Shown one piece after another: positions 1 to 64,000 of a DNA stretch of 64,000 nt. The notes beneath the pieces are model-generated. The model had not been told where the DNA came from. It searched no databases and worked only from the letters and a program-made list of their open reading frames with translations. Positions within the stretch are counted from its first letter, which is position 1, and every line of letters begins with the position of its first letter. Origin of the DNA: Candidatus Latescibacterota bacterium (lineage in GTDB: Bacteria; Latescibacterota; UBA2968; UBA8231); contig JAYZFI010000031.1 in the NCBI GenBank assembly GCA_036336855.1, positions 8,240 through 72,239 of the forward strand. The letters run 5' to 3'. Both the position numbers and the translations under genes were made by a program.

Positions 1-3
1 GCG

Positions 4-1884
4 ATGGCGCGAGCTGCGCCGGGGAGAATTCGCGTGAACCGATTGTCCGAGAGTCTCTTTCACCTCGCGGGGGACAGCTGCAACATCTATGTCGTGCGGC
101 CCCCGGAGGGCAAACCCATCCTCATCGATTGCGGCACCGATCTCACCCCACAATCGCAGCGCGCCGGTGAGCTGTCACCCGTGGGGACAATTCTGCTCAC
201 CCACTATCACCGGGATTCCTGCGCCACTGCCCCATCGTGGCATGCCTGTGGCACCCGGATCGTGCTCCCGTTTGCTGAACGGCGTCTGCTCGAGGAAGGA
301 GACCTACTCCGCGCCTCTTTCGACGTCTTTAACAACTACACATCCTATGCTCCGTGCTCCGGTCCCCTCACCGATCTACCCAGTCCGCACTACGCCCACG
401 ATTACGAGACCGTGACCGAGGCCGGGATAGATTTTCGTGTTGTTCCTCTTCCCGGACACACCGTGGGATCAGTGGGCTATCTCTTCGAACTGGATGGTCG
501 CCGCGTCTTGGCCTGCGGCGACCTACTGGCAGCTCCATCCCGCTTGCCCGAGTACCACTGGCTGCAGTGGAGCTACATGAACTTCCAGGGTCACGTGAAT
601 CTGCTCGAGAGCCTGCGCACGGTGGCAGAACTGGACGTGGACCTTGTGCTCCCGGGGCATGGTGCTCCCTTCGCTTGGGACCGAGTCGCTCACGAGCACC
701 TCGTGGGCCGCCTCGAGCAGATCTGGGAAATGTTCGAGGGGCGCCCCTTTAGGTACTTTTCACCGGAGTTTCGGCAGTTGGGTCCTCGCGTGTGGGAGGT
801 CTGCAATACCAGCGCCCGGACCTATGTCGTCGTCGACGGCGAAGGTCACGCCGTCCTCATCGACTCCGGGTATGCCTCGGCATCGCCGATCACGGCCAAC
901 CCGCACCGCTACATTGACCACCTCACGTCGTCGATGGAGTCGGAGCTTGGGGTCCGCCGCGTCGAGTACTTCCTTCCCACCCACTACCACGACGACCACC
1001 TTGCCGGTTACCCGACCTTGCGTAGCCGCTACGGCACACTGATGGCCTGCTCAAAGGTGACGCAGGCTCTGATCGAACAGCCCCAGAATTTCGACATGCC
1101 CTGCCTACTGCCTCGGGGATTCATCGTGGATCACGTCGTGGCGCCGGGCCAAAGCTTGCGCTGGCGCGGGGTAGACTTCGAAATCCACGCCCATCCTGGC
1201 CAGACCCTCTACGATCAACAGATCTGCTTCGAAATCGCAGGCGTGCGCTACCTCGCCATTGGAGATGCTATCTCTGGTAAGAGCTTCTCTTCCGACGCGC
1301 CCCATTTCATCCACAGCTTCATCCCAAAAAACCGTACACCTCTTTCTAGCTATGGGAGGATTCCGCGCAATTTAGCGAAGCATGCTCCCGACATTCTGCT
1401 CACCGGCCACGGAGGGGGACTACTCTGGAAAGAGTCGCAGATATCGAAATGGACGAGTTGGATGGACCGCTGGCAAGAACTCTTCGAGTCCGTTGTGCTT
1501 CCGGAGCACGGGGACCGATCTATGGATCCGAGATGGGTGGAGATAGTCCCCTATCGCTTTAAGGTTCAACTAGGGGAGCACGTCGACCTCACCCTTCGAA
1601 TCACCAACCACGAGCCAGGGGAGGTGGAATGCGCCGTCGAGCTGCGCTCAGTGCAAGGGGTGGAGGTCTCGCCGGCTGCCCTGCAACTAAAGGTGCCTGC
1701 GGAAGGCGCTTGCGTAACATTCCGGCTACGCTGTACCGGATCCGTCGCCAGCCACTGCATCCCCGTCATCGCCGACGTCACCTGGAACGGGGAGCGACTT
1801 GGAGAAATCGGTGAGGCCGTTGGTTATTGGACTGCGCCTATCTCAGGACCCGAGTCCGATGGGCTATCCACTTGTGAGTACTGA
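4..1884 (+). CDS. MBL-fold metallo-hydrolase with two tandem MBL domains and a C-terminal beta-rich tail
   Basis: 626-aa ORF. N-terminal half has LLTHYHRDS (HxHxDS variant) and LPGHTVGS. Central part has the canonical LPTHYHDDH (HxHxDH), HAHPGQT and LLTGHGG. The last ~130 aa (VEIVPYRFKVQLGEHVDLTLRITNHEPGEVECAVELRS...) look Ig/beta-sandwich-like. Confidence 0.8.
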   Translation: MARAAPGRIRVNRLSESLFHLAGDSCNIYVVRPPEGKPILIDCGTDLTPQSQRAGELSPVGTILLTHYHRDSCATAPSWHACGTRIVLPFAERRLLEEGDLLRASFDVFNNYTSYAPCSGPLTDLPSPHYAHDYETVTEAGIDFRVVPLPGHTVGSVGYLFELDGRRVLACGDLLAAPSRLPEYHWLQWSYMNFQGHVNLLESLRTVAELDVDLVLPGHGAPFAWDRVAHEHLVGRLEQIWEMFEGRPFRYFSPEFRQLGPRVWEVCNTSARTYVVVDGEGHAVLIDSGYASASPITANPHRYIDHLTSSMESELGVRRVEYFLPTHYHDDHLAGYPTLRSRYGTLMACSKVTQALIEQPQNFDMPCLLPRGFIVDHVVAPGQSLRWRGVDFEIHAHPGQTLYDQQICFEIAGVRYLAIGDAISGKSFSSDAPHFIHSFIPKNRTPLSSYGRIPRNLAKHAPDILLTGHGGGLLWKESQISKWTSWMDRWQELFESVVLPEHGDRSMDPRWVEIVPYRFKVQLGEHVDLTLRITNHEPGEVECAVELRSVQGVEVSPAALQLKVPAEGACVTFRLRCTGSVASHCIPVIADVTWNGERLGEIGEAVGYWTAPISGPESDGLSTCEY

Positions 1885-2230
1885 CCCGCCGGTGTCACTG
1901 GGCGCCGCAGCCGTTCGGGAAAACGACCACGACCCCCCCGACTTCCCTAATTGGGATAGGACCTCAGCTCCTGGTCTTTCCTGTTCTGCATCTACTACAA
2001 GCGCTGCTTGCCTACCGAAAAGCAAGTTGTATGATGAGTCAGGCGTCAACGACGCTCGCGAGTTGGCTGACGCCGAAATGGACGAAATCATAGGCTGCTG
2101 CGCTTTCGTAAACGGCCGCGAAATCGCCGTTCGCCTGCCCTTCCTGCACGTCCTCGGTATATTCGATCGTTTCCCCATGCCTTTCGCACACCCAAACTGG
2201 CTAGTTTCATAACCACCCAGTGGGGACCTC

Positions 2231-3640
2231 TCATTCGCTAGCATAACTCTGGCGACTGGCGGCCAGTTTGTTCAGGCCGTTGAGGGCAGCGACCCGGTAA
2301 CCCTCGGCAAAGGTGGGGTAGTTGAAGATCTGATCGATGAAGTAGTGGGCTCGGGCATGGAAGTCGATGGCTACTTGGCCGATGTGGACCAGCTCGGTCG
2401 CATTGGTGCCAATGATGTGCACTGCGAGTACTTCCAGGGTCTCCGCGTGGAAGATGAGCTTGAACATGCCCGTGCTGTCACCGGCGATGGGTCCTCGGCC
2501 CAGTTCGTAATAGTAGGCCAGGCCCACCTGAAAATGCACCCCCTGATTTTCTAGCTCCTCTTGCGTGGGACCGATCCCTGCGACTTCCGGGATCGTGTAG
2601 ATCCCGTATGGGAAGAATTCGGGGAACTGCCCAGTCTTGAGAGAGAACGCGTTGCGCACGGCAAGGCGGCCCTGCTCCATGGCGATGGAGGCCAGGCTGC
2701 CTCTACCGATGACGTCTCCTGCTCCATAGACCCTGGGATTGTCCGATTCGAACAGGGCGTTGACGGCAATGTACCCGTTCTCGTCGATGTTCACTCCGGC
2801 GCGCTCCAATCCTAGTTCTTCTACGTTCGCCTGCCGGCCCAGGGCATAAAACAGGCAGTCAGCGCGAAATACTTCTCCCGTCGTCGTTTCCGCCTCGGCG
2901 CCGCCGTCCGCCCCCCGTCCGATGCGGACGATGGTGCGACCCATCTGCAATTGCACCCCTATCGCTTCGATGTAATCTCCGAACTTACGTCCCACCTCCG
3001 CATCGAGATGCGACAGGGGCCGATCCGCCCTGTCGATCAGGATGACGGCCGTGCCCAGGGCGGCAAACATGGTGGCATACTCCGAACCGATGACGCCGCC
3101 GCCAAGTACGAGCATGGACTGGGGCAACTGCTTCAGCCGCAAGAGGCGATCGGAATCGAGGATGGTGTCCTGGTCGAAGGGCACATCTCCCGGATTGCGG
3201 GGGCGGGATCCTGTAGCGACGAGGAAACGCTCTGCACGGATCTCGTGAGTCTGGTTCCTCTTGTCGTCGCAGACGGTCATTGTATCCCGATCAATAAAGC
3301 GCGCCGCCCCGGAGACATACCGGATGTCGTTCTTGTCAAACTGGCGGGCGATCAGGCAATTCTGGTCCTCGACCACTCGCCTCACGCGGTGGTCGAGATC
3401 CTCGATGGAGATCTGCTCTGCCGCCGCTGAGGAGCGGTCGCAAAAGCCCCTGAAATCGAGAATAGCTTCGCGCAGGGTCTTGGAGGGAATCGTGCCCTGG
3501 TTAAGACAGGCGCCTCCAAGTTGGTTGAGGCGGTCGACGACGAGCGCCCGCCGGCCCACCTTGGCCGCTTGGATGGCACCCTTCTGCCCCGCGGGTCCGG
3601 CGCCGATGACGGCGAGATCTGTCTCTATTCTCTCGACCAC
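2231..3640 (-). CDS. sthA: Soluble pyridine nucleotide transhydrogenase-like flavoprotein (SthA family), paralog 2
   Basis: 469 aa. FAD fold DLAVIGAGPAGQKGA. GGACLNQGTIPSK has a single Cys and Thr in place of the second redox Cys, as in E. coli SthA GGGCTHWGTIPSK. C-terminal FNYPTFAEGYRVAALNGLNKL closely matches the SthA C-terminus. Confidence 0.7.
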   Translation of the reverse strand: MVERIETDLAVIGAGPAGQKGAIQAAKVGRRALVVDRLNQLGGACLNQGTIPSKTLREAILDFRGFCDRSSAAAEQISIEDLDHRVRRVVEDQNCLIARQFDKNDIRYVSGAARFIDRDTMTVCDDKRNQTHEIRAERFLVATGSRPRNPGDVPFDQDTILDSDRLLRLKQLPQSMLVLGGGVIGSEYATMFAALGTAVILIDRADRPLSHLDAEVGRKFGDYIEAIGVQLQMGRTIVRIGRGADGGAEAETTTGEVFRADCLFYALGRQANVEELGLERAGVNIDENGYIAVNALFESDNPRVYGAGDVIGRGSLASIAMEQGRLAVRNAFSLKTGQFPEFFPYGIYTIPEVAGIGPTQEELENQGVHFQVGLAYYYELGRGPIAGDSTGMFKLIFHAETLEVLAVHIIGTNATELVHIGQVAIDFHARAHYFIDQIFNYPTFAEGYRVAALNGLNKLAASRQSYASE

Positions 3641-3699
3641 GGTAGCACAGAAACGACCTCGCCCGTCAACAGGTCAAGTCGGAGGCGACCTTCGGGCGG

Positions 3700-5121
3700 T
3701 TAGCTCCAATCGCCCTCGCTGAGCTTATTGAGGCCGTTTAGAGCGGCGATGCGGAAACCCTCGGCGAAGGTGGGGTAGTTGAAGATGGTATCGACGAAGT
3801 AGTCGAGGCGTACGCGGTGATCAAGAGCCATCTGCCCCAACGAGACGAGCTCGGTGGCGTGGGTGCCAATGATGTGTACCGCCAGCACTTCGCGGGTCTC
3901 GGCGTGGAACAGCAACTTGATGAGACCGCGGGTGTCGCCAGCGATGGGACCGCGGGCCATCTCCGCGTATTTCGCTCGTCCAACTAAGTATCGGATGCCC
4001 TTGTCTTTGAGCTCTTCCTCAGTGGGGCCGACGCTGGAGATCTCGGGGATCGTATAGATGCCGTAGGGAAAGAACTCGGGAAAGTGGTGGCTCTTGAGCA
4101 GAAAGGCGTTGCGCACGGCGAGCCGTCCCTGCTCCACCGACGTCGAGGCCAGCGCCGGCGGTCCGATCACGTCCCCAGCGGCGTATATGTGCCCTACGGA
4201 AGTCTGGAACAGCGTGTTTACCGGAAGATAGCCAAGATCGTCGAGCTCGATGCCAGCGCGTTCCAGGGCCAAGCCATGGATGTTTGCAACACGACCCATG
4301 GAGTAGAACAGGCACTCCGCTTCGAGCATTCCCCCCTCCTTATCCACTACCTGGGCGCGCGTGCCATCTGCACCGACCTGCAAGCGATCGATGGATTGAC
4401 CGAGGCGGATCGTCATGTGCGGCATCTGTGAGATGAAGTCGACGAAGGCGCCAGCGATCTCGTTGTCGAGCATGCGCAACAGATCGTCGCGGCGATCCAT
4501 GAGCATCACGTCCACGCCAAGGGCAGCAAACATGGTGGCGTATTCGCAGCCGATGATGCCCCCGCCGAGGACGATCAGCGATCGTGGAATGTTATCCATG
4601 TTGAAGACGATGTCGGAGTCAACGAACAGCCCGTCCGATTCAGGCAGGTCGATGGGATGTCTCGGCCTGGAGCCGGTGGCAATGAGGATCTTGTCGGCTT
4701 CGACGCGGGCGGTCACGGCACCGTTCTGGTCGGCAACCTCGATGGCATGGGAATTGGCGAAACGAGCGGCGCCAAAGACGGTGGCCACATCGTTGGCGGC
4801 ACACTGTTGCGCCAGCGTCTCATTCTCGTCTTCGATCACCCTCTTCACGCGGATACGCAGATCCTGAACCGAGATGTCCCCGAGCTGGCGCACTTCCTGG
4901 CCGAAGTGGGTGGACTGGATGAAGCCGGTCAGGTCGAGGATGGCACTGCGTAGGGTCTTGGAGGGGACCGTACCCTGATTCAAACAGGCTCCGCCGAGCA
5001 CCCCTAGCCGGTCGACAATGACGACCGTCTTGCCCGCCTTGGCAGCCTGAATCGCCCCCTTCTGTCCGGCCGGACCAGCGCCAATGACGGCGAGATCTAC
5101 CTGCAGCGTGTCATTCACCAA
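3700..5121 (-). CDS. sthA: Soluble pyridine nucleotide transhydrogenase-like flavoprotein (SthA family), paralog 1
   Basis: 473 aa. Same motifs as its neighbour (DLAVIGAGPAGQKGA, GGACLNQGTVPSK, FNYPTFAEGFRIAALNGLNKL). Collinear with the adjacent paralog along the whole length. Confidence 0.7.
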   Translation of the reverse strand: MVNDTLQVDLAVIGAGPAGQKGAIQAAKAGKTVVIVDRLGVLGGACLNQGTVPSKTLRSAILDLTGFIQSTHFGQEVRQLGDISVQDLRIRVKRVIEDENETLAQQCAANDVATVFGAARFANSHAIEVADQNGAVTARVEADKILIATGSRPRHPIDLPESDGLFVDSDIVFNMDNIPRSLIVLGGGIIGCEYATMFAALGVDVMLMDRRDDLLRMLDNEIAGAFVDFISQMPHMTIRLGQSIDRLQVGADGTRAQVVDKEGGMLEAECLFYSMGRVANIHGLALERAGIELDDLGYLPVNTLFQTSVGHIYAAGDVIGPPALASTSVEQGRLAVRNAFLLKSHHFPEFFPYGIYTIPEISSVGPTEEELKDKGIRYLVGRAKYAEMARGPIAGDTRGLIKLLFHAETREVLAVHIIGTHATELVSLGQMALDHRVRLDYFVDTIFNYPTFAEGFRIAALNGLNKLSEGDWS

Positions 5122-5141
5122 TTCTCTCTCCTGTTCTTACC

Positions 5142-6542
5142 TCAGGCAAGGCTTTCCTGTTCCGTGACCTGCCGCTGTCCGCTCTCGCGCTCCTCTGCAA
5201 CGACGATCTCCGCCGGCCGCTCACCGGCCTCTTCCATGCGCCGCAGCAGGCGCCGCTGCATGACGTCGGCAACGCCGCGATGCGACGTCAATCCCACGAG
5301 GTTGTCCAGCTCGTACGGGTCGGAATGCAAGTCGTAGAGGTACTGCTCGTGGTAGCGATCGGATCCCGGCTGGTCCTTCGCTCCCTCAGCGTCGACGCCG
5401 TACTTCCAGCGCGCTGTGCGCGCGGCGCGCCCGGTTTGTGCTTCACTGATCTGCACGAAGACCTCTTCCGGCCAATCGCGCTCGGCACCCTCGCGCCGCA
5501 CCAGCGGCAGGATCGAGCGACCCTGCATCTGCTCAGGCACATCGATACCGGCGGCGTCTAGCAAAGTGGGCGGCAGATCGATGAGGCTCACCAGCTCGGG
5601 GATCTGTCCCCCGGCGACGAAACCAGGACCGCTGAATACCGTCGGCACCCGAATCGAGCTCTCGTGACATGAGCGCTTGTACTCCGAGTTGCGTGTCTTG
5701 AAGTGACAGCCGTGGTCGGAGGTGAACAACACGATCGTGTCCTGTGCGAGGCCAAGGCTCTCCAGGGCATCGTGCATTCGGCCGTAGGCCTCGTCGAGAC
5801 GTTTTACCATACCGAAGTAGCCACCCAAATGCTGATGGCTCGATCCGCTCAGGGCGGCCAGATCGGGCGGCATCCAGCGACCGGTGTAGCGCTCGCGGTA
5901 GCCATGAGGGGGCGGGTAGTCGTCGACGTGGTTCTGGTGGTGCGGCTCGATGAAGGAAATGAACAAGAAGAACTCGTCCTCACGATGCCCGTCGATGTAG
6001 CGAATCGCAGCGTCGGTTACGGCGTCAACACGATAGCCTGGCAGGAGAACCGCTTGCCCGTGGTCGTCGTAGAGCACGGTGTCGTAGGCGTCGGAGGTAA
6101 ACTCCAGCACGTTGGAAGCCAACCAATAGTCGTAACCGAAACGCGCCTCTGGTGGCACCGGACCGATGCACTCGCGCTCGTGCAAATGCCATTTGCCGAT
6201 GTACCCGGTGTCGTAGCCGGCGTCTCGGAAATAGTGCGCCAACGTACGGCTATTGGCGGGTAGGGGAATGGCGTTGCGGTAACACCCCGTCGTAGTGGCG
6301 TAGAGGCCGGTCTGCAGGCAAGAGCGCGCGGGTCCGCAAACTGGCTGGCAGGAGAAGGAGTGGGCCACGTGCGTATGGGCCCGCGCCACGTGGTCAAGGT
6401 TGGGCGTGAGCTCAAGGGGATTGCCGTGCAAACCCATAGTGTCCCAGCGCTGCTGATCGGTGAAGAACACGACGACGTTGGGACGTCGCCCCGCGTCGCG
6501 AGTCCCACCCTTACGGCCCTGTCGTACATCTTGGCCACTCAT
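5142..6542 (-). CDS. Formylglycine-dependent sulfatase (arylsulfatase family)
   Basis: 466 aa. N-terminal VVVFFTDQQRWD. Sulfatase signature C-x-P-x-R-x4-TG is present as CGPARSCLQTG. Also GKWH and LFTSDHG motifs. Confidence 0.85.
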   Translation of the reverse strand: MSGQDVRQGRKGGTRDAGRRPNVVVFFTDQQRWDTMGLHGNPLELTPNLDHVARAHTHVAHSFSCQPVCGPARSCLQTGLYATTTGCYRNAIPLPANSRTLAHYFRDAGYDTGYIGKWHLHERECIGPVPPEARFGYDYWLASNVLEFTSDAYDTVLYDDHGQAVLLPGYRVDAVTDAAIRYIDGHREDEFFLFISFIEPHHQNHVDDYPPPHGYRERYTGRWMPPDLAALSGSSHQHLGGYFGMVKRLDEAYGRMHDALESLGLAQDTIVLFTSDHGCHFKTRNSEYKRSCHESSIRVPTVFSGPGFVAGGQIPELVSLIDLPPTLLDAAGIDVPEQMQGRSILPLVRREGAERDWPEEVFVQISEAQTGRAARTARWKYGVDAEGAKDQPGSDRYHEQYLYDLHSDPYELDNLVGLTSHRGVADVMQRRLLRRMEEAGERPAEIVVAEERESGQRQVTEQESLA

Positions 6543-6804
6543 GCTCGGATCTCCGTCTCCAGTCGCAGGGGTCGGCCCGGACTGGCGGTTTGATCTATGC
6601 TCACGCGGCTCTGACGTCCTGCCATGGCATTGCCCGGCGGCTCTACCGTTTTACCGGCAACTCGCCTTCATTGATGACCACACGAATTCGCATTTTACCT
6701 CACCGATTCGAGGGGCAATCTCGAGAGTGCCTATGACGCAAGATGGGAGACTGCACTGGCCCCTCAAGCACGCAGATCACTCTCACTCACTGTGGACGCC
6801 CGGT

Positions 6805-8130
6805 TCAAAGCTCGTCCCTTGAGGCGTTGGCCTGCCTCTCCAGCTCGCCCGTGATGACGGTGATCTCACCACTCTGCAGCGCCTTGACCACGGCCTGCGA
6901 GATGAGGCGACGCACTGCCTCGTAACCGACGGCCGAGGGCTCGGCCTTGCCGTAGCCGAGCAACTTAAAGACCTGCTGATAGCGCGGATTCTCAGCAAAA
7001 TAATCGTCCAACTGGGCCGCCGCACTCTTGCGGACCGGAAAGTAGTTGCTGGCACGTACCCAGCGCGCCTGCTGCGCCGGCTCTGTGAACCACTTTAGGA
7101 ACAACCAAGCAGCCAGCTGCTCCTCCGGTGTGGACGGACACATCGATACACTGGCACCGTAGAAATTCACGACAGGCTTAACCGTGGAGTGGGGCGGTGG
7201 CGCCACGTTCCACGAAAACCCGATGCCTTCGTCGATGGCGGCCTGCACGAAGAGTAAGCCCGAGGAGGAGCGCAGCACGAACAGGCTGCGCCCACCGACG
7301 AACTCGGTTTGATCGCCGTAAGGCTCGCCCATGAGCTCCACAGCTCCCTCCGCGGCCAGGTCCCTCATCAGCGTCAGCGACTGCTGTACGGCATCGGTGT
7401 CGAGAGTGTAAGTGCTGTGATCGGCGCCCATAAAGCTGCCGCCCCGAGAAAACACCTGAGTTGCCAAGCGGGATGCGTCTTCATCGAGTACGAAGCCGAG
7501 GCTGCGAGAGGGATCGTCATTGCCAGTGAAGGGCGTCTCTTTTGCCGCTCGGCACATGATCGCGAAGTCCTCCCAACTGGCCGGCGGTCCGTCGAAACCA
7601 AGCTCTTTGAGCCAGTCCTGGTTGTAGTAGAGGATCTCGATGGAGCGGTTCGGGGGGAAACCGAGTTGCTTGTCCCCGTGGCGATCCTGGGCGATGAAAG
7701 TGTCGAAGAAGTCGGCCCGTTCCTGGGCACTCAAACCCCATTTGGCGGACACCATGTAAGGACTGAGGTCGACGACGCCGTCGGCGGTATTGTAGACACG
7801 CGCTTGATTCTGATAGGCAACGACGAGGGTCGGAAGCTCGCCTCCTTGTAGTCCTACCATCATTTTGTTGTATATGTCGCCGTAGCGTCCCGCGAACTCG
7901 CCATGCACACGGATCTCGTGCTCGTTGCTCGCATTGAACTCCTGGATCATCTCCGCCAGGGCTTCTTCACGCTCGCGGGTGTGCTGGTACCAGAACACGA
8001 CCTCCTGACCGTACGGGTCGACAGCTTCCAGATCCTGAACAGGCCGAGCGCCGCCGGTCTCCCGCGCACCCTCACCGCAACTCGATAATATCAGCGCCAC
8101 CAGCAACAGACCGAGTGCGGTTGCGGTCAT
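6805..8130 (-). CDS. ABC transporter substrate-binding lipoprotein (carbohydrate-type, family 1 SBP)
   Basis: The track ORF runs to 8541, but the upstream part overlaps the permease gene. An internal ATG at 8130 gives MTATALGLLLVALILSSCGEG (lipobox LSSC) and an ATGA overlap with the permease stop at 8127. The body resembles sugar-binding SBPs. Confidence 0.8.
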   Translation of the reverse strand: MTATALGLLLVALILSSCGEGARETGGARPVQDLEAVDPYGQEVVFWYQHTREREEALAEMIQEFNASNEHEIRVHGEFAGRYGDIYNKMMVGLQGGELPTLVVAYQNQARVYNTADGVVDLSPYMVSAKWGLSAQERADFFDTFIAQDRHGDKQLGFPPNRSIEILYYNQDWLKELGFDGPPASWEDFAIMCRAAKETPFTGNDDPSRSLGFVLDEDASRLATQVFSRGGSFMGADHSTYTLDTDAVQQSLTLMRDLAAEGAVELMGEPYGDQTEFVGGRSLFVLRSSSGLLFVQAAIDEGIGFSWNVAPPPHSTVKPVVNFYGASVSMCPSTPEEQLAAWLFLKWFTEPAQQARWVRASNYFPVRKSAAAQLDDYFAENPRYQQVFKLLGYGKAEPSAVGYEAVRRLISQAVVKALQSGEITVITGELERQANASRDEL

Positions 8131-8966
8131 CCTTTGAGTCCCGACATGGAGATTCCCTCTGTGAATTCCTTCTGGATCAGTCCGTACACCACGAGAACGG
8201 GGATCGTCGCAATTACCGCCCCCGCCATTTGCAGGTGGATCTCCGGCCCCGCCTCGGTGACAAACTTCTGTAGTCCCACTGAGATCGGCCGCCAAGTCGG
8301 CGAATTCGTCACCAGCAGTGGCCAACCCAGAGCATTCCACGAGCCAATGAAGGTAAACATCCCCACTGTGAGCAGAGGAGCACGGCACAGAGGCACCACG
8401 ATCTGGAAGAGAAAGCGCAGATGTCCTGCTCCGTCGATCCGCGCCGACTCCCACAGTTCGTAGGGGACACCTCGCATGAACTGACGCAGCAGGAAGATAC
8501 TGAAGGCGCTGGCCATGAACGGCACGGTCAGAGCGGGCCAATTATTGAGCCAGCCCATGGGAGAGTGCTCGTGCAACCAGGAGACGATGAGAAAATTGGG
8601 CACCATAGTCACCGTCTCCGGCACCATCAGAGTCGCGAGAATGACGACGAACACTACCTCTCGACCCGGGAAGCGGATTCGCGCCAACGCGTAGGCTGCC
8701 ATGAGACAGAACAGCAAGGTCGCCGACACTTGCAGCAGAGCGATGATAACAGAGTTGGCGAAGTATAGGCCGAAGTCTTCTTCACTCCACGCTGTGATGA
8801 AGTTCGACAACTGCAGCGAATCGGGGACTAATACCCGGCGCACCGTCTCCCCTCGGGTCATGAAGGACGACAGGATCATCCACACGAAGGGAAAGCCGGC
8901 AACGATGGCGGCAACCGAGAGTCCGGCGTAAGTGAGGCAGTTTCCCAGTGAGCGAATCGCCACCAT
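8127..8966 (-). CDS. ABC transporter permease (MalG/carbohydrate type)
   Basis: 279 aa, multi-TM. EAA loop ESARIDGAGHLRFLFQIVVPL. Operon with the SBP and a second permease. Confidence 0.85.
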   Translation of the reverse strand: MVAIRSLGNCLTYAGLSVAAIVAGFPFVWMILSSFMTRGETVRRVLVPDSLQLSNFITAWSEEDFGLYFANSVIIALLQVSATLLFCLMAAYALARIRFPGREVVFVVILATLMVPETVTMVPNFLIVSWLHEHSPMGWLNNWPALTVPFMASAFSIFLLRQFMRGVPYELWESARIDGAGHLRFLFQIVVPLCRAPLLTVGMFTFIGSWNALGWPLLVTNSPTWRPISVGLQKFVTEAGPEIHLQMAGAVIATIPVLVVYGLIQKEFTEGISMSGLKG

Positions 8967-8971
8967 GCTCC

Positions 8972-10075
8972 CTAGTCTCCGTAGAACACGCGGCGGCCAA
9001 GCAACCGGTTCTGCAGCACCGTGAGCCCGAGGATGGCAAGGAATAGCACTAGGGCCAAGGCCGAGGCATAGCCCGCGTTATGGTACTGGTAGATCTGATC
9101 GAAGATGAGAACGCTTACCACGTCCACGGAATCCTGGGCGCCAGCGGTGCGCATGATGTAGATGTGGTTGAAAGCCTTAAAGGTCCCGATTACCGCCACT
9201 AGGCTGATGAAGAACAGGGACGGCGATAACAGGGGCAGGGCCACGTGACGGAAAACTTGCCAGCCGCTGGCTCCGTCAATGGCAGCCGACTCGAAGTATT
9301 GCCGAGGGATGGCACTCAAGCCCGCCAGCAAGATCACCGTATCGTAGCCTATGTAGACCCAGATGTTGTAGAAGATGACACAGGTGAGGGCAAGGCTGGG
9401 GAAGAGAGCGTCGATCCACTCCGGATGGACGGACACGCCCAGTCCCCGCAAGAGCAGGCCCGCCACCGATTGGCTCTCGTATAACCAGCGTTGCTGCTCG
9501 AAACCAAGGTAGGTCCAGACACTGTTGGCGATGGAACCGGGATTGGGACTGAAAATCGTGCGGAACACCACCGCCGTGGCGATCATCGGCGTGATGTAGG
9601 GCAGGAAGTAGAGAACCCGTAGCAGACCCCGCGCGGTCATGATGCGGAACAGCAGGTAGGCCAGCAGTAGGGCACCTCCGACCTCCGAGGGAATTGTGCC
9701 CACCGCGTAGAACAGAGTGACCTTGAAAGCGTTGAAGAGACGTGGGTCCCCGCTCTGGATCATTCCCACCAAGCCAACGACACAGGTCACCAGCCCAAGC
9801 ATGCCTACGGCGGCCGCGTGACCTCTGCGCCTGCGCAGAGCCATTGAAGTACCGACACCAGCGATGCCGACGACGAAGATGGTCAGAGAGAGGGGATCGC
9901 CAAGCGCCCGGGCATAATGTTTGAAGCCAATCAGGGCTTCGCACTTGATCCGCCATTGATGCAGGCTGACGACGAAGGCGTATCCGATGGGAAAGATGCC
10001 GAAGACGCCGAGTACGATCAGGGCCGGTGCCATCAGGGCCCAGGCGATGGCGGCCTCCCGGCGTTGATCGATCAT
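8972..10075 (-). CDS. ABC transporter permease (MalF/carbohydrate type)
   Basis: 367 aa, multi-TM. EAA loop ESAAIDGASGWQVFRHVALPLLSP. Confidence 0.85.
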   Translation of the reverse strand: MIDQRREAAIAWALMAPALIVLGVFGIFPIGYAFVVSLHQWRIKCEALIGFKHYARALGDPLSLTIFVVGIAGVGTSMALRRRRGHAAAVGMLGLVTCVVGLVGMIQSGDPRLFNAFKVTLFYAVGTIPSEVGGALLLAYLLFRIMTARGLLRVLYFLPYITPMIATAVVFRTIFSPNPGSIANSVWTYLGFEQQRWLYESQSVAGLLLRGLGVSVHPEWIDALFPSLALTCVIFYNIWVYIGYDTVILLAGLSAIPRQYFESAAIDGASGWQVFRHVALPLLSPSLFFISLVAVIGTFKAFNHIYIMRTAGAQDSVDVVSVLIFDQIYQYHNAGYASALALVLFLAILGLTVLQNRLLGRRVFYGD

Positions 10076-10215
10076 GGGATCCTAGTAAGGTCCGCTGTCC
10101 TCAGATTGTCAATAACTACTGAGGTTTACGAGGCCTCTTAGAACTGGATGAAATGGAGATTGCGTGCCATCGGTGACGGTGGTAGGTTGGCTCATCTGCA
10201 GTCATACACGGGAGA

Positions 10216-11385
10216 ATGGCGAAGGTTATGAGTCTGCGTTATGGCGTCGTGGCGGATGGTAGCCTTCGCATCGCCCACGAGAAGGGCGAGGTCAAGGATC
10301 GTTACTGGAATCCCGGTCACATCTTCGATGAAGTGCACGTCATCACACTTGCTGATGATGATGTTACAGTCGAACTCGTGCAAAGGGTTGCCGGTCAGGC
10401 AAAGCTGGTCATCCACCCGGTGGGAAGGCCAAGAGTGTCCAATCCTTTGGCGCTGCGCAGGCGCGTGCTCGATGTCTTCACGCGATGTCAGCCACACGTG
10501 ATTCGAGGACATGGCCCGTTTCTCCAGGGCTACTATGCCGTGTGGGCGGCTCGCCAATTGGGCATCCCTTCCTACGCGTCCATCCATGATGATGTCAGCA
10601 TCTATCGTCGCTTCTGGACTTACGGACAGGGCTATGCCAAGATCACGCTCTATCAGCTGACCATGAAGGCTCTCGGCTGGGAGCGTTATGTCTACGCCAA
10701 CGCCGACTGTCTTGTCCCCAAGTACGAAGCAGCCGCGAGACTAATTCGTGGGACGCGACATCGAGACAAAGTGCGGGTCATATACAACCAGATTTTCCTC
10801 GATCGTTTCCAGGATCAGCGACCCCGACTGAAAGAGGGCGATCGACTGCGGATCATCAATGTAGGGCGGCAGTTCGCTGGAAAAGATCAACGTCCGCTGA
10901 TTCGATCCTTGGCCCACGTTGATGCTGAACTGACTCTGGTCGGACGGGGTCCTTTCCGAGAGGCCTATGCCAAGACCGCCCGGAAAGCTGGTGTGCAGGA
11001 CGGTGTAACGTTCATCGACCGGGTCGCCAATGCTGATCTACCCAAAGTCTTCGAGGGGCATCACGTTTTTGCGATCAATATCATCCAACCGGGCGTGTGC
11101 ATGCCTGTTCTAGAAGCCATGGCGTTGGGATACCCGATCGTCATCAACGAGCCTCGGTGGGGTGGGTCGCCGGAAGTCTGTGGTGGGTGTGCTGATGTCG
11201 TTCCAGGCACCCCTGCGGGATTCGCCACCGCCCTCTCTCGTTTCCTGGCCGATCCCGACCGGGTTGCCGACCAAGGCCGGCGTTCGAGGGAAGTGATCCC
11301 TGCCTACAGTGGTGAGGCGATGGAAAAGAAGGAGCGCGACTTGATCTTGGAGATGCTCAGCGAGCACCGGGTCGACGGGGCATAG
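10216..11385 (+). CDS. Glycosyltransferase family 4-like (GT-B fold)
   Basis: 389 aa. The C-terminal half has a GT1/GT4-like pattern (VGRQFAGKDQRPLI..., VFAINIIQPGVCMPVLEAMALGYPIV with the E-x7-E-like region). An alternative ATG lies 4 codons downstream. Confidence 0.65.
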   Translation: MAKVMSLRYGVVADGSLRIAHEKGEVKDRYWNPGHIFDEVHVITLADDDVTVELVQRVAGQAKLVIHPVGRPRVSNPLALRRRVLDVFTRCQPHVIRGHGPFLQGYYAVWAARQLGIPSYASIHDDVSIYRRFWTYGQGYAKITLYQLTMKALGWERYVYANADCLVPKYEAAARLIRGTRHRDKVRVIYNQIFLDRFQDQRPRLKEGDRLRIINVGRQFAGKDQRPLIRSLAHVDAELTLVGRGPFREAYAKTARKAGVQDGVTFIDRVANADLPKVFEGHHVFAINIIQPGVCMPVLEAMALGYPIVINEPRWGGSPEVCGGCADVVPGTPAGFATALSRFLADPDRVADQGRRSREVIPAYSGEAMEKKERDLILEMLSEHRVDGA

Positions 11386-11600
11386 AAACCGCTGGCAGCC
11401 CCGGTTTGACCCAACGTCTCTCGCGGTTGCCGAGACGACAGGCCGACCGTGGCCTCACGTCGCAAGCCAGCCATCAGCTACTCCAATCGGGGCACCTATT
11501 TTCCCCCTCGATCCAGATTCAACGTGACCGCTGACCACGACGTGTTGGCATTGATTGTTCCTCCGAGTCCTTTCCTGACAAAACGGAAACATATAGAGAA

Positions 11601-12695
11601 TCAGGCTTGCCCCGTGTCCCCTCTATGTAGTTGATGCGTCAGGAACAACCCGTTTCCCAGCAGCAGAAATGCGCCGGCCTGATGGGCGACGGCGGCCCAC
11701 ACCGGGACATGGAGGGTCACGGTGAGCGCGCCAAGGGCGAACTGCAGCAACACGCTACCGCCCAGCACGCTACCGGTAGCCCGTAGGCGGCTACCCGGTG
11801 ACGCCTGCCGGCGTACGCGCAGAACTAGCGCCACAGCCATGCCGACGACGATCCAGGCGAGAAACCTGTGCACCCAATGGATGACGAGTGGTGAGTGCAT
11901 CAGATCGTGCACGGGCGACGGACCGGTGAAAAAAACACCGGGCAGATAGTACCCGTTCATGTCCGGGAAAGTCGCGAACAGGACACCGCCACGGGTTCCC
12001 GCAACGAAAGCGCCGTAGATGATCTGCAGGGCCAGCAGGGCGATGAACTTGTGGGCCAGCCGACGCAGTTCGAGGACATGGACGCTCATCAGTGGCGACC
12101 CTCCGGCATGCTTTCCGCAGTGCAGGTCGAGGATCAGCCACAGCACCCACCCGCCGACCAGGAAGGCCAGCGAGAGGTGGGCGGCCAAGCGGAAGTGGCT
12201 CACTTCAGGCACCCCTGCCAGCCCGCTCTTCACCATGTACCATCCGAGCAAGCCTTGCAGGCCGCCGAGAAGAAAAGCCAGGAAGGTGCGCATCGCTGTT
12301 CGATGCGACAGCCGGCGACGGGCAAGGAACCAGACCCATGGCACCAGGGCGACGACGCCAACTAGTCGTCCCAGCAGACGATGTAGGTACTCCCAGAAGA
12401 AAATGCGCTGGAACTCAGACAATCCCATCCAATGGTTGACCTGTTGGTACTGGGGAGAAGCCTGGTACTGCTCAAAGACGCGTTGCCACTCGGCTTCGGA
12501 CAACGGCGGAAGCGCTCCCATAAGAGGGCGCCACTCGACCATGGACAGCCCGGAGCCGGTGAGCCGAGTGATGCCACCCACGATGACCATGAGATAGATG
12601 GCAGCCAGTACGATCCACAGCCATCGACGCACCGGGGCGCCGTCTCTTTGATGCACGACCGAATGGCCAGAGGCGGAAATAGCGGTGTCAGTCAT
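11601..12695 (-). CDS. ctaA: Heme A synthase (COX15/CtaA)
   Basis: The track ORF extends to 12860 and would overlap tRNA-Gln, so I trimmed to the ATG at 12695 (MTDTAISASGH...). The COX15 hallmark IVGGITRLTGSGLSMVEWRPLMG is present, with EFQRIFFWEYLHR and multiple TM His. Confidence 0.85.
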   Translation of the reverse strand: MTDTAISASGHSVVHQRDGAPVRRWLWIVLAAIYLMVIVGGITRLTGSGLSMVEWRPLMGALPPLSEAEWQRVFEQYQASPQYQQVNHWMGLSEFQRIFFWEYLHRLLGRLVGVVALVPWVWFLARRRLSHRTAMRTFLAFLLGGLQGLLGWYMVKSGLAGVPEVSHFRLAAHLSLAFLVGGWVLWLILDLHCGKHAGGSPLMSVHVLELRRLAHKFIALLALQIIYGAFVAGTRGGVLFATFPDMNGYYLPGVFFTGPSPVHDLMHSPLVIHWVHRFLAWIVVGMAVALVLRVRRQASPGSRLRATGSVLGGSVLLQFALGALTVTLHVPVWAAVAHQAGAFLLLGNGLFLTHQLHRGDTGQA

Positions 12696-12825
12696 GGTGA
12701 CTCGTTGTTGGCGTGGAAATTGCGGTTCTAGTGGGTGGCGCCACATCGGCGCCCAGAACTGAAAAAGCCCGCCTATTGGCGAGCTTGTCCAGCCGTACCC
12801 CACTGGCGTTCTGGGCTTGGTATTA

Positions 12826-12899
12826 TGGCTGCCCCCCAGGGATTCGAACCCCGATATCATGATCCAGAGTCATGTGTCCTACCATTGAACGAGGGGGCA
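12826..12899 (-). tRNA. tRNA-Gln (anticodon CTG)
   Basis: Hand-folded 74-nt cloverleaf on the minus strand: acceptor UGCCCCC/GGGGGCA, U1-A72 and G73 typical of tRNA-Gln. Anticodon loop CUCUGGA, T-loop GGTTCGAATCC, encoded CCA. Confidence 0.9.
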
Positions 12900-12951
12900 A
12901 CGATCGAGGCGGCGGCCGATATTTTCCCGACAACTCGCTCCCTATGAGTGC

Positions 12952-13043
<92 letters not shown>

Positions 13044-13064
13044 AACACCCTGCTCTGCAATGAC

Positions 13065-13151
13065 TGGCGGAGGGCGAGGGACTCGAACCCTCAAGGGTGT
13101 GAACCCGGCGGTTTTCAAGACCGCTGCCTTACCAATTAGGTCTAGCCCTCC
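13065..13151 (-). tRNA. tRNA-Ser (anticodon TGA)
   Basis: 87-nt class II tRNA on the minus strand: acceptor GGAGGGC/GCCCTCC and anticodon stem-loop GCGGT-CTTGAAA-ACCGC. Long variable arm, T-arm GAGGGTTCGAGTCCCTC, encoded CCA. One A-G mismatch in my D-stem fold. Confidence 0.8.
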
Positions 13152-13207
13152 GGGTCGAACTCACGCGCCAGCCAGCTCCCAAGATCAGGCGCTGAACCAC
13201 CAATGGA

Positions 13208-13236
13208 AAGATAGCCGACCAGGCCGGTGCGGTCAA
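13208..13236 (-). promoter_or_regulatory. Candidate sigma-70-type promoter for the tRNA cluster
   Basis: The minus strand reads TTGACC-N17-TATCTT about 55 nt upstream of the 5' end of tRNA-Ser(TGA). Same TTGACN-N17-TAnnnT layout as upstream of rpmH and rplU. Confidence 0.4.
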
Positions 13237-13300
13237 CCGGTAGACGACTCAGGCGACCGAGGCTAACTGGTTCCCCGGCAATGGTCTGCCGCCTATCTTA

Positions 13301-15775
13301 TCAGCCTTGAGTTGGGTCAAGATCGGCGGCGTTCGTCGCATCGCCTTCGTCCTCGGCCACCACGCGAGTCATATCGATAACGCGATCGTTTTCGTCGACG
13401 TTGATGACCCGTACACCCTGGGTGTTGCGGCCGATCTCGGAGATTCCACTTACAGGTACGCGGATCATGATTCCATTCTGCGTGACAATCATAACCTCGT
13501 CTTCTTCTCGAACCTGCATACAGGAAACCACTCCGCCGCTCCGTTCCGTGGTCTTGATGTCGATGACGCCCTTTCCGCCGCGACGGATCCGACGATACTC
13601 GGAGACTACGGTGCGCTTGCCATAGCCGTTCTCGCTGACCGTCAGCACCGCCCCCTCAGTGTTCATGACCACCATGTCGACAACTTCGTCGCCGTCGCGC
13701 AGGTCGATTCCTTTCACCCCAGAGGAGACCCGCCCCGCGGGGCGCACGTCCGACTCGGAAAAGCGCACTGCCATACCGTTCCGAGTGCCCAGGAGGATGT
13801 CCTGATGTTTCAGGGTCAGGGCGGCACCTATGAGATCGTCGTCGTCCCGGATTTTGAGGGCGATGATCCCGTTTCGGCGCACGTTCCCGTAGGCCGCCAG
13901 CACCGTTTTCTTAACAATGCCCTTGCGGCTGGCGGTGAACAGGTAGCGGTCGTCGGAGAACTCATCCACCGGCACCACAGCACGAATCTCGTCGCCATCG
14001 GCCAACTGGATGAGGTTCACTACGGGGCGCCCACGCGCCGTACGCTCTCCTTCAGGGATGCGGTAAACCTTAAGCCAATGGCATTGGCCGCGGGCGGTTA
14101 AGAAAAGGATGTAGGAATGGGTCGAAGCGATGAATACGCGCTCCACAAAGTCCTCATCCTTGGTCTTCATACCCGTCACCCCACGGCCACCGCGCTGTTG
14201 GGGGCGATAGGCGCTGGGCGACATGCGCTTTATGTAGCCCTCACGCGAGATCGTGACCGCCATGTCCTCGCGGGTGATCAGGTCCTCCATGTCGAACTCT
14301 TCGGCGGCGTAAACGATCTCCGTGTGCCGCTCGTCGGCGAAGCGTTCGCGGATGTCGGCGACCTCCCCCTTGAGGATGTCCATCTGCATCTGCTGCGACT
14401 CGAGAACAGCGCGCAGGTGCTCGATGGCCTGCATGAGTTCTTGGTATTCCTCCTCAATCTTCTCCCGCTCCAAACCAGTAAGCCGCTGCAGTGGCATGGC
14501 GAGGATGGCGTTGGCTTGGATCTCAGAGAGGTCGAACTCGCCCATCAGCGCAGTGCGCGCCTCGTCAGGGCTGGCGGAAGCGCGGATGAGCCGGATGACA
14601 GCATCTATATTATCGAGGGCGATGCGCAGGCCTTCGAGCACGTGGGCCCGCGCCTCGGCCTTGGCTAAGTCGAAGCGGGTGCGCCGTAATACCACCCCGT
14701 GACGGTGCTCGACGTAGCGCTCGAGCATCTGCTTGATGTTGAGCAGCTCGGGTCGCCCCTCGACGATGGCCAAAGCGTTGACGCCGAAGGTGGCCTGCAG
14801 CATGGAGTGGCTGAACAACTGATTGAGCACCACCTCAGAGTGGGCGTCGCGGCGCAGCTCGAGGACGATGCGTAGGCCATCACGGCCAGACTCGTCGCGG
14901 ATGTTGGTCACCCCCTCCACGACCTTGTTGCCCACTAAGCCCGCCATCTTCTCCAGCAGCGTCGACTTATCGACCAGGAAAGGGATCTCGGTGACGATGA
15001 TGCGCTCGCGATTGTCGCGGCTAGTCTCTACGTGGGTACGGGATCGCACGTGGATGATGCCGCGACCTGTGCGGTAGGCTTGCCGTACGCCGGACATGCC
15101 GTAGATGACTCCGCCCGTGGGAAAATCAGGGGCCTTCACATGTTCCATGAGATCGTCGATGGCGATCGTGGGATCGTCGATCAAGGCGGTGAGAGCATCG
15201 CAGATCTCGGCGACGTTGTGGGGGGGGATGCGGGTCGCCATACCCACGCCGATGCCCACCGAGCCGTTGCATAGCAGATTAGGAAATCGCGAGGGCAGAA
15301 CTGCTGGTTCTTTGCGGGTCTCGTCGTAATTGTCGACGTAGTCGACGGTATCGCGATCGAGCTCGGCGAGCATCTCTACTGTGGCGTTGCTCATACGCGC
15401 TTCCGTGTAGCGCATGGCAGCCGGGGGATAACCGTCGATGGAGCCGAAGTTGCCCTGGCCGTCGACCAGGGGGTAGCGCATACGGAAGTCCTGCGCCATG
15501 TGCACCAGCGTCGGGTAGACTATGGCTTCGCCGTGTGGGTGATAGTTACCCGAGGTGTCGCCGGCAATCTTCGCGCACTTCCGGAATCCCCGGCCCGGAG
15601 CAAGGTTGAGGTCGTCCATGGCGACCAGGATGCGACGCTGCGACGGTTTCAATCCGTCACGCACATCGGGAATGGCACGCGCCAGATTGACGCTCATGGA
15701 GTAGTCGAGGAAGGAAGCCTTGAGCTCCTCCTCCACCGCTACCGGGATGATGCGGGGGTCTCTCGATTCGGTCAT
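13301..15775 (-). CDS. gyrA: DNA gyrase subunit A
   Basis: 824 aa. N-terminus [14 protein letters not shown], and the active-site region [10 protein letters not shown] contains the catalytic Tyr. C-terminal beta-pinwheel repeats. Confidence 0.97.
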
Positions 15776-15819
15776 GTCGTCGCTAGGTTGGGTTGGCGCT
15801 GGTTGTCAGTGGGCTCTTG

Positions 15820-18159
<2,340 letters not shown>

Positions 18160-18163
<4 letters not shown>

Positions 18164-19260
18164 GCCAGCTGCACCGTCTTGAAGCGCTGACCCAGCTCGT
18201 CTCGGGGCGTGCGCGCGGCGGTAAGCACAACCTGCTCAAAGTCCTCCACCAAGTGCAACAGGCACTGACAGCGATCCTGGTCGAGCTCAGAAAAGACGTC
18301 GTCGAGCAGCAGCACCGGCTGCTGGCTCGTCACCGACTCCAGGTGCCGCAGCTCGGCCATCTTCCACGACACTAGAATGCTCTTGAGTTGACCCTGAGAG
18401 CCAAAGGTATCCGCCGCCTCGCCGTCCAGGGTGAAAACGAAGGCATCGCGGTGGGGACCGCACAGCGTGTGTCCGGCCCGATCCTCGCGAGCGCGCAGCT
18501 CCTCCAGCTCGCCCTGCATTGCTTGAATCAGTTCTCCTTCGTCGGGAATCGCGCTCACCGAGTGGGGTACGAGTTGCTGTTCATAGGTCACCGAGGCGCG
18601 TTCCCGGCCGGTGCAGAAGCCCTCGTAGTGACGGGCGAATACGGGCTCGACATCGACCAGCGTCTCCAAGCGATGGCGTCGCAGTCGCGCCGACACTTGG
18701 CACAGCTGCTGGTCCCAGACGACCCGCTCGTCGCGATCGACGGGTCGGCGCTGCGCCACTTGCCGCAGGTAATGATTGCGCTGCGTGAGAATACGCGCGT
18801 AGCCTTGTAGCTCGCGCAGATAGCTGACCCGGGCCTGAGAAATGAGAATATCGAGCAGACGTCGGCGCTGCGCCGAGAACTGCAGCACCAGGGACACATC
18901 CTCGGGTGCGAAGTGCACCGTGCGGAAGTGGCTGACTAGCTCGGAGACCCGATGCAACGGTGCTCCGTCCAGAAAAACCCGCTTTCCGTCTTCGCCGGAG
19001 TAGAAAACCCGACTCTGGCGCTGTCGTCCGCGATCTTCCCAGATACCTTCGATATCGAAGTGCTTGGCGTTGTGCGGTACGGCTTCGCAATCCTTGGAGC
19101 CTCGTATCGACTTCCCCAGTGAGAGGTATGAAATGGACTCGAGGATGTTGCTCTTGCCACGACCGTTGTCCCCCACAATGAGCGCCCCCGCCTCCCCAAA
19201 GGGGACCTCGATGCGCTCGAAGTTGCGGTAGGGACGCAGAGTGAGCTGGCGAATTCTCAC
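18160..19260 (-). CDS. recF: DNA replication and repair protein RecF
   Basis: 366 aa. Walker A GDNGRGKSNILE, SMC-like signature SQGQLKS, Walker B PVLLLDDVFSELD. Confidence 0.95.
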
Positions 19261-19288
19261 TCGCTTCAGGAGGACGCTGGCTTGCCCG

Positions 19289-20452
19289 TCAGGCGCTGGC
19301 CCGCATAGGCATCATCAGGTAGAAGTAGTCTTCCCCATCCAGCTGCTCGGCGGGCCGCACCACGGCGGCGGTGACTGAATCGCGCAAGTCGATGGTGACT
19401 TCGTCTGATCCGACCTTACGCAGGATCTCCATCAGATAGTGGGAATTGTAAGCGACATCGAGGCCCTCGCTGCTGTACTCGGCGGGGATAACCTCGCGCG
19501 CTTCGCCGCCGATCTCCTGACTCGATGCAGTGAGCTCGACCTTGCCGCTCTGCAAGCCGAGCCGCACTTGATGGGTGTACGAGCTGGAGAGGATGGAGAC
19601 ACGGCGCACGGTAGGTAGCAGCTGATCGACGGCGATAGTGAGTTGTTTGTCGTTTTCGCGGGGGATGACCTGATCGTAGTCGACATAGGGTCCCTCGATG
19701 AGTCGCGAAAACAACTGGGTGTCACCAGCCTGAAACAGCACTTGACTTTCGCCGATCACGGCCCGCGTGAGCCCATCGGCGGATTCAAGCAGTTTGAGCA
19801 GCCGTGAACAAACCTGTGGTGGCAGGATAATTTCGGCGGAGCCGTCACCAGTACCCTCACCTCCGTTCCAGTTTCGCTGGAACTTCGCCAACCGCGAGCC
19901 ATCGGTGGCAACCATAGCCATGAACTCACGCTCGATACGCCATAACACGCCGGTGAGCACGGGTCGGGTCTCGTCCCGAGAGACCGCGAAGCTCGTCTTG
20001 TCGATCATCGTCTTCAACAGTTCGCCGTCAAGGGCGGAGCCGCCGGTGAAATCAATGGTCAACCCGTCCAACAACTGAGGGATGTCGGGAAACTCGTCGG
20101 GTGGCGTTGCCGCCAGCGAGTAACGGCCTTCGCCGCTGTTGCCCTGGCCGAGCCTCCCGGATAGGGTCAGGCGTCCGTCTTCCAGCGACAGGTGAAGGTC
20201 CGCTTCCGGCCACTCTCGGGTGATCTCGGCAAGGGTACGAGCGGGAACGGTGATGCGACCCGGGATTTCCACTTTGGAGATTACCCGAGAACGGATGGAA
20301 AGATCGAGGTTGGTCGCCGATAGGGTCAGCCAATCCCCCTCCGCCTCAAGGAGAATATTCGACAGCACCGGCTGGGCCGGCTTCGAGGCGACGGCATCGA
20401 GAACTATGTTGGCACCGCGCCACAACTCATTTCGGTCTACGGTCAGCTTCAT
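19289..20452 (-). CDS. dnaN: DNA polymerase III beta sliding clamp
   Basis: Trimmed to the ATG at 20452 (MKLTVDRNEL...; track ORF starts at 20500). Typical DnaN N-terminus KPAQPVLSNILLEA and C-terminus YLMMPMR. Confidence 0.95.
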   Translation of the reverse strand: MKLTVDRNELWRGANIVLDAVASKPAQPVLSNILLEAEGDWLTLSATNLDLSIRSRVISKVEIPGRITVPARTLAEITREWPEADLHLSLEDGRLTLSGRLGQGNSGEGRYSLAATPPDEFPDIPQLLDGLTIDFTGGSALDGELLKTMIDKTSFAVSRDETRPVLTGVLWRIEREFMAMVATDGSRLAKFQRNWNGGEGTGDGSAEIILPPQVCSRLLKLLESADGLTRAVIGESQVLFQAGDTQLFSRLIEGPYVDYDQVIPRENDKQLTIAVDQLLPTVRRVSILSSSYTHQVRLGLQSGKVELTASSQEIGGEAREVIPAEYSSEGLDVAYNSHYLMEILRKVGSDEVTIDLRDSVTAAVVRPAEQLDGEDYFYLMMPMRASA

Positions 20453-20690
20453 AAAGTGCAGGCGGGCCTCTGAACGCTCACAGAGGGTCACTAAGACCAT
20501 GACCGGCCTGAGAGGTCATCGCTGGGAAATCGGTGGACGAGGGATTCAGGGGCGCTTCCGGGGCTTCTGAGCGCCTAAAGTTGTCGTCAGCGCACAAACA
20601 CACGAACAACCAATAAAGTAGGTAAATAGAGGGCCTATGTCAATCCGTCCGGGTGTCGTGATTGGACTGCATAGACGCCGGTGAAAAATT

Positions 20691-20740
20691 CATTTAGTTT
20701 AATATTAACAATATGTTATAGATTAATATATAACTTAGTT
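20691..20740. other. AT-rich block 1 (candidate DNA unwinding element)
   Basis: catttagtttaatattaacaatatgttatagattaatatataacttagtt: 7 G/C in 50 nt by my count (14% GC). Confidence 0.55.
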
Positions 20741-20771
20741 GGTGGAGTAATCAGCACGGAGTATAGGGAAG

Positions 20772-20854
20772 CTATCCACATCACAACTACACGAACTCTA
20801 ATACTAGAAAATACCTGTTCTAGGAAATTGTAGTTGTAGTAGTGGTGTGGATAG
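20772..20854. promoter_or_regulatory. Convergent DnaA-box pair with inward trinucleotide runs
   Basis: CTATCCACA at 20772-20780 (+) and its exact reverse complement TGTGGATAG at 20846-20854. The 65-bp core contains the palindrome CTAGAA-N8-TTCTAG (20804-20823). Box-proximal runs read TCA-CAA-CTA-CAC (+) and CCA-CTA-CTA-CAA-CTA-CAA (-). Confidence 0.6.
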
Positions 20855-20870
20855 GTGGAGAAGTCCATGA

Positions 20871-20940
20871 ATGAGATAAATCAGGATGTTATAAACGATT
20901 TATTAACAATTGTTTATATGAGTATTTTGAAAAATAGATC
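20871..20940. other. AT-rich block 2 (candidate DNA unwinding element)
   Basis: atgagataaatcaggatgttataaacgatttattaacaattgtttatatgagtattttgaaaaatagatc: 15 G/C in 70 nt by my count (~21% GC). Confidence 0.5.
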
Positions 20941-20951
20941 GAGTTATACCG

Positions 20952-21088
20952 CGTGGATAAAGTTCTTGGAAGACCCAACCTTTTCCACCGGTGTGAACGC
21001 AAGCCGGAGCCATGTTGTTCTGTCCACACAGTTGTCCACATCCGATCTGCACGTTATCCACAGATAATGTGGATGAAATTGTGGACAA
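20952..21088. promoter_or_regulatory. DnaA-box cluster adjacent to the dnaA 3' end
   Basis: CGTGGATAA 20952-20960; TTGTCCACA 21032-21040; perfect TTATCCACA 21054-21062; TGTGGATGA 21068-21076; TGTGGACAA 21080-21088. Also a weaker CTGTCCACA at 21020-21028. Confidence 0.8.
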
Positions 21089-21106
21089 CAATCTCCATTT
21101 ACAGAC

Positions 21107-22564
21107 TCATTGCCCTGTCAATTGCTGAATCTCCTCAGAAAGTGAGTCGACGACGTTGGCGAAGGAGGGGTCTTCGTCGCACTTCTTGTTGACGGTCTGA
21201 ACGGCATGTACCACGGTGCTGTGGTCTCGGTTGCCGAAGTGCAAGCCGATCACTTTCAGCGGCGATTTGGTGAAGCGCTTGGCCAGAAACATTGCGATCT
21301 GTCTAGGAGCCGCCACCTCCTGACGCCGGGTCTTCCCAATGAGCAGCTCGGGAGTTAGATCGAAGTGCCGGGCGACCGTCTTTTGGATTCCCTCGATGCT
21401 GACTTGAGAGGAAGACTGAGCAGAGCTGCGTTCTTGGACGATGCGGCGAGCTGCATCGAGACTCAACTCAACTTGATTCACTGCGCAGTAGGCCATGATG
21501 TGGTTGAGCGCACCTTCGAGCTCCCGGATGTTTGAGCTGATGTAATTGCCGAGGAAGTTGGCCACCTCGTCGGTGAGCTGGATTCCGTTGACCTCCGCCT
21601 TCTTCTGTAGGATGGCGATTCGGGTCTCCAGGTCTGGGGGCTCGATGCTGGTGACCAAGCCCCACTGGAAGCGCGAGACCAAACGCTCTTCCAGCCCTTC
21701 CAGCTCACCAGGCGGGCTGTCGCAGGTCATGACGATTTGCTTGCCGTTCTGGTGCAGGGTGTTGAAAGTGTGGAAAAATTCGTTCTGGGTCTGCTCGCCT
21801 CGGATGAGAAATTGAATGTCGTCGACCAGGAGCACGTCGGCGCTGCGGTAGAGGCGCTGAAATTCAGAGGACGTCTGCTGGCGCAGAGACTCAATGAAGT
21901 CGCTCATGAACTTCTCCGAGGGCACGTAAATAACGCGACGACCCGTCTCCTGCGATAACGCATGATGTCCAATGGCCTGCAACAGATGGGTCTTGCCGAG
22001 ACCGACGCCGCCGTAGATGACCAAGGGGTTGAACTGCGTCTTACCCGGAGACTTCGCCACCGCTTGGGCAGCGGCGTGGGCGAAGCGATTGCCCTCTCCG
22101 ACGATGAAGGTGGTGAAGACGTAGCGTTCGTTGAGAGGCATGTACAGCAGGGCGCCATTGCCCGACGCCTCTTCACGGTAACCGAGATCGAGAGTGCCCT
22201 GCTCCTGCTCCTGCGCCAGGGCGGCTGTGTCGGCCGCGGCCGCCGCAGCGCCAGCATCGCTATTGTTGACAGTTGCCGCCGGGGCGCCCGCTAGCGGCAG
22301 AGGCCCCGCCGCATCCTCGGCGACGGCGAAGACGACGTTCGGCTGCAGGCCGGCTTCTTCCTCCACCACGGCTTGGATGAGAGCGAGGAAATTGCTCTCA
22401 ACGAAGTGGGCGAAGTAGGCGCTGCTGACTTCGATCTCGAGAGATTCGGCGTCGAACTGACGCACGGTGGTGGGACGGAACCAGGTGTTGAAGCTCTGAG
22501 CGCGGACGCGTCTCTCGATATTGAGCAGACAGCGTGCCCACAACTCCTGGATATCCTGCGACAT
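21107..22564 (-). CDS. dnaA: Chromosomal replication initiator protein DnaA
   Basis: Trimmed to the ATG at 22564 (MSQDIQELWARCL...; track ORF starts at 22660). AAA+ Walker A GGVGLGKTHLL, box VII, and a C-terminal DnaA-box-binding domain (HFGNRDHSTVVHA). Ala-rich domain II linker. Confidence 0.95.
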   Translation of the reverse strand: MSQDIQELWARCLLNIERRVRAQSFNTWFRPTTVRQFDAESLEIEVSSAYFAHFVESNFLALIQAVVEEEAGLQPNVVFAVAEDAAGPLPLAGAPAATVNNSDAGAAAAAADTAALAQEQEQGTLDLGYREEASGNGALLYMPLNERYVFTTFIVGEGNRFAHAAAQAVAKSPGKTQFNPLVIYGGVGLGKTHLLQAIGHHALSQETGRRVIYVPSEKFMSDFIESLRQQTSSEFQRLYRSADVLLVDDIQFLIRGEQTQNEFFHTFNTLHQNGKQIVMTCDSPPGELEGLEERLVSRFQWGLVTSIEPPDLETRIAILQKKAEVNGIQLTDEVANFLGNYISSNIRELEGALNHIMAYCAVNQVELSLDAARRIVQERSSAQSSSQVSIEGIQKTVARHFDLTPELLIGKTRRQEVAAPRQIAMFLAKRFTKSPLKVIGLHFGNRDHSTVVHAVQTVNKKCDEDPSFANVVDSLSEEIQQLTGQ

Positions 22565-22684
22565 GGGGGGCGACCAAGAGTAGGGAAGCGTGGGGAATTG
22601 AAGGGGCGCTAGGGTAGACAACCGGCTAGGCCGAGTCAAGGCGGAATGGACGGCGCACACGCTCTGAGGAGCGACCTATACTGA

Positions 22685-22713
22685 TTGACAGAAAAAAGAT
22701 TCCGCAATAGCTT
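22685..22713 (+). promoter_or_regulatory. Candidate sigma-70-type promoter for rpmH-rnpA-yidD-yidC
   Basis: TTGACA (22685-22690)-N17-TAGCTT (22708-22713), 79 nt upstream of the rpmH GTG. Nearly identical in layout to the rplU promoter candidate. Confidence 0.4.
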
Positions 22714-22791
22714 GTACCCTCTTATCTCGGTCTCATAGGAGCGCATGGACCGCCAGTATCTGCGCGTGCCAAAAACCAAGGCAATCCTGAA

Positions 22792-22926
22792 GTGAAGCGT
22801 ACCTTCCAACCCAGCCGGCGGCGGAGACGCAACAAACACGGCTTCCGTCGCCGCATGCGCACTCCCGGAGGCCGGGCCATCATTGCCCGCCGCCGCCGCC
22901 GGGGCCGCAAGCGCCTGGCCGTCTGA
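22792..22926 (+). CDS. rpmH: 50S ribosomal protein L34
   Basis: Not in the ORF track because it is under 60 aa. GTG start. The translation (M)[43 protein letters not shown] is a textbook L34. Located upstream of rnpA. Confidence 0.93.
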
Positions 22927-22956
22927 GCATTTCTCAGCTACATCTGGGTCCGCCCG

Positions 22957-23205
22957 GTGCCATGGATCAAGGGTGACACCCTTTGGATTCGGTCCGGGCA
23001 AGAGGATTCTGGGCTCATCCTCGTGCTCCGCAAGTCGTTGGGAAAGGCAGTGGTGCGAAATCGTCTCAAGAGGCGGCTTCGCCACATCTGCCGCCACATT
23101 GAGCACCCCGGTAGCCTGGTTGTGCTCCCCCGCACGCGTGCCGTGAACACCCCCTTCCGACTTCTTGAGTGTGAGCTGCGCGAACTGGTGGAGAGAGTAG
23201 AGTGA
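22957..23205 (+). CDS. rnpA: Ribonuclease P protein component (annotated from the first canonical start; N-terminus uncertain)
   Basis: RNR motif region GKAVVRNRLKRRLRHICRH. GTG at 22957 is the first canonical start after the in-frame rpmH stop and gives only 82 aa, versus roughly 110-130 typical. See the finding on this junction. Confidence 0.8.
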   Translation: MPWIKGDTLWIRSGQEDSGLILVLRKSLGKAVVRNRLKRRLRHICRHIEHPGSLVVLPRTRAVNTPFRLLECELRELVERVE

Positions 23206-23411
23206 AGTCGTTCCTGCTCGTGCTTGTGCGCACCTATCAACTGGTGCTCTCCCCCCATCTCCCGAGGGCATGCCGCTACCATCCCACCTGCTCTGAGTAC
23301 GCCGCTGAGGCCATCCATCGCTATGGCGCGTTGGGTGGGCTGCGCCGCGCGGTCGGACGACTGTTGCGATGCCGCCCCTTCGGCGCATATGGGTACGACC
23401 CGGTAGACTGA
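23202..23411 (+). CDS. yidD: Membrane protein insertion efficiency factor YidD
   Basis: 69 aa. YQLVLSPHLPRACRYHPTCSEYAAEAIHRYG matches the YidD signature. GTGA overlap with the rnpA stop. Confidence 0.92.
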   Translation: MKSFLLVLVRTYQLVLSPHLPRACRYHPTCSEYAAEAIHRYGALGGLRRAVGRLLRCRPFGAYGYDPVD

Positions 23412-23414
23412 AGC

Positions 23415-25091
23415 ATGGACGACAAGCGAACCCTTCTCGCTTTCCTGGTGGTGGCGATCATTTTCCTGCTCATGCCGCACTACTACGAGTGGTTGAACGG
23501 CCCTATGCCGGAGCCGGTGCAGGAGCAGGTCGAGTCCATGCCCGCGGAGCGAGAAAAGTCGGCCTCCGAGCCCGCACCGCTTGCCGAGCGGACGACGGAG
23601 CTCGGTTTGGCGCCCCCCGGCGCTCCGGGTCCAGCGACCATTCTTCCCGAGCCGATGACGGAGACCTTTGTCGACATCACGACCCCGCGGCAGACGCTGC
23701 GCTTGTCCAGCGTGGGGGGGGCCCTGGTTTCGGCGACCCTATTGCGCTACGCCGATGGAGTTGGCGATCCAGTAGAGCTCGTGCCGGACGGGGCTCGGGG
23801 ATTACTGGTCGAGATGCGGGCTGAGACCGGCGGAGGCGATCTCGATCTTAGCCAGGTCTCGTTTGTGCCCGACCGCGAGAGTCTGCGCCTCGGCGAAGGC
23901 GACGAGGGCAGTGTCACCCTGCGAGCCGATCTCGGCCAGGGACGGTTCGTGGAGAAAATTCTGCGCGTGAGCGCCGATAGCTACGGCGCCGAGTTGACTC
24001 TGCGCTGTGCCGGATTCGACGACCGCATCGTTGCCTTTTTGCACTGGCGCGGCGGTATTGCCCTCGCGGAGCGCGACCGTGAGGTCGACCTGCAGGCCAT
24101 GAAGGTCATGACCTACCTCAACGAGAGCACGGAGGATTTGCAGCTCGACGGCGAGGAGAGCGAGCGCTTCGAGGAGCGCGGGGACGTAAGTTGGGCGGCG
24201 ATCCGTAACAAATACTTCCTCGTCGCCCTCTCACCCCTCGAGGGTGGCCGCTACCGGGTCAATCTGGAAGGGCGTCCGGCGAACCGGCCCCCGCAAAGCG
24301 AGTACGATTTCGCCATTGGGAAGCGGATGGAGCGAGGCGTGCAGAACTGGCCGCTGGCTCTCTACATCGGCCCCCTAGATATCGAAGAGCTCGATGTCTA
24401 CGGGCGCGATCTCGAACAGGCCATGGATCTCGGCTGGTCGGTGATCCGCCCGATTGCCAAGGTTCTGCTGAAGGTGTTAACGGCGGCCCACCAGGTCATC
24501 CCCAATTATGGGTGGGTCATCGTGCTGTTTGGCGTGGTCGTGAAGGCCCTCGTCTACCCGCTGACCCGTAAGACCTACGAGTCGACCGCAAAAATGCAGG
24601 CTCTGCAGCCGAAGGTAGCGGTTCTGAAAGAGAAGTACAAGAATGACAAGCAACGGCTGGGTCAAGCGCAAATGCAGCTGTATCGCGACGAAGGGGTCAA
24701 TCCTCTAAGCAGCTGTCTTCCCCTGCTTTTGCAGATGCCGATTTTTTTCGCTCTCTACCAGGTGTTTTCCAGCACCATCGAGTTGCGGCAAGCCCCTTTC
24801 ATTCTGTGGATCGACGATCTCTCCGTCCCCGACGAGATCCTCATCGGAGGCTTCGGCCTGCACGTACTGCCGCTGCTGATGTCCATCGCTATGTATTTCC
24901 AGTCCAAGATGACGATGAAGGACCCAAATCAGGTGGCGCTCGTTTACGTGATGCCTGTCGTTATGGTCTTTATCATGTGGAACTTCTCATCGGGTCTGGT
25001 CCTTTACTGGACGGTCTTCAACGTTCTTCAAGTCGCACAGCAGATCGTCACTAACAGAGGCACGATCGCCGAGCCGACACCCAAGGTGTAA
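23415..25091 (+). CDS. yidC: Membrane protein insertase YidC
   Basis: 558 aa. N-terminal TM, large periplasmic domain, and a conserved C-terminal core (YGWVIVLFGVVVKALVYPLT, MQALQPK, NPLSSCLPLLLQMPIFFALY). Confidence 0.95.
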   Translation: MDDKRTLLAFLVVAIIFLLMPHYYEWLNGPMPEPVQEQVESMPAEREKSASEPAPLAERTTELGLAPPGAPGPATILPEPMTETFVDITTPRQTLRLSSVGGALVSATLLRYADGVGDPVELVPDGARGLLVEMRAETGGGDLDLSQVSFVPDRESLRLGEGDEGSVTLRADLGQGRFVEKILRVSADSYGAELTLRCAGFDDRIVAFLHWRGGIALAERDREVDLQAMKVMTYLNESTEDLQLDGEESERFEERGDVSWAAIRNKYFLVALSPLEGGRYRVNLEGRPANRPPQSEYDFAIGKRMERGVQNWPLALYIGPLDIEELDVYGRDLEQAMDLGWSVIRPIAKVLLKVLTAAHQVIPNYGWVIVLFGVVVKALVYPLTRKTYESTAKMQALQPKVAVLKEKYKNDKQRLGQAQMQLYRDEGVNPLSSCLPLLLQMPIFFALYQVFSSTIELRQAPFILWIDDLSVPDEILIGGFGLHVLPLLMSIAMYFQSKMTMKDPNQVALVYVMPVVMVFIMWNFSSGLVLYWTVFNVLQVAQQIVTNRGTIAEPTPKV

Positions 25092-25184
25092 TTTCATCAG
25101 CGACCTGAAAGTGCCCTCCGGATGAGTCACGCTTAATAGGCATGACACCTTGTCCGATGAAGGACACTGCTGTCGAGTCCACCC

Positions 25185-26549
25185 TTGGCCGCCCTGTCTA
25201 ATACCGACACGATCGTCGCCGTTGCCAGCCCCCGAGGGGAGGGCGGGATCGGGGTGATCCGCCTCAGCGGCCCCGCCGCCGCCGCGACTGCCGCCCAGCT
25301 CTTCCACAGTGCCAAGACAATCGGTCACCGGCCCCACCGGGTAGAATACGGCAAGGTCCGCGACGCTCAGGGACGCGAAATCGACACCGCTTTGGCCTGG
25401 TTCCTGCCCGGTCCTAAGAGCTACACCGGTGAGGACACCGTTGAGATCTCTACTCACGGCAGCGAAGCCGTTCTCCAGGCCGTGCTAGAGACCGCGGTCG
25501 AGTCAGGCGCTCGGATGGCCGAGGCAGGAGAGTTTACGCGCCGAGCTTTCATCAATGGCAAGCTCGACCTCCCGCAAGCAGAAGCCGTCGTCGATCTGAT
25601 CCGCGCGGGGTCACGGTCGGGTCTGATGACCGCCTACGGAGCGGCAAGCGGAGGCCTGTCCAAGGTCGTGGCGGAGGTGAAAGCAGAAATCGTGGCCGCC
25701 CTTGCCCTCCTGGAAGTAGGGCTCGACTTTGTGGACGAGGATGTCGACACCCCATCCATGGCTCAGGTCGACGCCCACGTCCTTGCAGTGGAGCGGCGGG
25801 CCCGGGAACTCGTGGAGAGCTTCGCCGGAGCGCGGCGACGTCTACAGGGCTGGCAAGTAGCCATCGTCGGCCGGCCCAATGTCGGCAAGTCCACGCTGCT
25901 GAATGCCCTATTGAGCGAAGAACGGGCCATTGTCAGCGAGACCCCCGGGACCACCCGAGATGTGGTAGAAGGACGGGTGATCTGGGCGGGCGAGAGTTTG
26001 AGGCTGGTCGATACAGCAGGCCAGCGTCGGAATCCCGGACCGGTAGAGGCGGAGGGCATTCGACGGGCCCGACAGCGCGCCGAGGAAGCGGATCTCGTCC
26101 TCGTGGTTTTAGATCGGTCCCGGGAGTGGAGCTCTGAGGACGAGTGGGTGATTGGCGCGGCGGGTAACTCACCGCGGCTCTTAGTGCTCAACAAGGCCGA
26201 TCTCTCGCCGCGGTTGCAGCTACCCGCCTCACTGGAGGAACCGGAATTCGTCGCGGTATCCGCCACCACAGGGTCTGGTCTCGAGGGCTTGCGCTCGCGA
26301 ATCTTGCGCCACACGCGGTCCATGAAACCGGAGGCGGCGGTCAGTTTGCTTCGCGATCGGCATCGGGAGCGGATGTCGAGTGTCGCCGATCGGGCCTCTC
26401 GGGCTCGCGAACAGCTCTCAGCGCTGACACCGGAGATCGCGGCCGCCGAGCTTCGGAACGCGTTGGAGGATGTGGGAGAGCTGTTGGGAGAAGAGGTGGA
26501 GGAGGCCGTCCTCGACCGGATCTTCGCCGAGTTCTGCATCGGCAAGTGA
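25185..26549 (+). CDS. mnmE: tRNA modification GTPase MnmE
   Basis: 454 aa, TTG start. N-terminus DTIVAVASPRGEGGIGVIRLSG, G-domain GRPNVGKSTLLN / DTAG / NKAD, and the C-terminal FCIGK motif. Confidence 0.93.
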   Translation: MAALSNTDTIVAVASPRGEGGIGVIRLSGPAAAATAAQLFHSAKTIGHRPHRVEYGKVRDAQGREIDTALAWFLPGPKSYTGEDTVEISTHGSEAVLQAVLETAVESGARMAEAGEFTRRAFINGKLDLPQAEAVVDLIRAGSRSGLMTAYGAASGGLSKVVAEVKAEIVAALALLEVGLDFVDEDVDTPSMAQVDAHVLAVERRARELVESFAGARRRLQGWQVAIVGRPNVGKSTLLNALLSEERAIVSETPGTTRDVVEGRVIWAGESLRLVDTAGQRRNPGPVEAEGIRRARQRAEEADLVLVVLDRSREWSSEDEWVIGAAGNSPRLLVLNKADLSPRLQLPASLEEPEFVAVSATTGSGLEGLRSRILRHTRSMKPEAAVSLLRDRHRERMSSVADRASRAREQLSALTPEIAAAELRNALEDVGELLGEEVEEAVLDRIFAEFCIGK

Positions 26550-27235
26550 GGGCAGTGTTCCACGTGGAACAGCCCGATCCCGATGCGAGCCGCCTTCCCG
26601 GAATGTTTCACGTGAAACAATCGGGCCCCGCGGAGGACATTCGGCAGATCCTGGAGCAGTTCTGTCCGGATTGTGCCGATCGGCACCGCGCGTGGCAGCA
26701 TAGTCTGGAGCGCTACTGCCGCCTGCTTCATCAGTGGACGAAGCGCGTGAACCTCATCTCCCCCCGAGATCGGCCCTGCATTGTCTCCCACCACATTGCG
26801 CCCGCTCTCGCCTTCCGAACCTTGGCCCGTGCTGTGGATCACGAGCGCATCGTCGATGTCGGATCCGGCGCCGGACTGCCAGGGATCCCCCTCTCTATAA
26901 CCCTTCCCCAATCTCACGTCGTGCTCGTCGAGAGCCGCCGCCGCCGGGCCCATTTTCTGCGCCGTGTTGTCGCCGAACTCGAACTGAGTGCGGAGGTCGT
27001 CCATGGACGCGTAGAAAAGTGGATCCCTCTGTGTCCCGCGAACCTTGTCGTAGCCCGGGCGGTGGCCGCGCCTGATGAGCTCCGCGAGCTCACCCGCACC
27101 TGCCGGCACCCGGCGGGGCACATCCTGACCACCCTTCCTCCGGGTGTCGCCAGACGGGGTCCCTCTGCGTCGATCGCGCTGTGTGAGCAGCGATGGCGGG
27201 GTGGTCAGGGTCGTTGCGCCTTGTTTCGTGGATGA
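26546..27235 (+). CDS. rsmG: 16S rRNA (guanine527-N7)-methyltransferase RsmG
   Basis: 229 aa from a GTG overlapping the mnmE stop (GTGA). An alternative ATG at 26603 gives the common MFHVKQ start. SAM-binding DVGSGAGLPGIPL. Follows mnmE directly, with no mnmG between. Confidence 0.85.
   Translation: MRAVFHVEQPDPDASRLPGMFHVKQSGPAEDIRQILEQFCPDCADRHRAWQHSLERYCRLLHQWTKRVNLISPRDRPCIVSHHIAPALAFRTLARAVDHERIVDVGSGAGLPGIPLSITLPQSHVVLVESRRRRAHFLRRVVAELELSAEVVHGRVEKWIPLCPANLVVARAVAAPDELRELTRTCRHPAGHILTTLPPGVARRGPSASIALCEQRWRGGQGRCALFRG
26556..26571. promoter_or_regulatory. parS-like centromere site 1
   Basis: TGTTCCACGTGGAACA is a perfect 16-bp palindrome. It has one mismatch (position 11, G for A) to the widespread parS consensus TGTTNCACGTGAAACA. 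Confidence 0.7.
26604..26619. promoter_or_regulatory. parS centromere site 2
   Basis: TGTTTCACGTGAAACA is an exact match to the parS consensus TGTTNCACGTGAAACA and a perfect palindrome. Confidence 0.85.
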
Positions 27236-27239
27236 GTTG

Positions 27240-27442
27240 TGTGGATAGCGACGGACATCCGGTCACTTTCCCATAAGATATCCACAGGCATCCACTGGAT
27301 CATTGTGGATATGACGTACAGGTCAAAATCCGCTCCTGCAACTCTTTAAGGCACTCTGCAATAGCCAAAGAGGTCCTTGTCCACAGATTGATTTGGCCCT
27401 GGTGAATAACTTCATCCACAACGGGGGATAAGGTGTGGATAT
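27240..27442. promoter_or_regulatory. Second DnaA-box cluster (six boxes within 1 mismatch in 203 bp)
   Basis: TGTGGATAG 27240-27248; ATATCCACA 27278-27286; TGTGGATAT 27304-27312; TTGTCCACA 27377-27385; TCATCCACA 27412-27420; TGTGGATAT 27434-27442. Lies in the 313-bp spacer after rsmG. Confidence 0.8.
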
Positions 27443-27469
27443 CCTTGTGGAAGATCCTCCCCCGCGATC

Positions 27470-27499
27470 TTGCTCGGTTTCCCGGTCTGGTCGTATATT
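27470..27499 (+). promoter_or_regulatory. Candidate promoter for the phosphatidyltransferase-tmk-protease genes
   Basis: TTGCTC (27470-27475)-N18-TATATT (27494-27499), 50 nt upstream of the GTG at 27549 and immediately downstream of the DnaA-box cluster. Confidence 0.35.
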
Positions 27500-27548
27500 C
27501 GACTTCGACGCGTCCCAATAGTCTCCTCTCGCCGTCTTTCGGGACATC

Positions 27549-28154
27549 GTGATCATATCCCAGTTCAAGAGTAGAGCGACCGCCGTTCTGCGTCCCTTGG
27601 CGCAGCTCTTTATCCGCGTCGGCTTCCGACCCGACTGGTTGACGCTGATCGGACTGCTGTTGAACGTCGTAGCCACCGGTGCCTTTTTCATGGGCCACCT
27701 GCGGTGGGGAGCGGTCATCATGGGCTTCGCCGGTCTCTGTGACATTCTCGATGGCCAGGTCGCCCGAGAGGGACGTAGCGAGACCAAGTTCGGCGCCCTT
27801 CTCGACTCCACCACAGATCGCTACTCCGAGATCTTCATCTATTTCGGCATTGGCGCCTACCTGGTGCGCGGTGGGGAGTGGATCGTCAGCGGAATCCTGT
27901 TTTTTGCGCTAGCCGGATCCCTCATGGTCAGTTACGTCAGGGCTCGAGCAGAGGGGCTTGGGGAAGACTGTAAGGTCGGGTTCATGCAGCGCCCTGAGCG
28001 CATGGCTGCTCTGGCCTTCGGAGGCCTGTGTGGACATGAGGGGCTCGTATTTGTCCTCGTTGTTCTCGCCGTGACCACGAACTACACGGTGGTGGAACGC
28101 CTCGCCCACATTCGCAACAAGCTCAATGCCGTCCAGCCACCGGCCTCGGCGTAG
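27549..28154 (+). CDS. CDP-alcohol phosphatidyltransferase family protein
   Basis: 201 aa, multi-TM. The exact family signature D-x2-D-G-x2-A-R-x8-G-x3-D-x3-D is present as DILDGQVAREGRSETKFGALLDSTTD. Confidence 0.85.
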   Translation: MIISQFKSRATAVLRPLAQLFIRVGFRPDWLTLIGLLLNVVATGAFFMGHLRWGAVIMGFAGLCDILDGQVAREGRSETKFGALLDSTTDRYSEIFIYFGIGAYLVRGGEWIVSGILFFALAGSLMVSYVRARAEGLGEDCKVGFMQRPERMAALAFGGLCGHEGLVFVLVVLAVTTNYTVVERLAHIRNKLNAVQPPASA

Positions 28155-28277
28155 CGGTGATCCCCATATCATCCGCTTCCGCCCCGCTTATGTGTCCTCG
28201 GCGGTATCGCCCTTGATCGTGATCCAAACACGATGTTCGGGGGGCGTATTGCTGCCGAGCTCGAGTCACGTCCACAG

Positions 28278-28925
28278 ATGAGAGGCGTCTTCATCGCCTT
28301 CGAAGGGATCGATGGCAGTGGATCCACCACCCAGTGTGCCCATCTGTACCATCGTCTAAAGGATGACGCGGTAGATGTCGTCCTCACAAGAGAGCCGGGA
28401 GGAACGCCCCTGGGAGAGCGGTTGCGAGAAGCCGTACTCTCGCCTGAGCTTGATGACGTCGATTCTTTGGCTGAGCTGTTAATCATAGTCGCAGCTCGGA
28501 GGCAGCACGCGCAACAGCTCATTGTTCCTGCACTGGCGAGAGGAAAGCATGTAATCAGCGAGCGATATGCGGCGTCATCTGTAGCCTATCAGGGGGCCGG
28601 TCGTGGGGTGGAGCGAAACATTGTTGATCGCGTCAATGAGTTGGCGGTGGGCGATTGCTCGCCCGACATCGTGATTCTTCTCGATCTCAACGTCGAGCTG
28701 GCTTTGGGTCGCCGGAAGGGCCAACGGGAAGACCGCATTGAGGCAGCAGGGGTCGAATTTCAGATGCGGGTGAGAGAGTCGTATTGCGTCCAGGCTGCAG
28801 CGGATCCAGAGAAATGGTGGCTCCTCGACGCTACGCAGGATGAACAGAAGTTGTCAGAGGTCATTTACAACGGTCTGCGAGAGCGGTTCCCAACCCTCGT
28901 TTCCGATGTCGCACAGCAGGAATGA
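28278..28925 (+). CDS. tmk: Thymidylate kinase
   Basis: Trimmed to the ATG at 28278 (MRGVFIAFEGIDGSGSTTQ; track ORF starts at 28233). P-loop EGIDGSGSTTQ, TREPGGT, and the DRY-like ISERYAASSVAYQG. Confidence 0.9.
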   Translation: MRGVFIAFEGIDGSGSTTQCAHLYHRLKDDAVDVVLTREPGGTPLGERLREAVLSPELDDVDSLAELLIIVAARRQHAQQLIVPALARGKHVISERYAASSVAYQGAGRGVERNIVDRVNELAVGDCSPDIVILLDLNVELALGRRKGQREDRIEAAGVEFQMRVRESYCVQAAADPEKWWLLDATQDEQKLSEVIYNGLRERFPTLVSDVAQQE

Positions 28926-30817
28926 AGAAGAAGAGGCGTGCCACCCGAGTCGGCCCTCTGCAAGCCACGCGGATTGCCGCTTTTCTTACACTTCTGATTC
29001 ACCCGGTGGTCACGTTCGCGGTTCCGGAGGATCCCTATGAGCAGGTCCATCGCAACTGGGAGCGCCTGGGTGCGGTGTACGGTCGTGTGATCGAGCACTA
29101 TTACGACGAAGTCGATCATGACACCATCATGCGCGCCGCCATTGATGGCATGCTGCGACAGTTGGATCCGTACAGCCAATTCTTTGACGAGGAAGGGGTG
29201 CGCCAGCTACGCCAGGACACCACCGGAAAATTCGCCGGTTTAGGAATCACGGTGGGGATCAAGGACCACTATCCGGTTGTGATCGCCCCCATAGAGGGCA
29301 CCCCGGCGGACCGGGCTGGGCTGCGACCCGGGGACCAGATCGTCGCCATCGAGGGCACCAGTACCCTTGGCATGTCCCTGGAAGACGTTGTGAATGCTCT
29401 GCGCGGCGAGCAGGGCACCCGCGCACGTATCACCTTGTCGAGACTGGGACTAACGCCGGATTGGGACGCCGTCATCGAGCGCGAGATCATCATCATCCGC
29501 AGCGTTGCCGTCTCGGACATCATCCGTCCGGGCATCGGCTACATCAGCATGCGGCAGACGCGGTTCTCCGAAGATACCGCACAGGAGGTCGAAGAAGCCT
29601 TGCGCGGCTTGATCTCGGAGGGGGCCATGTCGCTGCTGCTTGACCTGCGCGGAAACCCGGGAGGTCTGCTGGGACAAGCGGCGGAGGTCGCGGATCTCTT
29701 CCTTCCAAAGGGAGCGCCCATCGTATCAGTGCGCGAGCGCGCCGACGAGCGTCACGAAACCAAGGTCTCGCAGAGCAAGCCCGTCGCTGCTGAACTGCCC
29801 CTCGTCGTGCTCATCGACGGCGGAAGCGCCTCCGCGGCGGAGATCGTAGCGGGCGCGGTACAGGACAACGACCGCGGCGTGGTGGTAGGAACGACCTCTT
29901 TCGGCAAAGGCTCGGTGCAGACCATCTTCGATCTGCGCGATCGCGAACAGGCGGCACTCAAACTGACTACAGCCCTCTACTACACGCCTTCAGGACGCAG
30001 CATCCATCGTACCGGTCTCAATGCCAGCGGCTACCTCACGCAGATTCCCTTTGGTGAGGTTAATCTGCCGGCGAGCCTGCTGTTTCACATCATCCTACAT
30101 GCGCCCACTCCTGAAGCGGCGCTGGACCGACTGCGTGCCCGATTTGACCTCGAAGAAAGCAGTGCGCGTACGATCTTGTCGACATCTTTGGAAGACTTGG
30201 TGGGGCAGCGCCACCTTGCCGATGACGAGCCCACCGTCGAGGTGCCACCGCAAGCTTACCAGACCCGGTCGGGACGGCAGGTTCTCGGGGGCGGCGGCAT
30301 CACTCCCGACGTCGTCGTCGACACACAGACACCGCCGCTGTTCGTGCAGGACCTCTACCGGCTGCGGGTATTTTTCGACTTCATCGTCGAGCACATGGGC
30401 AACGGTGAAGTGACTCCGGCCGAGTCTGTGGGTACGGTGGACGAGGAGATGATGGCCGCCTTCCGACGCTACCTGCCGCGCTCGGCGCTAGCCGATATGC
30501 GGCGGCGGGAAGACGAACGTGAACTGGAGGCGCTGCGCACGCGCGTGCAGGAGTCGGGTCGGGACAGGGTAGTAGTCGCCGCTATCGACAGCCTGGATGC
30601 GGTGATCAATCGCCGCTGGTCGGACGAGATCTCCCTCACCGACGAGGCTGAGCTCTTTGTACGCTCCGCTTTGCAGCGCGAGCTCGTCCTGCGGCTGGAA
30701 GGCCACAGCGCCAGCCTACTGGTCGAACTCGATGGCGATCCGCAGGTGGAGATGGCACTAGCGCTGCTTGAAGAACTCGACAGCTACCGCGAACTGCTGC
30801 GCAGCGGCGACGATTGA
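28922..30817 (+). CDS. S41 family C-terminal processing peptidase with PDZ domain and long C-terminal extension
   Basis: 631 aa; ATGA overlap with the tmk stop. Signal-like N-terminus, PDZ (GLGITVG...GTPADRAGLRPGDQIVAIEG), and the S41 catalytic region LVVLIDGGSASAAEIVAGAVQD...GKGSVQ. Confidence 0.85.
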   Translation: MKKKRRATRVGPLQATRIAAFLTLLIHPVVTFAVPEDPYEQVHRNWERLGAVYGRVIEHYYDEVDHDTIMRAAIDGMLRQLDPYSQFFDEEGVRQLRQDTTGKFAGLGITVGIKDHYPVVIAPIEGTPADRAGLRPGDQIVAIEGTSTLGMSLEDVVNALRGEQGTRARITLSRLGLTPDWDAVIEREIIIIRSVAVSDIIRPGIGYISMRQTRFSEDTAQEVEEALRGLISEGAMSLLLDLRGNPGGLLGQAAEVADLFLPKGAPIVSVRERADERHETKVSQSKPVAAELPLVVLIDGGSASAAEIVAGAVQDNDRGVVVGTTSFGKGSVQTIFDLRDREQAALKLTTALYYTPSGRSIHRTGLNASGYLTQIPFGEVNLPASLLFHIILHAPTPEAALDRLRARFDLEESSARTILSTSLEDLVGQRHLADDEPTVEVPPQAYQTRSGRQVLGGGGITPDVVVDTQTPPLFVQDLYRLRVFFDFIVEHMGNGEVTPAESVGTVDEEMMAAFRRYLPRSALADMRRREDERELEALRTRVQESGRDRVVVAAIDSLDAVINRRWSDEISLTDEAELFVRSALQRELVLRLEGHSASLLVELDGDPQVEMALALLEELDSYRELLRSGDD

Positions 30818-30828
30818 TCTTATTGTCA

Positions 30829-30857
30829 TTGCGAAGGCCCCCCACCCTACTTATTAT
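30829..30857 (+). promoter_or_regulatory. Candidate promoter giving a ~480-nt leader for rng
   Basis: TTGCGA (30829-30834)-N17-TATTAT (30852-30857) just after the protease stop. No convincing ORF between here and 31345. Confidence 0.3.
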
Positions 30858-31344
30858 CATCGAGGCAACTAGCGTTTTAAGGAGACCGATCGTACCGGTC
30901 ACACGCAACTTTGCCGAGTCCCTTTCCCCCGCGCCGCACGCGGCGGCGCTCTTGAGAGAGCATCAGGCGGCGGAAGGAGAGACTCGAATCACAACATTAT
31001 GGGAGCGCCCCATGTGCGGGCCCCGGGCCGTGTCAATGCACGGCTTTGCTGACGGATCTTCTTTTCCCCCACTCGCCGCCCCGCCCTGTCACTTCGGCAT
31101 GTGACACCGCGACGACGAGCCGGGGAAGTTGCTGGGCAGTGGCACATCACGCACGCCGGGTTGGCACGAGAGCCCGACTACCGGCGACATGGTGAAGGCA
31201 CGACGATGTCGCCTCCACTCTTGGGGATCGCCTGGTCCCTCACCCAGTAGCGCTCGCCTGGGGGTTCTGCCCCCGGGGCAAGCCGTGATCCGTCCCATTC
31301 TCTTCCGCACCACTCTGCGCTCCCGGAAGGGGTAAATCCACTTC

Positions 31345-32877
31345 TTGCGTACTGAAATCTTCATCAACCAGGGCGTGAACGAGTCTCGCATCGCCATCGT
31401 CGAGGACAAGCAGCTCGCCGAGATCTGGATCGAGCGACCCGAGTCCGAGCGCATGGTGGGGGATATTTATAAAGGCGCGGTCACCGCCGTGCTCCCAAGT
31501 CTGCAAGCTGCCTTCGTCGAGATCGGTCTCGAGCGCACCGCATTCCTGCAGGTGCGTGACATGGTCAAAGCCGATACCGAGATGGAGGAGGGCGGCAACA
31601 GTCGCGGCAGCCGCAACGGTCGCCGTGGTCGCATCTTCCCGCCAATTCAGGATTTGCTCAAGAAAGGCCAGCAGCTGCTCGTGCAGATCGCCAAGGAGCC
31701 CATCGGCACCAAAGGCGCTCGTGTCACCACCCAACTAAGCCTGGCGGGCCGGTTCGTAGTGCTCACCCCCGGAAACGATTGGGTGGGGGTGTCGCGCAAG
31801 ATTGGCAGTTGGCAGGAACGCCGTCGACTGCGCGACACTGTCAGCAAGCTGCGTCCCGACGATTACTCCGCCATCGTGCGCACCGAAGGCCGCGGTAAGT
31901 CGGAGACGGAGTTCCGTCGCGACATGCGCGAGTTGACCAGAACTTTCCGCCACCTGAACCGCCGTGCCAAGCGCGCCAAGGCTCCAGCCCTCGTGCACGA
32001 GGAGATCGGCATGACCTCCAGTGTCATTCGCGATCTCTTCAATGATCGCGTCGATCGCCTCGTCGTCGATTCCCGCGAGCTCCATCGTGAGATCCTCGAC
32101 TACGTGAAGCAGGTCTCACCAGAGCTCAAGGACAGAGTGGAGTTCCACCGCGACAAGAAGCCAATTTTTGACGCCGTCCAGATTGAGAAGGAGATGGAGA
32201 AGGTGAACGAGCGCGAAGTGTGGATGCGCCGCGGTGGTTCCTTGGTCATCGACCACGCCGAAGCGGGCACCTTCATCGACGTGAACTCTTCGCGCAATGT
32301 GGGCACCAAGGACCAAGAGGAGAGCATTCTGCGCACCAACTTGGAGGCGGCACGGGAAGTGGCGCGCCAGCTGCGCCTACGCGACATCGGGGGTATCATC
32401 GTCATCGACTTCATCGACATGCACCAGGAGCGCAACCGGAAGAAACTCGTGGAGGCTCTTATCGAAGAGGTTAAGTGTGATCGTGCCAAGGTCAGCATCG
32501 GCCCCCAGATCTCCGAGTTCGGATTGGTGGAGATGACCCGTCAGCGGGTCAGGGCCAATCTGTTGCATACCCACTCCGAGCCCTGTACCACATGTAGTGG
32601 TACCGGTCGGGTGATGGGTCCTGACACGACAATCACCAAGATCGAACGCTGGCTACGCCGCGCCTACGCGGGCAATGGCGATCGCCGCCTGCGGCTGCGC
32701 GTCCATCCCGATGTGGCGGCTTATATGCGGGACGATTCCACGAACCGACTCAAGGCGATGCGCAAAGCGACCCGGGCCCGTTTGGAGATCGTCGAGGACA
32801 GCTCCCTGACCACTCAGGACTACCGCTTCATCTCCATCAAACGCGATCTCGACGTCACGGCCGAGTATCGAAACTGA
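31345..32877 (+). CDS. rng: Ribonuclease G/E family endoribonuclease (Rne/Rng)
   Basis: 510 aa, TTG start. N-terminal S1 domain (GDIYKGAVTAVLPSLQAAFVEIG), DNase I-like core LRDIGGIIVIDFIDM, and a Zn-link-like CTTCSGTG. Confidence 0.9.
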   Translation: MRTEIFINQGVNESRIAIVEDKQLAEIWIERPESERMVGDIYKGAVTAVLPSLQAAFVEIGLERTAFLQVRDMVKADTEMEEGGNSRGSRNGRRGRIFPPIQDLLKKGQQLLVQIAKEPIGTKGARVTTQLSLAGRFVVLTPGNDWVGVSRKIGSWQERRRLRDTVSKLRPDDYSAIVRTEGRGKSETEFRRDMRELTRTFRHLNRRAKRAKAPALVHEEIGMTSSVIRDLFNDRVDRLVVDSRELHREILDYVKQVSPELKDRVEFHRDKKPIFDAVQIEKEMEKVNEREVWMRRGGSLVIDHAEAGTFIDVNSSRNVGTKDQEESILRTNLEAAREVARQLRLRDIGGIIVIDFIDMHQERNRKKLVEALIEEVKCDRAKVSIGPQISEFGLVEMTRQRVRANLLHTHSEPCTTCSGTGRVMGPDTTITKIERWLRRAYAGNGDRRLRLRVHPDVAAYMRDDSTNRLKAMRKATRARLEIVEDSSLTTQDYRFISIKRDLDVTAEYRN

Positions 32878-32896
32878 GCCCACCACGCTGTGTTCA

Positions 32897-32925
32897 TTGA
32901 CAGATTTCCTGACAGGGGATAGCTT
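32897..32925 (+). promoter_or_regulatory. Candidate sigma-70-type promoter for rplU-rpmA
   Basis: TTGACA (32897-32902)-N17-TAGCTT (32920-32925), 52 nt upstream of the rplU ATG. Same hexamers as the rpmH candidate. Confidence 0.45.
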
Positions 32926-32976
32926 TGGAGACTCGTTGCCGCACGCCTTAATCCCGATTCAGCAAGCGGAATTTCC

Positions 32977-33291
32977 ATGTACGCTGTCGTCAAAGTTGCC
33001 GGCCACCAGTTCAGAGTTCAGGAGGGGGACAAGGTCCACGTTCCCCGGCTCGCGCTCGAGGAAGGGGCTAAGCATCGGATCGACGACGTCCTGCTGGTGG
33101 GATCGGAGGCGGGCATCCAGTTGGGAACCCCGAAGGTCCAAGGGGCTGCAGTGGATGTTACCGTCGTCGGACATGGCCGGGGAGATAAGGTGATCGTATT
33201 CAAGATGAAGCGCCGCAAGAATTACCGTCGGCGCAAAGGTCACCGCCAGGATTACACTCAGCTTCAGATCGACGGCATCGTCAATAACTAA
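32977..33291 (+). CDS. rplU: 50S ribosomal protein L21
   Basis: 104 aa. [18 protein letters not shown]... is a typical L21 N-terminus, and [14 protein letters not shown] follows. Confidence 0.95.
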
Positions 33292-33317
33292 TCCGACTTC
33301 CGGACGGAAGGGTCACC

Positions 33318-33578
33318 ATGGCACACAAGAAAGGCGTCGGCAGCTCTCGCAACGGTCGCGACAGCCAGTCAAAGCGGCTTGGCGTCAAGCGCTACGGCGG
33401 CCAGTACGTGAAGGCAGGAACGATTATCGTTCGTCAGCGCGGTACCCGCATTCACCCTGGTGTCAACGTCCGCAAGGGAGGCGATGACACGCTGTTCGCC
33501 ATTGCCGAAGGTTGCGTGATCTTCGAGACTGCTGGCCGCAATCGCAAGCGGGTTCGTATCGAGCCGGTAGCCGCCTAA
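33318..33578 (+). CDS. rpmA: 50S ribosomal protein L27
   Basis: 86 aa. [29 protein letters not shown] is the canonical L27 N-terminus. Confidence 0.96.
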
Positions 33579-33602
33579 CGACCTCTCGTCTCAAGCGTTC
33601 AC

Positions 33603-33635
33603 CCGGTCTCCCGACATGGGTGGGCGGCTTTTTTT
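33603..33635 (+). terminator. Candidate intrinsic terminator after rpmA
   Basis: Imperfect 10-bp stem CCGGTCTCCC / GGGTGGGCGG (8 pairs including one G-U, 2 mismatches), 5-nt loop, then C + TTTTTTT (33629-33635). Confidence 0.55.
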
Positions 33636-33684
33636 GTATAAGACGGGTTTCGCGGGCCCTTTGGGAGGCGTGTCGCATACAAGA

Positions 33685-33714
33685 TTGATGCCTTTAGTGG
33701 CCCTCACCTATTAT
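33685..33714 (+). promoter_or_regulatory. Candidate promoter for frdABCD
   Basis: TTGATG (33685-33690)-N18-TATTAT (33709-33714), about 115 nt upstream of the frdA ATG. Confidence 0.35.
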
Positions 33715-33827
33715 TTCACTCGCGGTGATGTCTACCACAATGGCACCTTCGCGGGTGGCGGTCTCGCCACTGTTCGCGTCCCGGCCCGGCATCACGGCTC
33801 CTCCATTCGAACACCGACCTGTTCCTA

Positions 33828-35549
33828 ATGATGAATATCCCTACACACGACGTTCTCATCGTCGGCGGCGGCGGCGCCGGGTTGCGCGCTGCCGTTGCCG
33901 CCGTCGAATCTGATCCTAGCCTCGATGTTGGTCTGATCTCCAAGGTCTATCCCATGCGCAGCCACACTGTTTCCGCCGAGGGGGGAGCGGCAGCGGTGAT
34001 GCGCGACGACGACAGCCTCGATTCCCACGCCTTCGACACCATCAAGGGCAGCGACTTCCTTGCCGATCAGGATGTGGTGGAAGCCTTCGTCGAAGAGGCA
34101 CCCCGCGAATTGATCCAGCTTGAGCACTGGGGTTGCCCTTGGAGCCGCGAGCCCGACGGCCGCATCAGCGTGCGCGCTTTTGGCGGCATGAGCACCAAGC
34201 GTACTTGTTACGCTGCTGACAAAACCGGCTTCCACATGCTGCACGCGCTGTTCCAGAATTCCTTGCGCTACGATCGCATCCATCGCTATGACGAGTGGTT
34301 CGTCACCTCTCTATTGCAGGACGAAGGACGGGTCGCCGGCGTCGCCGCCCTGAACCTGCTCGAGGGCGGCATTCACGCCATTCCCGCCAAGGCAGTGATC
34401 CTGTGTACGGGCGGAGGAGGCCGCGTCTTCCCCTTCACTACCAACGCGGCCATCAAGACCGGCGACGGCATGTCCATGGCCTACCGCGCCGGTTGCCCCC
34501 TGAAGGACATGGAGTTCGTCCAGTACCATCCGACCGGTTTGCCAGGTACCGGGATTCTGATGACGGAGGCCTCTCGAGGTGAGGGCGGCCACATGATCAA
34601 CAGCAAGGGAGAGCGTTACTTGTCGGAATACGTGCCCGGGAAGATGGAGCTGGGCCCCCGCGACATCCTCTCCCGTGCTTTCATCCACGAGCGTAGCGCC
34701 GGCCGCGTCTTTCAAGACGAGGACGGTGAATTCGTCCACCTCGATCTGCGGCATCTTGGCGAGAAGACGATCGACGAGAAATTGCCTTTCGTGCGCGAGC
34801 TCACCCGCAACTACGTAGGCATCGATCCCGTGTACGAGCCGATTCCGGTACGTCCAGTCGTGCACTATATGATGGGTGGGGTGCACACTAACATCAACGG
34901 GGCAACGCCGATACCCGGGCTGTTCGCTGCCGGCGAGACAGCGTGTATAAGCCTCAACGGCGCTAACCGTTTGGGCTCGAACTCGCTAACCGAATGTCTC
35001 GTTTTTGGTGCTCGCGCCGGCCTAGCAGCGGTGGCCCACGCATCCAAGCAAAAGAAACCCCTGGTCCGCGCTTTGGAGGCCTTGGCCCGAGACGAAGAGG
35101 AGCACATCGAATCGACGCTGTTGTCCACCGATGCCAACCGCACCGAGCGGGTCTCTGATATTCGCACCGAGCTGCAGAAGACAATGGAGGACGGGGCCGG
35201 CATCTACCGCACCTCTGAAGAGCTGACCAAAGCCTGCGAGCGTATCACCAAACTACGCGAGCGCTATCAGCGAGTCCGCATCGACGACCACTCATCGGTC
35301 TTCAATACCCAGTTAACCGCTGCACTTGAACTCGGGTGCATGCTTGACGTGGCCGAATCGTTAGCGCATTCGGCGCGGCTACGCGAGGAGTCGCGAGGTT
35401 CACACGCGCGCTCCGATTTCGAAGCGCGCGATGACGAGCACTTCCTACAGCATTCCCTCGCCTATCACGTCGGCGAAGGTGCTGATCCTCGCATCGAGTA
35501 CCTCCCCGCCACCATCACTCGTTGGCAACCGGAGGAGCGCACATACTGA
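33828..35549 (+). CDS. frdA: Fumarate reductase flavoprotein subunit (E. coli FrdA type)
   Basis: 573 aa. [32 protein letters not shown] (covalent-FAD His region nearly identical to E. coli Frd[18 protein letters not shown]), [24 protein letters not shown]. Confidence 0.9.
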
Positions 35550-35554
35550 CGACG

Positions 35555-36301
35555 ATGACAGACAACACGATCACTTTGTCGGTGGCTCGCTACCGACCAG
35601 AACAGGACAGCGAGCCCCATTTTCAGGACTACGAGATTCCCTACCGGGAAGACTGGGTCGTACTCGACGCCCTCAACTACATCAAGGACTACGTCGACGA
35701 CTCCGTCACCTACCGCTGGTCCTGCCGGATGGGGGTGTGCGGAAGCTGCGGCACCATGGTCAACGGCGAACCCAAACTCACGTGCGCCACGTTCCTACGC
35801 GAATATTATCCGAACCCTGTTCGTGTCGAGCCCCTCAACAACTTCGGCGTGGTTCGTGATCTGGTCGTCGATCTCGACGACTTCATGGCCAAGCTTACGG
35901 CAGTGAAGCCCTACATTGTGCGCGACGACGAGAAGCCGGTGGAAGAGGGAGAGTACCGCCAAACTCCCGAGGAGCTGGCCGAGTACAAGCAGTTCAGTCT
36001 CTGCATTAACTGCATGCTGTGCTATTCTGCCTGCCCGGTGTACGGTCTTGAAGGCGGTTTCATCGGACCAGCGGCCCTGGCCTTGGCCCATCGTTACAAT
36101 CTTGACAGCCGCGACAAGGGCAACGACGAGCGAGCCCACGTCATTGCCTCTAGCGAAGGAATCTGGGAGTGCACTTTCGTCGGCGAGTGTTCGGTGGTCT
36201 GTCCCAAGAACGTGGACCCGGCGGCGGCAATTCAGCGCACCAAGGTGGCCACCACCCAGAGCTGGTTCAAATCCATCCTCATGCCGTGGGCGGGGCGTTG
36301 A
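35555..36301 (+). CDS. frdB: Fumarate reductase iron-sulfur subunit
   Basis: Trimmed to the ATG at 35555 ([18 protein letters not shown]...). The 2Fe-2S cluster motif is [10 protein letters not shown]...C. The 4Fe-4S/3Fe-4S motifs are [12 protein letters not shown] and [12 protein letters not shown]. Confidence 0.9.
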
Positions 36302-36303
36302 CC

Positions 36304-36714
36304 ATGGAACGGCACGACCAGAGCCAGGGCCCGAAAATCCATCGCCCGGAGATGTCGCCCACTTGGTGGCTGAAGAAGCGCAGTTATTTCCTGTTCATGA
36401 TGCGCGAGCTGTCGAGCGTGTTTGTTGCCGCCTTCGCCCTGTTACTGCTATACGAACTCTTTCTGCTGTCCAAGGGTCCGGAAGTCTACGGGCTGTTTCA
36501 GGAGTCGCTGAGACGCCCCGGATTTATACTGTTCTACGTCGTGGCCTTCGTGTTCTCCGTGTACCACACCGTGACCTGGTTTCAGGCAGCGGCCAAGATT
36601 CAGGTGGTCAAGCTGGGATCGTGGACCATGCCTGGGTGGATGATGACCGCCGGGGCCTTGGTGGCCTGGGCGATTCTCTCCGGTGCCATTGCTGGCTACT
36701 TCCTCGCCGCTTGA
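36304..36714 (+). CDS. frdC: Fumarate reductase membrane anchor subunit C
   Basis: Trimmed to the ATG at 36304 (MERHDQSQ...). MSPTWWLKKRSYFLFMMRELSSVF parallels E. coli FrdC [23 protein letters not shown]. About 136 aa with 3 TM. Confidence 0.8.
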   Translation: MERHDQSQGPKIHRPEMSPTWWLKKRSYFLFMMRELSSVFVAAFALLLLYELFLLSKGPEVYGLFQESLRRPGFILFYVVAFVFSVYHTVTWFQAAAKIQVVKLGSWTMPGWMMTAGALVAWAILSGAIAGYFLAA

Positions 36715-36727
36715 AGGGAGGACGAAG

Positions 36728-37090
36728 ATGAACTACAAGAAGGACACTACAGAGCCCTTCTGGTGGGGCATGTTCTCGGCGGGGGGTGTGGTTGCGGCCC
36801 TGTTTATCCCCATTCACATTTTCATCGACGGCCTCGCTGTACCGCTTGGGCTCATGGACGGCAGACAGGTGGGCTTCGAGCGTATGCATGCCCTCGTTGC
36901 CCACCCGGCGCTGAAGGTCTATCTCTTCGTCCTCATCGTTATGCCCCTCTACCACGCAGCGCACCGGATCCGGTTTTCGCTGTACGAGCTGGGCATGCGC
37001 GAGTTCCGCATTTCCATGGGCGTACTTTGCTACGGGGGAGCCCTGGCGGCGACCGCGGGTGCCACCTATGTACTGATGAAAGTCCTGTGA
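36728..37090 (+). CDS. frdD: Fumarate reductase membrane anchor subunit D
   Basis: Trimmed to the ATG at 36728 (MNYKKDTTEPFWWGMFSAGGVVAA...), which parallels E. coli FrdD SDEPVFWGLFGAGGMWSA. About 120 aa with 3 TM. Confidence 0.8.
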   Translation: MNYKKDTTEPFWWGMFSAGGVVAALFIPIHIFIDGLAVPLGLMDGRQVGFERMHALVAHPALKVYLFVLIVMPLYHAAHRIRFSLYELGMREFRISMGVLCYGGALAATAGATYVLMKVL

Positions 37091-37590
37091 GCGAATTCGA
37101 GTTAAAGGCGCTGTCGGCAGACGGCATCACCCACGCTCTGGACCGGGTGGAGCGCTACCGGCTGATGAACCAGCCGAGAGTGGCCGAGTCGATCTGCCGG
37201 GACATCCTGGCGGTAGATGCCGGCAACCATCAGGCCAAGGTGCAGCTGATCCTGGCGCTGACGGATCAGTTCGAGGGCCATGCCGGCCCCGGTTTGCAGC
37301 GGCTGTTGACGCTGACCGAGGAGTTGGCTGAGGACTATGACAAGGCCTACTACTCGGGGATTGTGTACGAGCGCGAAGCCAAGGCGCGGCTGCGTCGCGA
37401 GTACCCTGGCGCTAAGTTTGACGCCTATGAGCACCTGCGCACTGCAATGGAGCTCTACGAGCGTGCCGACTCCCTGCACGCCACCGGAAACGAAGATGCT
37501 CGCCTACACTATAACACCTGTATCCGAGTCATCGAGGACCAGAGCTTGCACGCTCGCCCCGACGACGACGCCGAGCCCGCCTTCGACTAG
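37087..37590 (+). CDS. Hypothetical helical protein translationally coupled to frdD
   Basis: GTG at 37087 overlaps the frdD TGA (GTGA), in the same frame as the 3' part of track ORF 36763..37590. 167 aa, starting VSEFELKALSADGITHALDRVERYRLMNQ... No family recognised by eye; predicted all-alpha. Confidence 0.55.
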   Translation: MSEFELKALSADGITHALDRVERYRLMNQPRVAESICRDILAVDAGNHQAKVQLILALTDQFEGHAGPGLQRLLTLTEELAEDYDKAYYSGIVYEREAKARLRREYPGAKFDAYEHLRTAMELYERADSLHATGNEDARLHYNTCIRVIEDQSLHARPDDDAEPAFD

Positions 37591-37676
37591 GGTTGTGGTG
37601 GTGGGCAGAACGAAAGCGGCCGGACTCCTCACGCAGTGCCGGCCGTTGGACGTTCTGGATGGCCGAGTCGATCACC

Positions 37677-38450
37677 TCATTCGCTGGTCACCAGCGCGCT
37701 CAGGCTCGAACGGCTCACCACGCTGCGCAGGTACTCGCGATTAAGAAAGGCAATGTTGTCGGCAGAGATCTCCTTCGGACACACGGCTTGGCACTCGTAC
37801 TCGTTGGTGCAATGTCCGAAACCTTTGTCGTCCATGACTTTGAGCATGGCCAGGGTGCGCTCGCGACGTTCGGGCTGCCCCTGGGGTAGAATGTTGAGGT
37901 GTTTCACCTTGGCCGACACGAAGAGCATGGCCGACGCGTTCTTGCAAGCCGCCACACAGGCTCCGCAACCGATGCATGCGGCGGCGTCGAAGGCCTCCTC
38001 CGTCTTGTCCTGGGAGATGAGCATGGCGTTGGCATCAGCGGCCGAACCGGTGTTCACCGAGTTGTAACCGCCGGCGCAGATAATGCGGTCGAAGGCGGAG
38101 CGGTCGACGACAAGGTCGCGCACCACAGGGAAGGCCCGGGCCCGCCAGGGCTCGATGGTGATGGTGTTGCCGTCGGCAAAGGAGCGCATGTAGAGCTGAC
38201 AGGTGGCAGTGCCGCTGCCGGGACCGTGGGGGATGCCGTTGATGACGAGCCCGCACATGCCGCAGATGCCCTCGCGGCAATCGGAATCGAAGGCAAAAGG
38301 CTCTTCCCCGCGCCGCATGAGGTCCTCGTTGAGCACGTCGAGCATCTCCAAGAAGGACATCTCCGGGATGATGCGCTCCGCCTGATAATTCTCGAAGCGA
38401 CCGGTCTGCCCGGGTCCTGCCTGCCGCCAGACCCGGATCGTCAGCCTCAT
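37677..38450 (-). CDS. sdhB: Succinate dehydrogenase/fumarate reductase iron-sulfur subunit (type B enzyme)
   Basis: Trimmed to the ATG at 38450 ([23 protein letters not shown]...); the 134-aa upstream extension is Arg-rich junk. Cys clusters [34 protein letters not shown]. Confidence 0.9.
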
Positions 38451-38545
38451 GTAGTCGGTGCGGCGGCGCTCGGCAGTGCCCTCCCCGCCTCCGGAGGAGG
38501 TCGCGGGGCGGATACCGTTGTCGTCGGGATGGCGCAGGCGATTTC

Positions 38546-40459
38546 TCACTTGTAGCTCCTCTGCGTGAGGGCGACATTCTCGAAAATCAAGGGCTCCTTG
38601 TGCAGCGTCGGATCTTTGCCGACCCCCGTGAACTCCCAGGCTGAGACGTGGGCGAAGTTCTCGTCGTCGCGCATGGCTTCGCCCTCGGAAGTTTGATGCT
38701 CCTCGCGGAAGTGGCCGCCGCAGGATTCGTTGCGTTTCAGGGCGTCGAAGATCATGGTCTCGGCGAACTCCATGAAGTCGGCGATCCGGCCGGCGCGCTC
38801 GAGGACCTGATTGAACTCTCCTGCTGTGCCGGTGACCGTTACGTTTTCCCAAAAATCGGAGCGAATTTCCTTGACCCGCTCACAAGCCTGTTGCAGGCCC
38901 GAGGCGTTGCGTGCCATGCCGCAGTGGTCCCACAGCACCAGGCCCAACTCGCGGTGGAAGTCGTCTACCGTGCGCCTGCCGCGCACGTCAAGCAAGCGTT
39001 GCAGCCGGTGCCGCGCTTCGGTCACGGTGTCCTTGAACTCCCTGCCCGTAACATCGGCGTCACCGAGCTGGGTGCCGGCTAGGTAGCCGCCGATTGTGTA
39101 GGGAATGACAAAATAGCCGTCGGCCAGTCCCTGCATGAGGGCAGAGGCGCCAAGCCGGTTGGCGCCGTGATCGGAGAAGTTGGCTTCGCCGAGTACGAAC
39201 AGACCGGGGATGTTGCTCATCAGATTGTAATCCACCCACAAGCCTCCCATGGTGTAGTGGACGGCGGGGTAGATGCGCATGGGAGTGGCGTAAGGGTTTT
39301 CGTCTGTGATCTCCTCGTACATCTGGAACAGGTTGCCATACTTCTGATGGATCATCTGCTCGCCATCCCGCGCAATGGCGTCGGCGAAGTCGAGGTACAC
39401 GGCTCGACCGCTACCACCGACACCACGGCTCTCGTCGCAGACCGCCTTGGCCGCGCGCGAGGCGACGTCGCGCGGCACCAGGTTGCCGAAGCTTGGGTAG
39501 CGACGCTCGAGGTAGTAGTCGCGCTCGCTGTCCGGAATTTCGCTAGGCGGGCGGGTGTCGCCGGTCTGGGTCGGAACCCAAACGCGCCCGTCGTTTCGGA
39601 GGCTTTCGCTCATTAGGGTGAGCTTGGCCTGGTAGGAGCCACCGACGGGAATGCAGGTGGGATGGATCTGAGTGAAGCAGGGGTTGGCAAACAGGGCGCC
39701 GCGCCGATGCGCGCGCCAGGTGGCGGTGACGTTGCACGCCTTAGCGTTGGTGGACAGGTAGAAGGCGTTGCCGTAGCCACCGGTGCACAGCAGCACGGCA
39801 TCGGCAGCCCATGAGCGGATTTCGCCGCTGACGAGATTGCGGGTGACGATGCCGCGGGCGCGGCCGTCAACAAGGACGAGATCGAGCATCTCGTGGCGTG
39901 GATAGAGTTGCACTCGACCGGTCTGCACCTGACGCATGAGGGCGCCGTAGGCGCCGAGCAACAGTTGTTGGCCGGTCTGGCCGCGGGCGTAGAACGTGCG
40001 CGAAACTTGGGCGCCTCCGAAAGAGCGATTGGCCAAGGTGCCTCCGTACTCGCGGGCGAAGGGCACGCCCTGGGCAACGCACTGATCGATGATGTTGCGC
40101 GACACCATGGCCAGGCGGTGGACGTTGGCCTCACGAGCGCGGTAATCCCCGCCTTTGATGGTATCGTAGAACAGCCTGAACGCACTGTCGCCGTCGTTCT
40201 GGTAGTTCTTGGCGGCGTTGATGCCCCCTTGAGCGGCGATAGAGTGGGCCCGCCGAGGCGAGTCCTGAATGCAAAAGGACTTCACATTATAGCCGAGCTC
40301 GGCTAGGGTCGCCGCTGCCGAGGCGCCCGCTAGGCCGGTGCCGACGACAATGAGGTTGTGCCTCCGCTTGTTGGCGGGGTTAACGAGCTTGAGCTCGAAG
40401 CGATGGCGGTCCCACTTCTCTGCTAACGGTCCGCCGGGGACATGTCCGTCGAGAGCCAT
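38546..40459 (-). CDS. sdhA: Succinate dehydrogenase/fumarate reductase flavoprotein subunit (type B enzyme)
   Basis: Trimmed to the ATG at 40459 ([33 protein letters not shown]...[13 protein letters not shown]). [14 protein letters not shown] (FAD-His region), [16 protein letters not shown]. The N-terminus is typical of Bacillus/Bacteroides-type enzymes. Confidence 0.9.
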
Positions 40460-40466
40460 TGGTCCT

Positions 40467-41102
40467 CTATCGCAGGAAGAAGATGCCGGCGGGAATGACC
40501 GCAAAACCGCCGGCGATGAGGAAGCAAAGCAGGATAGACAGTTGATGCAGCCGGCGCCGACCGGACACGCCCAGAGTCTGGAAGGCGCTGCCCAGCGCGT
40601 GCCACAAATGGAATCCAAGCAGAGCCATGACGGCAACGTAACCTCCCGCCCACATCGCGTCCGAGAACGTGGTAAGCACCAGATTGTAGAGGGTGCCGTC
40701 ACCGCGATCGCCGAATTTAAAGGCGCGGATATGGACGATCAGGAAGCCGAAGATGACCAGGCCGGACCAGATCATGGTACGCGACGCCAACGAGCGATTC
40801 CCTGTGGATACGTTGCGATCGTAGCCATGCGGCCGGGCGCGCCGGGCGTCGTGGGAGAGCGATACGGCCAGATAGACGTGCAACGCAAAGATAGCGATGA
40901 GGCCGATCTCGGCGAAGATCACCAGCTGCGGTCGCGAGGCGAGAAAGTTGGCGTACTCATTGAAAGCGACGCCGTCATCGGGCTTGAGCAGCAGCAGGTT
41001 GCCAGCTAAATGGCCAACGAGAAAGCCGTAGAGGAGGAGGCCGGTAGCGGCCATCCCCACCTTCTTGCCGATGGACGATGTCAGCACTGCGGGTCGACTC
41101 AT
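40467..41102 (-). CDS. sdhC: Succinate dehydrogenase cytochrome b subunit (single diheme anchor, b558 type)
   Basis: 211 aa, about 5 TM, with conserved His in TM helices ([25 protein letters not shown]). First gene of the sdhCAB order. Confidence 0.8.
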
Positions 41103-41257
41103 CGATTTTTCGTCGAGATCCGTAAACAGGCGGGAGAAGATCGAGTCGCGGGCACCCGAATATGCCCAGAACCAGACCCAGGCGCAATTGGATCGTCTTG
41201 TCGAGAATCAGGCCGGTTCGTACCATCTGCGGCCCCTTAGATAAGCGACAGAACCCT

Positions 41258-42415
41258 ATGAAGATTCACGAGTTTCAGGCAAAGGAACTGCTGCGTGGCT
41301 ACGGCGTGGCTGTACCTGAGGGCCGGGTTGCGCGCACTCCGGAAGAGGTGCGGCAGGCTGCCGAGGAACTCGGAGGTCGGGTGGTCGTAAAGGCCCAGAT
41401 TCACGCCGGGGGGCGCGGCACGGGCGGCGGCTTTAAGCTGGCCGAGAGCGCTCTGGTGGCGCAGCAAGCGGCCGGGGACATTCTCGGGATGCAGTTGGTG
41501 ACCCACCAGACCGGCCCGGAAGGACAGAAGGTGAAGCAGGTGCTGGTGGAACAGGCTGGCGATATCGCCCGTGAGCTATACCTAGGAATCACCTTGGACC
41601 GGGCGCAGAGTAAGATGGTGGTCATGGCCAGCCAAGAAGGCGGTGTCGAAATCGAAGAAGTAGCCCTGAAGACGCCCGAAAAAATCCTGCGTCAGATCGT
41701 GCATCCGGGCCTGGGCCTGCAGGCCTTTCAGGCGACACGACTCGCCTTCGGCCTGGGTCTGGAGGGCAAGGCGGTGCGCGATGGCGCCAAGCTGATCATG
41801 GCGCTGTACCAGGCGGTGGACGGCACCGATTGCTCGTTGGCCGAGATCAACCCGCTGGTGGTCACCGGAGATGGCCAGGTTATGGCCTTAGACGCCAAGA
41901 TCAACCTTGACGACAACGCCCTGTACCGGCACAAAGAACTGGCCGAGCTGCGCGACCTCGACGAGGAAGAGCCCCTCGAAGCCGAAGCCTCGAAATACGA
42001 CCTCAATTATATCAAGCTCGACGGCAACATTGGATGCATGGTCAACGGTGCGGGTTTGGCTATGGCGACAATGGACATCATCAAGATTACAGGTGGGGAG
42101 CCGGCGAATTTCCTCGATGTCGGCGGTGGCGCCAGTGCCGAAACTGTGGAGAACGGCTTCCGCATTCTTCTGTCCGATCCCAACGTGAAGGCGATCCTCA
42201 TCAATATCTTCGGTGGCATTGTGCGCTGCGACCGCGTCGCCGAAGGGGTGATTCAGGCGCGCAAGAAAATTGACGTGCAAGTTCCCATCGTGGTTCGCCT
42301 CGCCGGCACCAACGCCGACATCGCGGCGAAAATGCTGGAAGAGTCGGGTCTCAACCTCACCGTGGGTGAGGGCCTGAAGGACGCGGCGCGGAAAGCGGTG
42401 GAGGTGCTGTCATGA
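41258..42415 (+). CDS. sucC: Succinyl-CoA synthetase beta subunit
   Basis: Trimmed to the ATG at 41258 ([17 protein letters not shown]...). ATP-grasp domain, [18 protein letters not shown]. Confidence 0.95.
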
Positions 42416-43287
42416 GCGTACTCGTGCACAAGGACACCAAAGTCTTCGTCCAAGCGATCACCGGCTCGGAAGGCTCCTTCCACACTAAACAGATGATCGA
42501 GTACGGCAGCCTAGTGGTGGGCGGTTCGACGCCCGGCAAAGGCGGCCAGCAGTTCGAAGGATTGCCCGTATTCAACACTGCCGCCGAAGGAGTGGACGCA
42601 ACTGGCGCCAACGCCTCGGTCATCTTCGTGCCACCGCCCTTTGCCGCCGACGCCATCATGGAAGCGGCCGACGCCGGCATCGATCTCGTAGTCTGTATCA
42701 CTGAAGGCATTCCCGCCAACAACATGGTGCAGGTCTACGAGTTTTTGCGCGACCGTCCCACCCGGCTGGTGGGGCCGAACTGCCCGGGGGTGATCTCACC
42801 CGGGAAATGCAAGATCGGCATTATGCCCGGCTTCATTCATACGGAGGGGTCGATCGGCGTCATTTCCCGTTCCGGGACTCTCACCTATGAAGCGGTGGGG
42901 CAGCTGTCCGAGCGCGGCCTCGGCCAGTCGACCTGTATCGGTATAGGTGGCGATCCGGTAATCGGCACTACCTTCCTCGATGCTTTCCAGCTGTTCGCCC
43001 AAGACGACGAGACCGAAGCGGTGGTCATGATCGGTGAGATCGGCGGCAGCTCCGAAGAGACCGCCGCCGCTTGGGTAAAAGAGAATTACAATTGCCCGGT
43101 GATCGGCTTCATTGCTGGCCGCACCGCCCCCCCAGGGCGCCGCATGGGCCACGCCGGCGCCATAGTCTCCGGCGGCCAAGGAACGGCGGAGGGCAAGATG
43201 AAGACGATGACGGAAGCCGGCATCCACGTCTGCGAGAGCCCAGCGCAGATCGGCGAGACAGTGGCCAAGGCGCTGGGACGACGCTAG
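42412..43287 (+). CDS. sucD: Succinyl-CoA synthetase alpha subunit
   Basis: 291 aa; ATGA overlap with suc[35 protein letters not shown], and the phosphohistidine loop MGHAGAIV. Confidence 0.95.
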
Positions 43288-43348
43288 CGCACAGCCGATT
43301 CCAATGGGATCGGGCCTCCGGCATCACCGCTGGTGCCCTATTGTCGTT

Positions 43349-44194
43349 CTAAGGGGTCCACCAACTGGAGCGTGCGGACACATCCCGCAGGGCGTAGGGT
43401 GACAACAGTGGCATCACAGGTACCGTCGTGCGTAGCCACAGCAGGCCCACCACCAAGGCGACGGCACCGCAAATCCACACGACCAGCGGCACCGGGTTCA
43501 TCGCTCCCAGCCAGTCAACGCCGGTGTGAGCGCGCACGTTCACGGCGACCACGGAGAGCAGGTTGTTGGCGGCATGGGCGAGCACAGCCGGGTAGACGCT
43601 GTGGGTCCACATGACGACGACGGCGAGGAAGACGCCGATGAGGAAGAGCGCGGGAAATTGCCAGGGATTTACGTGCACGGTAGCAAACAGCAGGGCGGAA
43701 ACGACGACGGCGACAATGGTGTCGCAGTGAAAACGTAGGCTGGTGAGCGCGAAGCCGCGAAAGAACGCCTCCTCACAGATCGCTGGTAGCGCCACCACCG
43801 AAACCAGCACTGGCACAGCCGCCCACGGGCTCTCGATGAGCTGCAACTCCAAGACGAAATGCAGCATCCCCCCCGGTGGGCCCAGGTCGAAGCTGGCCAG
43901 CCAGTGTGCAAACCGGCGATCGAGATCGCTGACGACGATGGCGAAACCAGCCGCAGCCAGCGGCGCTGCCAGCAGGCCGCGCGCCGGCGTCGCGTTCAGC
44001 AGCAGCAGATCCTCGGTCAGCCAGCCGCGTCGCCGAGTGGCAAACAGGGCGATGGCGACGGCAACGAGCTCCGCGGCCATCAAGCCCAGGTGTGAGTTGA
44101 GCTCGGCGAACAGGGGATACACGAGGAACTGCGTCAGCAGGAAGGCCAACCCGGTCACGCCGAGGACAAGACGTAACGGAGGGTAGCCGGGCAT
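43349..44194 (-). CDS. CPBP family intramembrane glutamic endopeptidase (CAAX protease-like)
   Basis: Trimmed to the ATG at 44194 (MPGYPPLRLV...). The family motifs EEAFFRGF, FATVH and HAANN are present. Multi-TM. Confidence 0.8.
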   Translation of the reverse strand: MPGYPPLRLVLGVTGLAFLLTQFLVYPLFAELNSHLGLMAAELVAVAIALFATRRRGWLTEDLLLLNATPARGLLAAPLAAAGFAIVVSDLDRRFAHWLASFDLGPPGGMLHFVLELQLIESPWAAVPVLVSVVALPAICEEAFFRGFALTSLRFHCDTIVAVVVSALLFATVHVNPWQFPALFLIGVFLAVVVMWTHSVYPAVLAHAANNLLSVVAVNVRAHTGVDWLGAMNPVPLVVWICGAVALVVGLLWLRTTVPVMPLLSPYALRDVSARSSWWTP

Positions 44195-44207
44195 GGATGG
44201 GCGCGGG

Positions 44208-44702
44208 TTACTCGGTGACGAAGTGCAGCTTACGGTTGTGGCAGGTGCCACAATTGAGGGGCCCATCGGGCAGAGACAGGGTCTTGCGGCTCGTGGTGGG
44301 CGCGATCTTTGTGTCTTTCGGCGTCTGCACGACCGTGAGGTGGATGCCGGCGTCGTCGCCCGTGGCAGTGTACACGGCGGAGATCACTACCCGCTTGTCC
44401 TCTTCGTCGATGGAGACCTCCCCGGTGCCCTTGGCGGCGAGATTGTCGACGATGAGCTTCATCTGGCGCGCCACTTCCTTGTGGGCGGTTTCGATCTTGT
44501 AGTTGATACGACCGTCCTCCTTCACGTGGCAGTACAAACAGCTCTTCACGCCGATGGCACGCGACACCTGCTTCATGGCGCGCACGGTACCCACGTAGTC
44601 GTCGGCCCAGATGGTGGCGCCGTCCTCGTTGGCAGACGATGGGGTGGGAAGGAGGGGAAAGGTGGCGAGCATCACGGCTGCCGCCAAACACAGCCTCAGC
44701 AT
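44208..44702 (-). CDS. Secreted diheme c-type cytochrome
   Basis: 164 aa. Signal peptide MLRLCLAAAVMLATFPLL and two CxxCH motifs (CLYCH, CGTCH). Confidence 0.75.
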   Translation of the reverse strand: MLRLCLAAAVMLATFPLLPTPSSANEDGATIWADDYVGTVRAMKQVSRAIGVKSCLYCHVKEDGRINYKIETAHKEVARQMKLIVDNLAAKGTGEVSIDEEDKRVVISAVYTATGDDAGIHLTVVQTPKDTKIAPTTSRKTLSLPDGPLNCGTCHNRKLHFVTE

Positions 44703-44786
44703 GGCATCTCATCGGTGAAGAGATCAGCACCAGAAAACCAGCGCATAGGATAGGCCGGTATTCGACCTTGAGCCAAAACCGTCGGG

Positions 44787-45716
44787 TTATACAACGGTGT
44801 CCGGTCGGGAGGGGGACAGAAAGCCCCGGGTGCGTTCCGCCCACCACAAGTAGTCAAAGAACAGGTCGGGAACGAACAACGACTGTGCCCCCAAGACGGT
44901 AGCCCGCACCGAGGCCAGCACCCACCGGTGCAAGGCGGCCCGCAGTAGCAGCCGACGTGGGTGCAGCGCGGGCAGCTCGAGAAAATCCACGTGTAACAGG
45001 CCGGCGAGCTCCGGGTGCTTGGACAATAAATGGCGGAGGCCGGTCTCGCCGTAGGTGCGCATAGCGCGACACATGCCGTCCAGGGATCGGAACTGGTGGT
45101 GGAGGGAAACGGCGTCCGGCTCGTGACAAACCCGTGCACCGAGCTGGTACAGTCGGTAGCCGAGTTCGAGATCTTCTCCACCGTAAGTGGAGAAGATCTC
45201 GTCGAAGAGACCCGCCTCGTGCAAGAGCCAACGGGGTACCGACGAGTTCCCGGTGACGAAGCACTTGAACGGGACATCGCCGCGGCCGAAGTGAGCCACG
45301 CCGCGGCTGTGGATGTAGCGGGTGAGGGGGATCGACGGCACGTGCGCGGCCCAGCGGATCTCACCCACGGCGATGGCGCGATCACCGTCGTGAAAGCGAT
45401 CATGGGCGACGAGAAAGCCGGGCTGCACGGTCATGTCTCCGTCGAGGAAGACGACGATCTCACCGGTGGCAGTGCCGATGCCGGTGTTGCGGGCGGCGGC
45501 GCGACCACGATTGCGGTCGAAGTGCATGGTGGTCAGACTGAAGGGCGCAGTAAGGCCGTCGAGGGTGGAGCTGTCAAACCCTGGCGAACCGTCGTCGATG
45601 ACGATGATCTCGGCGCCGCTGGCGGGATACTCCTGCTCGGCGAGACTGCGAAGAGTCTGCGACAACAGGTCTTGGGCGCCGTAACTGGGTATAACCACGG
45701 AGAGTCGGGGGGCCAT
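44787..45716 (-). CDS. Glycosyltransferase family 2
   Basis: 309 aa. LSVVIPSYGAQDLLSQTLRSLAEQ, IIVIDDGSP, and the DxD motif in VFLDGDM. Confidence 0.85.
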   Translation of the reverse strand: MAPRLSVVIPSYGAQDLLSQTLRSLAEQEYPASGAEIIVIDDGSPGFDSSTLDGLTAPFSLTTMHFDRNRGRAAARNTGIGTATGEIVVFLDGDMTVQPGFLVAHDRFHDGDRAIAVGEIRWAAHVPSIPLTRYIHSRGVAHFGRGDVPFKCFVTGNSSVPRWLLHEAGLFDEIFSTYGGEDLELGYRLYQLGARVCHEPDAVSLHHQFRSLDGMCRAMRTYGETGLRHLLSKHPELAGLLHVDFLELPALHPRRLLLRAALHRWVLASVRATVLGAQSLFVPDLFFDYLWWAERTRGFLSPSRPDTVV

Positions 45717-45734
45717 GTCAGCGAAAATTCCTTT

Positions 45735-46853
45735 TCACAGGTCGGCGTAAACCTCGAGCAGACGCGTCTCCTCGCGCTCCCAGCAGTAGTCGGTCGCGGA
45801 CCGTCGGGCCGCGCCGGCCATCTCGGCGCGGCGCTCGGGTGCGTCGAACAGCTGCTCAAGCGTTCGCGCGATGGAGCGCGGATCGAGGGGATCTACGACG
45901 ATCCCAGCTCCGGTTTTTTCGATGACGTCGCGAATAGCGGGGGTGTTTCCGGCGACTACGGGTAGACCGGCGAGTAGGTACTCGAAGAGTTTGTTCGGCA
46001 AGGACCAGAGAAAACTGCCCCCCGTCGGACGGATTACGCAAAGCCCCAGATCCACGGAGCAGGTGTACTCGTGCAGCCGTGCGAAGGGCACGCGTGGCAG
46101 CAGGTGAACGCGGTCGTTAAGGCGAAGCTCCTCGATACGCTGGCGTAGCAGAGGCTCCGTGGGTCCACCACCCAGCAGCACGAGGTCGCCATTGGTCACG
46201 GTGGCCATAGCTTCGATTTGCTGCACCAGACCGTTGTCGGTGAGGAATCCCCCTTGGTAGAGCGCCACCGGCCGCTCGCTCGACAGTTGCAGGGCGTCGC
46301 GCACACAGGTGGAGGCCACTGGCCCGCGGAAAGGGGGCAGATTGCGGACCACCGCCACCGGCCTCGGTGGCCGGTAGCGCTCCTGCAAGCGCCGGGCAAT
46401 GGGCTCGCTCACCGTCACAATGCGGGAGACGTGCCGGATTAGTCGGCGTTCCAACAGACACCAAAATCCGCGCACGCCGCGCCGGCCCACCAGCGAAGAC
46501 TGCTCCGTCCACAGCTCGTGAGAATCGTAAATCAGGGGTCGGCCTCGGCGCCTCGCCGCCCGCGCCGCCGGGAGCAACGCGTCAAGGTCGTGGGCGTGAT
46601 AGACGTCGGCGTCGGCCCGGAACGCGAGATCCGTCGCCCGCTTCCAGAAATCGGGGTAGCTGCGCCGCAGCCGACCGGGATCCACAGGGATGAGTTCGAT
46701 TTCCACCCCATTCCAACTTGCCGGCAGCGGCTGCGGGCAGAACTGGCTGGCGATCAAGTGCACATGGTGTCCGGCGCTCAAGAGCGTCTGCACCTCGCGG
46801 TACACGCGGAAGTCGTAGGCGAGGTCGCTGAAAACGACCATACAGACGAGCAT
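45735..46853 (-). CDS. Glycosyltransferase family 4 (GT-B)
   Basis: 372 aa. The C-terminal region PNKLFEYLLAGLPVVAGNTPAIRDVI is typical of GT1/GT4 enzymes (E-x7-E-like). Confidence 0.8.
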   Translation of the reverse strand: MLVCMVVFSDLAYDFRVYREVQTLLSAGHHVHLIASQFCPQPLPASWNGVEIELIPVDPGRLRRSYPDFWKRATDLAFRADADVYHAHDLDALLPAARAARRRGRPLIYDSHELWTEQSSLVGRRGVRGFWCLLERRLIRHVSRIVTVSEPIARRLQERYRPPRPVAVVRNLPPFRGPVASTCVRDALQLSSERPVALYQGGFLTDNGLVQQIEAMATVTNGDLVLLGGGPTEPLLRQRIEELRLNDRVHLLPRVPFARLHEYTCSVDLGLCVIRPTGGSFLWSLPNKLFEYLLAGLPVVAGNTPAIRDVIEKTGAGIVVDPLDPRSIARTLEQLFDAPERRAEMAGAARRSATDYCWEREETRLLEVYADL

Positions 46854-46943
46854 CGGCTTGGATCAGGTCAGGATGATAGGGCGGAGCATGGAGTAACAGT
46901 TGGCCCCGCGACCCTCAGCATAGGGGAGAGTGGGGGGAACGAG

Positions 46944-46979
46944 GGAAAACGAAAACAGCCCGATGGAATCACCGGGCTG
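46944..46979 (-). terminator. Candidate intrinsic terminator (minus strand) in the 468-bp spacer
   Basis: The minus strand reads CAGCCCG-gtgattccat-CGGGCTG (perfect 7-bp stem, 10-nt loop) followed by TTTTCGTTTTCC. Confidence 0.45.
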
Positions 46980-47256
46980 GCTCCTACGCCTGAGAGCGCG
47001 AAAAAAGTGAGTGTGGCGACCTCTGGGGTGCGATCACCAATCGTCGCCAAGATCCCCTAACGAGGCAAGTGAGGAGGTTCGGGGACAGCGATCTCGAGCC
47101 CCGAAAAAGGGGCGCATAGACCTGTCTGGGAAGGCCGACTAAAAAACACAGTTGCGCGAGTATGCTGCCACACCCAGATACATCGCAACCCTCTGTTTTA
47201 GCATAGGTTAAAGAGCTCTAAAGAAAGCCACTTAAACCCCACTCCACAGCGTCTCC

Positions 47257-47285
47257 AATGTACTCGGGACCCCTGGGAAAGTCAA
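47257..47285 (-). promoter_or_regulatory. Candidate promoter (minus strand) in the 468-bp spacer
   Basis: The minus strand reads TTGACT (47285-47280)-N17-TACATT (47262-47257). It would fire toward the terminator candidate about 300 nt downstream and the GT4 gene about 400 nt downstream. Confidence 0.35.
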
Positions 47286-47321
47286 GAAATCGGCCTCCGC
47301 TTAGAGATCCGGAAGGGGCGA

Positions 47322-47816
47322 TCAGTTGGAGGTGGCCCCGGCCGTCTGGGAGTTGCCGGAATTAGAATCCGGCGTCAACCGCTGTCGCTCGCGGGTGTCG
47401 AGAACTTCGAGCACTTTGTGATGCACGAAGGGGTTGGTGTCGCGCAGGGCGAGCTTGAGGTACTTGTTGGCCAAATCTGGGTCCATTGTACCCAGGGTTT
47501 CGACAATCTGCAGTCGCAGACCGGGGTCGCGATCCTTAAGGGATACACCGAGGACGCGTGCCACCTCTTTGCGGGTGCCCTTGTCGGGGCTCTGGGAGAG
47601 CAGACCCAGAAGGAGCACGGCGTCGGCTCGTACCTTGACGTCGGGATCGTGCAGCGCGCGGATCAACACGTCGGTGGTCTTCACCTCCTTCTCCTTACCG
47701 AGGATGGGCAGGTAGCGGATCGGAAGCATGGTACGCAGTCCGCATCCCGATGTGAGGGCGAGGAGCAGGCCGCAGATCGCGAGGGGCCGAAGCCACTGTG
47801 GGAAGAGTGATCTCAT
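47322..47816 (-). CDS. HEAT-repeat lipoprotein
   Basis: Trimmed to the ATG at 47816 (MRSLFPQWLRPLAICGLLLALTSGCG; lipobox LTSGC). HEAT-like repeats ALHDPDVKVRADAVLLLG, LKDRDPGLRLQIVETLG, ALRDTNPFVHHKVLEVL. Confidence 0.7.
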   Translation of the reverse strand: MRSLFPQWLRPLAICGLLLALTSGCGLRTMLPIRYLPILGKEKEVKTTDVLIRALHDPDVKVRADAVLLLGLLSQSPDKGTRKEVARVLGVSLKDRDPGLRLQIVETLGTMDPDLANKYLKLALRDTNPFVHHKVLEVLDTRERQRLTPDSNSGNSQTAGATSN

Positions 47817-47873
47817 GTTGTAGTATATCGGCTGAAGTTTCTCTGACCTCCACAAGAACAGTTGGTTCGTTGC

Positions 47874-48335
47874 TCAACGAACGCTGGTCGGCAGGCGGAA
47901 ATCGCCACGTTGAATGGCGATCTCTAGCTCTCTGTGGAAGACGGAGTCCAGATGGCTGGTCATTTTCCAGCCTTCGGGATCGCGGAGAAAATAGATGAAG
48001 GGGCTTTCTTTGTCCGAGGACAAAGTGTTGATGTCGAACAACAGATAGCCCAGGCTGGAACTGAGCTCCTTTTCCTCCACGATCTGACGGCGATTGGCAT
48101 CATCGAGCCGGTGCTGCCTCGACTTCGACCACTCTGCTTCCCAGGTGGCGAAGTCGCCCCCGTACTCCTGGTCGCGGTAGCTGGCGCTGAAGCACTCCCA
48201 AGTCGTAAGGGCGTCGTCGGCATGCAGAGCCCGCTGGTAGTGCTGATAGGTGTTGGCGGGGGACAGATAGGAAGTCCGGGTTTCGTTGCTGCAAGCTCCC
48301 AGCAACAGAGCCGCGATGAGGAACGTACGAATCAC
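47874..48335 (-). CDS. Hypothetical lipoprotein
   Basis: 153 aa. MIRTFLIAALLLGACS has a lipobox (LLGAC). The GTG start overlaps the stop of the upstream BFN gene (GTGA). No family recognised. Confidence 0.65.
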   Translation of the reverse strand: MIRTFLIAALLLGACSNETRTSYLSPANTYQHYQRALHADDALTTWECFSASYRDQEYGGDFATWEAEWSKSRQHRLDDANRRQIVEEKELSSSLGYLLFDINTLSSDKESPFIYFLRDPEGWKMTSHLDSVFHRELEIAIQRGDFRLPTSVR

Positions 48336-49024
48336 GAGCCGGTGCTCTTCACTCGCTCGATCTTGTCTCGTAGCAAGGCCGCCTCTTCGTACTCTTCGCA
48401 GATCACGGCCTGGTGGAGGAGGTGCTCTAGTTGCGTCAGGATGTCGTCTTCGGCGGAAGGCGCCTCGGGTTCGGATACCTCGTCTTCTACAACTGTCGAG
48501 CTGCTTTCGAGAATCTGTGGCTCGAGGTCGTAGAACCGGGAGATGGTGCGCTCCACCTTGGCTTCGTCCGGTGCCGAAGAGACGCTAGCGCAATCGAGGA
48601 TCTCGTTGGTGACAAAGATCGGCGCCTGAGTGCGGAGAGCTAGCGCGATGCCGTCGCTGGGACGGCAGTCGACGTCGCACAGGCGGGACTCGTGCTCGAC
48701 AACGATGACGGCCTCGAAGATCTGGCCCGCCACCGAGTGGACGACGACGCGGCGCACAGGGATGGACAGCTCGTCGAGGAGCGCCGTGAACAGATCGTAG
48801 GAGATGGGACGCAGGGGCTGCTCGCCGGCCAGGTTCATCTGCACCGCCGCCGCCTCGAACTCGCCGACGGCGATGGGTAGGAGCCGGGGCATATCGCCCT
48901 CTTTTTCACACAGCCAGATCAGGGGTTTCTCGGCACGGAGGAAGGGGCTCACCTTGACCACCGACATCTCTACCAGTGCTCTGCGCTTTCGGGAAGTCTT
49001 GTTCCCTGCCATGGGCTCGATCAC
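48332..49024 (-). CDS. Bifunctional nuclease (BFN/DUF151) domain protein with C-terminal UVR motif, copy 1
   Basis: 230 aa. BFN-like core LLPIAVGEFEAAAVQMNLAGEQPLRPISYDLFTALLDE...DCRPSDGIALALRTQAPIFV. The C-terminal LHQAVICEEYEEAALLRDKIERV is a UvrB/C-type UVR motif. Confidence 0.75.
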   Translation of the reverse strand: MIEPMAGNKTSRKRRALVEMSVVKVSPFLRAEKPLIWLCEKEGDMPRLLPIAVGEFEAAAVQMNLAGEQPLRPISYDLFTALLDELSIPVRRVVVHSVAGQIFEAVIVVEHESRLCDVDCRPSDGIALALRTQAPIFVTNEILDCASVSSAPDEAKVERTISRFYDLEPQILESSSTVVEDEVSEPEAPSAEDDILTQLEHLLHQAVICEEYEEAALLRDKIERVKSTGS

Positions 49025-49084
49025 CGTAGGTTGTCAACGCGGGGCTTGTTATCTATCCCCCACCCATTCACTGTACGTAGCAGC

Positions 49085-49717
49085 TTACTCTGCGTCCAGA
49101 CGAGACAGGCGGTCGCGCAGACGTGCCGCCTCCTCATAAGCCTCTTCGGCTATCGCTTGGCGCAGGCGATTCTCCAGCTGTTGCCGCTCGGTAAGCGGCT
49201 GATCGGAGGCAGCGAAGATCTCTTCCAAGGTCACGCCGCCGGAGGGGAGGCTGAGCCCCGACGAATTCTCTTCGACGATGACCTCTGGACCGTCCTCTTC
49301 CTCCTCCCAATTTGGTCCTTCCTCGTCGTCGAGAACAGATTCGGCCGCGAAAATAGGTGCCCCCGAACGCAGCGCTAAAGCTATGGCATCGCTGGGACGG
49401 GAGTCGACGACACGGACCTCTCCGTTATCGGTGATTACCTGGACCTCGGCGTAATAGATGCCATCCTCCAAGGCGATAATGCTCACCTTGCCCACCCGCA
49501 CGCCGGCCTCGGCCAACAGCGAGCACGCCATGTCGTAGCTGAGCGGCCGCGCCGGCTCTTGACCGCGATGGGCTATGGCGATGGCGCGGGCCTCGGAGGG
49601 ACCAATGACGATATGGAGATTGGCGTCTCCGTCGCGCGCGCGGAGAACGACACGATGGTACGCTCGCGAGGAAATCTGGACGCGCTGGACCTGCATTTCA
49701 ACCATGTCGACATCCAT
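49085..49717 (-). CDS. Bifunctional nuclease (BFN/DUF151) domain protein with C-terminal UVR motif, copy 2
   Basis: Start uncertain: ATG at 49717 chosen, and the track ORF begins at 49792. Core IVIGPSEARAIAIAHRGQEPARPLSYDMACSLLAE...DSRPSDAIALALRSGAPIFA. C-terminal LRQAIAEEAYEEAARLRDRLSRL is a UVR motif. Confidence 0.7.
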   Translation of the reverse strand: MDVDMVEMQVQRVQISSRAYHRVVLRARDGDANLHIVIGPSEARAIAIAHRGQEPARPLSYDMACSLLAEAGVRVGKVSIIALEDGIYYAEVQVITDNGEVRVVDSRPSDAIALALRSGAPIFAAESVLDDEEGPNWEEEEDGPEVIVEENSSGLSLPSGGVTLEEIFAASDQPLTERQQLENRLRQAIAEEAYEEAARLRDRLSRLDAE

Positions 49718-49843
49718 CCGGGAGGATGTCGACGCAGCGGTTGAGGGCTGCAGCGGCGACATATAACACGGCTGAAAAAAGATCCTCAACAAACACGTAG
49801 GTATCCGAAATCATTGCAGACACGCATGAAATTCAAGGACGAT

Positions 49844-50017
49844 TCACGGCTTCGATTCCGAGCCCGATGCTGTTCCGGCGGCGCTCTGCTCGAGCTCGGA
49901 AAGGGAGCGTGCAAGATCACTGTGCCGTTGCTGAATGCGCCCCACGTAGGCGGCGATGAGGAGGAAGAATAGGCAGTAGGCGGTGGCCAAATAGGCAAAT
50001 CCGTGATCTTCACTCAT
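49844..50017 (-). CDS. ccmD: Heme exporter protein CcmD
   Basis: 57-aa product from the internal ATG at 50017 of track ORF 49844..50479: MSEDHGFAYLATAYCLFFLLIAAYVGRIQQRH... Single TM. Positioned after ccmC. Confidence 0.65.
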   Translation of the reverse strand: MSEDHGFAYLATAYCLFFLLIAAYVGRIQQRHSDLARSLSELEQSAAGTASGSESKP

Positions 50018-50094
50018 GGCCGGAACAATTTCCTTTGCAACCGGGTGGTGGCGAAAGTTGGTACCCTCGGAAAAGAAACATCTTACAAATTGGC

Positions 50095-50805
50095 TCAAGC
50101 CTGTTCGGCGAGGCGCAGCCGCAGTCGGTCGATGCGTGCCGCGAGTCGCTCCTGACGCAGCCGCAGGCGCATGAAATAGACGAACAGAAGCGCGAAGGCA
50201 GCATGGCAGAGGTACTTGGTTTGAGCCATCCCCGGTGCAAGATCGATCTTGGGAGGATGCAGCTGTTGATCGGCGGCCCACAGGTGAACGGCGTAGTGTA
50301 CGAGGGGCACGTTGACGAAGGCGATAACGCCGACCACAGCGGCGAAGCGCTGCGTGCGCTCGCCGGGTTCCCCGTAGGCGCGCACCATTGCGTAAGCGAC
50401 GTAGGTCGTAAAGGTGATGAGCATGGTGGTGAGTCGGGGCTCCCAGCGCCAATATACTCCCCAGATTGGCTTCGCCCACAGGGGTCCGGAGATGAGGACG
50501 AAGAGAGAGAACAGAATTCCCAATTCGGCGGCGATGCCGGCGAAGCGATCCCAGCGATCGTGGCGGTGCACCAGATAGCCAATGCTGCCGACGAAGACGA
50601 AGAAGTAGGCCGTCCCGGCGGTCAGTGCGGAAGAGACGTGGAAGTAGAAAATGCGCTGTACTGCACCCATCTGTCGCTCCGTCGGTGCGTAGAGGAAGAC
50701 GGCGAGCAAGGCGGCGACCATGGAGACGGCGACGGCGACGGAGAGACCGGTGTGGCGGACGGTTGTCGTCGAATTGGTGGTGGCGGGCGCAGCGGAGGCA
50801 GTCAT
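50095..50805 (-). CDS. ccmC: Heme exporter protein CcmC
   Basis: Trimmed to the ATG at 50805 (ATGA overlap with the ccmB stop). Trp-rich WWD-type loop WAKPIWGVYWRWEPRLT, and FYFHV with a conserved His. Confidence 0.88.
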   Translation of the reverse strand: MTASAAPATTNSTTTVRHTGLSVAVAVSMVAALLAVFLYAPTERQMGAVQRIFYFHVSSALTAGTAYFFVFVGSIGYLVHRHDRWDRFAGIAAELGILFSLFVLISGPLWAKPIWGVYWRWEPRLTTMLITFTTYVAYAMVRAYGEPGERTQRFAAVVGVIAFVNVPLVHYAVHLWAADQQLHPPKIDLAPGMAQTKYLCHAAFALLFVYFMRLRLRQERLAARIDRLRLRLAEQA

Positions 50806-51500
50806 TCTTCCATCACGAAGTCGAAGAGCAGGAGGGCGAGAAAGAAACATATCACGCCGGAGGCGGCGAGCATGGCCAAGTGGGTGCCGAGCCCGTCGGG
50901 CCAGAGTGTCGTATGTCCTGGTACTCCCGCCGCCAGAATCAGCGAGGTCGCCTCCACACACGAAATCAAAGCGGGAATGAGAATTGGCAACGACAGAAGG
51001 GGGAGAAAGAATTCCCGAAGTCGGGAGTGCCCGGCCATGGCGGCGAATAACGTGCCCACCGAAGCAATGCAGGTCGAGCCCAGGGCGAAAACGATGAGCA
51101 ACGGAGCCAAGTAGGCGCCGACGGTCAGGTTAAAGAAAAGTCCGAACAGTGGCAAGGTGATGAGCTCGACGGCGAGGAGAAAGAGAAAGTTCCCCGCCAT
51201 TTTGGCCACGTAGAGACTCGAGCGAGACACCGGTGAGGCCAAGATGCCATCGAGACAGTCGTCGGCGTCTTCGGCGGTGAAAGTGCGCTGTAGACCGATA
51301 AGACTGGCGAAGAGAACGGCCGACCAGAGCACGCCTGGCCCGATCTCCCCCAGTGCCGCACCACCGAGCTCGAAGCCAAAGTTGAAGACGAGCAGCACAA
51401 GCAACACGAAAAACACCATGGGGGAGAGGCGCTCTTTGCTACGCCACTCCAGGCGCAGGTCTTTGCGCAACAGCGTCGCAATGTGTTGCCACCAGATCAC
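50802..51500 (-). CDS. ccmB: Heme exporter protein CcmB
   Basis: Trimmed to the GTG at 51500, which overlaps the ccmA stop (GTGA). A 232-aa polytopic membrane protein with typical CcmB hydrophobic pattern. Confidence 0.8.
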   Translation of the reverse strand: MIWWQHIATLLRKDLRLEWRSKERLSPMVFFVLLVLLVFNFGFELGGAALGEIGPGVLWSAVLFASLIGLQRTFTAEDADDCLDGILASPVSRSSLYVAKMAGNFLFLLAVELITLPLFGLFFNLTVGAYLAPLLIVFALGSTCIASVGTLFAAMAGHSRLREFFLPLLSLPILIPALISCVEATSLILAAGVPGHTTLWPDGLGTHLAMLAASGVICFFLALLLFDFVMEE

Positions 51501-52231
51501 GACGCCGCTTCCGCGCCCAGCCGTTGACAGAGCTGCATCAGAGGTCCTTCCACCGCCGACGGGGTCCACTCGTGCTCGCCGGCGACGCGGCCACGGCGCA
51601 ACACCGCGACGCGATTGACGAGACGCGCCGCCTCGCTCCCGCGGTGGGTGACTAGCACCGAGCTCGCGTCCTCTTCGGCGAGGCGTTCGACGAGCTGATC
51701 GGTTAGGGACTGGGACGACTCCCGATCGAGGCCGGTGAAGGGCTCGTCGAGCAGGAGCAACTTGGGTCGGTGCAGAGTTGCCCGGGCCAGAGCTAGACGC
51801 TGCTTCATTCCTTGCGAGAATCCGTGCACAGGGCGATCAGCGTGACGCCCGAGTCGTGCTCGTTGCAACGCGGCTTCGACAGCGCCGACGGGCAGGTCGT
51901 AGAGGTGGGCGAAGAATTGAAGGTTTTCGCGCGCCGTGAGCTCGCGATAGAGTAGTGGCTGGTGTGAGAGTAGGCCGATGTGGCGGCGCACGTTGTGATG
52001 CTTCCGGGGATCGACGCCGTCGACGGAGATAGTGCCCCGTGATGGCGAGGCGAGGCCAGCGATCAGGCGCAAGAGGGTGGTCTTGCCGGCGCCGTTGGCA
52101 CCGGCCAGCAGCAAGTGGATGCCCGCTTGCAGGTGCAGATGCAGGCCGTCGAGGGCGACGACCAGGCCGAAGCGTTTCTCCACTCCTTGGACGACGACGT
52201 CCACGCCAGTGGCTCCGTCAGGCTTCGCCAT
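51497..52231 (-). CDS. ccmA: Heme exporter ATP-binding protein CcmA
   Basis: 244 aa. Walker A GANGAGKTTLL, ABC signature FSQGMKQRLALA, Walker B LLLLDEP. Confidence 0.88.
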   Translation of the reverse strand: MAKPDGATGVDVVVQGVEKRFGLVVALDGLHLHLQAGIHLLLAGANGAGKTTLLRLIAGLASPSRGTISVDGVDPRKHHNVRRHIGLLSHQPLLYRELTARENLQFFAHLYDLPVGAVEAALQRARLGRHADRPVHGFSQGMKQRLALARATLHRPKLLLLDEPFTGLDRESSQSLTDQLVERLAEEDASSVLVTHRGSEAARLVNRVAVLRRGRVAGEHEWTPSAVEGPLMQLCQRLGAEAAS

Positions 52232-53363
52232 GGGCGTGAAGGGCGACGGCGATGGCTCGCTGCATCAGCTCCCTGCGTCGCTGGATTAGCTCCTGCCGCT
52301 GCTCGTCCGCAGCACCGGCTAGCGCGTCATCGATGGCGGAAAGCTCGGCGAACAGCTGCTCGCGCTCCTCCTTGCCCTCTACCTCATCCGTCGCTGCCTG
52401 GAAGGACGGATCCGGGGAGCGTGACAAGCTCAGTGCTGCCACCAGCGCTGCCGGTACAAGGGCGAGCAAGGTCCACTTCAAAGCCCAGCGCAGAGGCCGG
52501 GAGAACGGCAGCGAGATGGTGAGCTGGCGGCCCGGCTTTAGGTTTTCGACTCGGTAGTGGCGGTACCGCTGCTCATGAAAAGAGACGGCGCCGAGGTCAA
52601 CGAAGGGGTTACCCCTGAGCTCGACCTCGGCGGGCAACAGGAAGATTTCGAGGCTTGTCGTGGGATAGAGTACGTGGTGTACGTAATCCCCGTCGAAACG
52701 CTCGCCGTCGACGCGGTGGGTGAAGGAAATCTGTGAATGCCCCGGCGGCAGCGGTTGGGTGTCGAAGATCGACTGGCCGTGACCCTGCACGAACTCTGCG
52801 GTATGCGCCTGCACGCCGACACTGGCATCTGTTAGTCGGAACTCCACCCCATGACGGCGATCCCCGTCGCTGGTGCCCACGAAGGTGCGCTCCCCGGAAT
52901 TCTCCACGTGCACGAGGTGGGCCACGTCGAGGCCGGAGGGGGTGATGCCGAGAAAGAGATTGTAGTCGGTGATTATGAGATCGTCGGCATCTTCGCTGGG
53001 CTCGTAAACCTCGACAATGATCTGATCTTGTTCGCCTACCCGCAGGGTGGAGGTGGGATAGGGCACGCCGTCGCGGTGTGCGACTAAGAAGAACTCTGTC
53101 TCCGCTGTCAGGAAGGAGCCGGCAAACTGGAAACTCCCCTCGGCGTCGGTGGTCTTGCGTAACAGTTCGGAGATCTGGCCGGCCTCACGGATGAACAAGG
53201 CGACTTCGACGCCGGGGACACGTTGTTCGTTCAGTGGGTCGAGGACGTAGCCAGCGACAACGGCGCCGGCGGGGGCGGCGAGGCCCGAGAGGAGGATAAG
53301 GGAAGGAACGAAACGCCGTAGCCTCCGTCGACGAGCGCGGAGACCGCCATCGCGGTTGATCAT
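52218..53363 (-). CDS. Hypothetical bitopic membrane protein inside the ccm operon (periplasmic beta-sandwich region, C-terminal TM and charged helix)
   Basis: Trimmed to the ATG at 53363 (ATGA overlap with the upstream stop). RR-containing signal RRRRLRRFVPSLILLSGLAAPAGA. CarboxypepD_reg-like start GYVLDPLNEQRVPGVEVALF...TTDAEGSFQFAG. Late TM LKWTLLALVPAALVAALSL, then an acidic/basic helix. The 3' end overlaps the ccmA start by 14 nt. Confidence 0.6.
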   Translation of the reverse strand: MINRDGGLRARRRRLRRFVPSLILLSGLAAPAGAVVAGYVLDPLNEQRVPGVEVALFIREAGQISELLRKTTDAEGSFQFAGSFLTAETEFFLVAHRDGVPYPTSTLRVGEQDQIIVEVYEPSEDADDLIITDYNLFLGITPSGLDVAHLVHVENSGERTFVGTSDGDRRHGVEFRLTDASVGVQAHTAEFVQGHGQSIFDTQPLPPGHSQISFTHRVDGERFDGDYVHHVLYPTTSLEIFLLPAEVELRGNPFVDLGAVSFHEQRYRHYRVENLKPGRQLTISLPFSRPLRWALKWTLLALVPAALVAALSLSRSPDPSFQAATDEVEGKEEREQLFAELSAIDDALAGAADEQRQELIQRRRELMQRAIAVALHAHGEA

Positions 53364-53842
53364 GACTCGGCGTCGAGCCGGATGCCGCAGTGCGGGCAGA
53401 AACGGCCCCCTTCGTTGCGAAGCTTGGCACCGCAGGATGGGCAGAGCGCAAAGGCACCAGGTAAGGAAGGGCTTGCATGGGCACTGCTCGCTTCTCGCTT
53501 CCACTGAGCCAGGTCGGCTTCGACACGAGCTTCCCAGTCGATGGTGCCTCCGTCGCTGGGCTCTATGGCGTCGAGCTGCCGCAGCACCTCCACCGCGTTG
53601 GCTTCGAGATCGGGGCGCACGCTCCGCAAATCCTCGCTCGATATCTTGCCCACGGAGTGGTCGAACTCAAGTTCGCGCAACGATGCGTAGAGTTGCTCCT
53701 TGCGCTCGGTAAGTTCGAGGCGTTGCCGCGCCTGACCAGCCGGCCGCGCCCAGGCGTAGCGGGTGGCGAAGATCGGGTGCAGGACGGCGTAGAAAAACCC
53801 GGCCAGCAGCAGCATGCAGGCGGCAGGGATGAACAGGTTCAC
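53360..53842 (-). CDS. Hypothetical membrane-anchored protein with CcmI-N-terminal-like helix and C-terminal zinc ribbon
   Basis: 160 aa. N-terminal TM MNLFIPAACMLLLAGFFYAVL. The helix QLYASLRELEFDHSVGKISSEDLRSVRPDLEANAVEVL resembles, by eye, the cytoplasmic segment after TM1 of CcmI. C-terminal CPSCGAKLRNEGGRFCPHCG has two CxxC pairs. Starts 15 nt after ccmF. Confidence 0.6.
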   Translation of the reverse strand: MNLFIPAACMLLLAGFFYAVLHPIFATRYAWARPAGQARQRLELTERKEQLYASLRELEFDHSVGKISSEDLRSVRPDLEANAVEVLRQLDAIEPSDGGTIDWEARVEADLAQWKREASSAHASPSLPGAFALCPSCGAKLRNEGGRFCPHCGIRLDAES

Positions 53843-53857
53843 GGCGGCTCGATTCGA

Positions 53858-55855
53858 CTACGCCGATGCCGGACCGGCAGTAGCTCGTGCCGCCTCGCGG
53901 TCGAGACGAGCGAGCCGGCGGTCGCGCGAGGTCGGCCACATGGCCCACAATGAGCTCAAGACGAGCAGGGCCGAACCCCACCACACGCAGGCGACTAGAG
54001 GGTTCACGTAAATTTGGAACTTCGTGGAACCATCCTGGGAATTACTGCCGATGATGATGAGATAGAAGTCCTCTAACCAGCGCGTGTATATGGAAACTTC
54101 GGTAGTGTTTTGCTCCGCTGTCTTGTAGAAATGCCGCTCGGGCAGCAAGGTGGCGAGAAACTGCCCATCGTACTCCAGGGAGACGGCGGCGGCGGAAACC
54201 GATTTGTTGGCGTCGTCGCCGAAGGCCAGGGTCTCGAAAGTGACGGCATAGCGGCCTACGTCTTCGCGTTGCCCGGGATACAAGACGATCTCGCGGTCGA
54301 TGGAGAGCGCCTGCCCGGTGAAACCGACGAACAGCAGAATGACCGATAGGTGGACGAGGTAACCGCCGTAGCGGCGGCGGTTTTTGGATAGTAGCATGTA
54401 GAACGCGGCGAGGGTGCTCTCCCCGGTGGAGCGCCGCCGGGCGCTGATGCCGCGCGAGAATTCCAACCCGACGGAACCCACGACGAAACCGCACAGACTC
54501 AGCGACATCAACGCGTATAGGTTACGCATACCAACGGCGAAGAGAACGGTGGCGACCAAGACGGCGGAGATTGCGGGAATGGTGAAGTTGCGGCGCAGAC
54601 TCTCTCCCGAGGTGCGGCGCCACGCGAACAGCGGGCCGGCACCGGTGAGGAAGAGCAAGACCAGACCCATGGGAACGGAGACCCGATTGAAGAAGGGCGC
54701 ACCTACGGTGATCTTGTCACCCGTGACGACTTCGGAGATCACCGGAAACAGGGTGCCCCAGAGTACGGCGAACAGTAGCGTCAGTAAAATCCAGTTGTTG
54801 AGTAGAAACGCGCTCTCACGTGAGGCGAAGGATTCCAAGTGGCTCTCCGGCTTCAGGTCGGGCAGGCGCCACAGCAGCAGTACAACGGAGCCGACGACGA
54901 TGATGACTAGGTATGTGACGAAGAACGGACCCACATTCGACTGGGCAAAGGCGTGCACCGAGGACACCACCCCTGAACGGGTGAGGAAGGTACCGAAAAT
55001 GGTCATCCCGAAGGTGAAGATAAGGAGCACCATGTTCCACACCTTGAGCATGCCCTTACGCTCCTGAATCATCACCGAGTGCAACAGCGCCGTTCCTGCC
55101 AGAAAGGGCATGAGGGATGCGTTCTCCACCGGATCCCAACCCCAATAACCGCCCCAACCAAGCTCCACGTAGGCCCATTTACCACCCAGCAGAAGACCGC
55201 CCCCAAGAAAGGTCCAGGGGATCAGCAGCCAGCGACGCATGGCGCGCAGCCAGGTGTTGTTAAGCTCGCGCGCCGCCAGCGCGGAGATGCCGAATGCGAA
55301 GGGTACCGTCATGCCTACCATGCCGGCGTAGAGCAACGGCGGGTGAATGGCCATGTAGGGGTGTTGCAGGATCGGATTCAGGCCCTGCCCCTCGGTAGGC
55401 GTGAAGGGCAAGCGCTGAAAGGGATCGGCGGCGAAGATGTTGAGCAGAGCGAAGAAGCAGCAGGACGCCGCCATCACGGCCGTCGCGTAAGGCATGAGGC
55501 CGCGATATCGATGGCGGTTGAGCAGAATGGCAGCGCTGGTGTAGGCGGAGAGCATCCAACCCCAGAACAGGATCGATCCGTTCTGTCCGCCCCAGAGCGA
55601 GGCGAGCATGTACTGGGCGGGCATATGGGCATTCGTGTTCTCCGCTACGTACTGGATCTGGAAGTCTCTCGAAAAAATGGCATACCAAAGGCCCATGACG
55701 GCGACGGTGTAAAGGGCGCAGACGCTGAGCGCCGCGTTCTCGCCGGAGCGGATCAGACCTTCGTGGCGTCGGTGGATTCCGAATAAGGATGTCGCCGTGG
55801 CGTAGGCCGCCGCCGCCAACGCTAGACAGAGCGCGAAGTAGCCGACGTCAACCAC
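53858..55855 (-). CDS. ccmF: Cytochrome c-type biogenesis protein CcmF (heme lyase component)
   Basis: 665 aa, GTG start. WWD motif WGGYWGWDPVENASLMPF. Polytopic with conserved His residues. Confidence 0.92.
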   Translation of the reverse strand: MVDVGYFALCLALAAAAYATATSLFGIHRRHEGLIRSGENAALSVCALYTVAVMGLWYAIFSRDFQIQYVAENTNAHMPAQYMLASLWGGQNGSILFWGWMLSAYTSAAILLNRHRYRGLMPYATAVMAASCCFFALLNIFAADPFQRLPFTPTEGQGLNPILQHPYMAIHPPLLYAGMVGMTVPFAFGISALAARELNNTWLRAMRRWLLIPWTFLGGGLLLGGKWAYVELGWGGYWGWDPVENASLMPFLAGTALLHSVMIQERKGMLKVWNMVLLIFTFGMTIFGTFLTRSGVVSSVHAFAQSNVGPFFVTYLVIIVVGSVVLLLWRLPDLKPESHLESFASRESAFLLNNWILLTLLFAVLWGTLFPVISEVVTGDKITVGAPFFNRVSVPMGLVLLFLTGAGPLFAWRRTSGESLRRNFTIPAISAVLVATVLFAVGMRNLYALMSLSLCGFVVGSVGLEFSRGISARRRSTGESTLAAFYMLLSKNRRRYGGYLVHLSVILLFVGFTGQALSIDREIVLYPGQREDVGRYAVTFETLAFGDDANKSVSAAAVSLEYDGQFLATLLPERHFYKTAEQNTTEVSIYTRWLEDFYLIIIGSNSQDGSTKFQIYVNPLVACVWWGSALLVLSSLWAMWPTSRDRRLARLDREAARATAGPASA

Positions 55856-55897
55856 AGCAGCAGGCCAGGGCGGAAGGAAGAGGGGGAGCCGAGGGCG

Positions 55898-56344
55898 TCA
55901 GGACGAGTTTTCCACGTCCAGAGCCCCGACGTGATCGTCGTAGCTCTGGCCCTCATACTTGGACGGGCACTTGGCGAAGACGATCTCGGCTTCGAACTGG
56001 GGTTCGCCGCCGCCGGCGACGTAGAGTCCCTCGACGACGACTTGGGCGCGGTCCTGGAAGGTATCGGGAAGGACGGCATTGCCGGTGTAGCGCACTTGCA
56101 GGTTGCGCTCCCCGTCGGTGACAAGAAACTCGGGCCGATGACGGTAGGCGTCCCATTCGATGGAGCCCACGACCACCGTGCACCCCCCAAGCTGAATACG
56201 ACGTCCGTCGAGCTCTGTCACCGATTGCTCAAGCAACATGTCCAAGGTCATGTGACGCGCTGCCGACTGCTGCACGCCAGTGAAGATGAGGAAGATGACC
56301 CCGAGGCCGATAATGACCGAACCGATTGCGAATTTTCCTCTCAT
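55898..56344 (-). CDS. ccmE: Heme chaperone CcmE, cysteine variant (CxxxY)
   Basis: Trimmed to the ATG at 56344 (MRGKFAIGSVIIGLGVIFLIF...). OB-fold body LQVRYTGNAVLPDTFQDRAQVVVEG. The heme-attachment site reads FAKCPSKYEG where canonical CcmE has LAKHDENY. Confidence 0.85.
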   Translation of the reverse strand: MRGKFAIGSVIIGLGVIFLIFTGVQQSAARHMTLDMLLEQSVTELDGRRIQLGGCTVVVGSIEWDAYRHRPEFLVTDGERNLQVRYTGNAVLPDTFQDRAQVVVEGLYVAGGGEPQFEAEIVFAKCPSKYEGQSYDDHVGALDVENSS

Positions 56345-56393
56345 AGAAACCCCGAGATACAGGTGGTTTTCTGACGCCAAGTTTAGAACGTGC

Positions 56394-57581
56394 TCATTCG
56401 CCTTGGGGTTCGCAAATGAGGATCACGGGTCGCCCCTCGAGGCGAGTGCAGAGCAGGGATACAGGCCGGGCGGAGGTCTCGAAGCGGCCCAAGCGTTGTC
56501 GGAGCTGAGCGGGTTCGATGGGGAAGTGTCGCCGCAATATCTCGGTGGGACGGAAGCCTCCCACCGTCAGCGTGCGCCGCAGGGACTTGCGGGAGTAGGG
56601 GAGGCAGTCCATCACACGGAACCGGCGCGCCCAGGGAGTGGCCGAACCCCGATCAGAGCTCAGGTAAGCGACTCCCGGAGCGAGTAGCCAGGCGTCGAGA
56701 TCGGAGGCCAGCAGGGGGAGAAGGTGCGAACGCACAAGCGCGGCGTCGGGCTCGTACACGTACGCGCCGGGCGTCGCGACCTCGATGGGAGGAAGGGTGT
56801 CAGTGTCGCTGTGCAGGTATAGGGCCGCTGGCGACTCACGACCGTCTTTCTCGGGCAAGAGTAGGCTGGCGCGGCGCCGGGGTCCGTCCTGGTTACCGAG
56901 GTGGAGTACAGCTTCCCGGCACTGGCCCCGCCAGGAGACGAATTCGAGCTCCCCCTCCGCCGGCAGTTCAATTTCGAGTACTGCGGGCGAGAGCTTGATG
57001 ACGACCTGCTCGAAATGGCGGCGCCAGCTGTCGAGATGAGAGAGGGAGGGGAGGTAGTCGTTGATGGAACGAGCGCGCCGACCCTGCGCGCGCCGCGCAG
57101 GGTCGACGAACAGGGCGGGTCCGCGCCCTGGCGGCGCGATGGCGTCTCCGACGACGATGAGGGCACGAGGCTCCGGCACCGTCTGCACGTTCAGGCTCGC
57201 CATGAAGGCGCGCTCCGATTGGTGCTCAACGCCGACGACGGGGCCACGCTCAGCCAAAGCGATGAGATCACCGCCGGCGCCGCAGCAAAGGTCGACGACA
57301 GGGACTCCTGCGACGAAGCGGCAGGCTCGGTGGCGAGCTACCGGAAGGGACGAAGCCATCTGCAGGCTCTCATCGTCGAAGAACAGCTGTTCGTGCAGAA
57401 CTCCGAACTTGTCAGCGGCACGTCGCCGTTGCGTGCAAACGGTGTAGGCGGCGCGGGCGCGCTCGCGGTTGCTGTGGCGCTGCAACTGTTCCAGGACGCG
57501 CCAAGCGGGCTCGTCACGCAGCTCGCGAGAGCGTTTGAGCAGCTCAGCGCCGCCCGGGGAGGAGGAGAGAAAACGCAGCAC
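56394..57581 (-). CDS. Class I SAM-dependent methyltransferase (THUMP-like C-terminal region possible)
   Basis: 395 aa. SAM motif I VVDLCCGAGGDLIALA. No further family assignment possible by eye. Confidence 0.6.
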   Translation of the reverse strand: MLRFLSSSPGGAELLKRSRELRDEPAWRVLEQLQRHSNRERARAAYTVCTQRRRAADKFGVLHEQLFFDDESLQMASSLPVARHRACRFVAGVPVVDLCCGAGGDLIALAERGPVVGVEHQSERAFMASLNVQTVPEPRALIVVGDAIAPPGRGPALFVDPARRAQGRRARSINDYLPSLSHLDSWRRHFEQVVIKLSPAVLEIELPAEGELEFVSWRGQCREAVLHLGNQDGPRRRASLLLPEKDGRESPAALYLHSDTDTLPPIEVATPGAYVYEPDAALVRSHLLPLLASDLDAWLLAPGVAYLSSDRGSATPWARRFRVMDCLPYSRKSLRRTLTVGGFRPTEILRRHFPIEPAQLRQRLGRFETSARPVSLLCTRLEGRPVILICEPQGE

Positions 57582-57619
57582 CTCTGGCGACAGCGGGGAG
57601 TTCGCCGACGGTGTTGAGA

Positions 57620-58762
57620 TCAGAGCTCGAAGACCTCGGGGAAGGAAGTGAGGTTGCGGCAGCCTCCGTTCTCTATAACGACGACGTCCTCGATGCGCAC
57701 CCCGCCGATTCCCGCGTAGTACAGACCGGGCTCTATGGTGACCACCTGACCGGTGCGCAACGGATCGCAGCGCCGCGACATGAAAGGTGCCTCGTGAATC
57801 TCCAGACCGAGACCGTGACCGGTACCGTGGAAGTAGCCCTGCATCCGGCCGTCCTTTTCACCGGTCTTATATCCGGCATCGACGAAGTGCTGGCTCACTC
57901 CCTCATGGACGAGACGCCCGTCGACGCCGTCGGCCACGGTTTCCAGGGCGAAGGCCTGGGCGGCGGCGACGCTATCGTAGAGCTCGCGCGCGGTTACCGA
58001 GGCGGTGCCGCGTACCACGGTGCGGGTGATATCGCCGTAGTAGCCAGTGAGGGCCGAGCACGGAAAGATGTCAACAATGATAGGCGCGTGCGCCGGCAAT
58101 GGGCCATGACCGTCCTGATGAGGGTCGATGGCCTGCTCGCCCCCGGCGACGATAGTGTGATCGGCTCTGCAGTCGGATTCGAGCAAAGTATGGTGGATGA
58201 GTCGGCGCACCGCTTCCGACGTCAGGGGCTCGCCGCCGAGCACGAGTAGGTTGTCTCTAATCTCGGCGCTGCGAATCGCGTCGATGGCCACGGACATGGC
58301 CGATTCGGCGGCGGCGAGAGAGTTGGAAATCGCCTCCACCTCTGCTTCCGTTTTGATCACCCGATTCGGGAACAACGGCGAGCCGACGACCGTGATTTCG
58401 AAACCGGCGTTGCGCAGATCGTCTGCGGTCGCGACGGGGAAGTAGGCGGGCACTTGCAGAGAGTGCAGATCGAGCTCGCGCAGGACGTCGGCGATCACAC
58501 CCCCCGGCGCTGCGTTGTCGCCCTGTTGGTGACGAGCCGCTTCGTAGCACCTCAGGGGTAGCACCTCGGCGTCGCGCACTTGCTGGCGGGCGCGGTCAAG
58601 TTCGAGATCCTTCACCAGCACCCAGGCCCGATCCGGGGTGGCGATGTAGTGAAACGGGTCGGGGGCGCGGAAGCCGGTGGCGTAGAACAGGTCGGCGATG
58701 CGCTCCGAGTCTCCGAGCATCAGCAAGGCGTCGGCGCCTTTGGCGAGGGACAGATCGGGCAT
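57620..58762 (-). CDS. M24 family metallopeptidase (Xaa-Pro aminopeptidase-like)
   Basis: 380 aa. Pita-bread fold metal ligands in DIFPCSALTGYYGDITRT, HGTGHGLGLEIHEAP, EPGLYYAGIGGVRIEDVVVI. Confidence 0.85.
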   Translation of the reverse strand: MPDLSLAKGADALLMLGDSERIADLFYATGFRAPDPFHYIATPDRAWVLVKDLELDRARQQVRDAEVLPLRCYEAARHQQGDNAAPGGVIADVLRELDLHSLQVPAYFPVATADDLRNAGFEITVVGSPLFPNRVIKTEAEVEAISNSLAAAESAMSVAIDAIRSAEIRDNLLVLGGEPLTSEAVRRLIHHTLLESDCRADHTIVAGGEQAIDPHQDGHGPLPAHAPIIVDIFPCSALTGYYGDITRTVVRGTASVTARELYDSVAAAQAFALETVADGVDGRLVHEGVSQHFVDAGYKTGEKDGRMQGYFHGTGHGLGLEIHEAPFMSRRCDPLRTGQVVTIEPGLYYAGIGGVRIEDVVVIENGGCRNLTSFPEVFEL

Positions 58763-58779
58763 TGACCGGGACTAACCCC

Positions 58780-60228
58780 CTATTCGGCGGGCTGAATGCG
58801 CAGAGTACGCACGTCGATCCCACCATCTTCGCGCCACAGCCAGAACAAGGCGGCTTCGCCGTCGCGAAGTTGCGAGATCGACTTCATGAACTGATCCAAG
58901 GACGAGACCACGGTTTGGTCGATCTCGGTGATGACGTCGTTGACCCGGATGCCCTTGGCTGCGGCATCGCCATCGGGATCGATGGCGACGACGACGACGG
59001 CCTGATCGACGACTTTGAGGCCGAGTTCCCGCGCCACACCAGGGGTAAAGCCGAGGGTGTCGGCGCGCACGCTGTCGAGGACTTCCACAGTGAGGCCGAG
59101 TCGGGTGACGCGTCGGCGCGCCTGCGCCAGACGATGGTCGGTCTCGCGTTCGCCGAGAACGACCATCGCGGTGGCGGTGGCGCCGTTTCGCCAGATTTCT
59201 AGTGCCACTGAATCGCCTGGGTCGAGCTGATAGATTTGGGTTTGCACCTGGTTGGAGCTGTTCACGGGATCGCCATTCACGGACAGGATCACATCGCCGA
59301 CCTGCAACTCACTGCGCCCGGCGGGGGAATCGTCGAGGGTGCCACTGATGTACACACCGGCCGGTGGATCGAGCTCGAGGCCCCGCTCTCTCACAAGCAG
59401 GTCGTCCACCGACTGCATGCGAATGCCGAGATAGCCGCGTACGGTGCGGCCGTGCTCAAGAAAATCCCTCATGGCCTCGCGGGCTAGATCGACGGGCACG
59501 GCGAGACCGTAGCCGATAAAGTATCCCGTCTTGGTGGAGATCGCGGCGTTAATTCCGACGACCCGGCCATCGAGATCGAGCAGAGGTCCGCCGGAATTGC
59601 CGGGATTGATTACAGCATTAGTCTGGATAAAGCTCTCGATACCGTACTCGCCGGGGATCACATCGGCCTGGCGGCCCAGAGCGGAGACGATGCCGTGGGT
59701 GAGGGTTGCGCCCATGCCTAGGGGGTAGCCGATGGCGACGACCCAATCACCGATGAGCAGATCCCGGGAGTTGCCCAGGGGTGCCACGGGCAGGTCTTCG
59801 CCATCGATCTTGAGTAGGGCGATGTCGATGAGGGAGTCGACGCCGACGACCTCGGCGTGAAAGCGTCGTCGATCATTGAGGGTGACATAGATGGTGTCAG
59901 CTTCGCGCACCACGTGGTGGTTTGACAGCACGTAGCCGGCGGAGTCGACGATAACTCCCGATCCGAGGCCAGAGAACGGCGCCTCGTCTTGGGGGCCGAT
60001 GGGTGGGTGAAAGCGCGGCAAGCGATGGCTTAGATCACCCGAGGTACGTACCAGCACGACGGCGGGGGCTACCGATTCGTGAACATTGCGAAAGGCGTGG
60101 CTCAGCTCCTGCGGGGCGGAGAGGTCGCCCTTCTCGTGAGAGGGCGCGGCAACGGCAGCCAGCAGGATGACGCCGACAACGAAGACGCTGCGCCGGCGGA
60201 CAAGGAGCGTGCACGAAGCGGGGATCAC
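58780..60228 (-). CDS. HtrA/DegP family serine protease with two PDZ domains
   Basis: The track ORF runs to 60750, but the first ~174 aa overlap the activator gene and are Arg/Pro-rich junk. GTG at 60228 overlaps the activator stop (GTGA) and gives the signal peptide VIPASCTLLVRRRSVFVVGVILLAAVAA. Triad context: SNHHVV, DIALLKI, NPGNSGGPLL. Confidence 0.85.
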   Translation of the reverse strand: MIPASCTLLVRRRSVFVVGVILLAAVAAPSHEKGDLSAPQELSHAFRNVHESVAPAVVLVRTSGDLSHRLPRFHPPIGPQDEAPFSGLGSGVIVDSAGYVLSNHHVVREADTIYVTLNDRRRFHAEVVGVDSLIDIALLKIDGEDLPVAPLGNSRDLLIGDWVVAIGYPLGMGATLTHGIVSALGRQADVIPGEYGIESFIQTNAVINPGNSGGPLLDLDGRVVGINAAISTKTGYFIGYGLAVPVDLAREAMRDFLEHGRTVRGYLGIRMQSVDDLLVRERGLELDPPAGVYISGTLDDSPAGRSELQVGDVILSVNGDPVNSSNQVQTQIYQLDPGDSVALEIWRNGATATAMVVLGERETDHRLAQARRRVTRLGLTVEVLDSVRADTLGFTPGVARELGLKVVDQAVVVVAIDPDGDAAAKGIRVNDVITEIDQTVVSSLDQFMKSISQLRDGEAALFWLWREDGGIDVRTLRIQPAE

Positions 60229-61772
60229 TTGAGACCGTACTCGTCGAGCTTGCGATACAGGGTGCGCACCCCGATGCCGAGTAACTCTGCCGCCTTTCGA
60301 CGGTTGTCCCTCACTTCCTGCAGGGCTTTCACGATGGCGTCGCGCTCGAGCTCTTTCAGCGAACGCACGCCTTCCTCGGCGGGCTCTGCCGCCGGTTCTA
60401 CAATGCGGCCTTTTAGGGGCGAGGCGTCCATGGCGTCGAGCTCCACGGGGGTGTCGGTCCTCACCATGGGGTAGACGGCGCGTCTGCTGGCGGCGGAAGC
60501 GTCCACCCCAGATTCCATCAAGTGGCGCAATTCGGCGACTTCCCGTTTGAGGTCGAGGAGAGCGAAGTAGATGAGCTCGCGCTCGGATTGATCGGGGGTC
60601 TTGTTGGTCGCTACCGGCAGGTGGCGATGGGCGGAGACGACGTCTCTTTCGAGATGGGGAAAGAGGTCTTCCGGGATTACCTGACGGCGCGGACCGAGGA
60701 AAACGAGATGCTCCACCAGATTGCGCAGCTCGCGCACGTTGCCGGGCCATCCATATTCGAGTAACACCTGCAGCGCCTCATGACTGAATCCGGCAAAACC
60801 CCGCGTCTTGCTGCTCTGGGTGTGCAATTCGACGAAGTGATCGAGAAGCAGCTCGATATCTTCGCGTCGCTGGCGCAGCGGCGGCAGCGACAGCTCCACC
60901 ACCTTGAGTCGATAGTAAAGGTCACGACGGAACTCGCCGCTCTCGAGGGCATCGCGCAGGTCGCGGTTGCTGGCGGCGATAACGCGTACGTCCACGGGCA
61001 GCTCGCGATCACCGCCGACCCGGGTGACTTTGCGATCTTCGAGGACCCGCAGTAGCCGCACCTGGGCCGACAGGCTCATCTCACCAATCTCGTCGAGGAA
61101 CACAGTGCCACCGTCGGCCTGCTCGAAGATACCGCGGTGGCGCTCGCGGGCGTCGGTGAAGGCGCCCTTCTCGTGACCGAAGAGCTCGTTCTCTAGCAGA
61201 TTTTCTGGGATGGCGGCACAGTTGATGGGCCGGAAGGGCATATCGTCGCGGCCTCCGTAATGATGCAAAGTCTGGGCGACGACATCTTTGCCGGTGCCGC
61301 TCTCGCCTGTGATGAGAACACTCATCGGTGTCGGGGCGACTAGGAGAATCTGGTCGCGCAAGGACTGGATGATCGGCGACTGCCCCACCAGGCGGTCTTG
61401 GAGGAAGCGACCCCGCTCACACAGGTCGTCGACGGCGACGCGCAGATCGTCGGGGGCAAAGGGCGCGCGCACCGCGCGCTCTAGCGGCGAGCCCCGCGAT
61501 AGCCGGTCCCAGACCTCGGTAACGCCAGTAGTGAGGACAAGGACGGGAAGGTCGGGGCGTTCGGCGAGCTTGCCGGCGATGGCTTGCAGGGAACGGGTGG
61601 GCAGGCCGAGATCGATAAGAAGCAGATCGGCGCCTCGGTCAAGTAGCGCCGGCAGTAGTGCTGCTTCGCGCACCTCGATCACCTCCCGCCGGGGAGTCTC
61701 CAGGGCCTCGTTGACGGCGTTGCAGACGCGGCGATCCTGGGTAAGCAGAAGGAGGCGGATGTCGCGGGCCAT
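60225..61772 (-). CDS. Sigma-54-dependent response regulator (NtrC family enhancer-binding protein)
   Basis: 515 aa. Receiver domain (DLLLIDLGLP), AAA+ domain (VLITGESGTGKDVVAQ, ELFGHEKGAFTDA, i.e. the GAFTGA loop reads GAFTDA), and a C-terminal Fis-type HTH (AAELLGIGVRTLYRKL). Confidence 0.88.
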   Translation of the reverse strand: MARDIRLLLLTQDRRVCNAVNEALETPRREVIEVREAALLPALLDRGADLLLIDLGLPTRSLQAIAGKLAERPDLPVLVLTTGVTEVWDRLSRGSPLERAVRAPFAPDDLRVAVDDLCERGRFLQDRLVGQSPIIQSLRDQILLVAPTPMSVLITGESGTGKDVVAQTLHHYGGRDDMPFRPINCAAIPENLLENELFGHEKGAFTDARERHRGIFEQADGGTVFLDEIGEMSLSAQVRLLRVLEDRKVTRVGGDRELPVDVRVIAASNRDLRDALESGEFRRDLYYRLKVVELSLPPLRQRREDIELLLDHFVELHTQSSKTRGFAGFSHEALQVLLEYGWPGNVRELRNLVEHLVFLGPRRQVIPEDLFPHLERDVVSAHRHLPVATNKTPDQSERELIYFALLDLKREVAELRHLMESGVDASAASRRAVYPMVRTDTPVELDAMDASPLKGRIVEPAAEPAEEGVRSLKELERDAIVKALQEVRDNRRKAAELLGIGVRTLYRKLDEYGLK

Positions 61773-61790
61773 AGCGCTAGGCGAGGGGGC

Positions 61791-62453
61791 CTACTGGGAT
61801 CCGTCGCGAAGAATGGTGATGGATCGGCCTTTGGTGATGATGTAGCCCTGGTTCTCTAACCGCTTGAGCACCCGGGACACGGTCTCGCGGGTGGTACCTG
61901 ACATATTGGCCAGTTGCTGGTGGGTAGGTCGCGATTCCAGGGTGACCCCCTTCTTGGTCTGCGATCCCTGCTCGTCGGCCAGCTGAAGGAGGGTCTCGGA
62001 GACACGGCTGGTGACGTCGAGCAGGGCAAGCCCCTCGATCTTGAGGTCCGTTTTGCGCAGTCGCGCCGCCAACTCGGCGAGCAGGCCGATGGCGATCTGC
62101 GGTACCTTGTAAATGAGTTGGAGAAAGTCGGAACGCCGCACCATGTAGAGTTCGGTGTCTTCGGTGGCCACTACGTTGGCCGAGCGAGGCTTGCCGTCTA
62201 GCAGGGAAAGTTCGCCGAACACGGCGCCTTCGCCGAGCAGCGAGAGGATGACCTCGCGACCGTTCTCGGAAACGATGCTGACTTTCACCTGGCCAGAGGA
62301 GATGATGAACAGCGAGTCTCCCTCCTCTTCAGCGAGGATGATAACTTGGTCCTTGTCATACGATCGGGCGATGGTCACTCGCTCGATGGCGACGAAGTTG
62401 TCCTCGTCGAGGTCTTCAAAGAGCGGGATATTGCGGAGTAGTGCCGTATCCAT
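61791..62453 (-). CDS. Crp/Fnr family transcriptional regulator
   Basis: 220 aa. cNMP-binding domain (FGELSLLDGKPRSANVVA) and a C-terminal HTH (TRETVSRVLKRLENQGYI). Confidence 0.88.
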   Translation of the reverse strand: MDTALLRNIPLFEDLDEDNFVAIERVTIARSYDKDQVIILAEEEGDSLFIISSGQVKVSIVSENGREVILSLLGEGAVFGELSLLDGKPRSANVVATEDTELYMVRRSDFLQLIYKVPQIAIGLLAELAARLRKTDLKIEGLALLDVTSRVSETLLQLADEQGSQTKKGVTLESRPTHQQLANMSGTTRETVSRVLKRLENQGYIITKGRSITILRDGSQ

Positions 62454-62462
62454 GCGTAATCC

Positions 62463-64000
62463 TTACTCCGAACCACGCGGAGAGGGGGGCGCCCCGGTAA
62501 GATTCAGCTGGTCGATGCGGCGCTGGGCGAGCTTGGCGTAGTCGCTGTTGTTGCCCTCGCGCTGGATGATTCGCTCATAGATGGTGCGGGCCGTTGCGGC
62601 TTCGTCGAGCTCCTCGTGACAGGCGGCGCGTTCGAAGTCGGCGGAGTTGATCCAGCCGGCGGAGGCGTCGTTGCCGTGGAAGGAGACGCTGTAGAAGAAC
62701 TGAATCGCTTCGCGGTAGCGCCCGGTGTTTTGGTAACACTCGCCAATATAGAACCGGGCTTCGGCGGCGTCGTTGCCCACTAGCTCGTCGAGCACCTTCT
62801 CGAGTTGAGCGATGGCGTCGGCGTACTGGCCGGTTTCCTTGAGGATGTAGCCAATCTCCAACGGTAACTCGCCGATGCGGGGATGCCCGGGAAAGTCGTC
62901 GACGATGCGGCGCGCCACGCGCATGGCGTCGGTCCACTCGAAGAGGCGCTCGTAACTCTCCAACAATTTCCACACTGCATCGTGCTTCTGCTCGAGGGTG
63001 GCCAAGGATGCGTCGACGACGCTGCGGTAGGCACCGGCGGCGGGCAGCATCCTGCCAATCGTGAAATGGAAATTGGCCAGACGTAAGTAGACGTCGGGAG
63101 CAAAGGGACTGGCGCCATGGCGAGAGACGAAGTCGGACTGCGCCTTGAGCGCCCTGGCGATACCTTCCTCCGATGGTTCACTACGCCCCTGATCCCAGCG
63201 CGCCGTCGCAGCGTAAAACGCGGCGGCGCCCCACGGATCGGCGGCGATGCGGCGCAGCAGCAGGGGGGCATCAGTGACGGGAACAGGGGCACTGGCGGTG
63301 TCTTTGTCGCCGATGTCGTCGAGAATCTTTAGGGCGCGCTCATAATCGCGTTGTTGCAGCAAATGGCGCGCCTCGTGGATGCGGAACAATGACGGCCAGT
63401 TGCCGACGTCCGTGCCGTCGAAGCGTCTGTCGAATTGACGCGCCGCCTTGCGGCCCTCGTCGACGCGGCCAAGCTCGAAAAGACAGAGAACACGCCGGGC
63501 AACGAGCTCGGCATCGGCACCCTCGGCATCGGCCAAGAGTGCGTAGGCGGTCAGTGCCGGATTCCACTGGTTGTCGGCAAAGAGCAAATCAGCGGCGTGC
63601 CGTGCGGCGTCGGCGGCCAGGGGCCCGTTTCTTATGCGGTGGAAGGACTCGATCGCCTCGGTTGGGCGGTTCAGGCGGCGTAGCAGCTGGCCGCGCTCGA
63701 AGTGCAGGCTATCGGTGGCGCTGGCACCGGCGGCGAGCAGTTCGTCGTAAACCCGTAGGGCGCCCCGGAGGTCGTTCTGCCCGGCCAGAGCCCGGGCCAG
63801 GCGTTGCCGCAGGCCGCCTTGAACATCTCCGGCGGGGTCGCTGTCGGCGAGATGCCTGAAGGAATCGGCAGCGCGGAGAAAGTCCCCGAGCTCGAGATAT
63901 GCGTTAGCGAGCTCTTCCTTGGCGGCGCGCCGGCGGTCGAAGGCGGGAAAGGCGAGCAACAGTTCGCTGAGCCGAGCCGCACTCTCCTGCGGCCGGCCGC
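62463..64000 (-). CDS. Tetratricopeptide repeat protein (5' end beyond the window)
   Basis: The frame stays open upstream of the track start (TTG at 63959) to the window edge, so the gene is partial. Repeated TPR-like A/L/Y/G patterns (e.g. AEARFYIGECYQNTGRYREAIQFF). Confidence 0.75.
   Translation of the reverse strand, partial: GRPQESAARLSELLLAFPAFDRRRAAKEELANAYLELGDFLRAADSFRHLADSDPAGDVQGGLRQRLARALAGQNDLRGALRVYDELLAAGASATDSLHFERGQLLRRLNRPTEAIESFHRIRNGPLAADAARHAADLLFADNQWNPALTAYALLADAEGADAELVARRVLCLFELGRVDEGRKAARQFDRRFDGTDVGNWPSLFRIHEARHLLQQRDYERALKILDDIGDKDTASAPVPVTDAPLLLRRIAADPWGAAAFYAATARWDQGRSEPSEEGIARALKAQSDFVSRHGASPFAPDVYLRLANFHFTIGRMLPAAGAYRSVVDASLATLEQKHDAVWKLLESYERLFEWTDAMRVARRIVDDFPGHPRIGELPLEIGYILKETGQYADAIAQLEKVLDELVGNDAAEARFYIGECYQNTGRYREAIQFFYSVSFHGNDASAGWINSADFERAACHEELDEAATARTIYERIIQREGNNSDYAKLAQRRIDQLNLTGAPPSPRGSE

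Follow-up and report, generated by a model that had tools for sequence, protein, structure and literature searches.

A second cluster of DnaA boxes near the probable oriC, at the promoter of a tmk-containing operon

Gene neighbourhood and layout of the box cluster

In the window (the whole stretch of 64,000 nucleotides that was analysed), gyrB(-), a DUF721-like gene, recF(-) and dnaN(-) are followed by an AT-rich spacer of 606 bp and by dnaA(-) at 21107-22660, beyond which the opposite strand takes over with rpmH(+), a small ORF region, yidC, mnmE, rsmG, a cluster of DnaA boxes and the genes for a CDP-alcohol transferase, Tmk and an S41/PDZ protease (Table 1). The cluster lies between rsmG and the transferase gene, in a spacer for which an earlier sequence-only reading of this DNA had given 313 bp, a length that agrees with the end of rsmG at 27235 and the GTG codon at 27549. 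The six 9-mers with at most one mismatch to TTATCCACA (27240-27442) that it had listed, in both orientations, likewise match the sequence in every coordinate and strand. Together with two further sites at two mismatches, they add up to eight candidate boxes that span 228 bp of the spacer.

Two groups of boxes stand out within this arrangement. The distal module (27278-27312) consists of two convergent outer boxes that are separated by 17 bp and enclose a degenerate middle box, while the proximal module (27434-27454) comprises a strong box, a gap of 3 bp and a weak box. Another weak box, at the opposite end of the cluster, overlaps the stop codon of rsmG and forms a tandem with the box at 27240 (4-bp gap). 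The promoter candidate TTGCTC-N18-TATATT, claimed to follow within 30 bp, is indeed present at 27470-27499: its -35 hexamer is preceded by gaps of 15 bp from the end of the weak proximal box and 27 bp from the last strong one. A generic sigma-70 promoter scan missed this site and returned only a weak minus-strand one, so that its assignment rests on conservation (see below). None of the boxes extends into the core promoter, and a direct effect on RNA polymerase is thus not obvious.

Table 1. Features of the probable oriC, the box cluster and the downstream operon (positions in the window).
Feature	Position	Strand	Sequence	Remarks
Probable true oriC, dnaA-dnaN spacer	20501..21106			seven boxes, two blocks of ~10-20% GC
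rsmG	26546..27235			gene directly before the cluster
parS sites	26556..26619		TGTTCCACGTGGAACA (26556), TGTTTCACGTGAAACA (26604)	5' end of rsmG, 0.6 kb before the cluster
Weak DnaA box	27227..27235	-	TCATCCACG	2 mismatches, CCAC core intact
DnaA box	27240..27248	-	CTATCCACA	1 mismatch
Distal module, left outer box	27278..27286	+	ATATCCACA	at most 1 mismatch
Distal module, degenerate middle box	27288..27296		GCATCCACT	3 mismatches
Distal module, right outer box	27304..27312	-	ATATCCACA	at most 1 mismatch
DnaA box	27377..27385	+	TTGTCCACA	extra box where relatives have an AT-rich block
IHF-core-like 13-mer	27381..27393	-	AATCAATCTGTGG	1 mismatch to WATCAANNNNTTR; hint only
DnaA box	27412..27420	+	TCATCCACA	at most 1 mismatch
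Proximal module, strong box	27434..27442	-	ATATCCACA	at most 1 mismatch
Proximal module, weak box	27446..27454	-	TCTTCCACA	2 mismatches, CCAC core intact
Promoter TTGCTC-N18-TATATT	27470..27499	+		-35 at 27470-27475, -10 at 27494-27499, 18-nt spacer; assigned by conservation
CDP-alcohol phosphatidyltransferase, operon gene 1	27549..28154	+		GTG start at 27549
tmk (dTMP kinase)	28233..28925	+		
S41 C-terminal processing peptidase with PDZ domain	28922..30817	+		start overlaps tmk stop, 4 bp

The best scores of the transferase were obtained with phosphatidylinositol-phosphate and archaetidylinositol-phosphate synthases, below the curated cut-offs in both cases, and PgsA is not favoured. The pair of parS sites in rsmG was found in all 12 family loci examined and represents essentially the only good parS sites of the assembly. 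An Rfam search of positions 20300-28300 at a permissive threshold gave two sub-threshold chance matches, none of them within the spacer.

Box density, conservation and inheritance

The window contains 22 boxes with at most one mismatch as compared to 5.2 +/- 2.0 in shuffled sequences. In the whole assembly, a MAG of 3.57 Mb in 56 contigs (61% GC, ~79% complete), 355 such boxes were counted (0.1 per kb), which is close to a random number, since the reversed word used as control occurs 281 times. Their clustering at the rsmG-side spacer is nevertheless far beyond chance: sites with at least three boxes per 250 bp are confined to the dnaA-dnaN spacer and the rsmG-side spacer (six boxes each in the 3.57-Mb assembly in hand), only six other pairs of boxes at most 120 bp apart exist anywhere in the assembly, and the density of the rsmG-side cluster surpasses the background ~300-fold. 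The genome-wide count of box density that had been proposed as a check hence speaks strongly against chance as the source of the clustering, while the statement that there are only two clusters applies to the sequence in hand, as the MAG is 79% complete. In an assembly-wide box scan, no other promoter, including that of dnaA itself, was found to carry a box cluster, and DnaA is therefore not visibly a general transcription factor in this organism.

Relatives were gathered by searches with the transferase and DnaA, and 23 genomes were counted for the family of this bacterium (f1); an RsmG query against the genome contigs returned only matches of at most 40% identity from other phyla, which were of no use for synteny. 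Throughout the family, a distance of 5-7 kb separates dnaA from the transferase gene, and the gene order from recF to the S41 protease was kept in 12 of 12 fetched loci, with rsmG lacking a match in G002 and G018. The 300 bp before the transferase gene contain at least two boxes in 18 of the 23 family genomes and at least three in 12 of them, whereas the background at the same loci, 0.18 boxes per kb, predicts 0.055 per 300 bp. Conservation in related genomes, another of the checks suggested from the sequence, has thus come out in favour of the cluster, and this across family genomes with GC contents of 43-70%. The number of boxes per family genome varies from 0 to 6, with the maximum of six shared by this genome and L043, and in four of the 23 genomes (G015, G020, G006, and G008) no box with at most one mismatch was detected, although the promoter was kept.

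When the family sequences are aligned, a common layout emerges. Its distal module comprises two convergent boxes with a separation of 16-18 bp, which in about half of the genomes flank a third box. An 80- to 100-bp block follows, in most cases rich in AT, and leads to the proximal part, where the bottom strand carries one or two boxes. The promoter cTTGC-N18-TATATT comes after another 6-45 bp, and a leader of 50-100 nt finally connects it to the start codon. The distal module is the most conserved part of the box cluster in the family. The promoter is found in nearly all family genomes, is the best-kept non-coding feature there, and recurs in class-level relatives of the families f2, f3, and f4. 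As counted on aligned sequences, the nearest box lies 6-17 bp before the -35 hexamer in L043, L045, L049, L050, L053, L054, L055, L060, and L062.

Beyond the family, the position of the cluster is kept in a second family and in further class-level genomes. In other classes of the phylum, the transferase gene mostly follows directly after a different conserved ORF and has neither boxes nor promoter, which identifies the arrangement as an invention of this class. Box orientation is variable, the distal triple being convergent in f1 and divergent in genus g19, and a mechanism that depends on this geometry is accordingly not conserved.

Genomes with altered synteny are informative as to what the boxes are inherited with. 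In g19 (G033, G035, G036, and others), rsmG and the operon are set apart by ~3.5 kb of other genes, with a cluster of five boxes remaining right before the operon promoter. G040 (f4) has three tandem units of ~219 bp before the transferase gene, each with three boxes, and G030 still has three boxes before this gene at a distance of 330 kb from dnaA. When synteny changes, the boxes are thus normally inherited with the operon promoter and not with rsmG. The one complete box loss by relocation is that of G025, where the operon lies 900 kb from dnaA and has kept its promoter without boxes, and it coincides with the operon leaving the origin region. The oriC cluster of G025, now located beyond rsmG, shares 72% identity with the cluster downstream of dnaA in its congeners. 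Since G025, G015, G020, G006, and G008 all keep a box-free promoter, the promoter does not need the boxes to exist. It may well work without DnaA, with the boxes being of importance only in an origin-proximal setting, which would favour a replication-control over a transcriptional role.

Candidate functions of the cluster

Of the three possibilities raised by the sequence-only reading, the evidence most strongly favours control of the tmk/lipid operon by DnaA, given that the boxes adjoin a class-conserved promoter and follow it when synteny changes. We consider it somewhat more probable than all else (about 0.55) that this origin-proximal cluster acts mainly as a DnaA operator of the tmk/lipid/protease operon promoter, with incidental titration of DnaA. 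In such a scenario, DnaA oligomers would assemble on the two box groups, i.e. the distal convergent (27278-27312) and the proximal tandem one (27434-27454), and would be joined by DnaA on the extra boxes at 27227, 27240, 27377, and 27412. Tandem boxes in close succession, which leave 3-4 bp between them at 27227/27240 and 27434/27446 and 1-4 bp in relatives, could support such oligomers, and an IHF-like DNA-bending protein perhaps binds between the groups. The assembly directly before the promoter at 27470-27499 would then modulate the operon, so that transcription of the PIP-synthase-like gene, tmk, and the S41 protease gene may follow the level or nucleotide state of DnaA, and dTTP supply as well as envelope functions would thereby be tied to replication initiation. 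With as many good boxes as oriC at a distance of only 6 kb from it, the cluster would necessarily also soak up DnaA, in the manner of the B. subtilis clusters. From these sequence features we infer binding of DnaA to the cluster, an effect of a certain sign on transcription, and an effect on the timing of initiation; the sign itself, activation or repression, is not deducible from sequence.

A different proposal was that the cluster is the second half of a bipartite origin, or a second origin, where DnaA either opens the DNA itself or loops with the dnaA-dnaN cluster. Its number of boxes does equal that of oriC, and the Pseudomonas oriCII, which occupies a comparable place, supports plasmid replication (PMC13438810). 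This is opposed by the properties of the two spacers. One 40-mer of the dnaA-dnaN spacer has 10% GC and, at a nearest-neighbour value of -36.4 kcal/mol, belongs to the three loci of lowest stability in the assembly; DnaA-trio-like runs such as GTAGTTGTAGTAG adjoin the boxes of this spacer when inspected by eye. The weakest 40-mer of the rsmG-side cluster, by contrast, has 40% GC and -49.8 kcal/mol, a value equalled or undercut in stability by 726 loci of the assembly. Its central block is an unremarkable 40-48% GC, and no trinucleotide runs were seen by eye beside the boxes at 27227-27454. The cluster is therefore most probably no DNA-unwinding site in this genome, and the earlier remark that it lacks an extreme AT block like that of the dnaA-dnaN spacer was correct. 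Moreover, the two clusters are separated by 6.2 kb and six genes (dnaA, rpmH, the small ORF region, yidC, mnmE, and rsmG), whereas known bipartite origins are split by dnaA alone (PMC3479198), and they share only 9-mers. Along the contig, cumulative G-C stays level between ~4 and 20 kb and climbs from ~19.8 kb, with a net skew that is already positive (+0.03) between the clusters. This agrees, if weakly, with a skew switch located at dnaA-dnaN or to its left, considering that gene orientation confounds the signal and that 6 kb is beyond its resolution; the suggested skew analysis hence fits the dnaA-dnaN side without separating two sites that close. Relatives point in both directions. In several of them, the block between the box groups comes close in instability to the unwinding element of their own oriC (-39.5 vs -39.0 kcal/mol in G007, with similar instability in G002, G021, and the g19 blocks), and G030 lacks boxes at dnaA-dnaN while having three boxes and an AT block before the orthologous transferase gene. 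Four family genomes, on the other hand, are box-free at this position, and so is G025, which kept its oriC cluster. A search with perfect boxes for oriC in G025 and G030 returned no clusters, and the GC skew of G030 (17 windows of 20 kb and four smaller loci) is noisy with no switch visible. Taken together, we regard an origin function in this genome as very unlikely and the bipartite proposal as disfavoured. Judging from the unstable central blocks of relatives, the ancestral element may have looked more origin-like than this copy, which could then have a history as a vestigial origin. As a separate matter, a duplication of oriC was considered and rejected, the two clusters having in common just box matches of 8-10 nt; the analogy that had been drawn to the gidA/gidB side of gamma-proteobacterial origins accordingly survives as a positional parallel (Pseudomonas oriCII, PMC13438810), while the notion of duplicated origin signals does not. 

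The boxes could also primarily serve the control of DnaA itself beside oriC, as a titration sink, as a datA-like locus where boxes and an IHF bend would stimulate the hydrolysis of DnaA-ATP, or as a DARS-like locus where head-to-head boxes would stimulate the release of ADP, with the promoter being incidental or clearing and resetting the complex. This corresponds to the titration or reactivation locus of the sequence-only reading, and several observations agree with it: the cluster is the only non-oriC one of the assembly, has the box number of oriC 6.2 kb away, lies near the origin in every family genome fetched, and lost its boxes in G025 once the operon had left the origin region. On the complementary strand, the distal module of the family reads I> N5-7 <II N1-4 <III and thus has the core topology of E. 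coli DARS1 and DARS2 (I> N5 <II N3 <III in NC_000913; the 5-bp gap between I and II is confirmed by PMC6868365), with the exact N5/N3 register in L043, L045, L048, and L051. This genome deviates, however, with a module of I> N7 <II N1 <III whose middle box has three mismatches, the g19 module is divergent instead of head-to-head, and in the DnaA of this genome (38% overall identity) Ser occupies the position of E. coli Gln208, a residue that DARS activity requires (PMC6868365). A resemblance to datA, which on direct reading of the E. coli locus consists of boxes, the IHF site TAACCTATTGATA, and boxes again, lies in the succession of two box groups with an AT block between them, and CAATAGGTTA is common to L043, L062, and the datA IHF site. 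An IHF-core-like site is found between the box groups in a subset of genomes (perfect 13-mer in L052, L055, and L071, one mismatch here at 27381-27393 and in L043 and L062), and for the two DNABII proteins of the assembly, which are encoded at C2:10526-10792 and C52:178006-178272, IHF models give better scores than HU models. As regards IHF, this amounts to a hint: the NCBIfam IHF scores are below the cut-offs (92 vs 115 bits and 76 vs 111 bits), and motif EM, which rediscovered the DnaA box from unmasked sequences (information content of 13.0 vs 8.1 for the null), gave with masked boxes an IHF-like motif of 8.2 bits that is no better than shuffled controls (null mean 7.4, maximum 8.3) and hence not significant family-wide. 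In addition, the IHF-like site of L043 is ~22 bp and 40-63 bp away from the boxes as opposed to 56 and 84 bp in datA, and a close, conserved link to a promoter does not belong to the features of datA. We therefore hold DnaA control as the primary function to be rather unlikely, even though titration or reactivation may coexist with operon control. Less likely still would be a dedicated DnaA-cycle locus, in which an IHF-like protein bends the box groups together, as happens at E. coli datA or DARS2, and the ATP/ADP state of DnaA is switched near oriC, with operon transcription as the readout or reset of the locus; if true, this would be the first datA/DARS-type system outside the Proteobacteria and would couple initiator recycling directly to the synthesis of nucleotides and membrane lipids (an acidic inositol lipid). 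That the boxes are currently without function in this genome, as a product of chance or a relic in decay, might be read from their turnover, with 0-6 boxes per family genome and none in four. Such an explanation is extremely improbable in view of the ~300-fold density over background at a unique non-oriC site of the assembly, the retention of the position in two families and class-level genomes across 43-70% GC, and the six boxes of this genome, which are the joint maximum together with L043.

An operator at the operon promoter thus remains our preferred reading, and its implications reach beyond this genome. To our knowledge, replication control is almost unknown outside a few model bacteria, and the present lineage is without a cultured member. 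The whole class keeps an extra DnaA-box array beside the origin, apparently a single one, positioned at the promoter of tmk and a phospholipid-synthase gene, which provides a testable case of an initiator that would coordinate dTTP supply and envelope synthesis with initiation. The locus also calls for caution in origin-prediction pipelines, which should not take this cluster beside rsmG for the origin. No relevant paper came up when the literature was searched for a connection of DnaA boxes with thymidylate kinase.

Comparison with known systems

The cluster shares with E. coli datA and DARS that it is a DnaA-box locus outside the origin. It differs from them in its N7/N1 spacing with a degenerate middle box, a Ser in place of DnaA Gln208, the non-significant IHF-like motif, and spacings unlike those of datA. 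We know of no description of datA or DARS loci as operators fused to the promoter of a downstream operon. Bipartite origins, of which incAB/incC of B. subtilis is an example, likewise combine a DnaA-box cluster beside dnaA with a second one in the same origin region. In the H. pylori oriC1-dnaA-oriC2 arrangement, dnaA alone lies between the sub-origins (PMC3479198), as opposed to the six genes and 6.2 kb found here, and the AT-rich unwinding element expected of an origin is missing from the present cluster.

The closest analogues appear to be the DnaA-box clusters of B. subtilis and the oriCII of Pseudomonas. In B. subtilis, eight intergenic clusters are targets of DnaA, jag-thdF among them, and genes next to them are modulated by it (Ishikawa et al. 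2007, PMC2533591), while the deletion of six clusters leads to early initiation (Okumura et al. 2012, PMC3245932). The cluster described here similarly comprises at least four dense intergenic boxes near and yet outside the unwinding origin, and it is embedded in the same rpmH...thdF(mnmE)-gid gene string as jag-thdF. Differences are the six such clusters of B. subtilis as compared to one in this assembly, the neighbouring gene, and the degree of conservation, as jag-thdF is poorly conserved even among Bacillus species while the present cluster is kept across a class.

As expected of a DnaA-regulated promoter of the P. aeruginosa oriCII-p1 or E. coli nrdAB/dnaA type, the boxes here lie directly before the promoter and are co-inherited with the operon, with G025 as the exception. 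The boxes of E. coli nrdAB activate or repress depending on the level and nucleotide state of DnaA (as summarised in PMC13438810 and PMC2533591), and boxes before the -35 hexamer activate in P. aeruginosa (PMC13438810). The oriCII of the latter is a gid-side box cluster that is dispensable as chromosomal origin and serves, in a DnaA-dependent manner, as operator for the operon next to it (Wawrzyniak et al. 2026, PMC13438810). While the plasmid-origin activity of oriCII is unlikely to have a counterpart here, as this copy is without an AT block, and while the operon (PIP-synthase-like gene, tmk, and S41 protease vs gidAB-parAB), the position (downstream of rsmG vs upstream of gidA), and the host, an unrelated uncultured lineage, are all different, the likeness to oriCII-p1 is considerable: a second cluster of about five boxes is found a few kb from the dnaA-adjacent origin, on the gid/rsmG side, directly before an operon promoter and with family-wide conservation. 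The oriCI/oriCII and DnaA-box-cluster theme would thus reach beyond Pseudomonas and Bacillus into a distant phylum.

Box arrays in relatives and at the probable origin

In the relative G040, the orthologous transferase gene is preceded by a unit of about 219 bp that is present three times in tandem. The same three boxes (TTTTCCACA, TTATCCTCA and TAATCCACA) recur in every unit, and from this repetition the box array is evidently amplified in that lineage. A different arrangement is found in G025, the oriC-type cluster of which (8 boxes) is positioned beyond rsmG rather than after dnaA; it shares 72% identity with the cluster that its congeners carry downstream of dnaA (loci L094, L090 and L091). 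The transferase-tmk-S41 operon of this genome lies 900 kb away and is devoid of boxes, and a 169-bp repeat (95% identical) that occurs near both sites may mark the rearrangement. In genus g19, dnaA and dnaN are not adjacent, yet the box cluster after dnaA is retained (L084-L086, L091).

Within the dnaA-dnaN spacer of the window, two convergent CTATCCACA boxes, each adjoined on its inner side by GTAGTTGT-type trinucleotide runs, sit between the two AT blocks and resemble two box-plus-trio modules in mirror image. No DnaA box within one mismatch occurs in the spacer that holds the divergent dnaA and rpmH promoters, and classical box-mediated autoregulation of dnaA is thus not visible there.

Coordinates of the features discussed
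Feature	Location	Remark
Convergent boxes with trinucleotide runs	window 20772-20854	n=2
dnaA-rpmH promoter spacer	window 22661-22794	
mnmE-rsmG	window 25185-27235	4-bp overlap
parS sites	window 26556-26571 and 26604-26619	n=2; mnmE/rsmG junction
Transferase gene	window 27549-28154	
DNABII (HU/IHF) gene 1	G000 C2:10526-10792	
DNABII (HU/IHF) gene 2	G000 C52:178006-178272	acidic, Ser/Pro-rich tail, roughly 40 residues
G025 oriC-type cluster	L094, G025:C1 3608056-3608808	
G025 169-bp repeat	L094 11668-11835; L090 1909-2077	
G040 tandem units	L087, G040:C3, about 2596-3148	n=3

Encoded proteins

The window's CDP-alcohol phosphatidyltransferase has its nearest matches, at 140-165 bits and thus under cut-offs, among synthases of phosphatidylinositol-phosphate and of archaetidylinositol-phosphate, which suggests that an inositol or related polyol phospholipid may be present in this lineage. 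The two DNABII genes listed are the only ones found in the 79%-complete assembly, and both products score higher with the IHF alpha/beta models than with the HU models, but under cut-offs.

The parS pair and its gene context

Good matches to parS are essentially confined to this pair in the whole assembly (79% complete). Among the loci within L072-L087, a pair spaced 40-145 bp apart is kept in all 12 family loci, and class-level loci carry pairs or single sites. The same incomplete assembly yielded no match to the ParB N-terminal domain (PF02195), and there are no parAB genes 3' of rsmG. While the usual gene string is mnmE/mnmG/rsmG, mnmE in the window is followed directly by rsmG, with mnmG (gidA) absent in between.

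Follow-up and report, generated by a model that had tools for sequence, protein, structure and literature searches.

Variant cytochrome c maturation (Ccm) systems with a Cys-type CcmE were reportedly described by Allen et al. in 2006 and by Goddard et al. in 2010. CcmE of the E. coli type carries the motif VLAKHDE with H130, and the CcmFHI complex includes CcmI, which chaperones apocytochrome through a TPR domain in the periplasm (PMC3884852). The variant is known as System I* (reviewed by Stevens et al. 2011, PMC3601427) and has an archaeal version (PMC9084895). In System I*, CcmH is optional, being present in only about one-third of the bacteria with Cys-type CcmE, and CcmI, which is included in the Desulfovibrio system, raises cytochrome production yet is non-essential (PMC3601427). 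The first-pass annotation of the DNA studied here had described this variant as lacking CcmH; such a variant of System I does exist, but that description missed the Desulfovibrio CcmI and the third of the bacteria that have CcmH.

The ccm operon and its CcmE

The window (the whole stretch of DNA analysed, 64 kb) contains an operon of a marine Latescibacterota at positions 49844-56344, with the gene order ccmE-ccmF-orf160-orf381-ccmA-ccmB-ccmC-ccmD on the minus strand. The ccm genes were identified with Pfam and NCBIfam models:

55898..56344, minus strand: ccmE, Cys-type heme chaperone, 148 aa from ATG (PF03100 2.8e-18)
53858..55855, minus strand: ccmF, heme lyase subunit, 665 aa (PF16327 8.5e-60, PF01578 6.8e-36, TIGR00353 7.9e-132)
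53843..53857, minus strand: ccmF-orf160 spacer, 15 nt, a site occupied by a ccmH of ~155 aa in all related Latescibacterota-type loci
51497..52231, minus strand: ccmA, ABC ATPase (TIGR01189 2.6e-41, 141.5 bits, above the 131.6 cut-off)
50802..51500, minus strand: ccmB, 232 aa from a GTG overlapping the ccmA stop (PF03379 1.6e-33)
50095..50805, minus strand: ccmC, 236 aa from an ATG overlapping the ccmB stop (TIGR01191 2.9e-36, PF01578)
49844..50017, minus strand: ccmD-like small membrane protein, 57 aa (TIGR04391 CcmD_alt_fam 5e-4, PF04995 0.06)

Gene order, strand and junctions are all as first annotated, the junctions being a 15-nt gap (ccmF/orf160), ATGA overlaps (orf160/orf381 and ccmB/ccmC), a 14-nt overlap (orf381/ccmA) and a GTGA overlap (ccmA/ccmB). 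Both scores of the ccmD-like protein are under cut-off, making this a weak identification; the position of its gene is kept in all related operons.

CcmE consists of an N-terminal transmembrane (TM) segment (residues 1-29), an OB fold and a CPSKY motif; a TTG at 56380 is a possible alternative upstream start. The sequence AKCPSKY aligns column for column with AKHDENY of E. coli, which puts Cys in place of His130, bearing out the earlier assignment of Cys rather than His to the heme-binding position. The same type of CcmE accompanies the orf160 family elsewhere: at every locus of the family with a readable CcmE (34/34), it is of the Cys type.

CPSKY is the majority motif of System I*, and the window operon also resembles System I* in placing ccmE-ccmF ahead of ccmABCD and in having neither ccmH nor ccmG. 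Accessible descriptions of System I*, a set that includes neither Goddard et al. 2010 nor a comparison with the Desulfovibrio CcmI gene, contain no zinc-ribbon CcmI-N-like protein or beta-sandwich partner between ccmF/H and ccmA.

The orf160 and orf381 proteins

The two genes between ccmF and ccmA encode proteins with the following parts:

53360..53842, minus strand: orf160, CcmI-N-like zinc-ribbon protein, 160 aa (NCBI MEE2658564.1, "zinc ribbon domain-containing protein")
53747..53833, minus strand: orf160 TM helix, residues ~4-32 (Kyte-Doolittle segment 1-27; AF2 helix 4-32, pLDDT >90)
53564..53743, minus strand: orf160 CcmI-type helical hairpin, predicted to be cytoplasmic, residues 34-93 (hhalign to CcmI N-termini; AF2 helix 34-63, turn, helix 69-93)
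53375..53452, minus strand: orf160 C-terminal four-Cys zinc ribbon CPSC...CPHC, residues ~131-156 (PF13248 3.9e-5)
52218..53363, minus strand: orf381, beta-sandwich protein of the periplasm, anchored in the membrane and with a CcmI-type helix at its C-terminus (NCBI "hypothetical protein VX733_08670")
52512..53261, minus strand: orf381 periplasmic beta-sandwich regions, residues 35-118 and 129-284 (AF2 pLDDT mostly >85; Foldseek)
52422..52493, minus strand: orf381 C-terminal TM helix, residues 291-314 (Kyte-Doolittle segment 293-316; AF2 helix 291-314)
52230..52400, minus strand: orf381 cytoplasmic helices, second copy of the CcmI-type motif, residues 322-378 (hhalign)

The AF2 models of the pair have pLDDT values of 81.9 and 86.3. 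For orf160 the model and PF13248 agree with the layout first proposed, of one TM, helices and a zinc ribbon; the N-terminus would lie outside and the ribbon in the cytoplasm. Zinc-ribbon models match 100/100 family members, in which the four Cys are invariant. The hairpin carries the motif L-x-E-L-E-F-D-x-x-x-G-K-I-x-x-E-D, of which E57, E59, F60, D61, G65 and K66 are invariant among 10 close homologs, and L58, F60, D61, G65 and K66 are nearly invariant in a 100-member alignment.

A likeness between orf160 and the stretch that follows TM1 in CcmI had been noticed by eye, and profile comparisons strengthen it. TIGR03142 is matched by 52/100 family members (best E 3e-6), a plain CcmI_N HMM matches five orf160 homologs (2e-4 to 7e-4), and in hhalign the N-termini of six annotated proteobacterial CcmI proteins align with a probability of 96.5% (E 9e-10) across TM1 and the helix. 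The similarity is confined to ~76 residues, and the window protein itself scores 13 bits against TIGR03142, under the curated cut-off of 29.3. Judged from these profiles, orf160 is distantly homologous to the CcmI N-terminal module (TM1 plus cytoplasmic helix), followed by a zinc ribbon.

In orf381, a signal peptide precedes a periplasmic beta-sandwich part of ~250 residues, which leads into a TM helix and then a tail in the cytoplasm; the late TM and cytoplasmic helix described earlier reappear in the AF2 model (helix 291-314; helices 322-378). The orf160 family aligns with these cytoplasmic helices (hhalign probability 81.6%, E 1e-5) and more strongly with the corresponding part of the Chloroflexota partners (97.7%, E 2.5e-12), whose C-terminal region in turn aligns with CcmI (82.8%). 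The tail of orf381 thus repeats the CcmI-type helix motif of orf160. Two other early descriptions fared less well. The RR of the signal is not conserved among homologs, leaving an ordinary signal peptide or anchor with no demonstrated Tat signal, and of the supposed CarboxypepD_reg-like region of ~300 aa there remains a weak touch of PF13620 to the first ~50 residues of the beta region (residues 36-82; 19 bits versus a cut-off of 32). The partner family is conserved across phyla (hhalign probability 99.4%, E 5e-22, 337 columns). Its Chloroflexota members carry, at the N-terminus, one or two cytochrome c domains (CxxCH), which hint at a redox role that a chaperone model leaves unexplained.

In Foldseek the orf381 model matches ribophorin I/Ost1 best (1.8e-10 to 7e-6; PDB 8b6l_O, 6s7o_E, 6ezn_A), followed by N-domains of M1 aminopeptidases. 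Like orf381, Ost1 has extracytoplasmic beta-sandwiches and a single C-terminal TM, behind which lies a helical tail in the cytosol, and ribophorin I assists in offering unfolded polypeptide to a modifying enzyme embedded in the membrane. Identity is 7-12%, without sequence similarity, and Ost1 belongs to another pathway in another domain of life. With TM-scores of ~0.3, which are low, these matches may come simply from generic features, namely beta-sandwiches in tandem and a TM helix, and we treat the likeness as an analogy with no demonstrated relationship.

A probable CcmI-like accessory module

Comparison with CcmI/CycH brings out both kinship and difference. TM1 and the next cytoplasmic helix, with the motif L-x-E-L-x-x-D-x-x-x-G-x-I, are common to CcmI and orf160, the C-terminal helix of orf381 bears the same motif, and the position of orf160 by ccmF/ccmH matches that of ccmI in gammaproteobacterial and betaproteobacterial operons. 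However, CcmI has 360-430 aa, whereas orf160 has 160, with a zinc ribbon instead of a second TM or TPR, and the pair has its periplasmic domain on a separate protein, as a beta-sandwich and in the opposite order relative to the TM. A simple split of CcmI was considered and rejected: orf381 runs periplasmic domain-TM-cytoplasmic helix, as opposed to TM2-then-periplasmic domain, and no similarity between its periplasmic part and CcmI could be detected, in either the TPR or the C-terminal domain. Of the earlier proposal of a split, non-TPR replacement for CcmI/CcmH, the CcmI relation of orf160 and the non-TPR character stand, and the split and the CcmH replacement do not.

On balance, we think it probable that the locus is a System I* operon which, beyond ccmEF and ccmABCD, has two conserved accessory genes that form a CcmI-related module. 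Our verdict is that System I* has in the orf160/orf381 pair an accessory module that is new, CcmI-like and not TPR-based. The TM-plus-hairpin module would dock onto the CcmF (or CcmF-CcmH) heme-ligation complex, matching the part of CcmI that spans the membrane and belongs to CcmFHI, and two copies of it would let orf160 and orf381 enter that complex together. The beta-sandwich of orf381 would then stand in for the CcmI TPR domain, as a platform on which apocytochrome c is kept, still unfolded, close to the CcmF WWD site; given the lack of similarity to the CcmI TPR and C-terminal domains, this chaperone role is an analogy. The core would be a "CcmI-N" protein always after ccmF, with zinc ribbon and partner as optional additions. 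The core protein does stand without a partner in some operons, so the two types are not obligate partners, and the ribbon is dispensable in the Actinomycetota, L024 and Bacillaceae versions.

Alternatively, orf381 and its kin could be redox or heme handlers that relay electrons to CcmF/CcmE-heme or reduce the thiols of CcmE-Cys or apocytochrome, with orf160 as membrane adaptor. The cytochrome c domains of the Chloroflexota partner and the confinement of the module to Cys-type CcmE, with its unusual heme-thioether chemistry, would fit. We nevertheless consider this unlikely, as the periplasmic parts of the Latescibacterota, Bacillaceae and L024/L038 partners contain no cytochrome c domain, CxxC or cofactor motif, and no redox-protein fold is among the Foldseek matches of the orf381 model.

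Conservation of the module and loss of ccmH

The first-pass annotation had found no CcmH or CcmG in the window, and our searches agree: tblastn of the 64 kb with five queries gave nothing better than E=0.06, an HMM built from ~100 CcmH sequences had no match at E<=1e-3 in the six-frame translation, and ten further small ORFs of the window contain no thioredoxin/CcdA domain. This absence, the place of the pair where other operons have ccmH/ccmI, and the CcmI similarity of orf160 could mean that the pair evolved to replace a missing thiol-redox CcmH plus CcmI module in a Ccm type lacking CcmH. However, CcmH (PF03918) is intact and directly upstream of the pair in 18/18 related Latescibacterota-type loci examined and in every Chloroflexota and Bacillaceae locus holding the pair. 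Neither protein has a periplasmic CxxC, the Cys of orf160 forming a predicted cytoplasmic zinc ribbon. Co-occurrence thus largely refutes the CcmH part of this reading, and the pair is not the substitute for a lost CcmH that had been suggested; as a whole the reading is improbable.

Within the Latescibacterota-type clade examined, only the window lineage lacks ccmH at this locus. The ccmH-less junction recurs at 99.3% identity in an independent Tara contig (L049) and is also present in L048. The missing ccmH is a lineage-specific deletion on top of a pre-existing module: the gene was cleanly deleted in this one lineage, leaving a CcmH-less System I* at this locus with the CcmI-like module kept. 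Since relatives of the operon retain CcmH, the window represents a secondary loss and does not show the ancestral state of the clade.

The pair might instead be a regulator or quality-control device, orf381 sensing periplasmic heme or apocytochrome load and signalling through the orf160 zinc ribbon, for example in an anti-sigma-like manner. Anti-sigma factors, too, can combine a zinc ribbon in the cytoplasm with a single TM and a sensor-like beta domain in the periplasm. Against this, no sigma factor or regulator is conserved beside the module in the loci compared, the ribbon is the dispensable part and the CcmI-like hairpin the conserved one, and the genes are tightly coupled translationally inside a structural operon. 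We regard a regulatory role as very improbable.

At 50% identity, the orf160 family amounts to as many as 2,937 clusters (E<=1e-10); among its best 150 matches, 136 are full-length proteins of 119-240 aa. We found no literature on either gene, and databases give only generic names; both genes belong to a widespread CcmI relative that is apparently undescribed. With neither ORF functionally annotated, both could be passengers with no part in cytochrome c maturation, but this is already contradicted by synteny, as well as by the start/stop overlaps with neighbouring ccm genes and the CcmI homology, and is hardly credible. An orf160 homolog lies in a ccm gene cluster at 42/42 loci from at least four phyla, immediately after ccmF, ccmH or ccmG in all except one fragment. 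The earlier link of both ORFs to Ccm holds, and they are genuine and conserved. GTDB loci retrieved with the orf160 profile account for 35 of these (35/35 in a ccm cluster, 34 directly after ccmF, ccmH or ccmG), the exception being L026, a fragment with only ccmC visible, downstream. Further metagenome and NCBI contigs have the homolog in the same position (5/5). A plasmid of the cultured Metabacillus sp. B2-18 carries it in the same ccm setting, and a Cytobacillus firmus plasmid also has the partner (orf381-family) gene.

A System I* operon with two additional genes

Eight consecutive minus-strand ORFs (window positions 49844-56380) form the cytochrome c maturation (Ccm) operon, and two of them, orf160 and orf381, lie between ccmF and ccmA.

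Genes of the ccm operon in the window, in operon order
55898-56344, minus strand, ccmE (PF03100, 2.8e-18)
53858-55855, minus strand, ccmF (clear Pfam/NCBIfam match)
53360-53842, minus strand, orf160 (MEE2658564.1; NCBI name 'zinc ribbon domain-containing protein')
52218-53363, minus strand, orf381 (NCBI name 'hypothetical protein VX733_08670')
51497-52231, minus strand, ccmA (clear Pfam/NCBIfam match)
50802-51500, minus strand, ccmB (clear Pfam/NCBIfam match)
50095-50805, minus strand, ccmC (clear Pfam/NCBIfam match)
49844-50017, minus strand, ccmD-like gene of 57 aa (weak match to TIGR04391, 5e-4, below the cut-off; position conserved)

Gene order and junctions (in order, a 15-nt gap, ATGA, a 14-nt overlap, GTGA and ATGA) are exactly as described in the first-pass annotation of this DNA. 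The core of System I*, the Ccm variant with Cys-type CcmE, is present at the locus: CcmA, B, C, E and F are clear, and CcmD is weakly supported. As had also been proposed, AKCPSKY of the window CcmE aligns with AKHDENY of E. coli, in which H130 belongs to the confirmed heme-binding motif (PMC3884852), so His130 is replaced by Cys and no His occurs at this position. The window protein thereby carries the Cys by which Stevens et al. 2011 define System I*, and its CPSKY is the majority motif (PMC3601427). About one third of bacteria with Cys-type CcmE have CcmH, the absence of which is frequent and non-defining, and CcmI 'appears to enhance' cytochrome production in System I* and is not required (PMC3601427). 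The earlier description of the variant as a ccmEFABCD type lacking CcmH is thus incomplete. System I* raises the question of how a heme-ligation complex deals with its substrate when CcmH or a TPR-type CcmI is missing, and a study of Methanosarcina in eLife asked explicitly if these two are replaced by non-orthologous proteins, without deciding the matter (PMC9084895). Our literature search found no description of a zinc-ribbon CcmI-like protein or of the orf381-type partner encoded beside it.

The window derives from a marine 'Candidatus Latescibacterota' MAG. Directly downstream of ccmD lie two tandem minus-strand paralogs (48332-49024 and 49085-49792) with a bifunctional-nuclease domain (PF02577) and a UVR motif; two other loci (L001 and L039) have this pair after their ccm operons as well, indicating that the linkage is conserved within the clade. 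A succinate dehydrogenase/fumarate reductase cluster occupies 33828-37090 on the plus strand, with a subunit-D-type membrane anchor confirmed (PF02313, 2e-29). No gene for a c-type cytochrome (CxxCH) was found among the 28 larger window ORFs checked. By eye, the region at ~13300-27300 resembles a replication-origin neighbourhood: the minus strand has gyrA-, gyrB-, recF-, dnaN- and dnaA-like ORFs, and the plus strand then has yidC-, mnmE- and rsmG/gidB-like ones, of which Pfam confirms only GidB. G+C falls to 0.53 at 20-22 kb, and the skew (cumulative GC) climbs from ~20 kb on.

CcmI-type hairpins in both proteins of the pair

CcmI has two TM helices and a cytoplasmic loop, and within the CcmFHI complex its periplasmic TPR domain acts as the apocytochrome chaperone (PMC3884852). 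The orf160 protein has a single hydrophobic segment, and its AF2 model (pLDDT 86.3) likewise shows one TM-length N-terminal helix (residues 4-32), followed by a hairpin (34-63 and 69-93, with a GKIS turn), another helix and a zinc ribbon. The region after the TM helix had been likened by eye to the segment following TM1 of CcmI, and profile-profile alignment bears this out. When the orf160 family was compared by hhalign with six annotated ccmI genes (Psychrobacter, Pseudomonas (two types), Cupriavidus, Serratia and Pelagibacterium plasmids), the match had a probability of 96.5% and an E value of 9e-10 over 76 columns, corresponding to TM1 plus the cytoplasmic helix. Both groups share the motif L-x-E-L-x-x-D-x-x-x-G-x-I, which takes the nearly invariant form ELEFDHSLGKIxxEDY in the orf160 family. 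TIGR03142, the model of the CcmI N-terminal domain, is matched by 52 of 100 family members (best E 3e-6) and is their sole recurrent NCBIfam match outside the zinc ribbon; window orf160 itself scores 13 bits (E 0.096), below the curated cut-off of 29.3 bits. By strict membership orf160 fails as a CcmI in four ways, having no second TM helix, no TPR, a length of only 160 aa and a score under the curated cut-off, yet TM1 and the conserved cytoplasmic helix are present.

The C-terminal ribbon, CPSC...CPHC, consists of two CxxC knuckles ~10-15 residues apart. Its four Cys are invariant in 100 sequences, and all 100 relatives match PF13248/PF13240 (best 3.7e-13), which upholds the zinc-ribbon assignment for the family, although orf160 of the window, at 23.4 bits, stays under the cut-off of 27. 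Pfam reports nothing but zinc ribbons in the 100 family members. A PDB sequence search with the orf160 profile likewise returned zinc-ribbon matches only, and Foldseek found nothing below E=1 for the model, merely generic helical hairpins.

For orf381, the AF2 model (pLDDT 81.9) predicts a disordered signal region, beta-sandwich at 35-118 and 129-284, a TM helix at 291-314 and two cytoplasmic helices at 322-378; the periplasmic part is all-beta. The suggested CarboxypepD_reg likeness holds for the predicted fold, the model showing a beta-sandwich at the matching stretch, but not as a family assignment: PF13620 matches residues 36-82 only, at 19.2 bits (E 0.0016; gathering threshold 32.3 bits), and no other annotation was found in Pfam or NCBIfam. 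Pfam detected no TPR in either orf160 or orf381. An RR-type signal had also been read at the orf381 N terminus; homologs without the RR motif led us to reject a conserved Tat signal.

Foldseek ranks the oligosaccharyltransferase subunit ribophorin I/Ost1 highest for orf381 (E 1.8e-10 to 7e-6, TM ~0.3, 10% identity), followed by N-terminal beta domains of M1 aminopeptidases. Pfam gave no match to ribophorin I/Ost1, and a PDB sequence search with the orf381 profile found nothing. We take the modelled likeness as one of architecture only. Homology of the periplasmic part to the TPR/Ig domains of CcmI was considered and rejected, given an hhalign probability of 0.8% for the orf381 family against full-length CcmI; with the partners from Chloroflexota, only a short cytoplasmic helix matched CcmI.

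The C-terminal end of orf381 is a different matter. In the Chloroflexota partners, the C-terminal ~360 residues are homologous to the orf381 family (prob 99.4%, E 5e-22). The TM-plus-hairpin profile of the orf160 family in turn matches the C-terminal TM-plus-helix region of the partners (Chloroflexota, prob 97.7%, E 2.5e-12; Latescibacterota, prob 81.6%, E 1e-5), as does CcmI (prob 82.8%). These matches indicate that the module is duplicated in the partner, so that both proteins of the pair bear a CcmI-type membrane-plus-cytoplasmic module.

Distribution of the module

We scanned GTDB with the orf160 alignment and mapped the 35 resulting loci by tblastn and HMMs. In all loci examined the orf160 family lies in a ccm cluster, nearly always directly after ccmF, ccmH or ccmG. 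CcmE is of the Cys type in all 34 loci where it is readable, a co-occurrence that the first-pass annotation had called for checking, and the module is so far specific to Cys-CcmE systems. In one Latescibacterota locus (L015:10252-12618, complete chromosome OZ242214.1) ~2.3 kb separate ccmA and ccmB, which are adjacent in all other loci.

In Chloroflexota the order is ccmE(CPT[KR]Y)-F-H-G-orf170-partner-ABCD, and the partner, of 540-640 aa, has one or two cytochrome c domains (CxxCH) at its N terminus. The maturation operon would thus encode one of its own substrates, or a redox relay. A complete operon with the module is also found on a plasmid of the cultured Metabacillus sp. B2-18, in the order ccmE(CPSKY)-F-H-hyp116-hyp310-ABCD-TlpA, and the partner gene recurs on a Cytobacillus firmus plasmid (NZ_CP107028.1, ~268.3-269.1 kb).

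Partner fusions and the plasmid-borne operon
L002:10510-12423, Chloroflexota, partner fused to c-type cytochrome domains (PF00034/PF13442)
L022:8588-10207, Chloroflexota, same fusion
L033:8158-9864, Chloroflexota, same fusion
L040:7539-9401, Chloroflexota, same fusion
L041, pB218, NZ_CP088246.1 182.8-189.8 kb, complete plasmid-borne System I* operon with the module (WP_098796865.1 and WP_098796863.1, both 'hypothetical protein'), then a TlpA-family reductase

A JGI contig of unknown phylum (L038) has the order E(CPSKF)-F-H-orf173-orf401-ABCD. Its CcmE (432-905) reads CPSKF, with Phe for the Tyr of CxxxY, a rare variant mentioned in PMC3601427; CcmH and the module are encoded in the same operon. 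At the Actinomycetota loci (L027-L037; Actinomycetota/Gaiellales MAGs), where CcmE reads TKCPSKY, a core protein of 116-139 aa stands alone directly after ccmF, overlapping the ccmF stop (~7850-8200 per locus). It consists of the TM helix and an ELEFDHRTG helix and has no zinc ribbon; neither a partner gene nor CcmH was found within 8 kb. Some Chloroflexota (L019-L021) and one further locus (L025) have the zinc-ribbon protein and no partner. Since zinc ribbon and partner are separable across phyla, the invariant element is the TM-plus-helix core beside ccmF.

Searched exhaustively with the orf160 profile, 1.84 billion representative proteins yielded 2,937 matches at E<=1e-10 (representatives; at 50% identity, up to ~2,900 clusters). 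Of the best 150 we counted 14 as noise, these being long multi-zinc-ribbon proteins; the remaining 136 are full length, at 119-240 aa. These data identify a large unannotated family in Latescibacterota, Chloroflexota, Actinomycetota and Bacillaceae. It keeps only the most enigmatic part of CcmI, TM1 and the cytoplasmic helix, often paired with a new periplasmic domain, and the hairpin therefore looks like the conserved core of CcmI function. The membrane part of CcmI (CcmI-1) is reportedly tied functionally to CcmF-CcmH, in work by Sanders et al. of 2005 and 2007.

Role of the pair and the missing ccmH

From these computational comparisons we infer that the pair is a variant of the CcmI accessory function that is new, non-TPR, widespread and unannotated. 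The hairpin module would dock orf160 and orf381 onto CcmF (or CcmF-CcmH), and the periplasmic beta-sandwich of orf381 may take the substrate-holding role of the CcmI TPR domain. Two families that databases call 'hypothetical' thereby acquire a testable role, for which the cultured Bacillaceae plasmids are a possible experimental system.

A redox or heme-handling role of the partner is the alternative we weigh most seriously; it is suggested by the cytochrome c fusions in Chloroflexota, but most versions of the partner lack a cofactor motif, and we regard it as unlikely. Somewhat less probable, and argued by analogy, is a tethering function. Ribophorin I couples oligosaccharyltransferase to the ribosome-Sec61 complex, and the pair would be its bacterial counterpart if the paired CcmI-type hairpins and the orf160 zinc ribbon formed a cytosolic platform that held the CcmF heme-ligation complex at the translating ribosome or at the Sec translocon. 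Apocytochrome would be caught, as it emerges, by the Ost1-like periplasmic domain of orf381 and would receive its heme co-translocationally. The cytoplasmic loop of classical CcmI, long unexplained, might in that case dock in the same way.

The first-pass annotation suggested that the pair may replace the CcmI/CcmH missing here. Its observation is confirmed: tblastn with five queries for CcmH/CcmG found nothing in the 64 kb better than E=0.06, an HMM built from ~100 CcmH sequences gave no match at E<=1e-3 in a six-frame translation of the window, leaving it with no ORF that matches CcmH (PF03918) and its CxxC motif, and none of ten other small window ORFs has a thioredoxin/CcdA domain. The interpretation is partly supported. 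The CcmI half agrees with the homology, but replacement of CcmH is contradicted by co-occurrence and is improbable, a shade more so than tethering: ccmH immediately precedes the pair in 18/18 Latescibacterota-type loci (L001, L003-L018 and L039, a set in which some MAGs are labelled Gemmatimonadaceae), and only the window lacks it. A regulatory role is less likely still, the zinc ribbon being dispensable and no conserved regulator lying nearby.

The closest syntenic relative, L001, shares the flanks of the window operon (M24 peptidase, THUMP-like methyltransferase, two BFN-domain genes) and reads ccmE(CPSKY)-ccmF-ccmH-orf164-orf378-ccmABCD. An independently assembled Tara Oceans contig (L049) is 99.3% identical to window 53881-53307, covering the ccmF stop codon, the spacer of 15 nt, orf160 in full and the first part of orf381. 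Because it reproduces the junction, the deletion of ccmH at this locus is real. The nearest NCBI Latescibacterota CcmH accessions lie >30,000 numbers from that of orf160 and hence, by this indirect comparison, belong to other MAGs of the same submission. Judged from the loci aligned, then, the missing ccmH is a local deletion and not why the two genes exist. As a variant of CcmI function, the module would be older than the loss of ccmH in this lineage and would not need CcmH, just as the version with a single gene apparently functions without CcmH in Actinomycetota. The window is thus a natural ccmH deletion retaining the module, useful for asking what CcmH is needed for.

A second contig (L048; ENA ERZ23498680 scaffold_415902, 859 bp) likewise covers the ccmF/orf160 junction. 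Just 175 bp of it (192-366) match window 53915-53741, at 99.4% identity, and both sides are unrelated to the window; a chimeric assembly may explain this, or a population variant rearranged at this junction.
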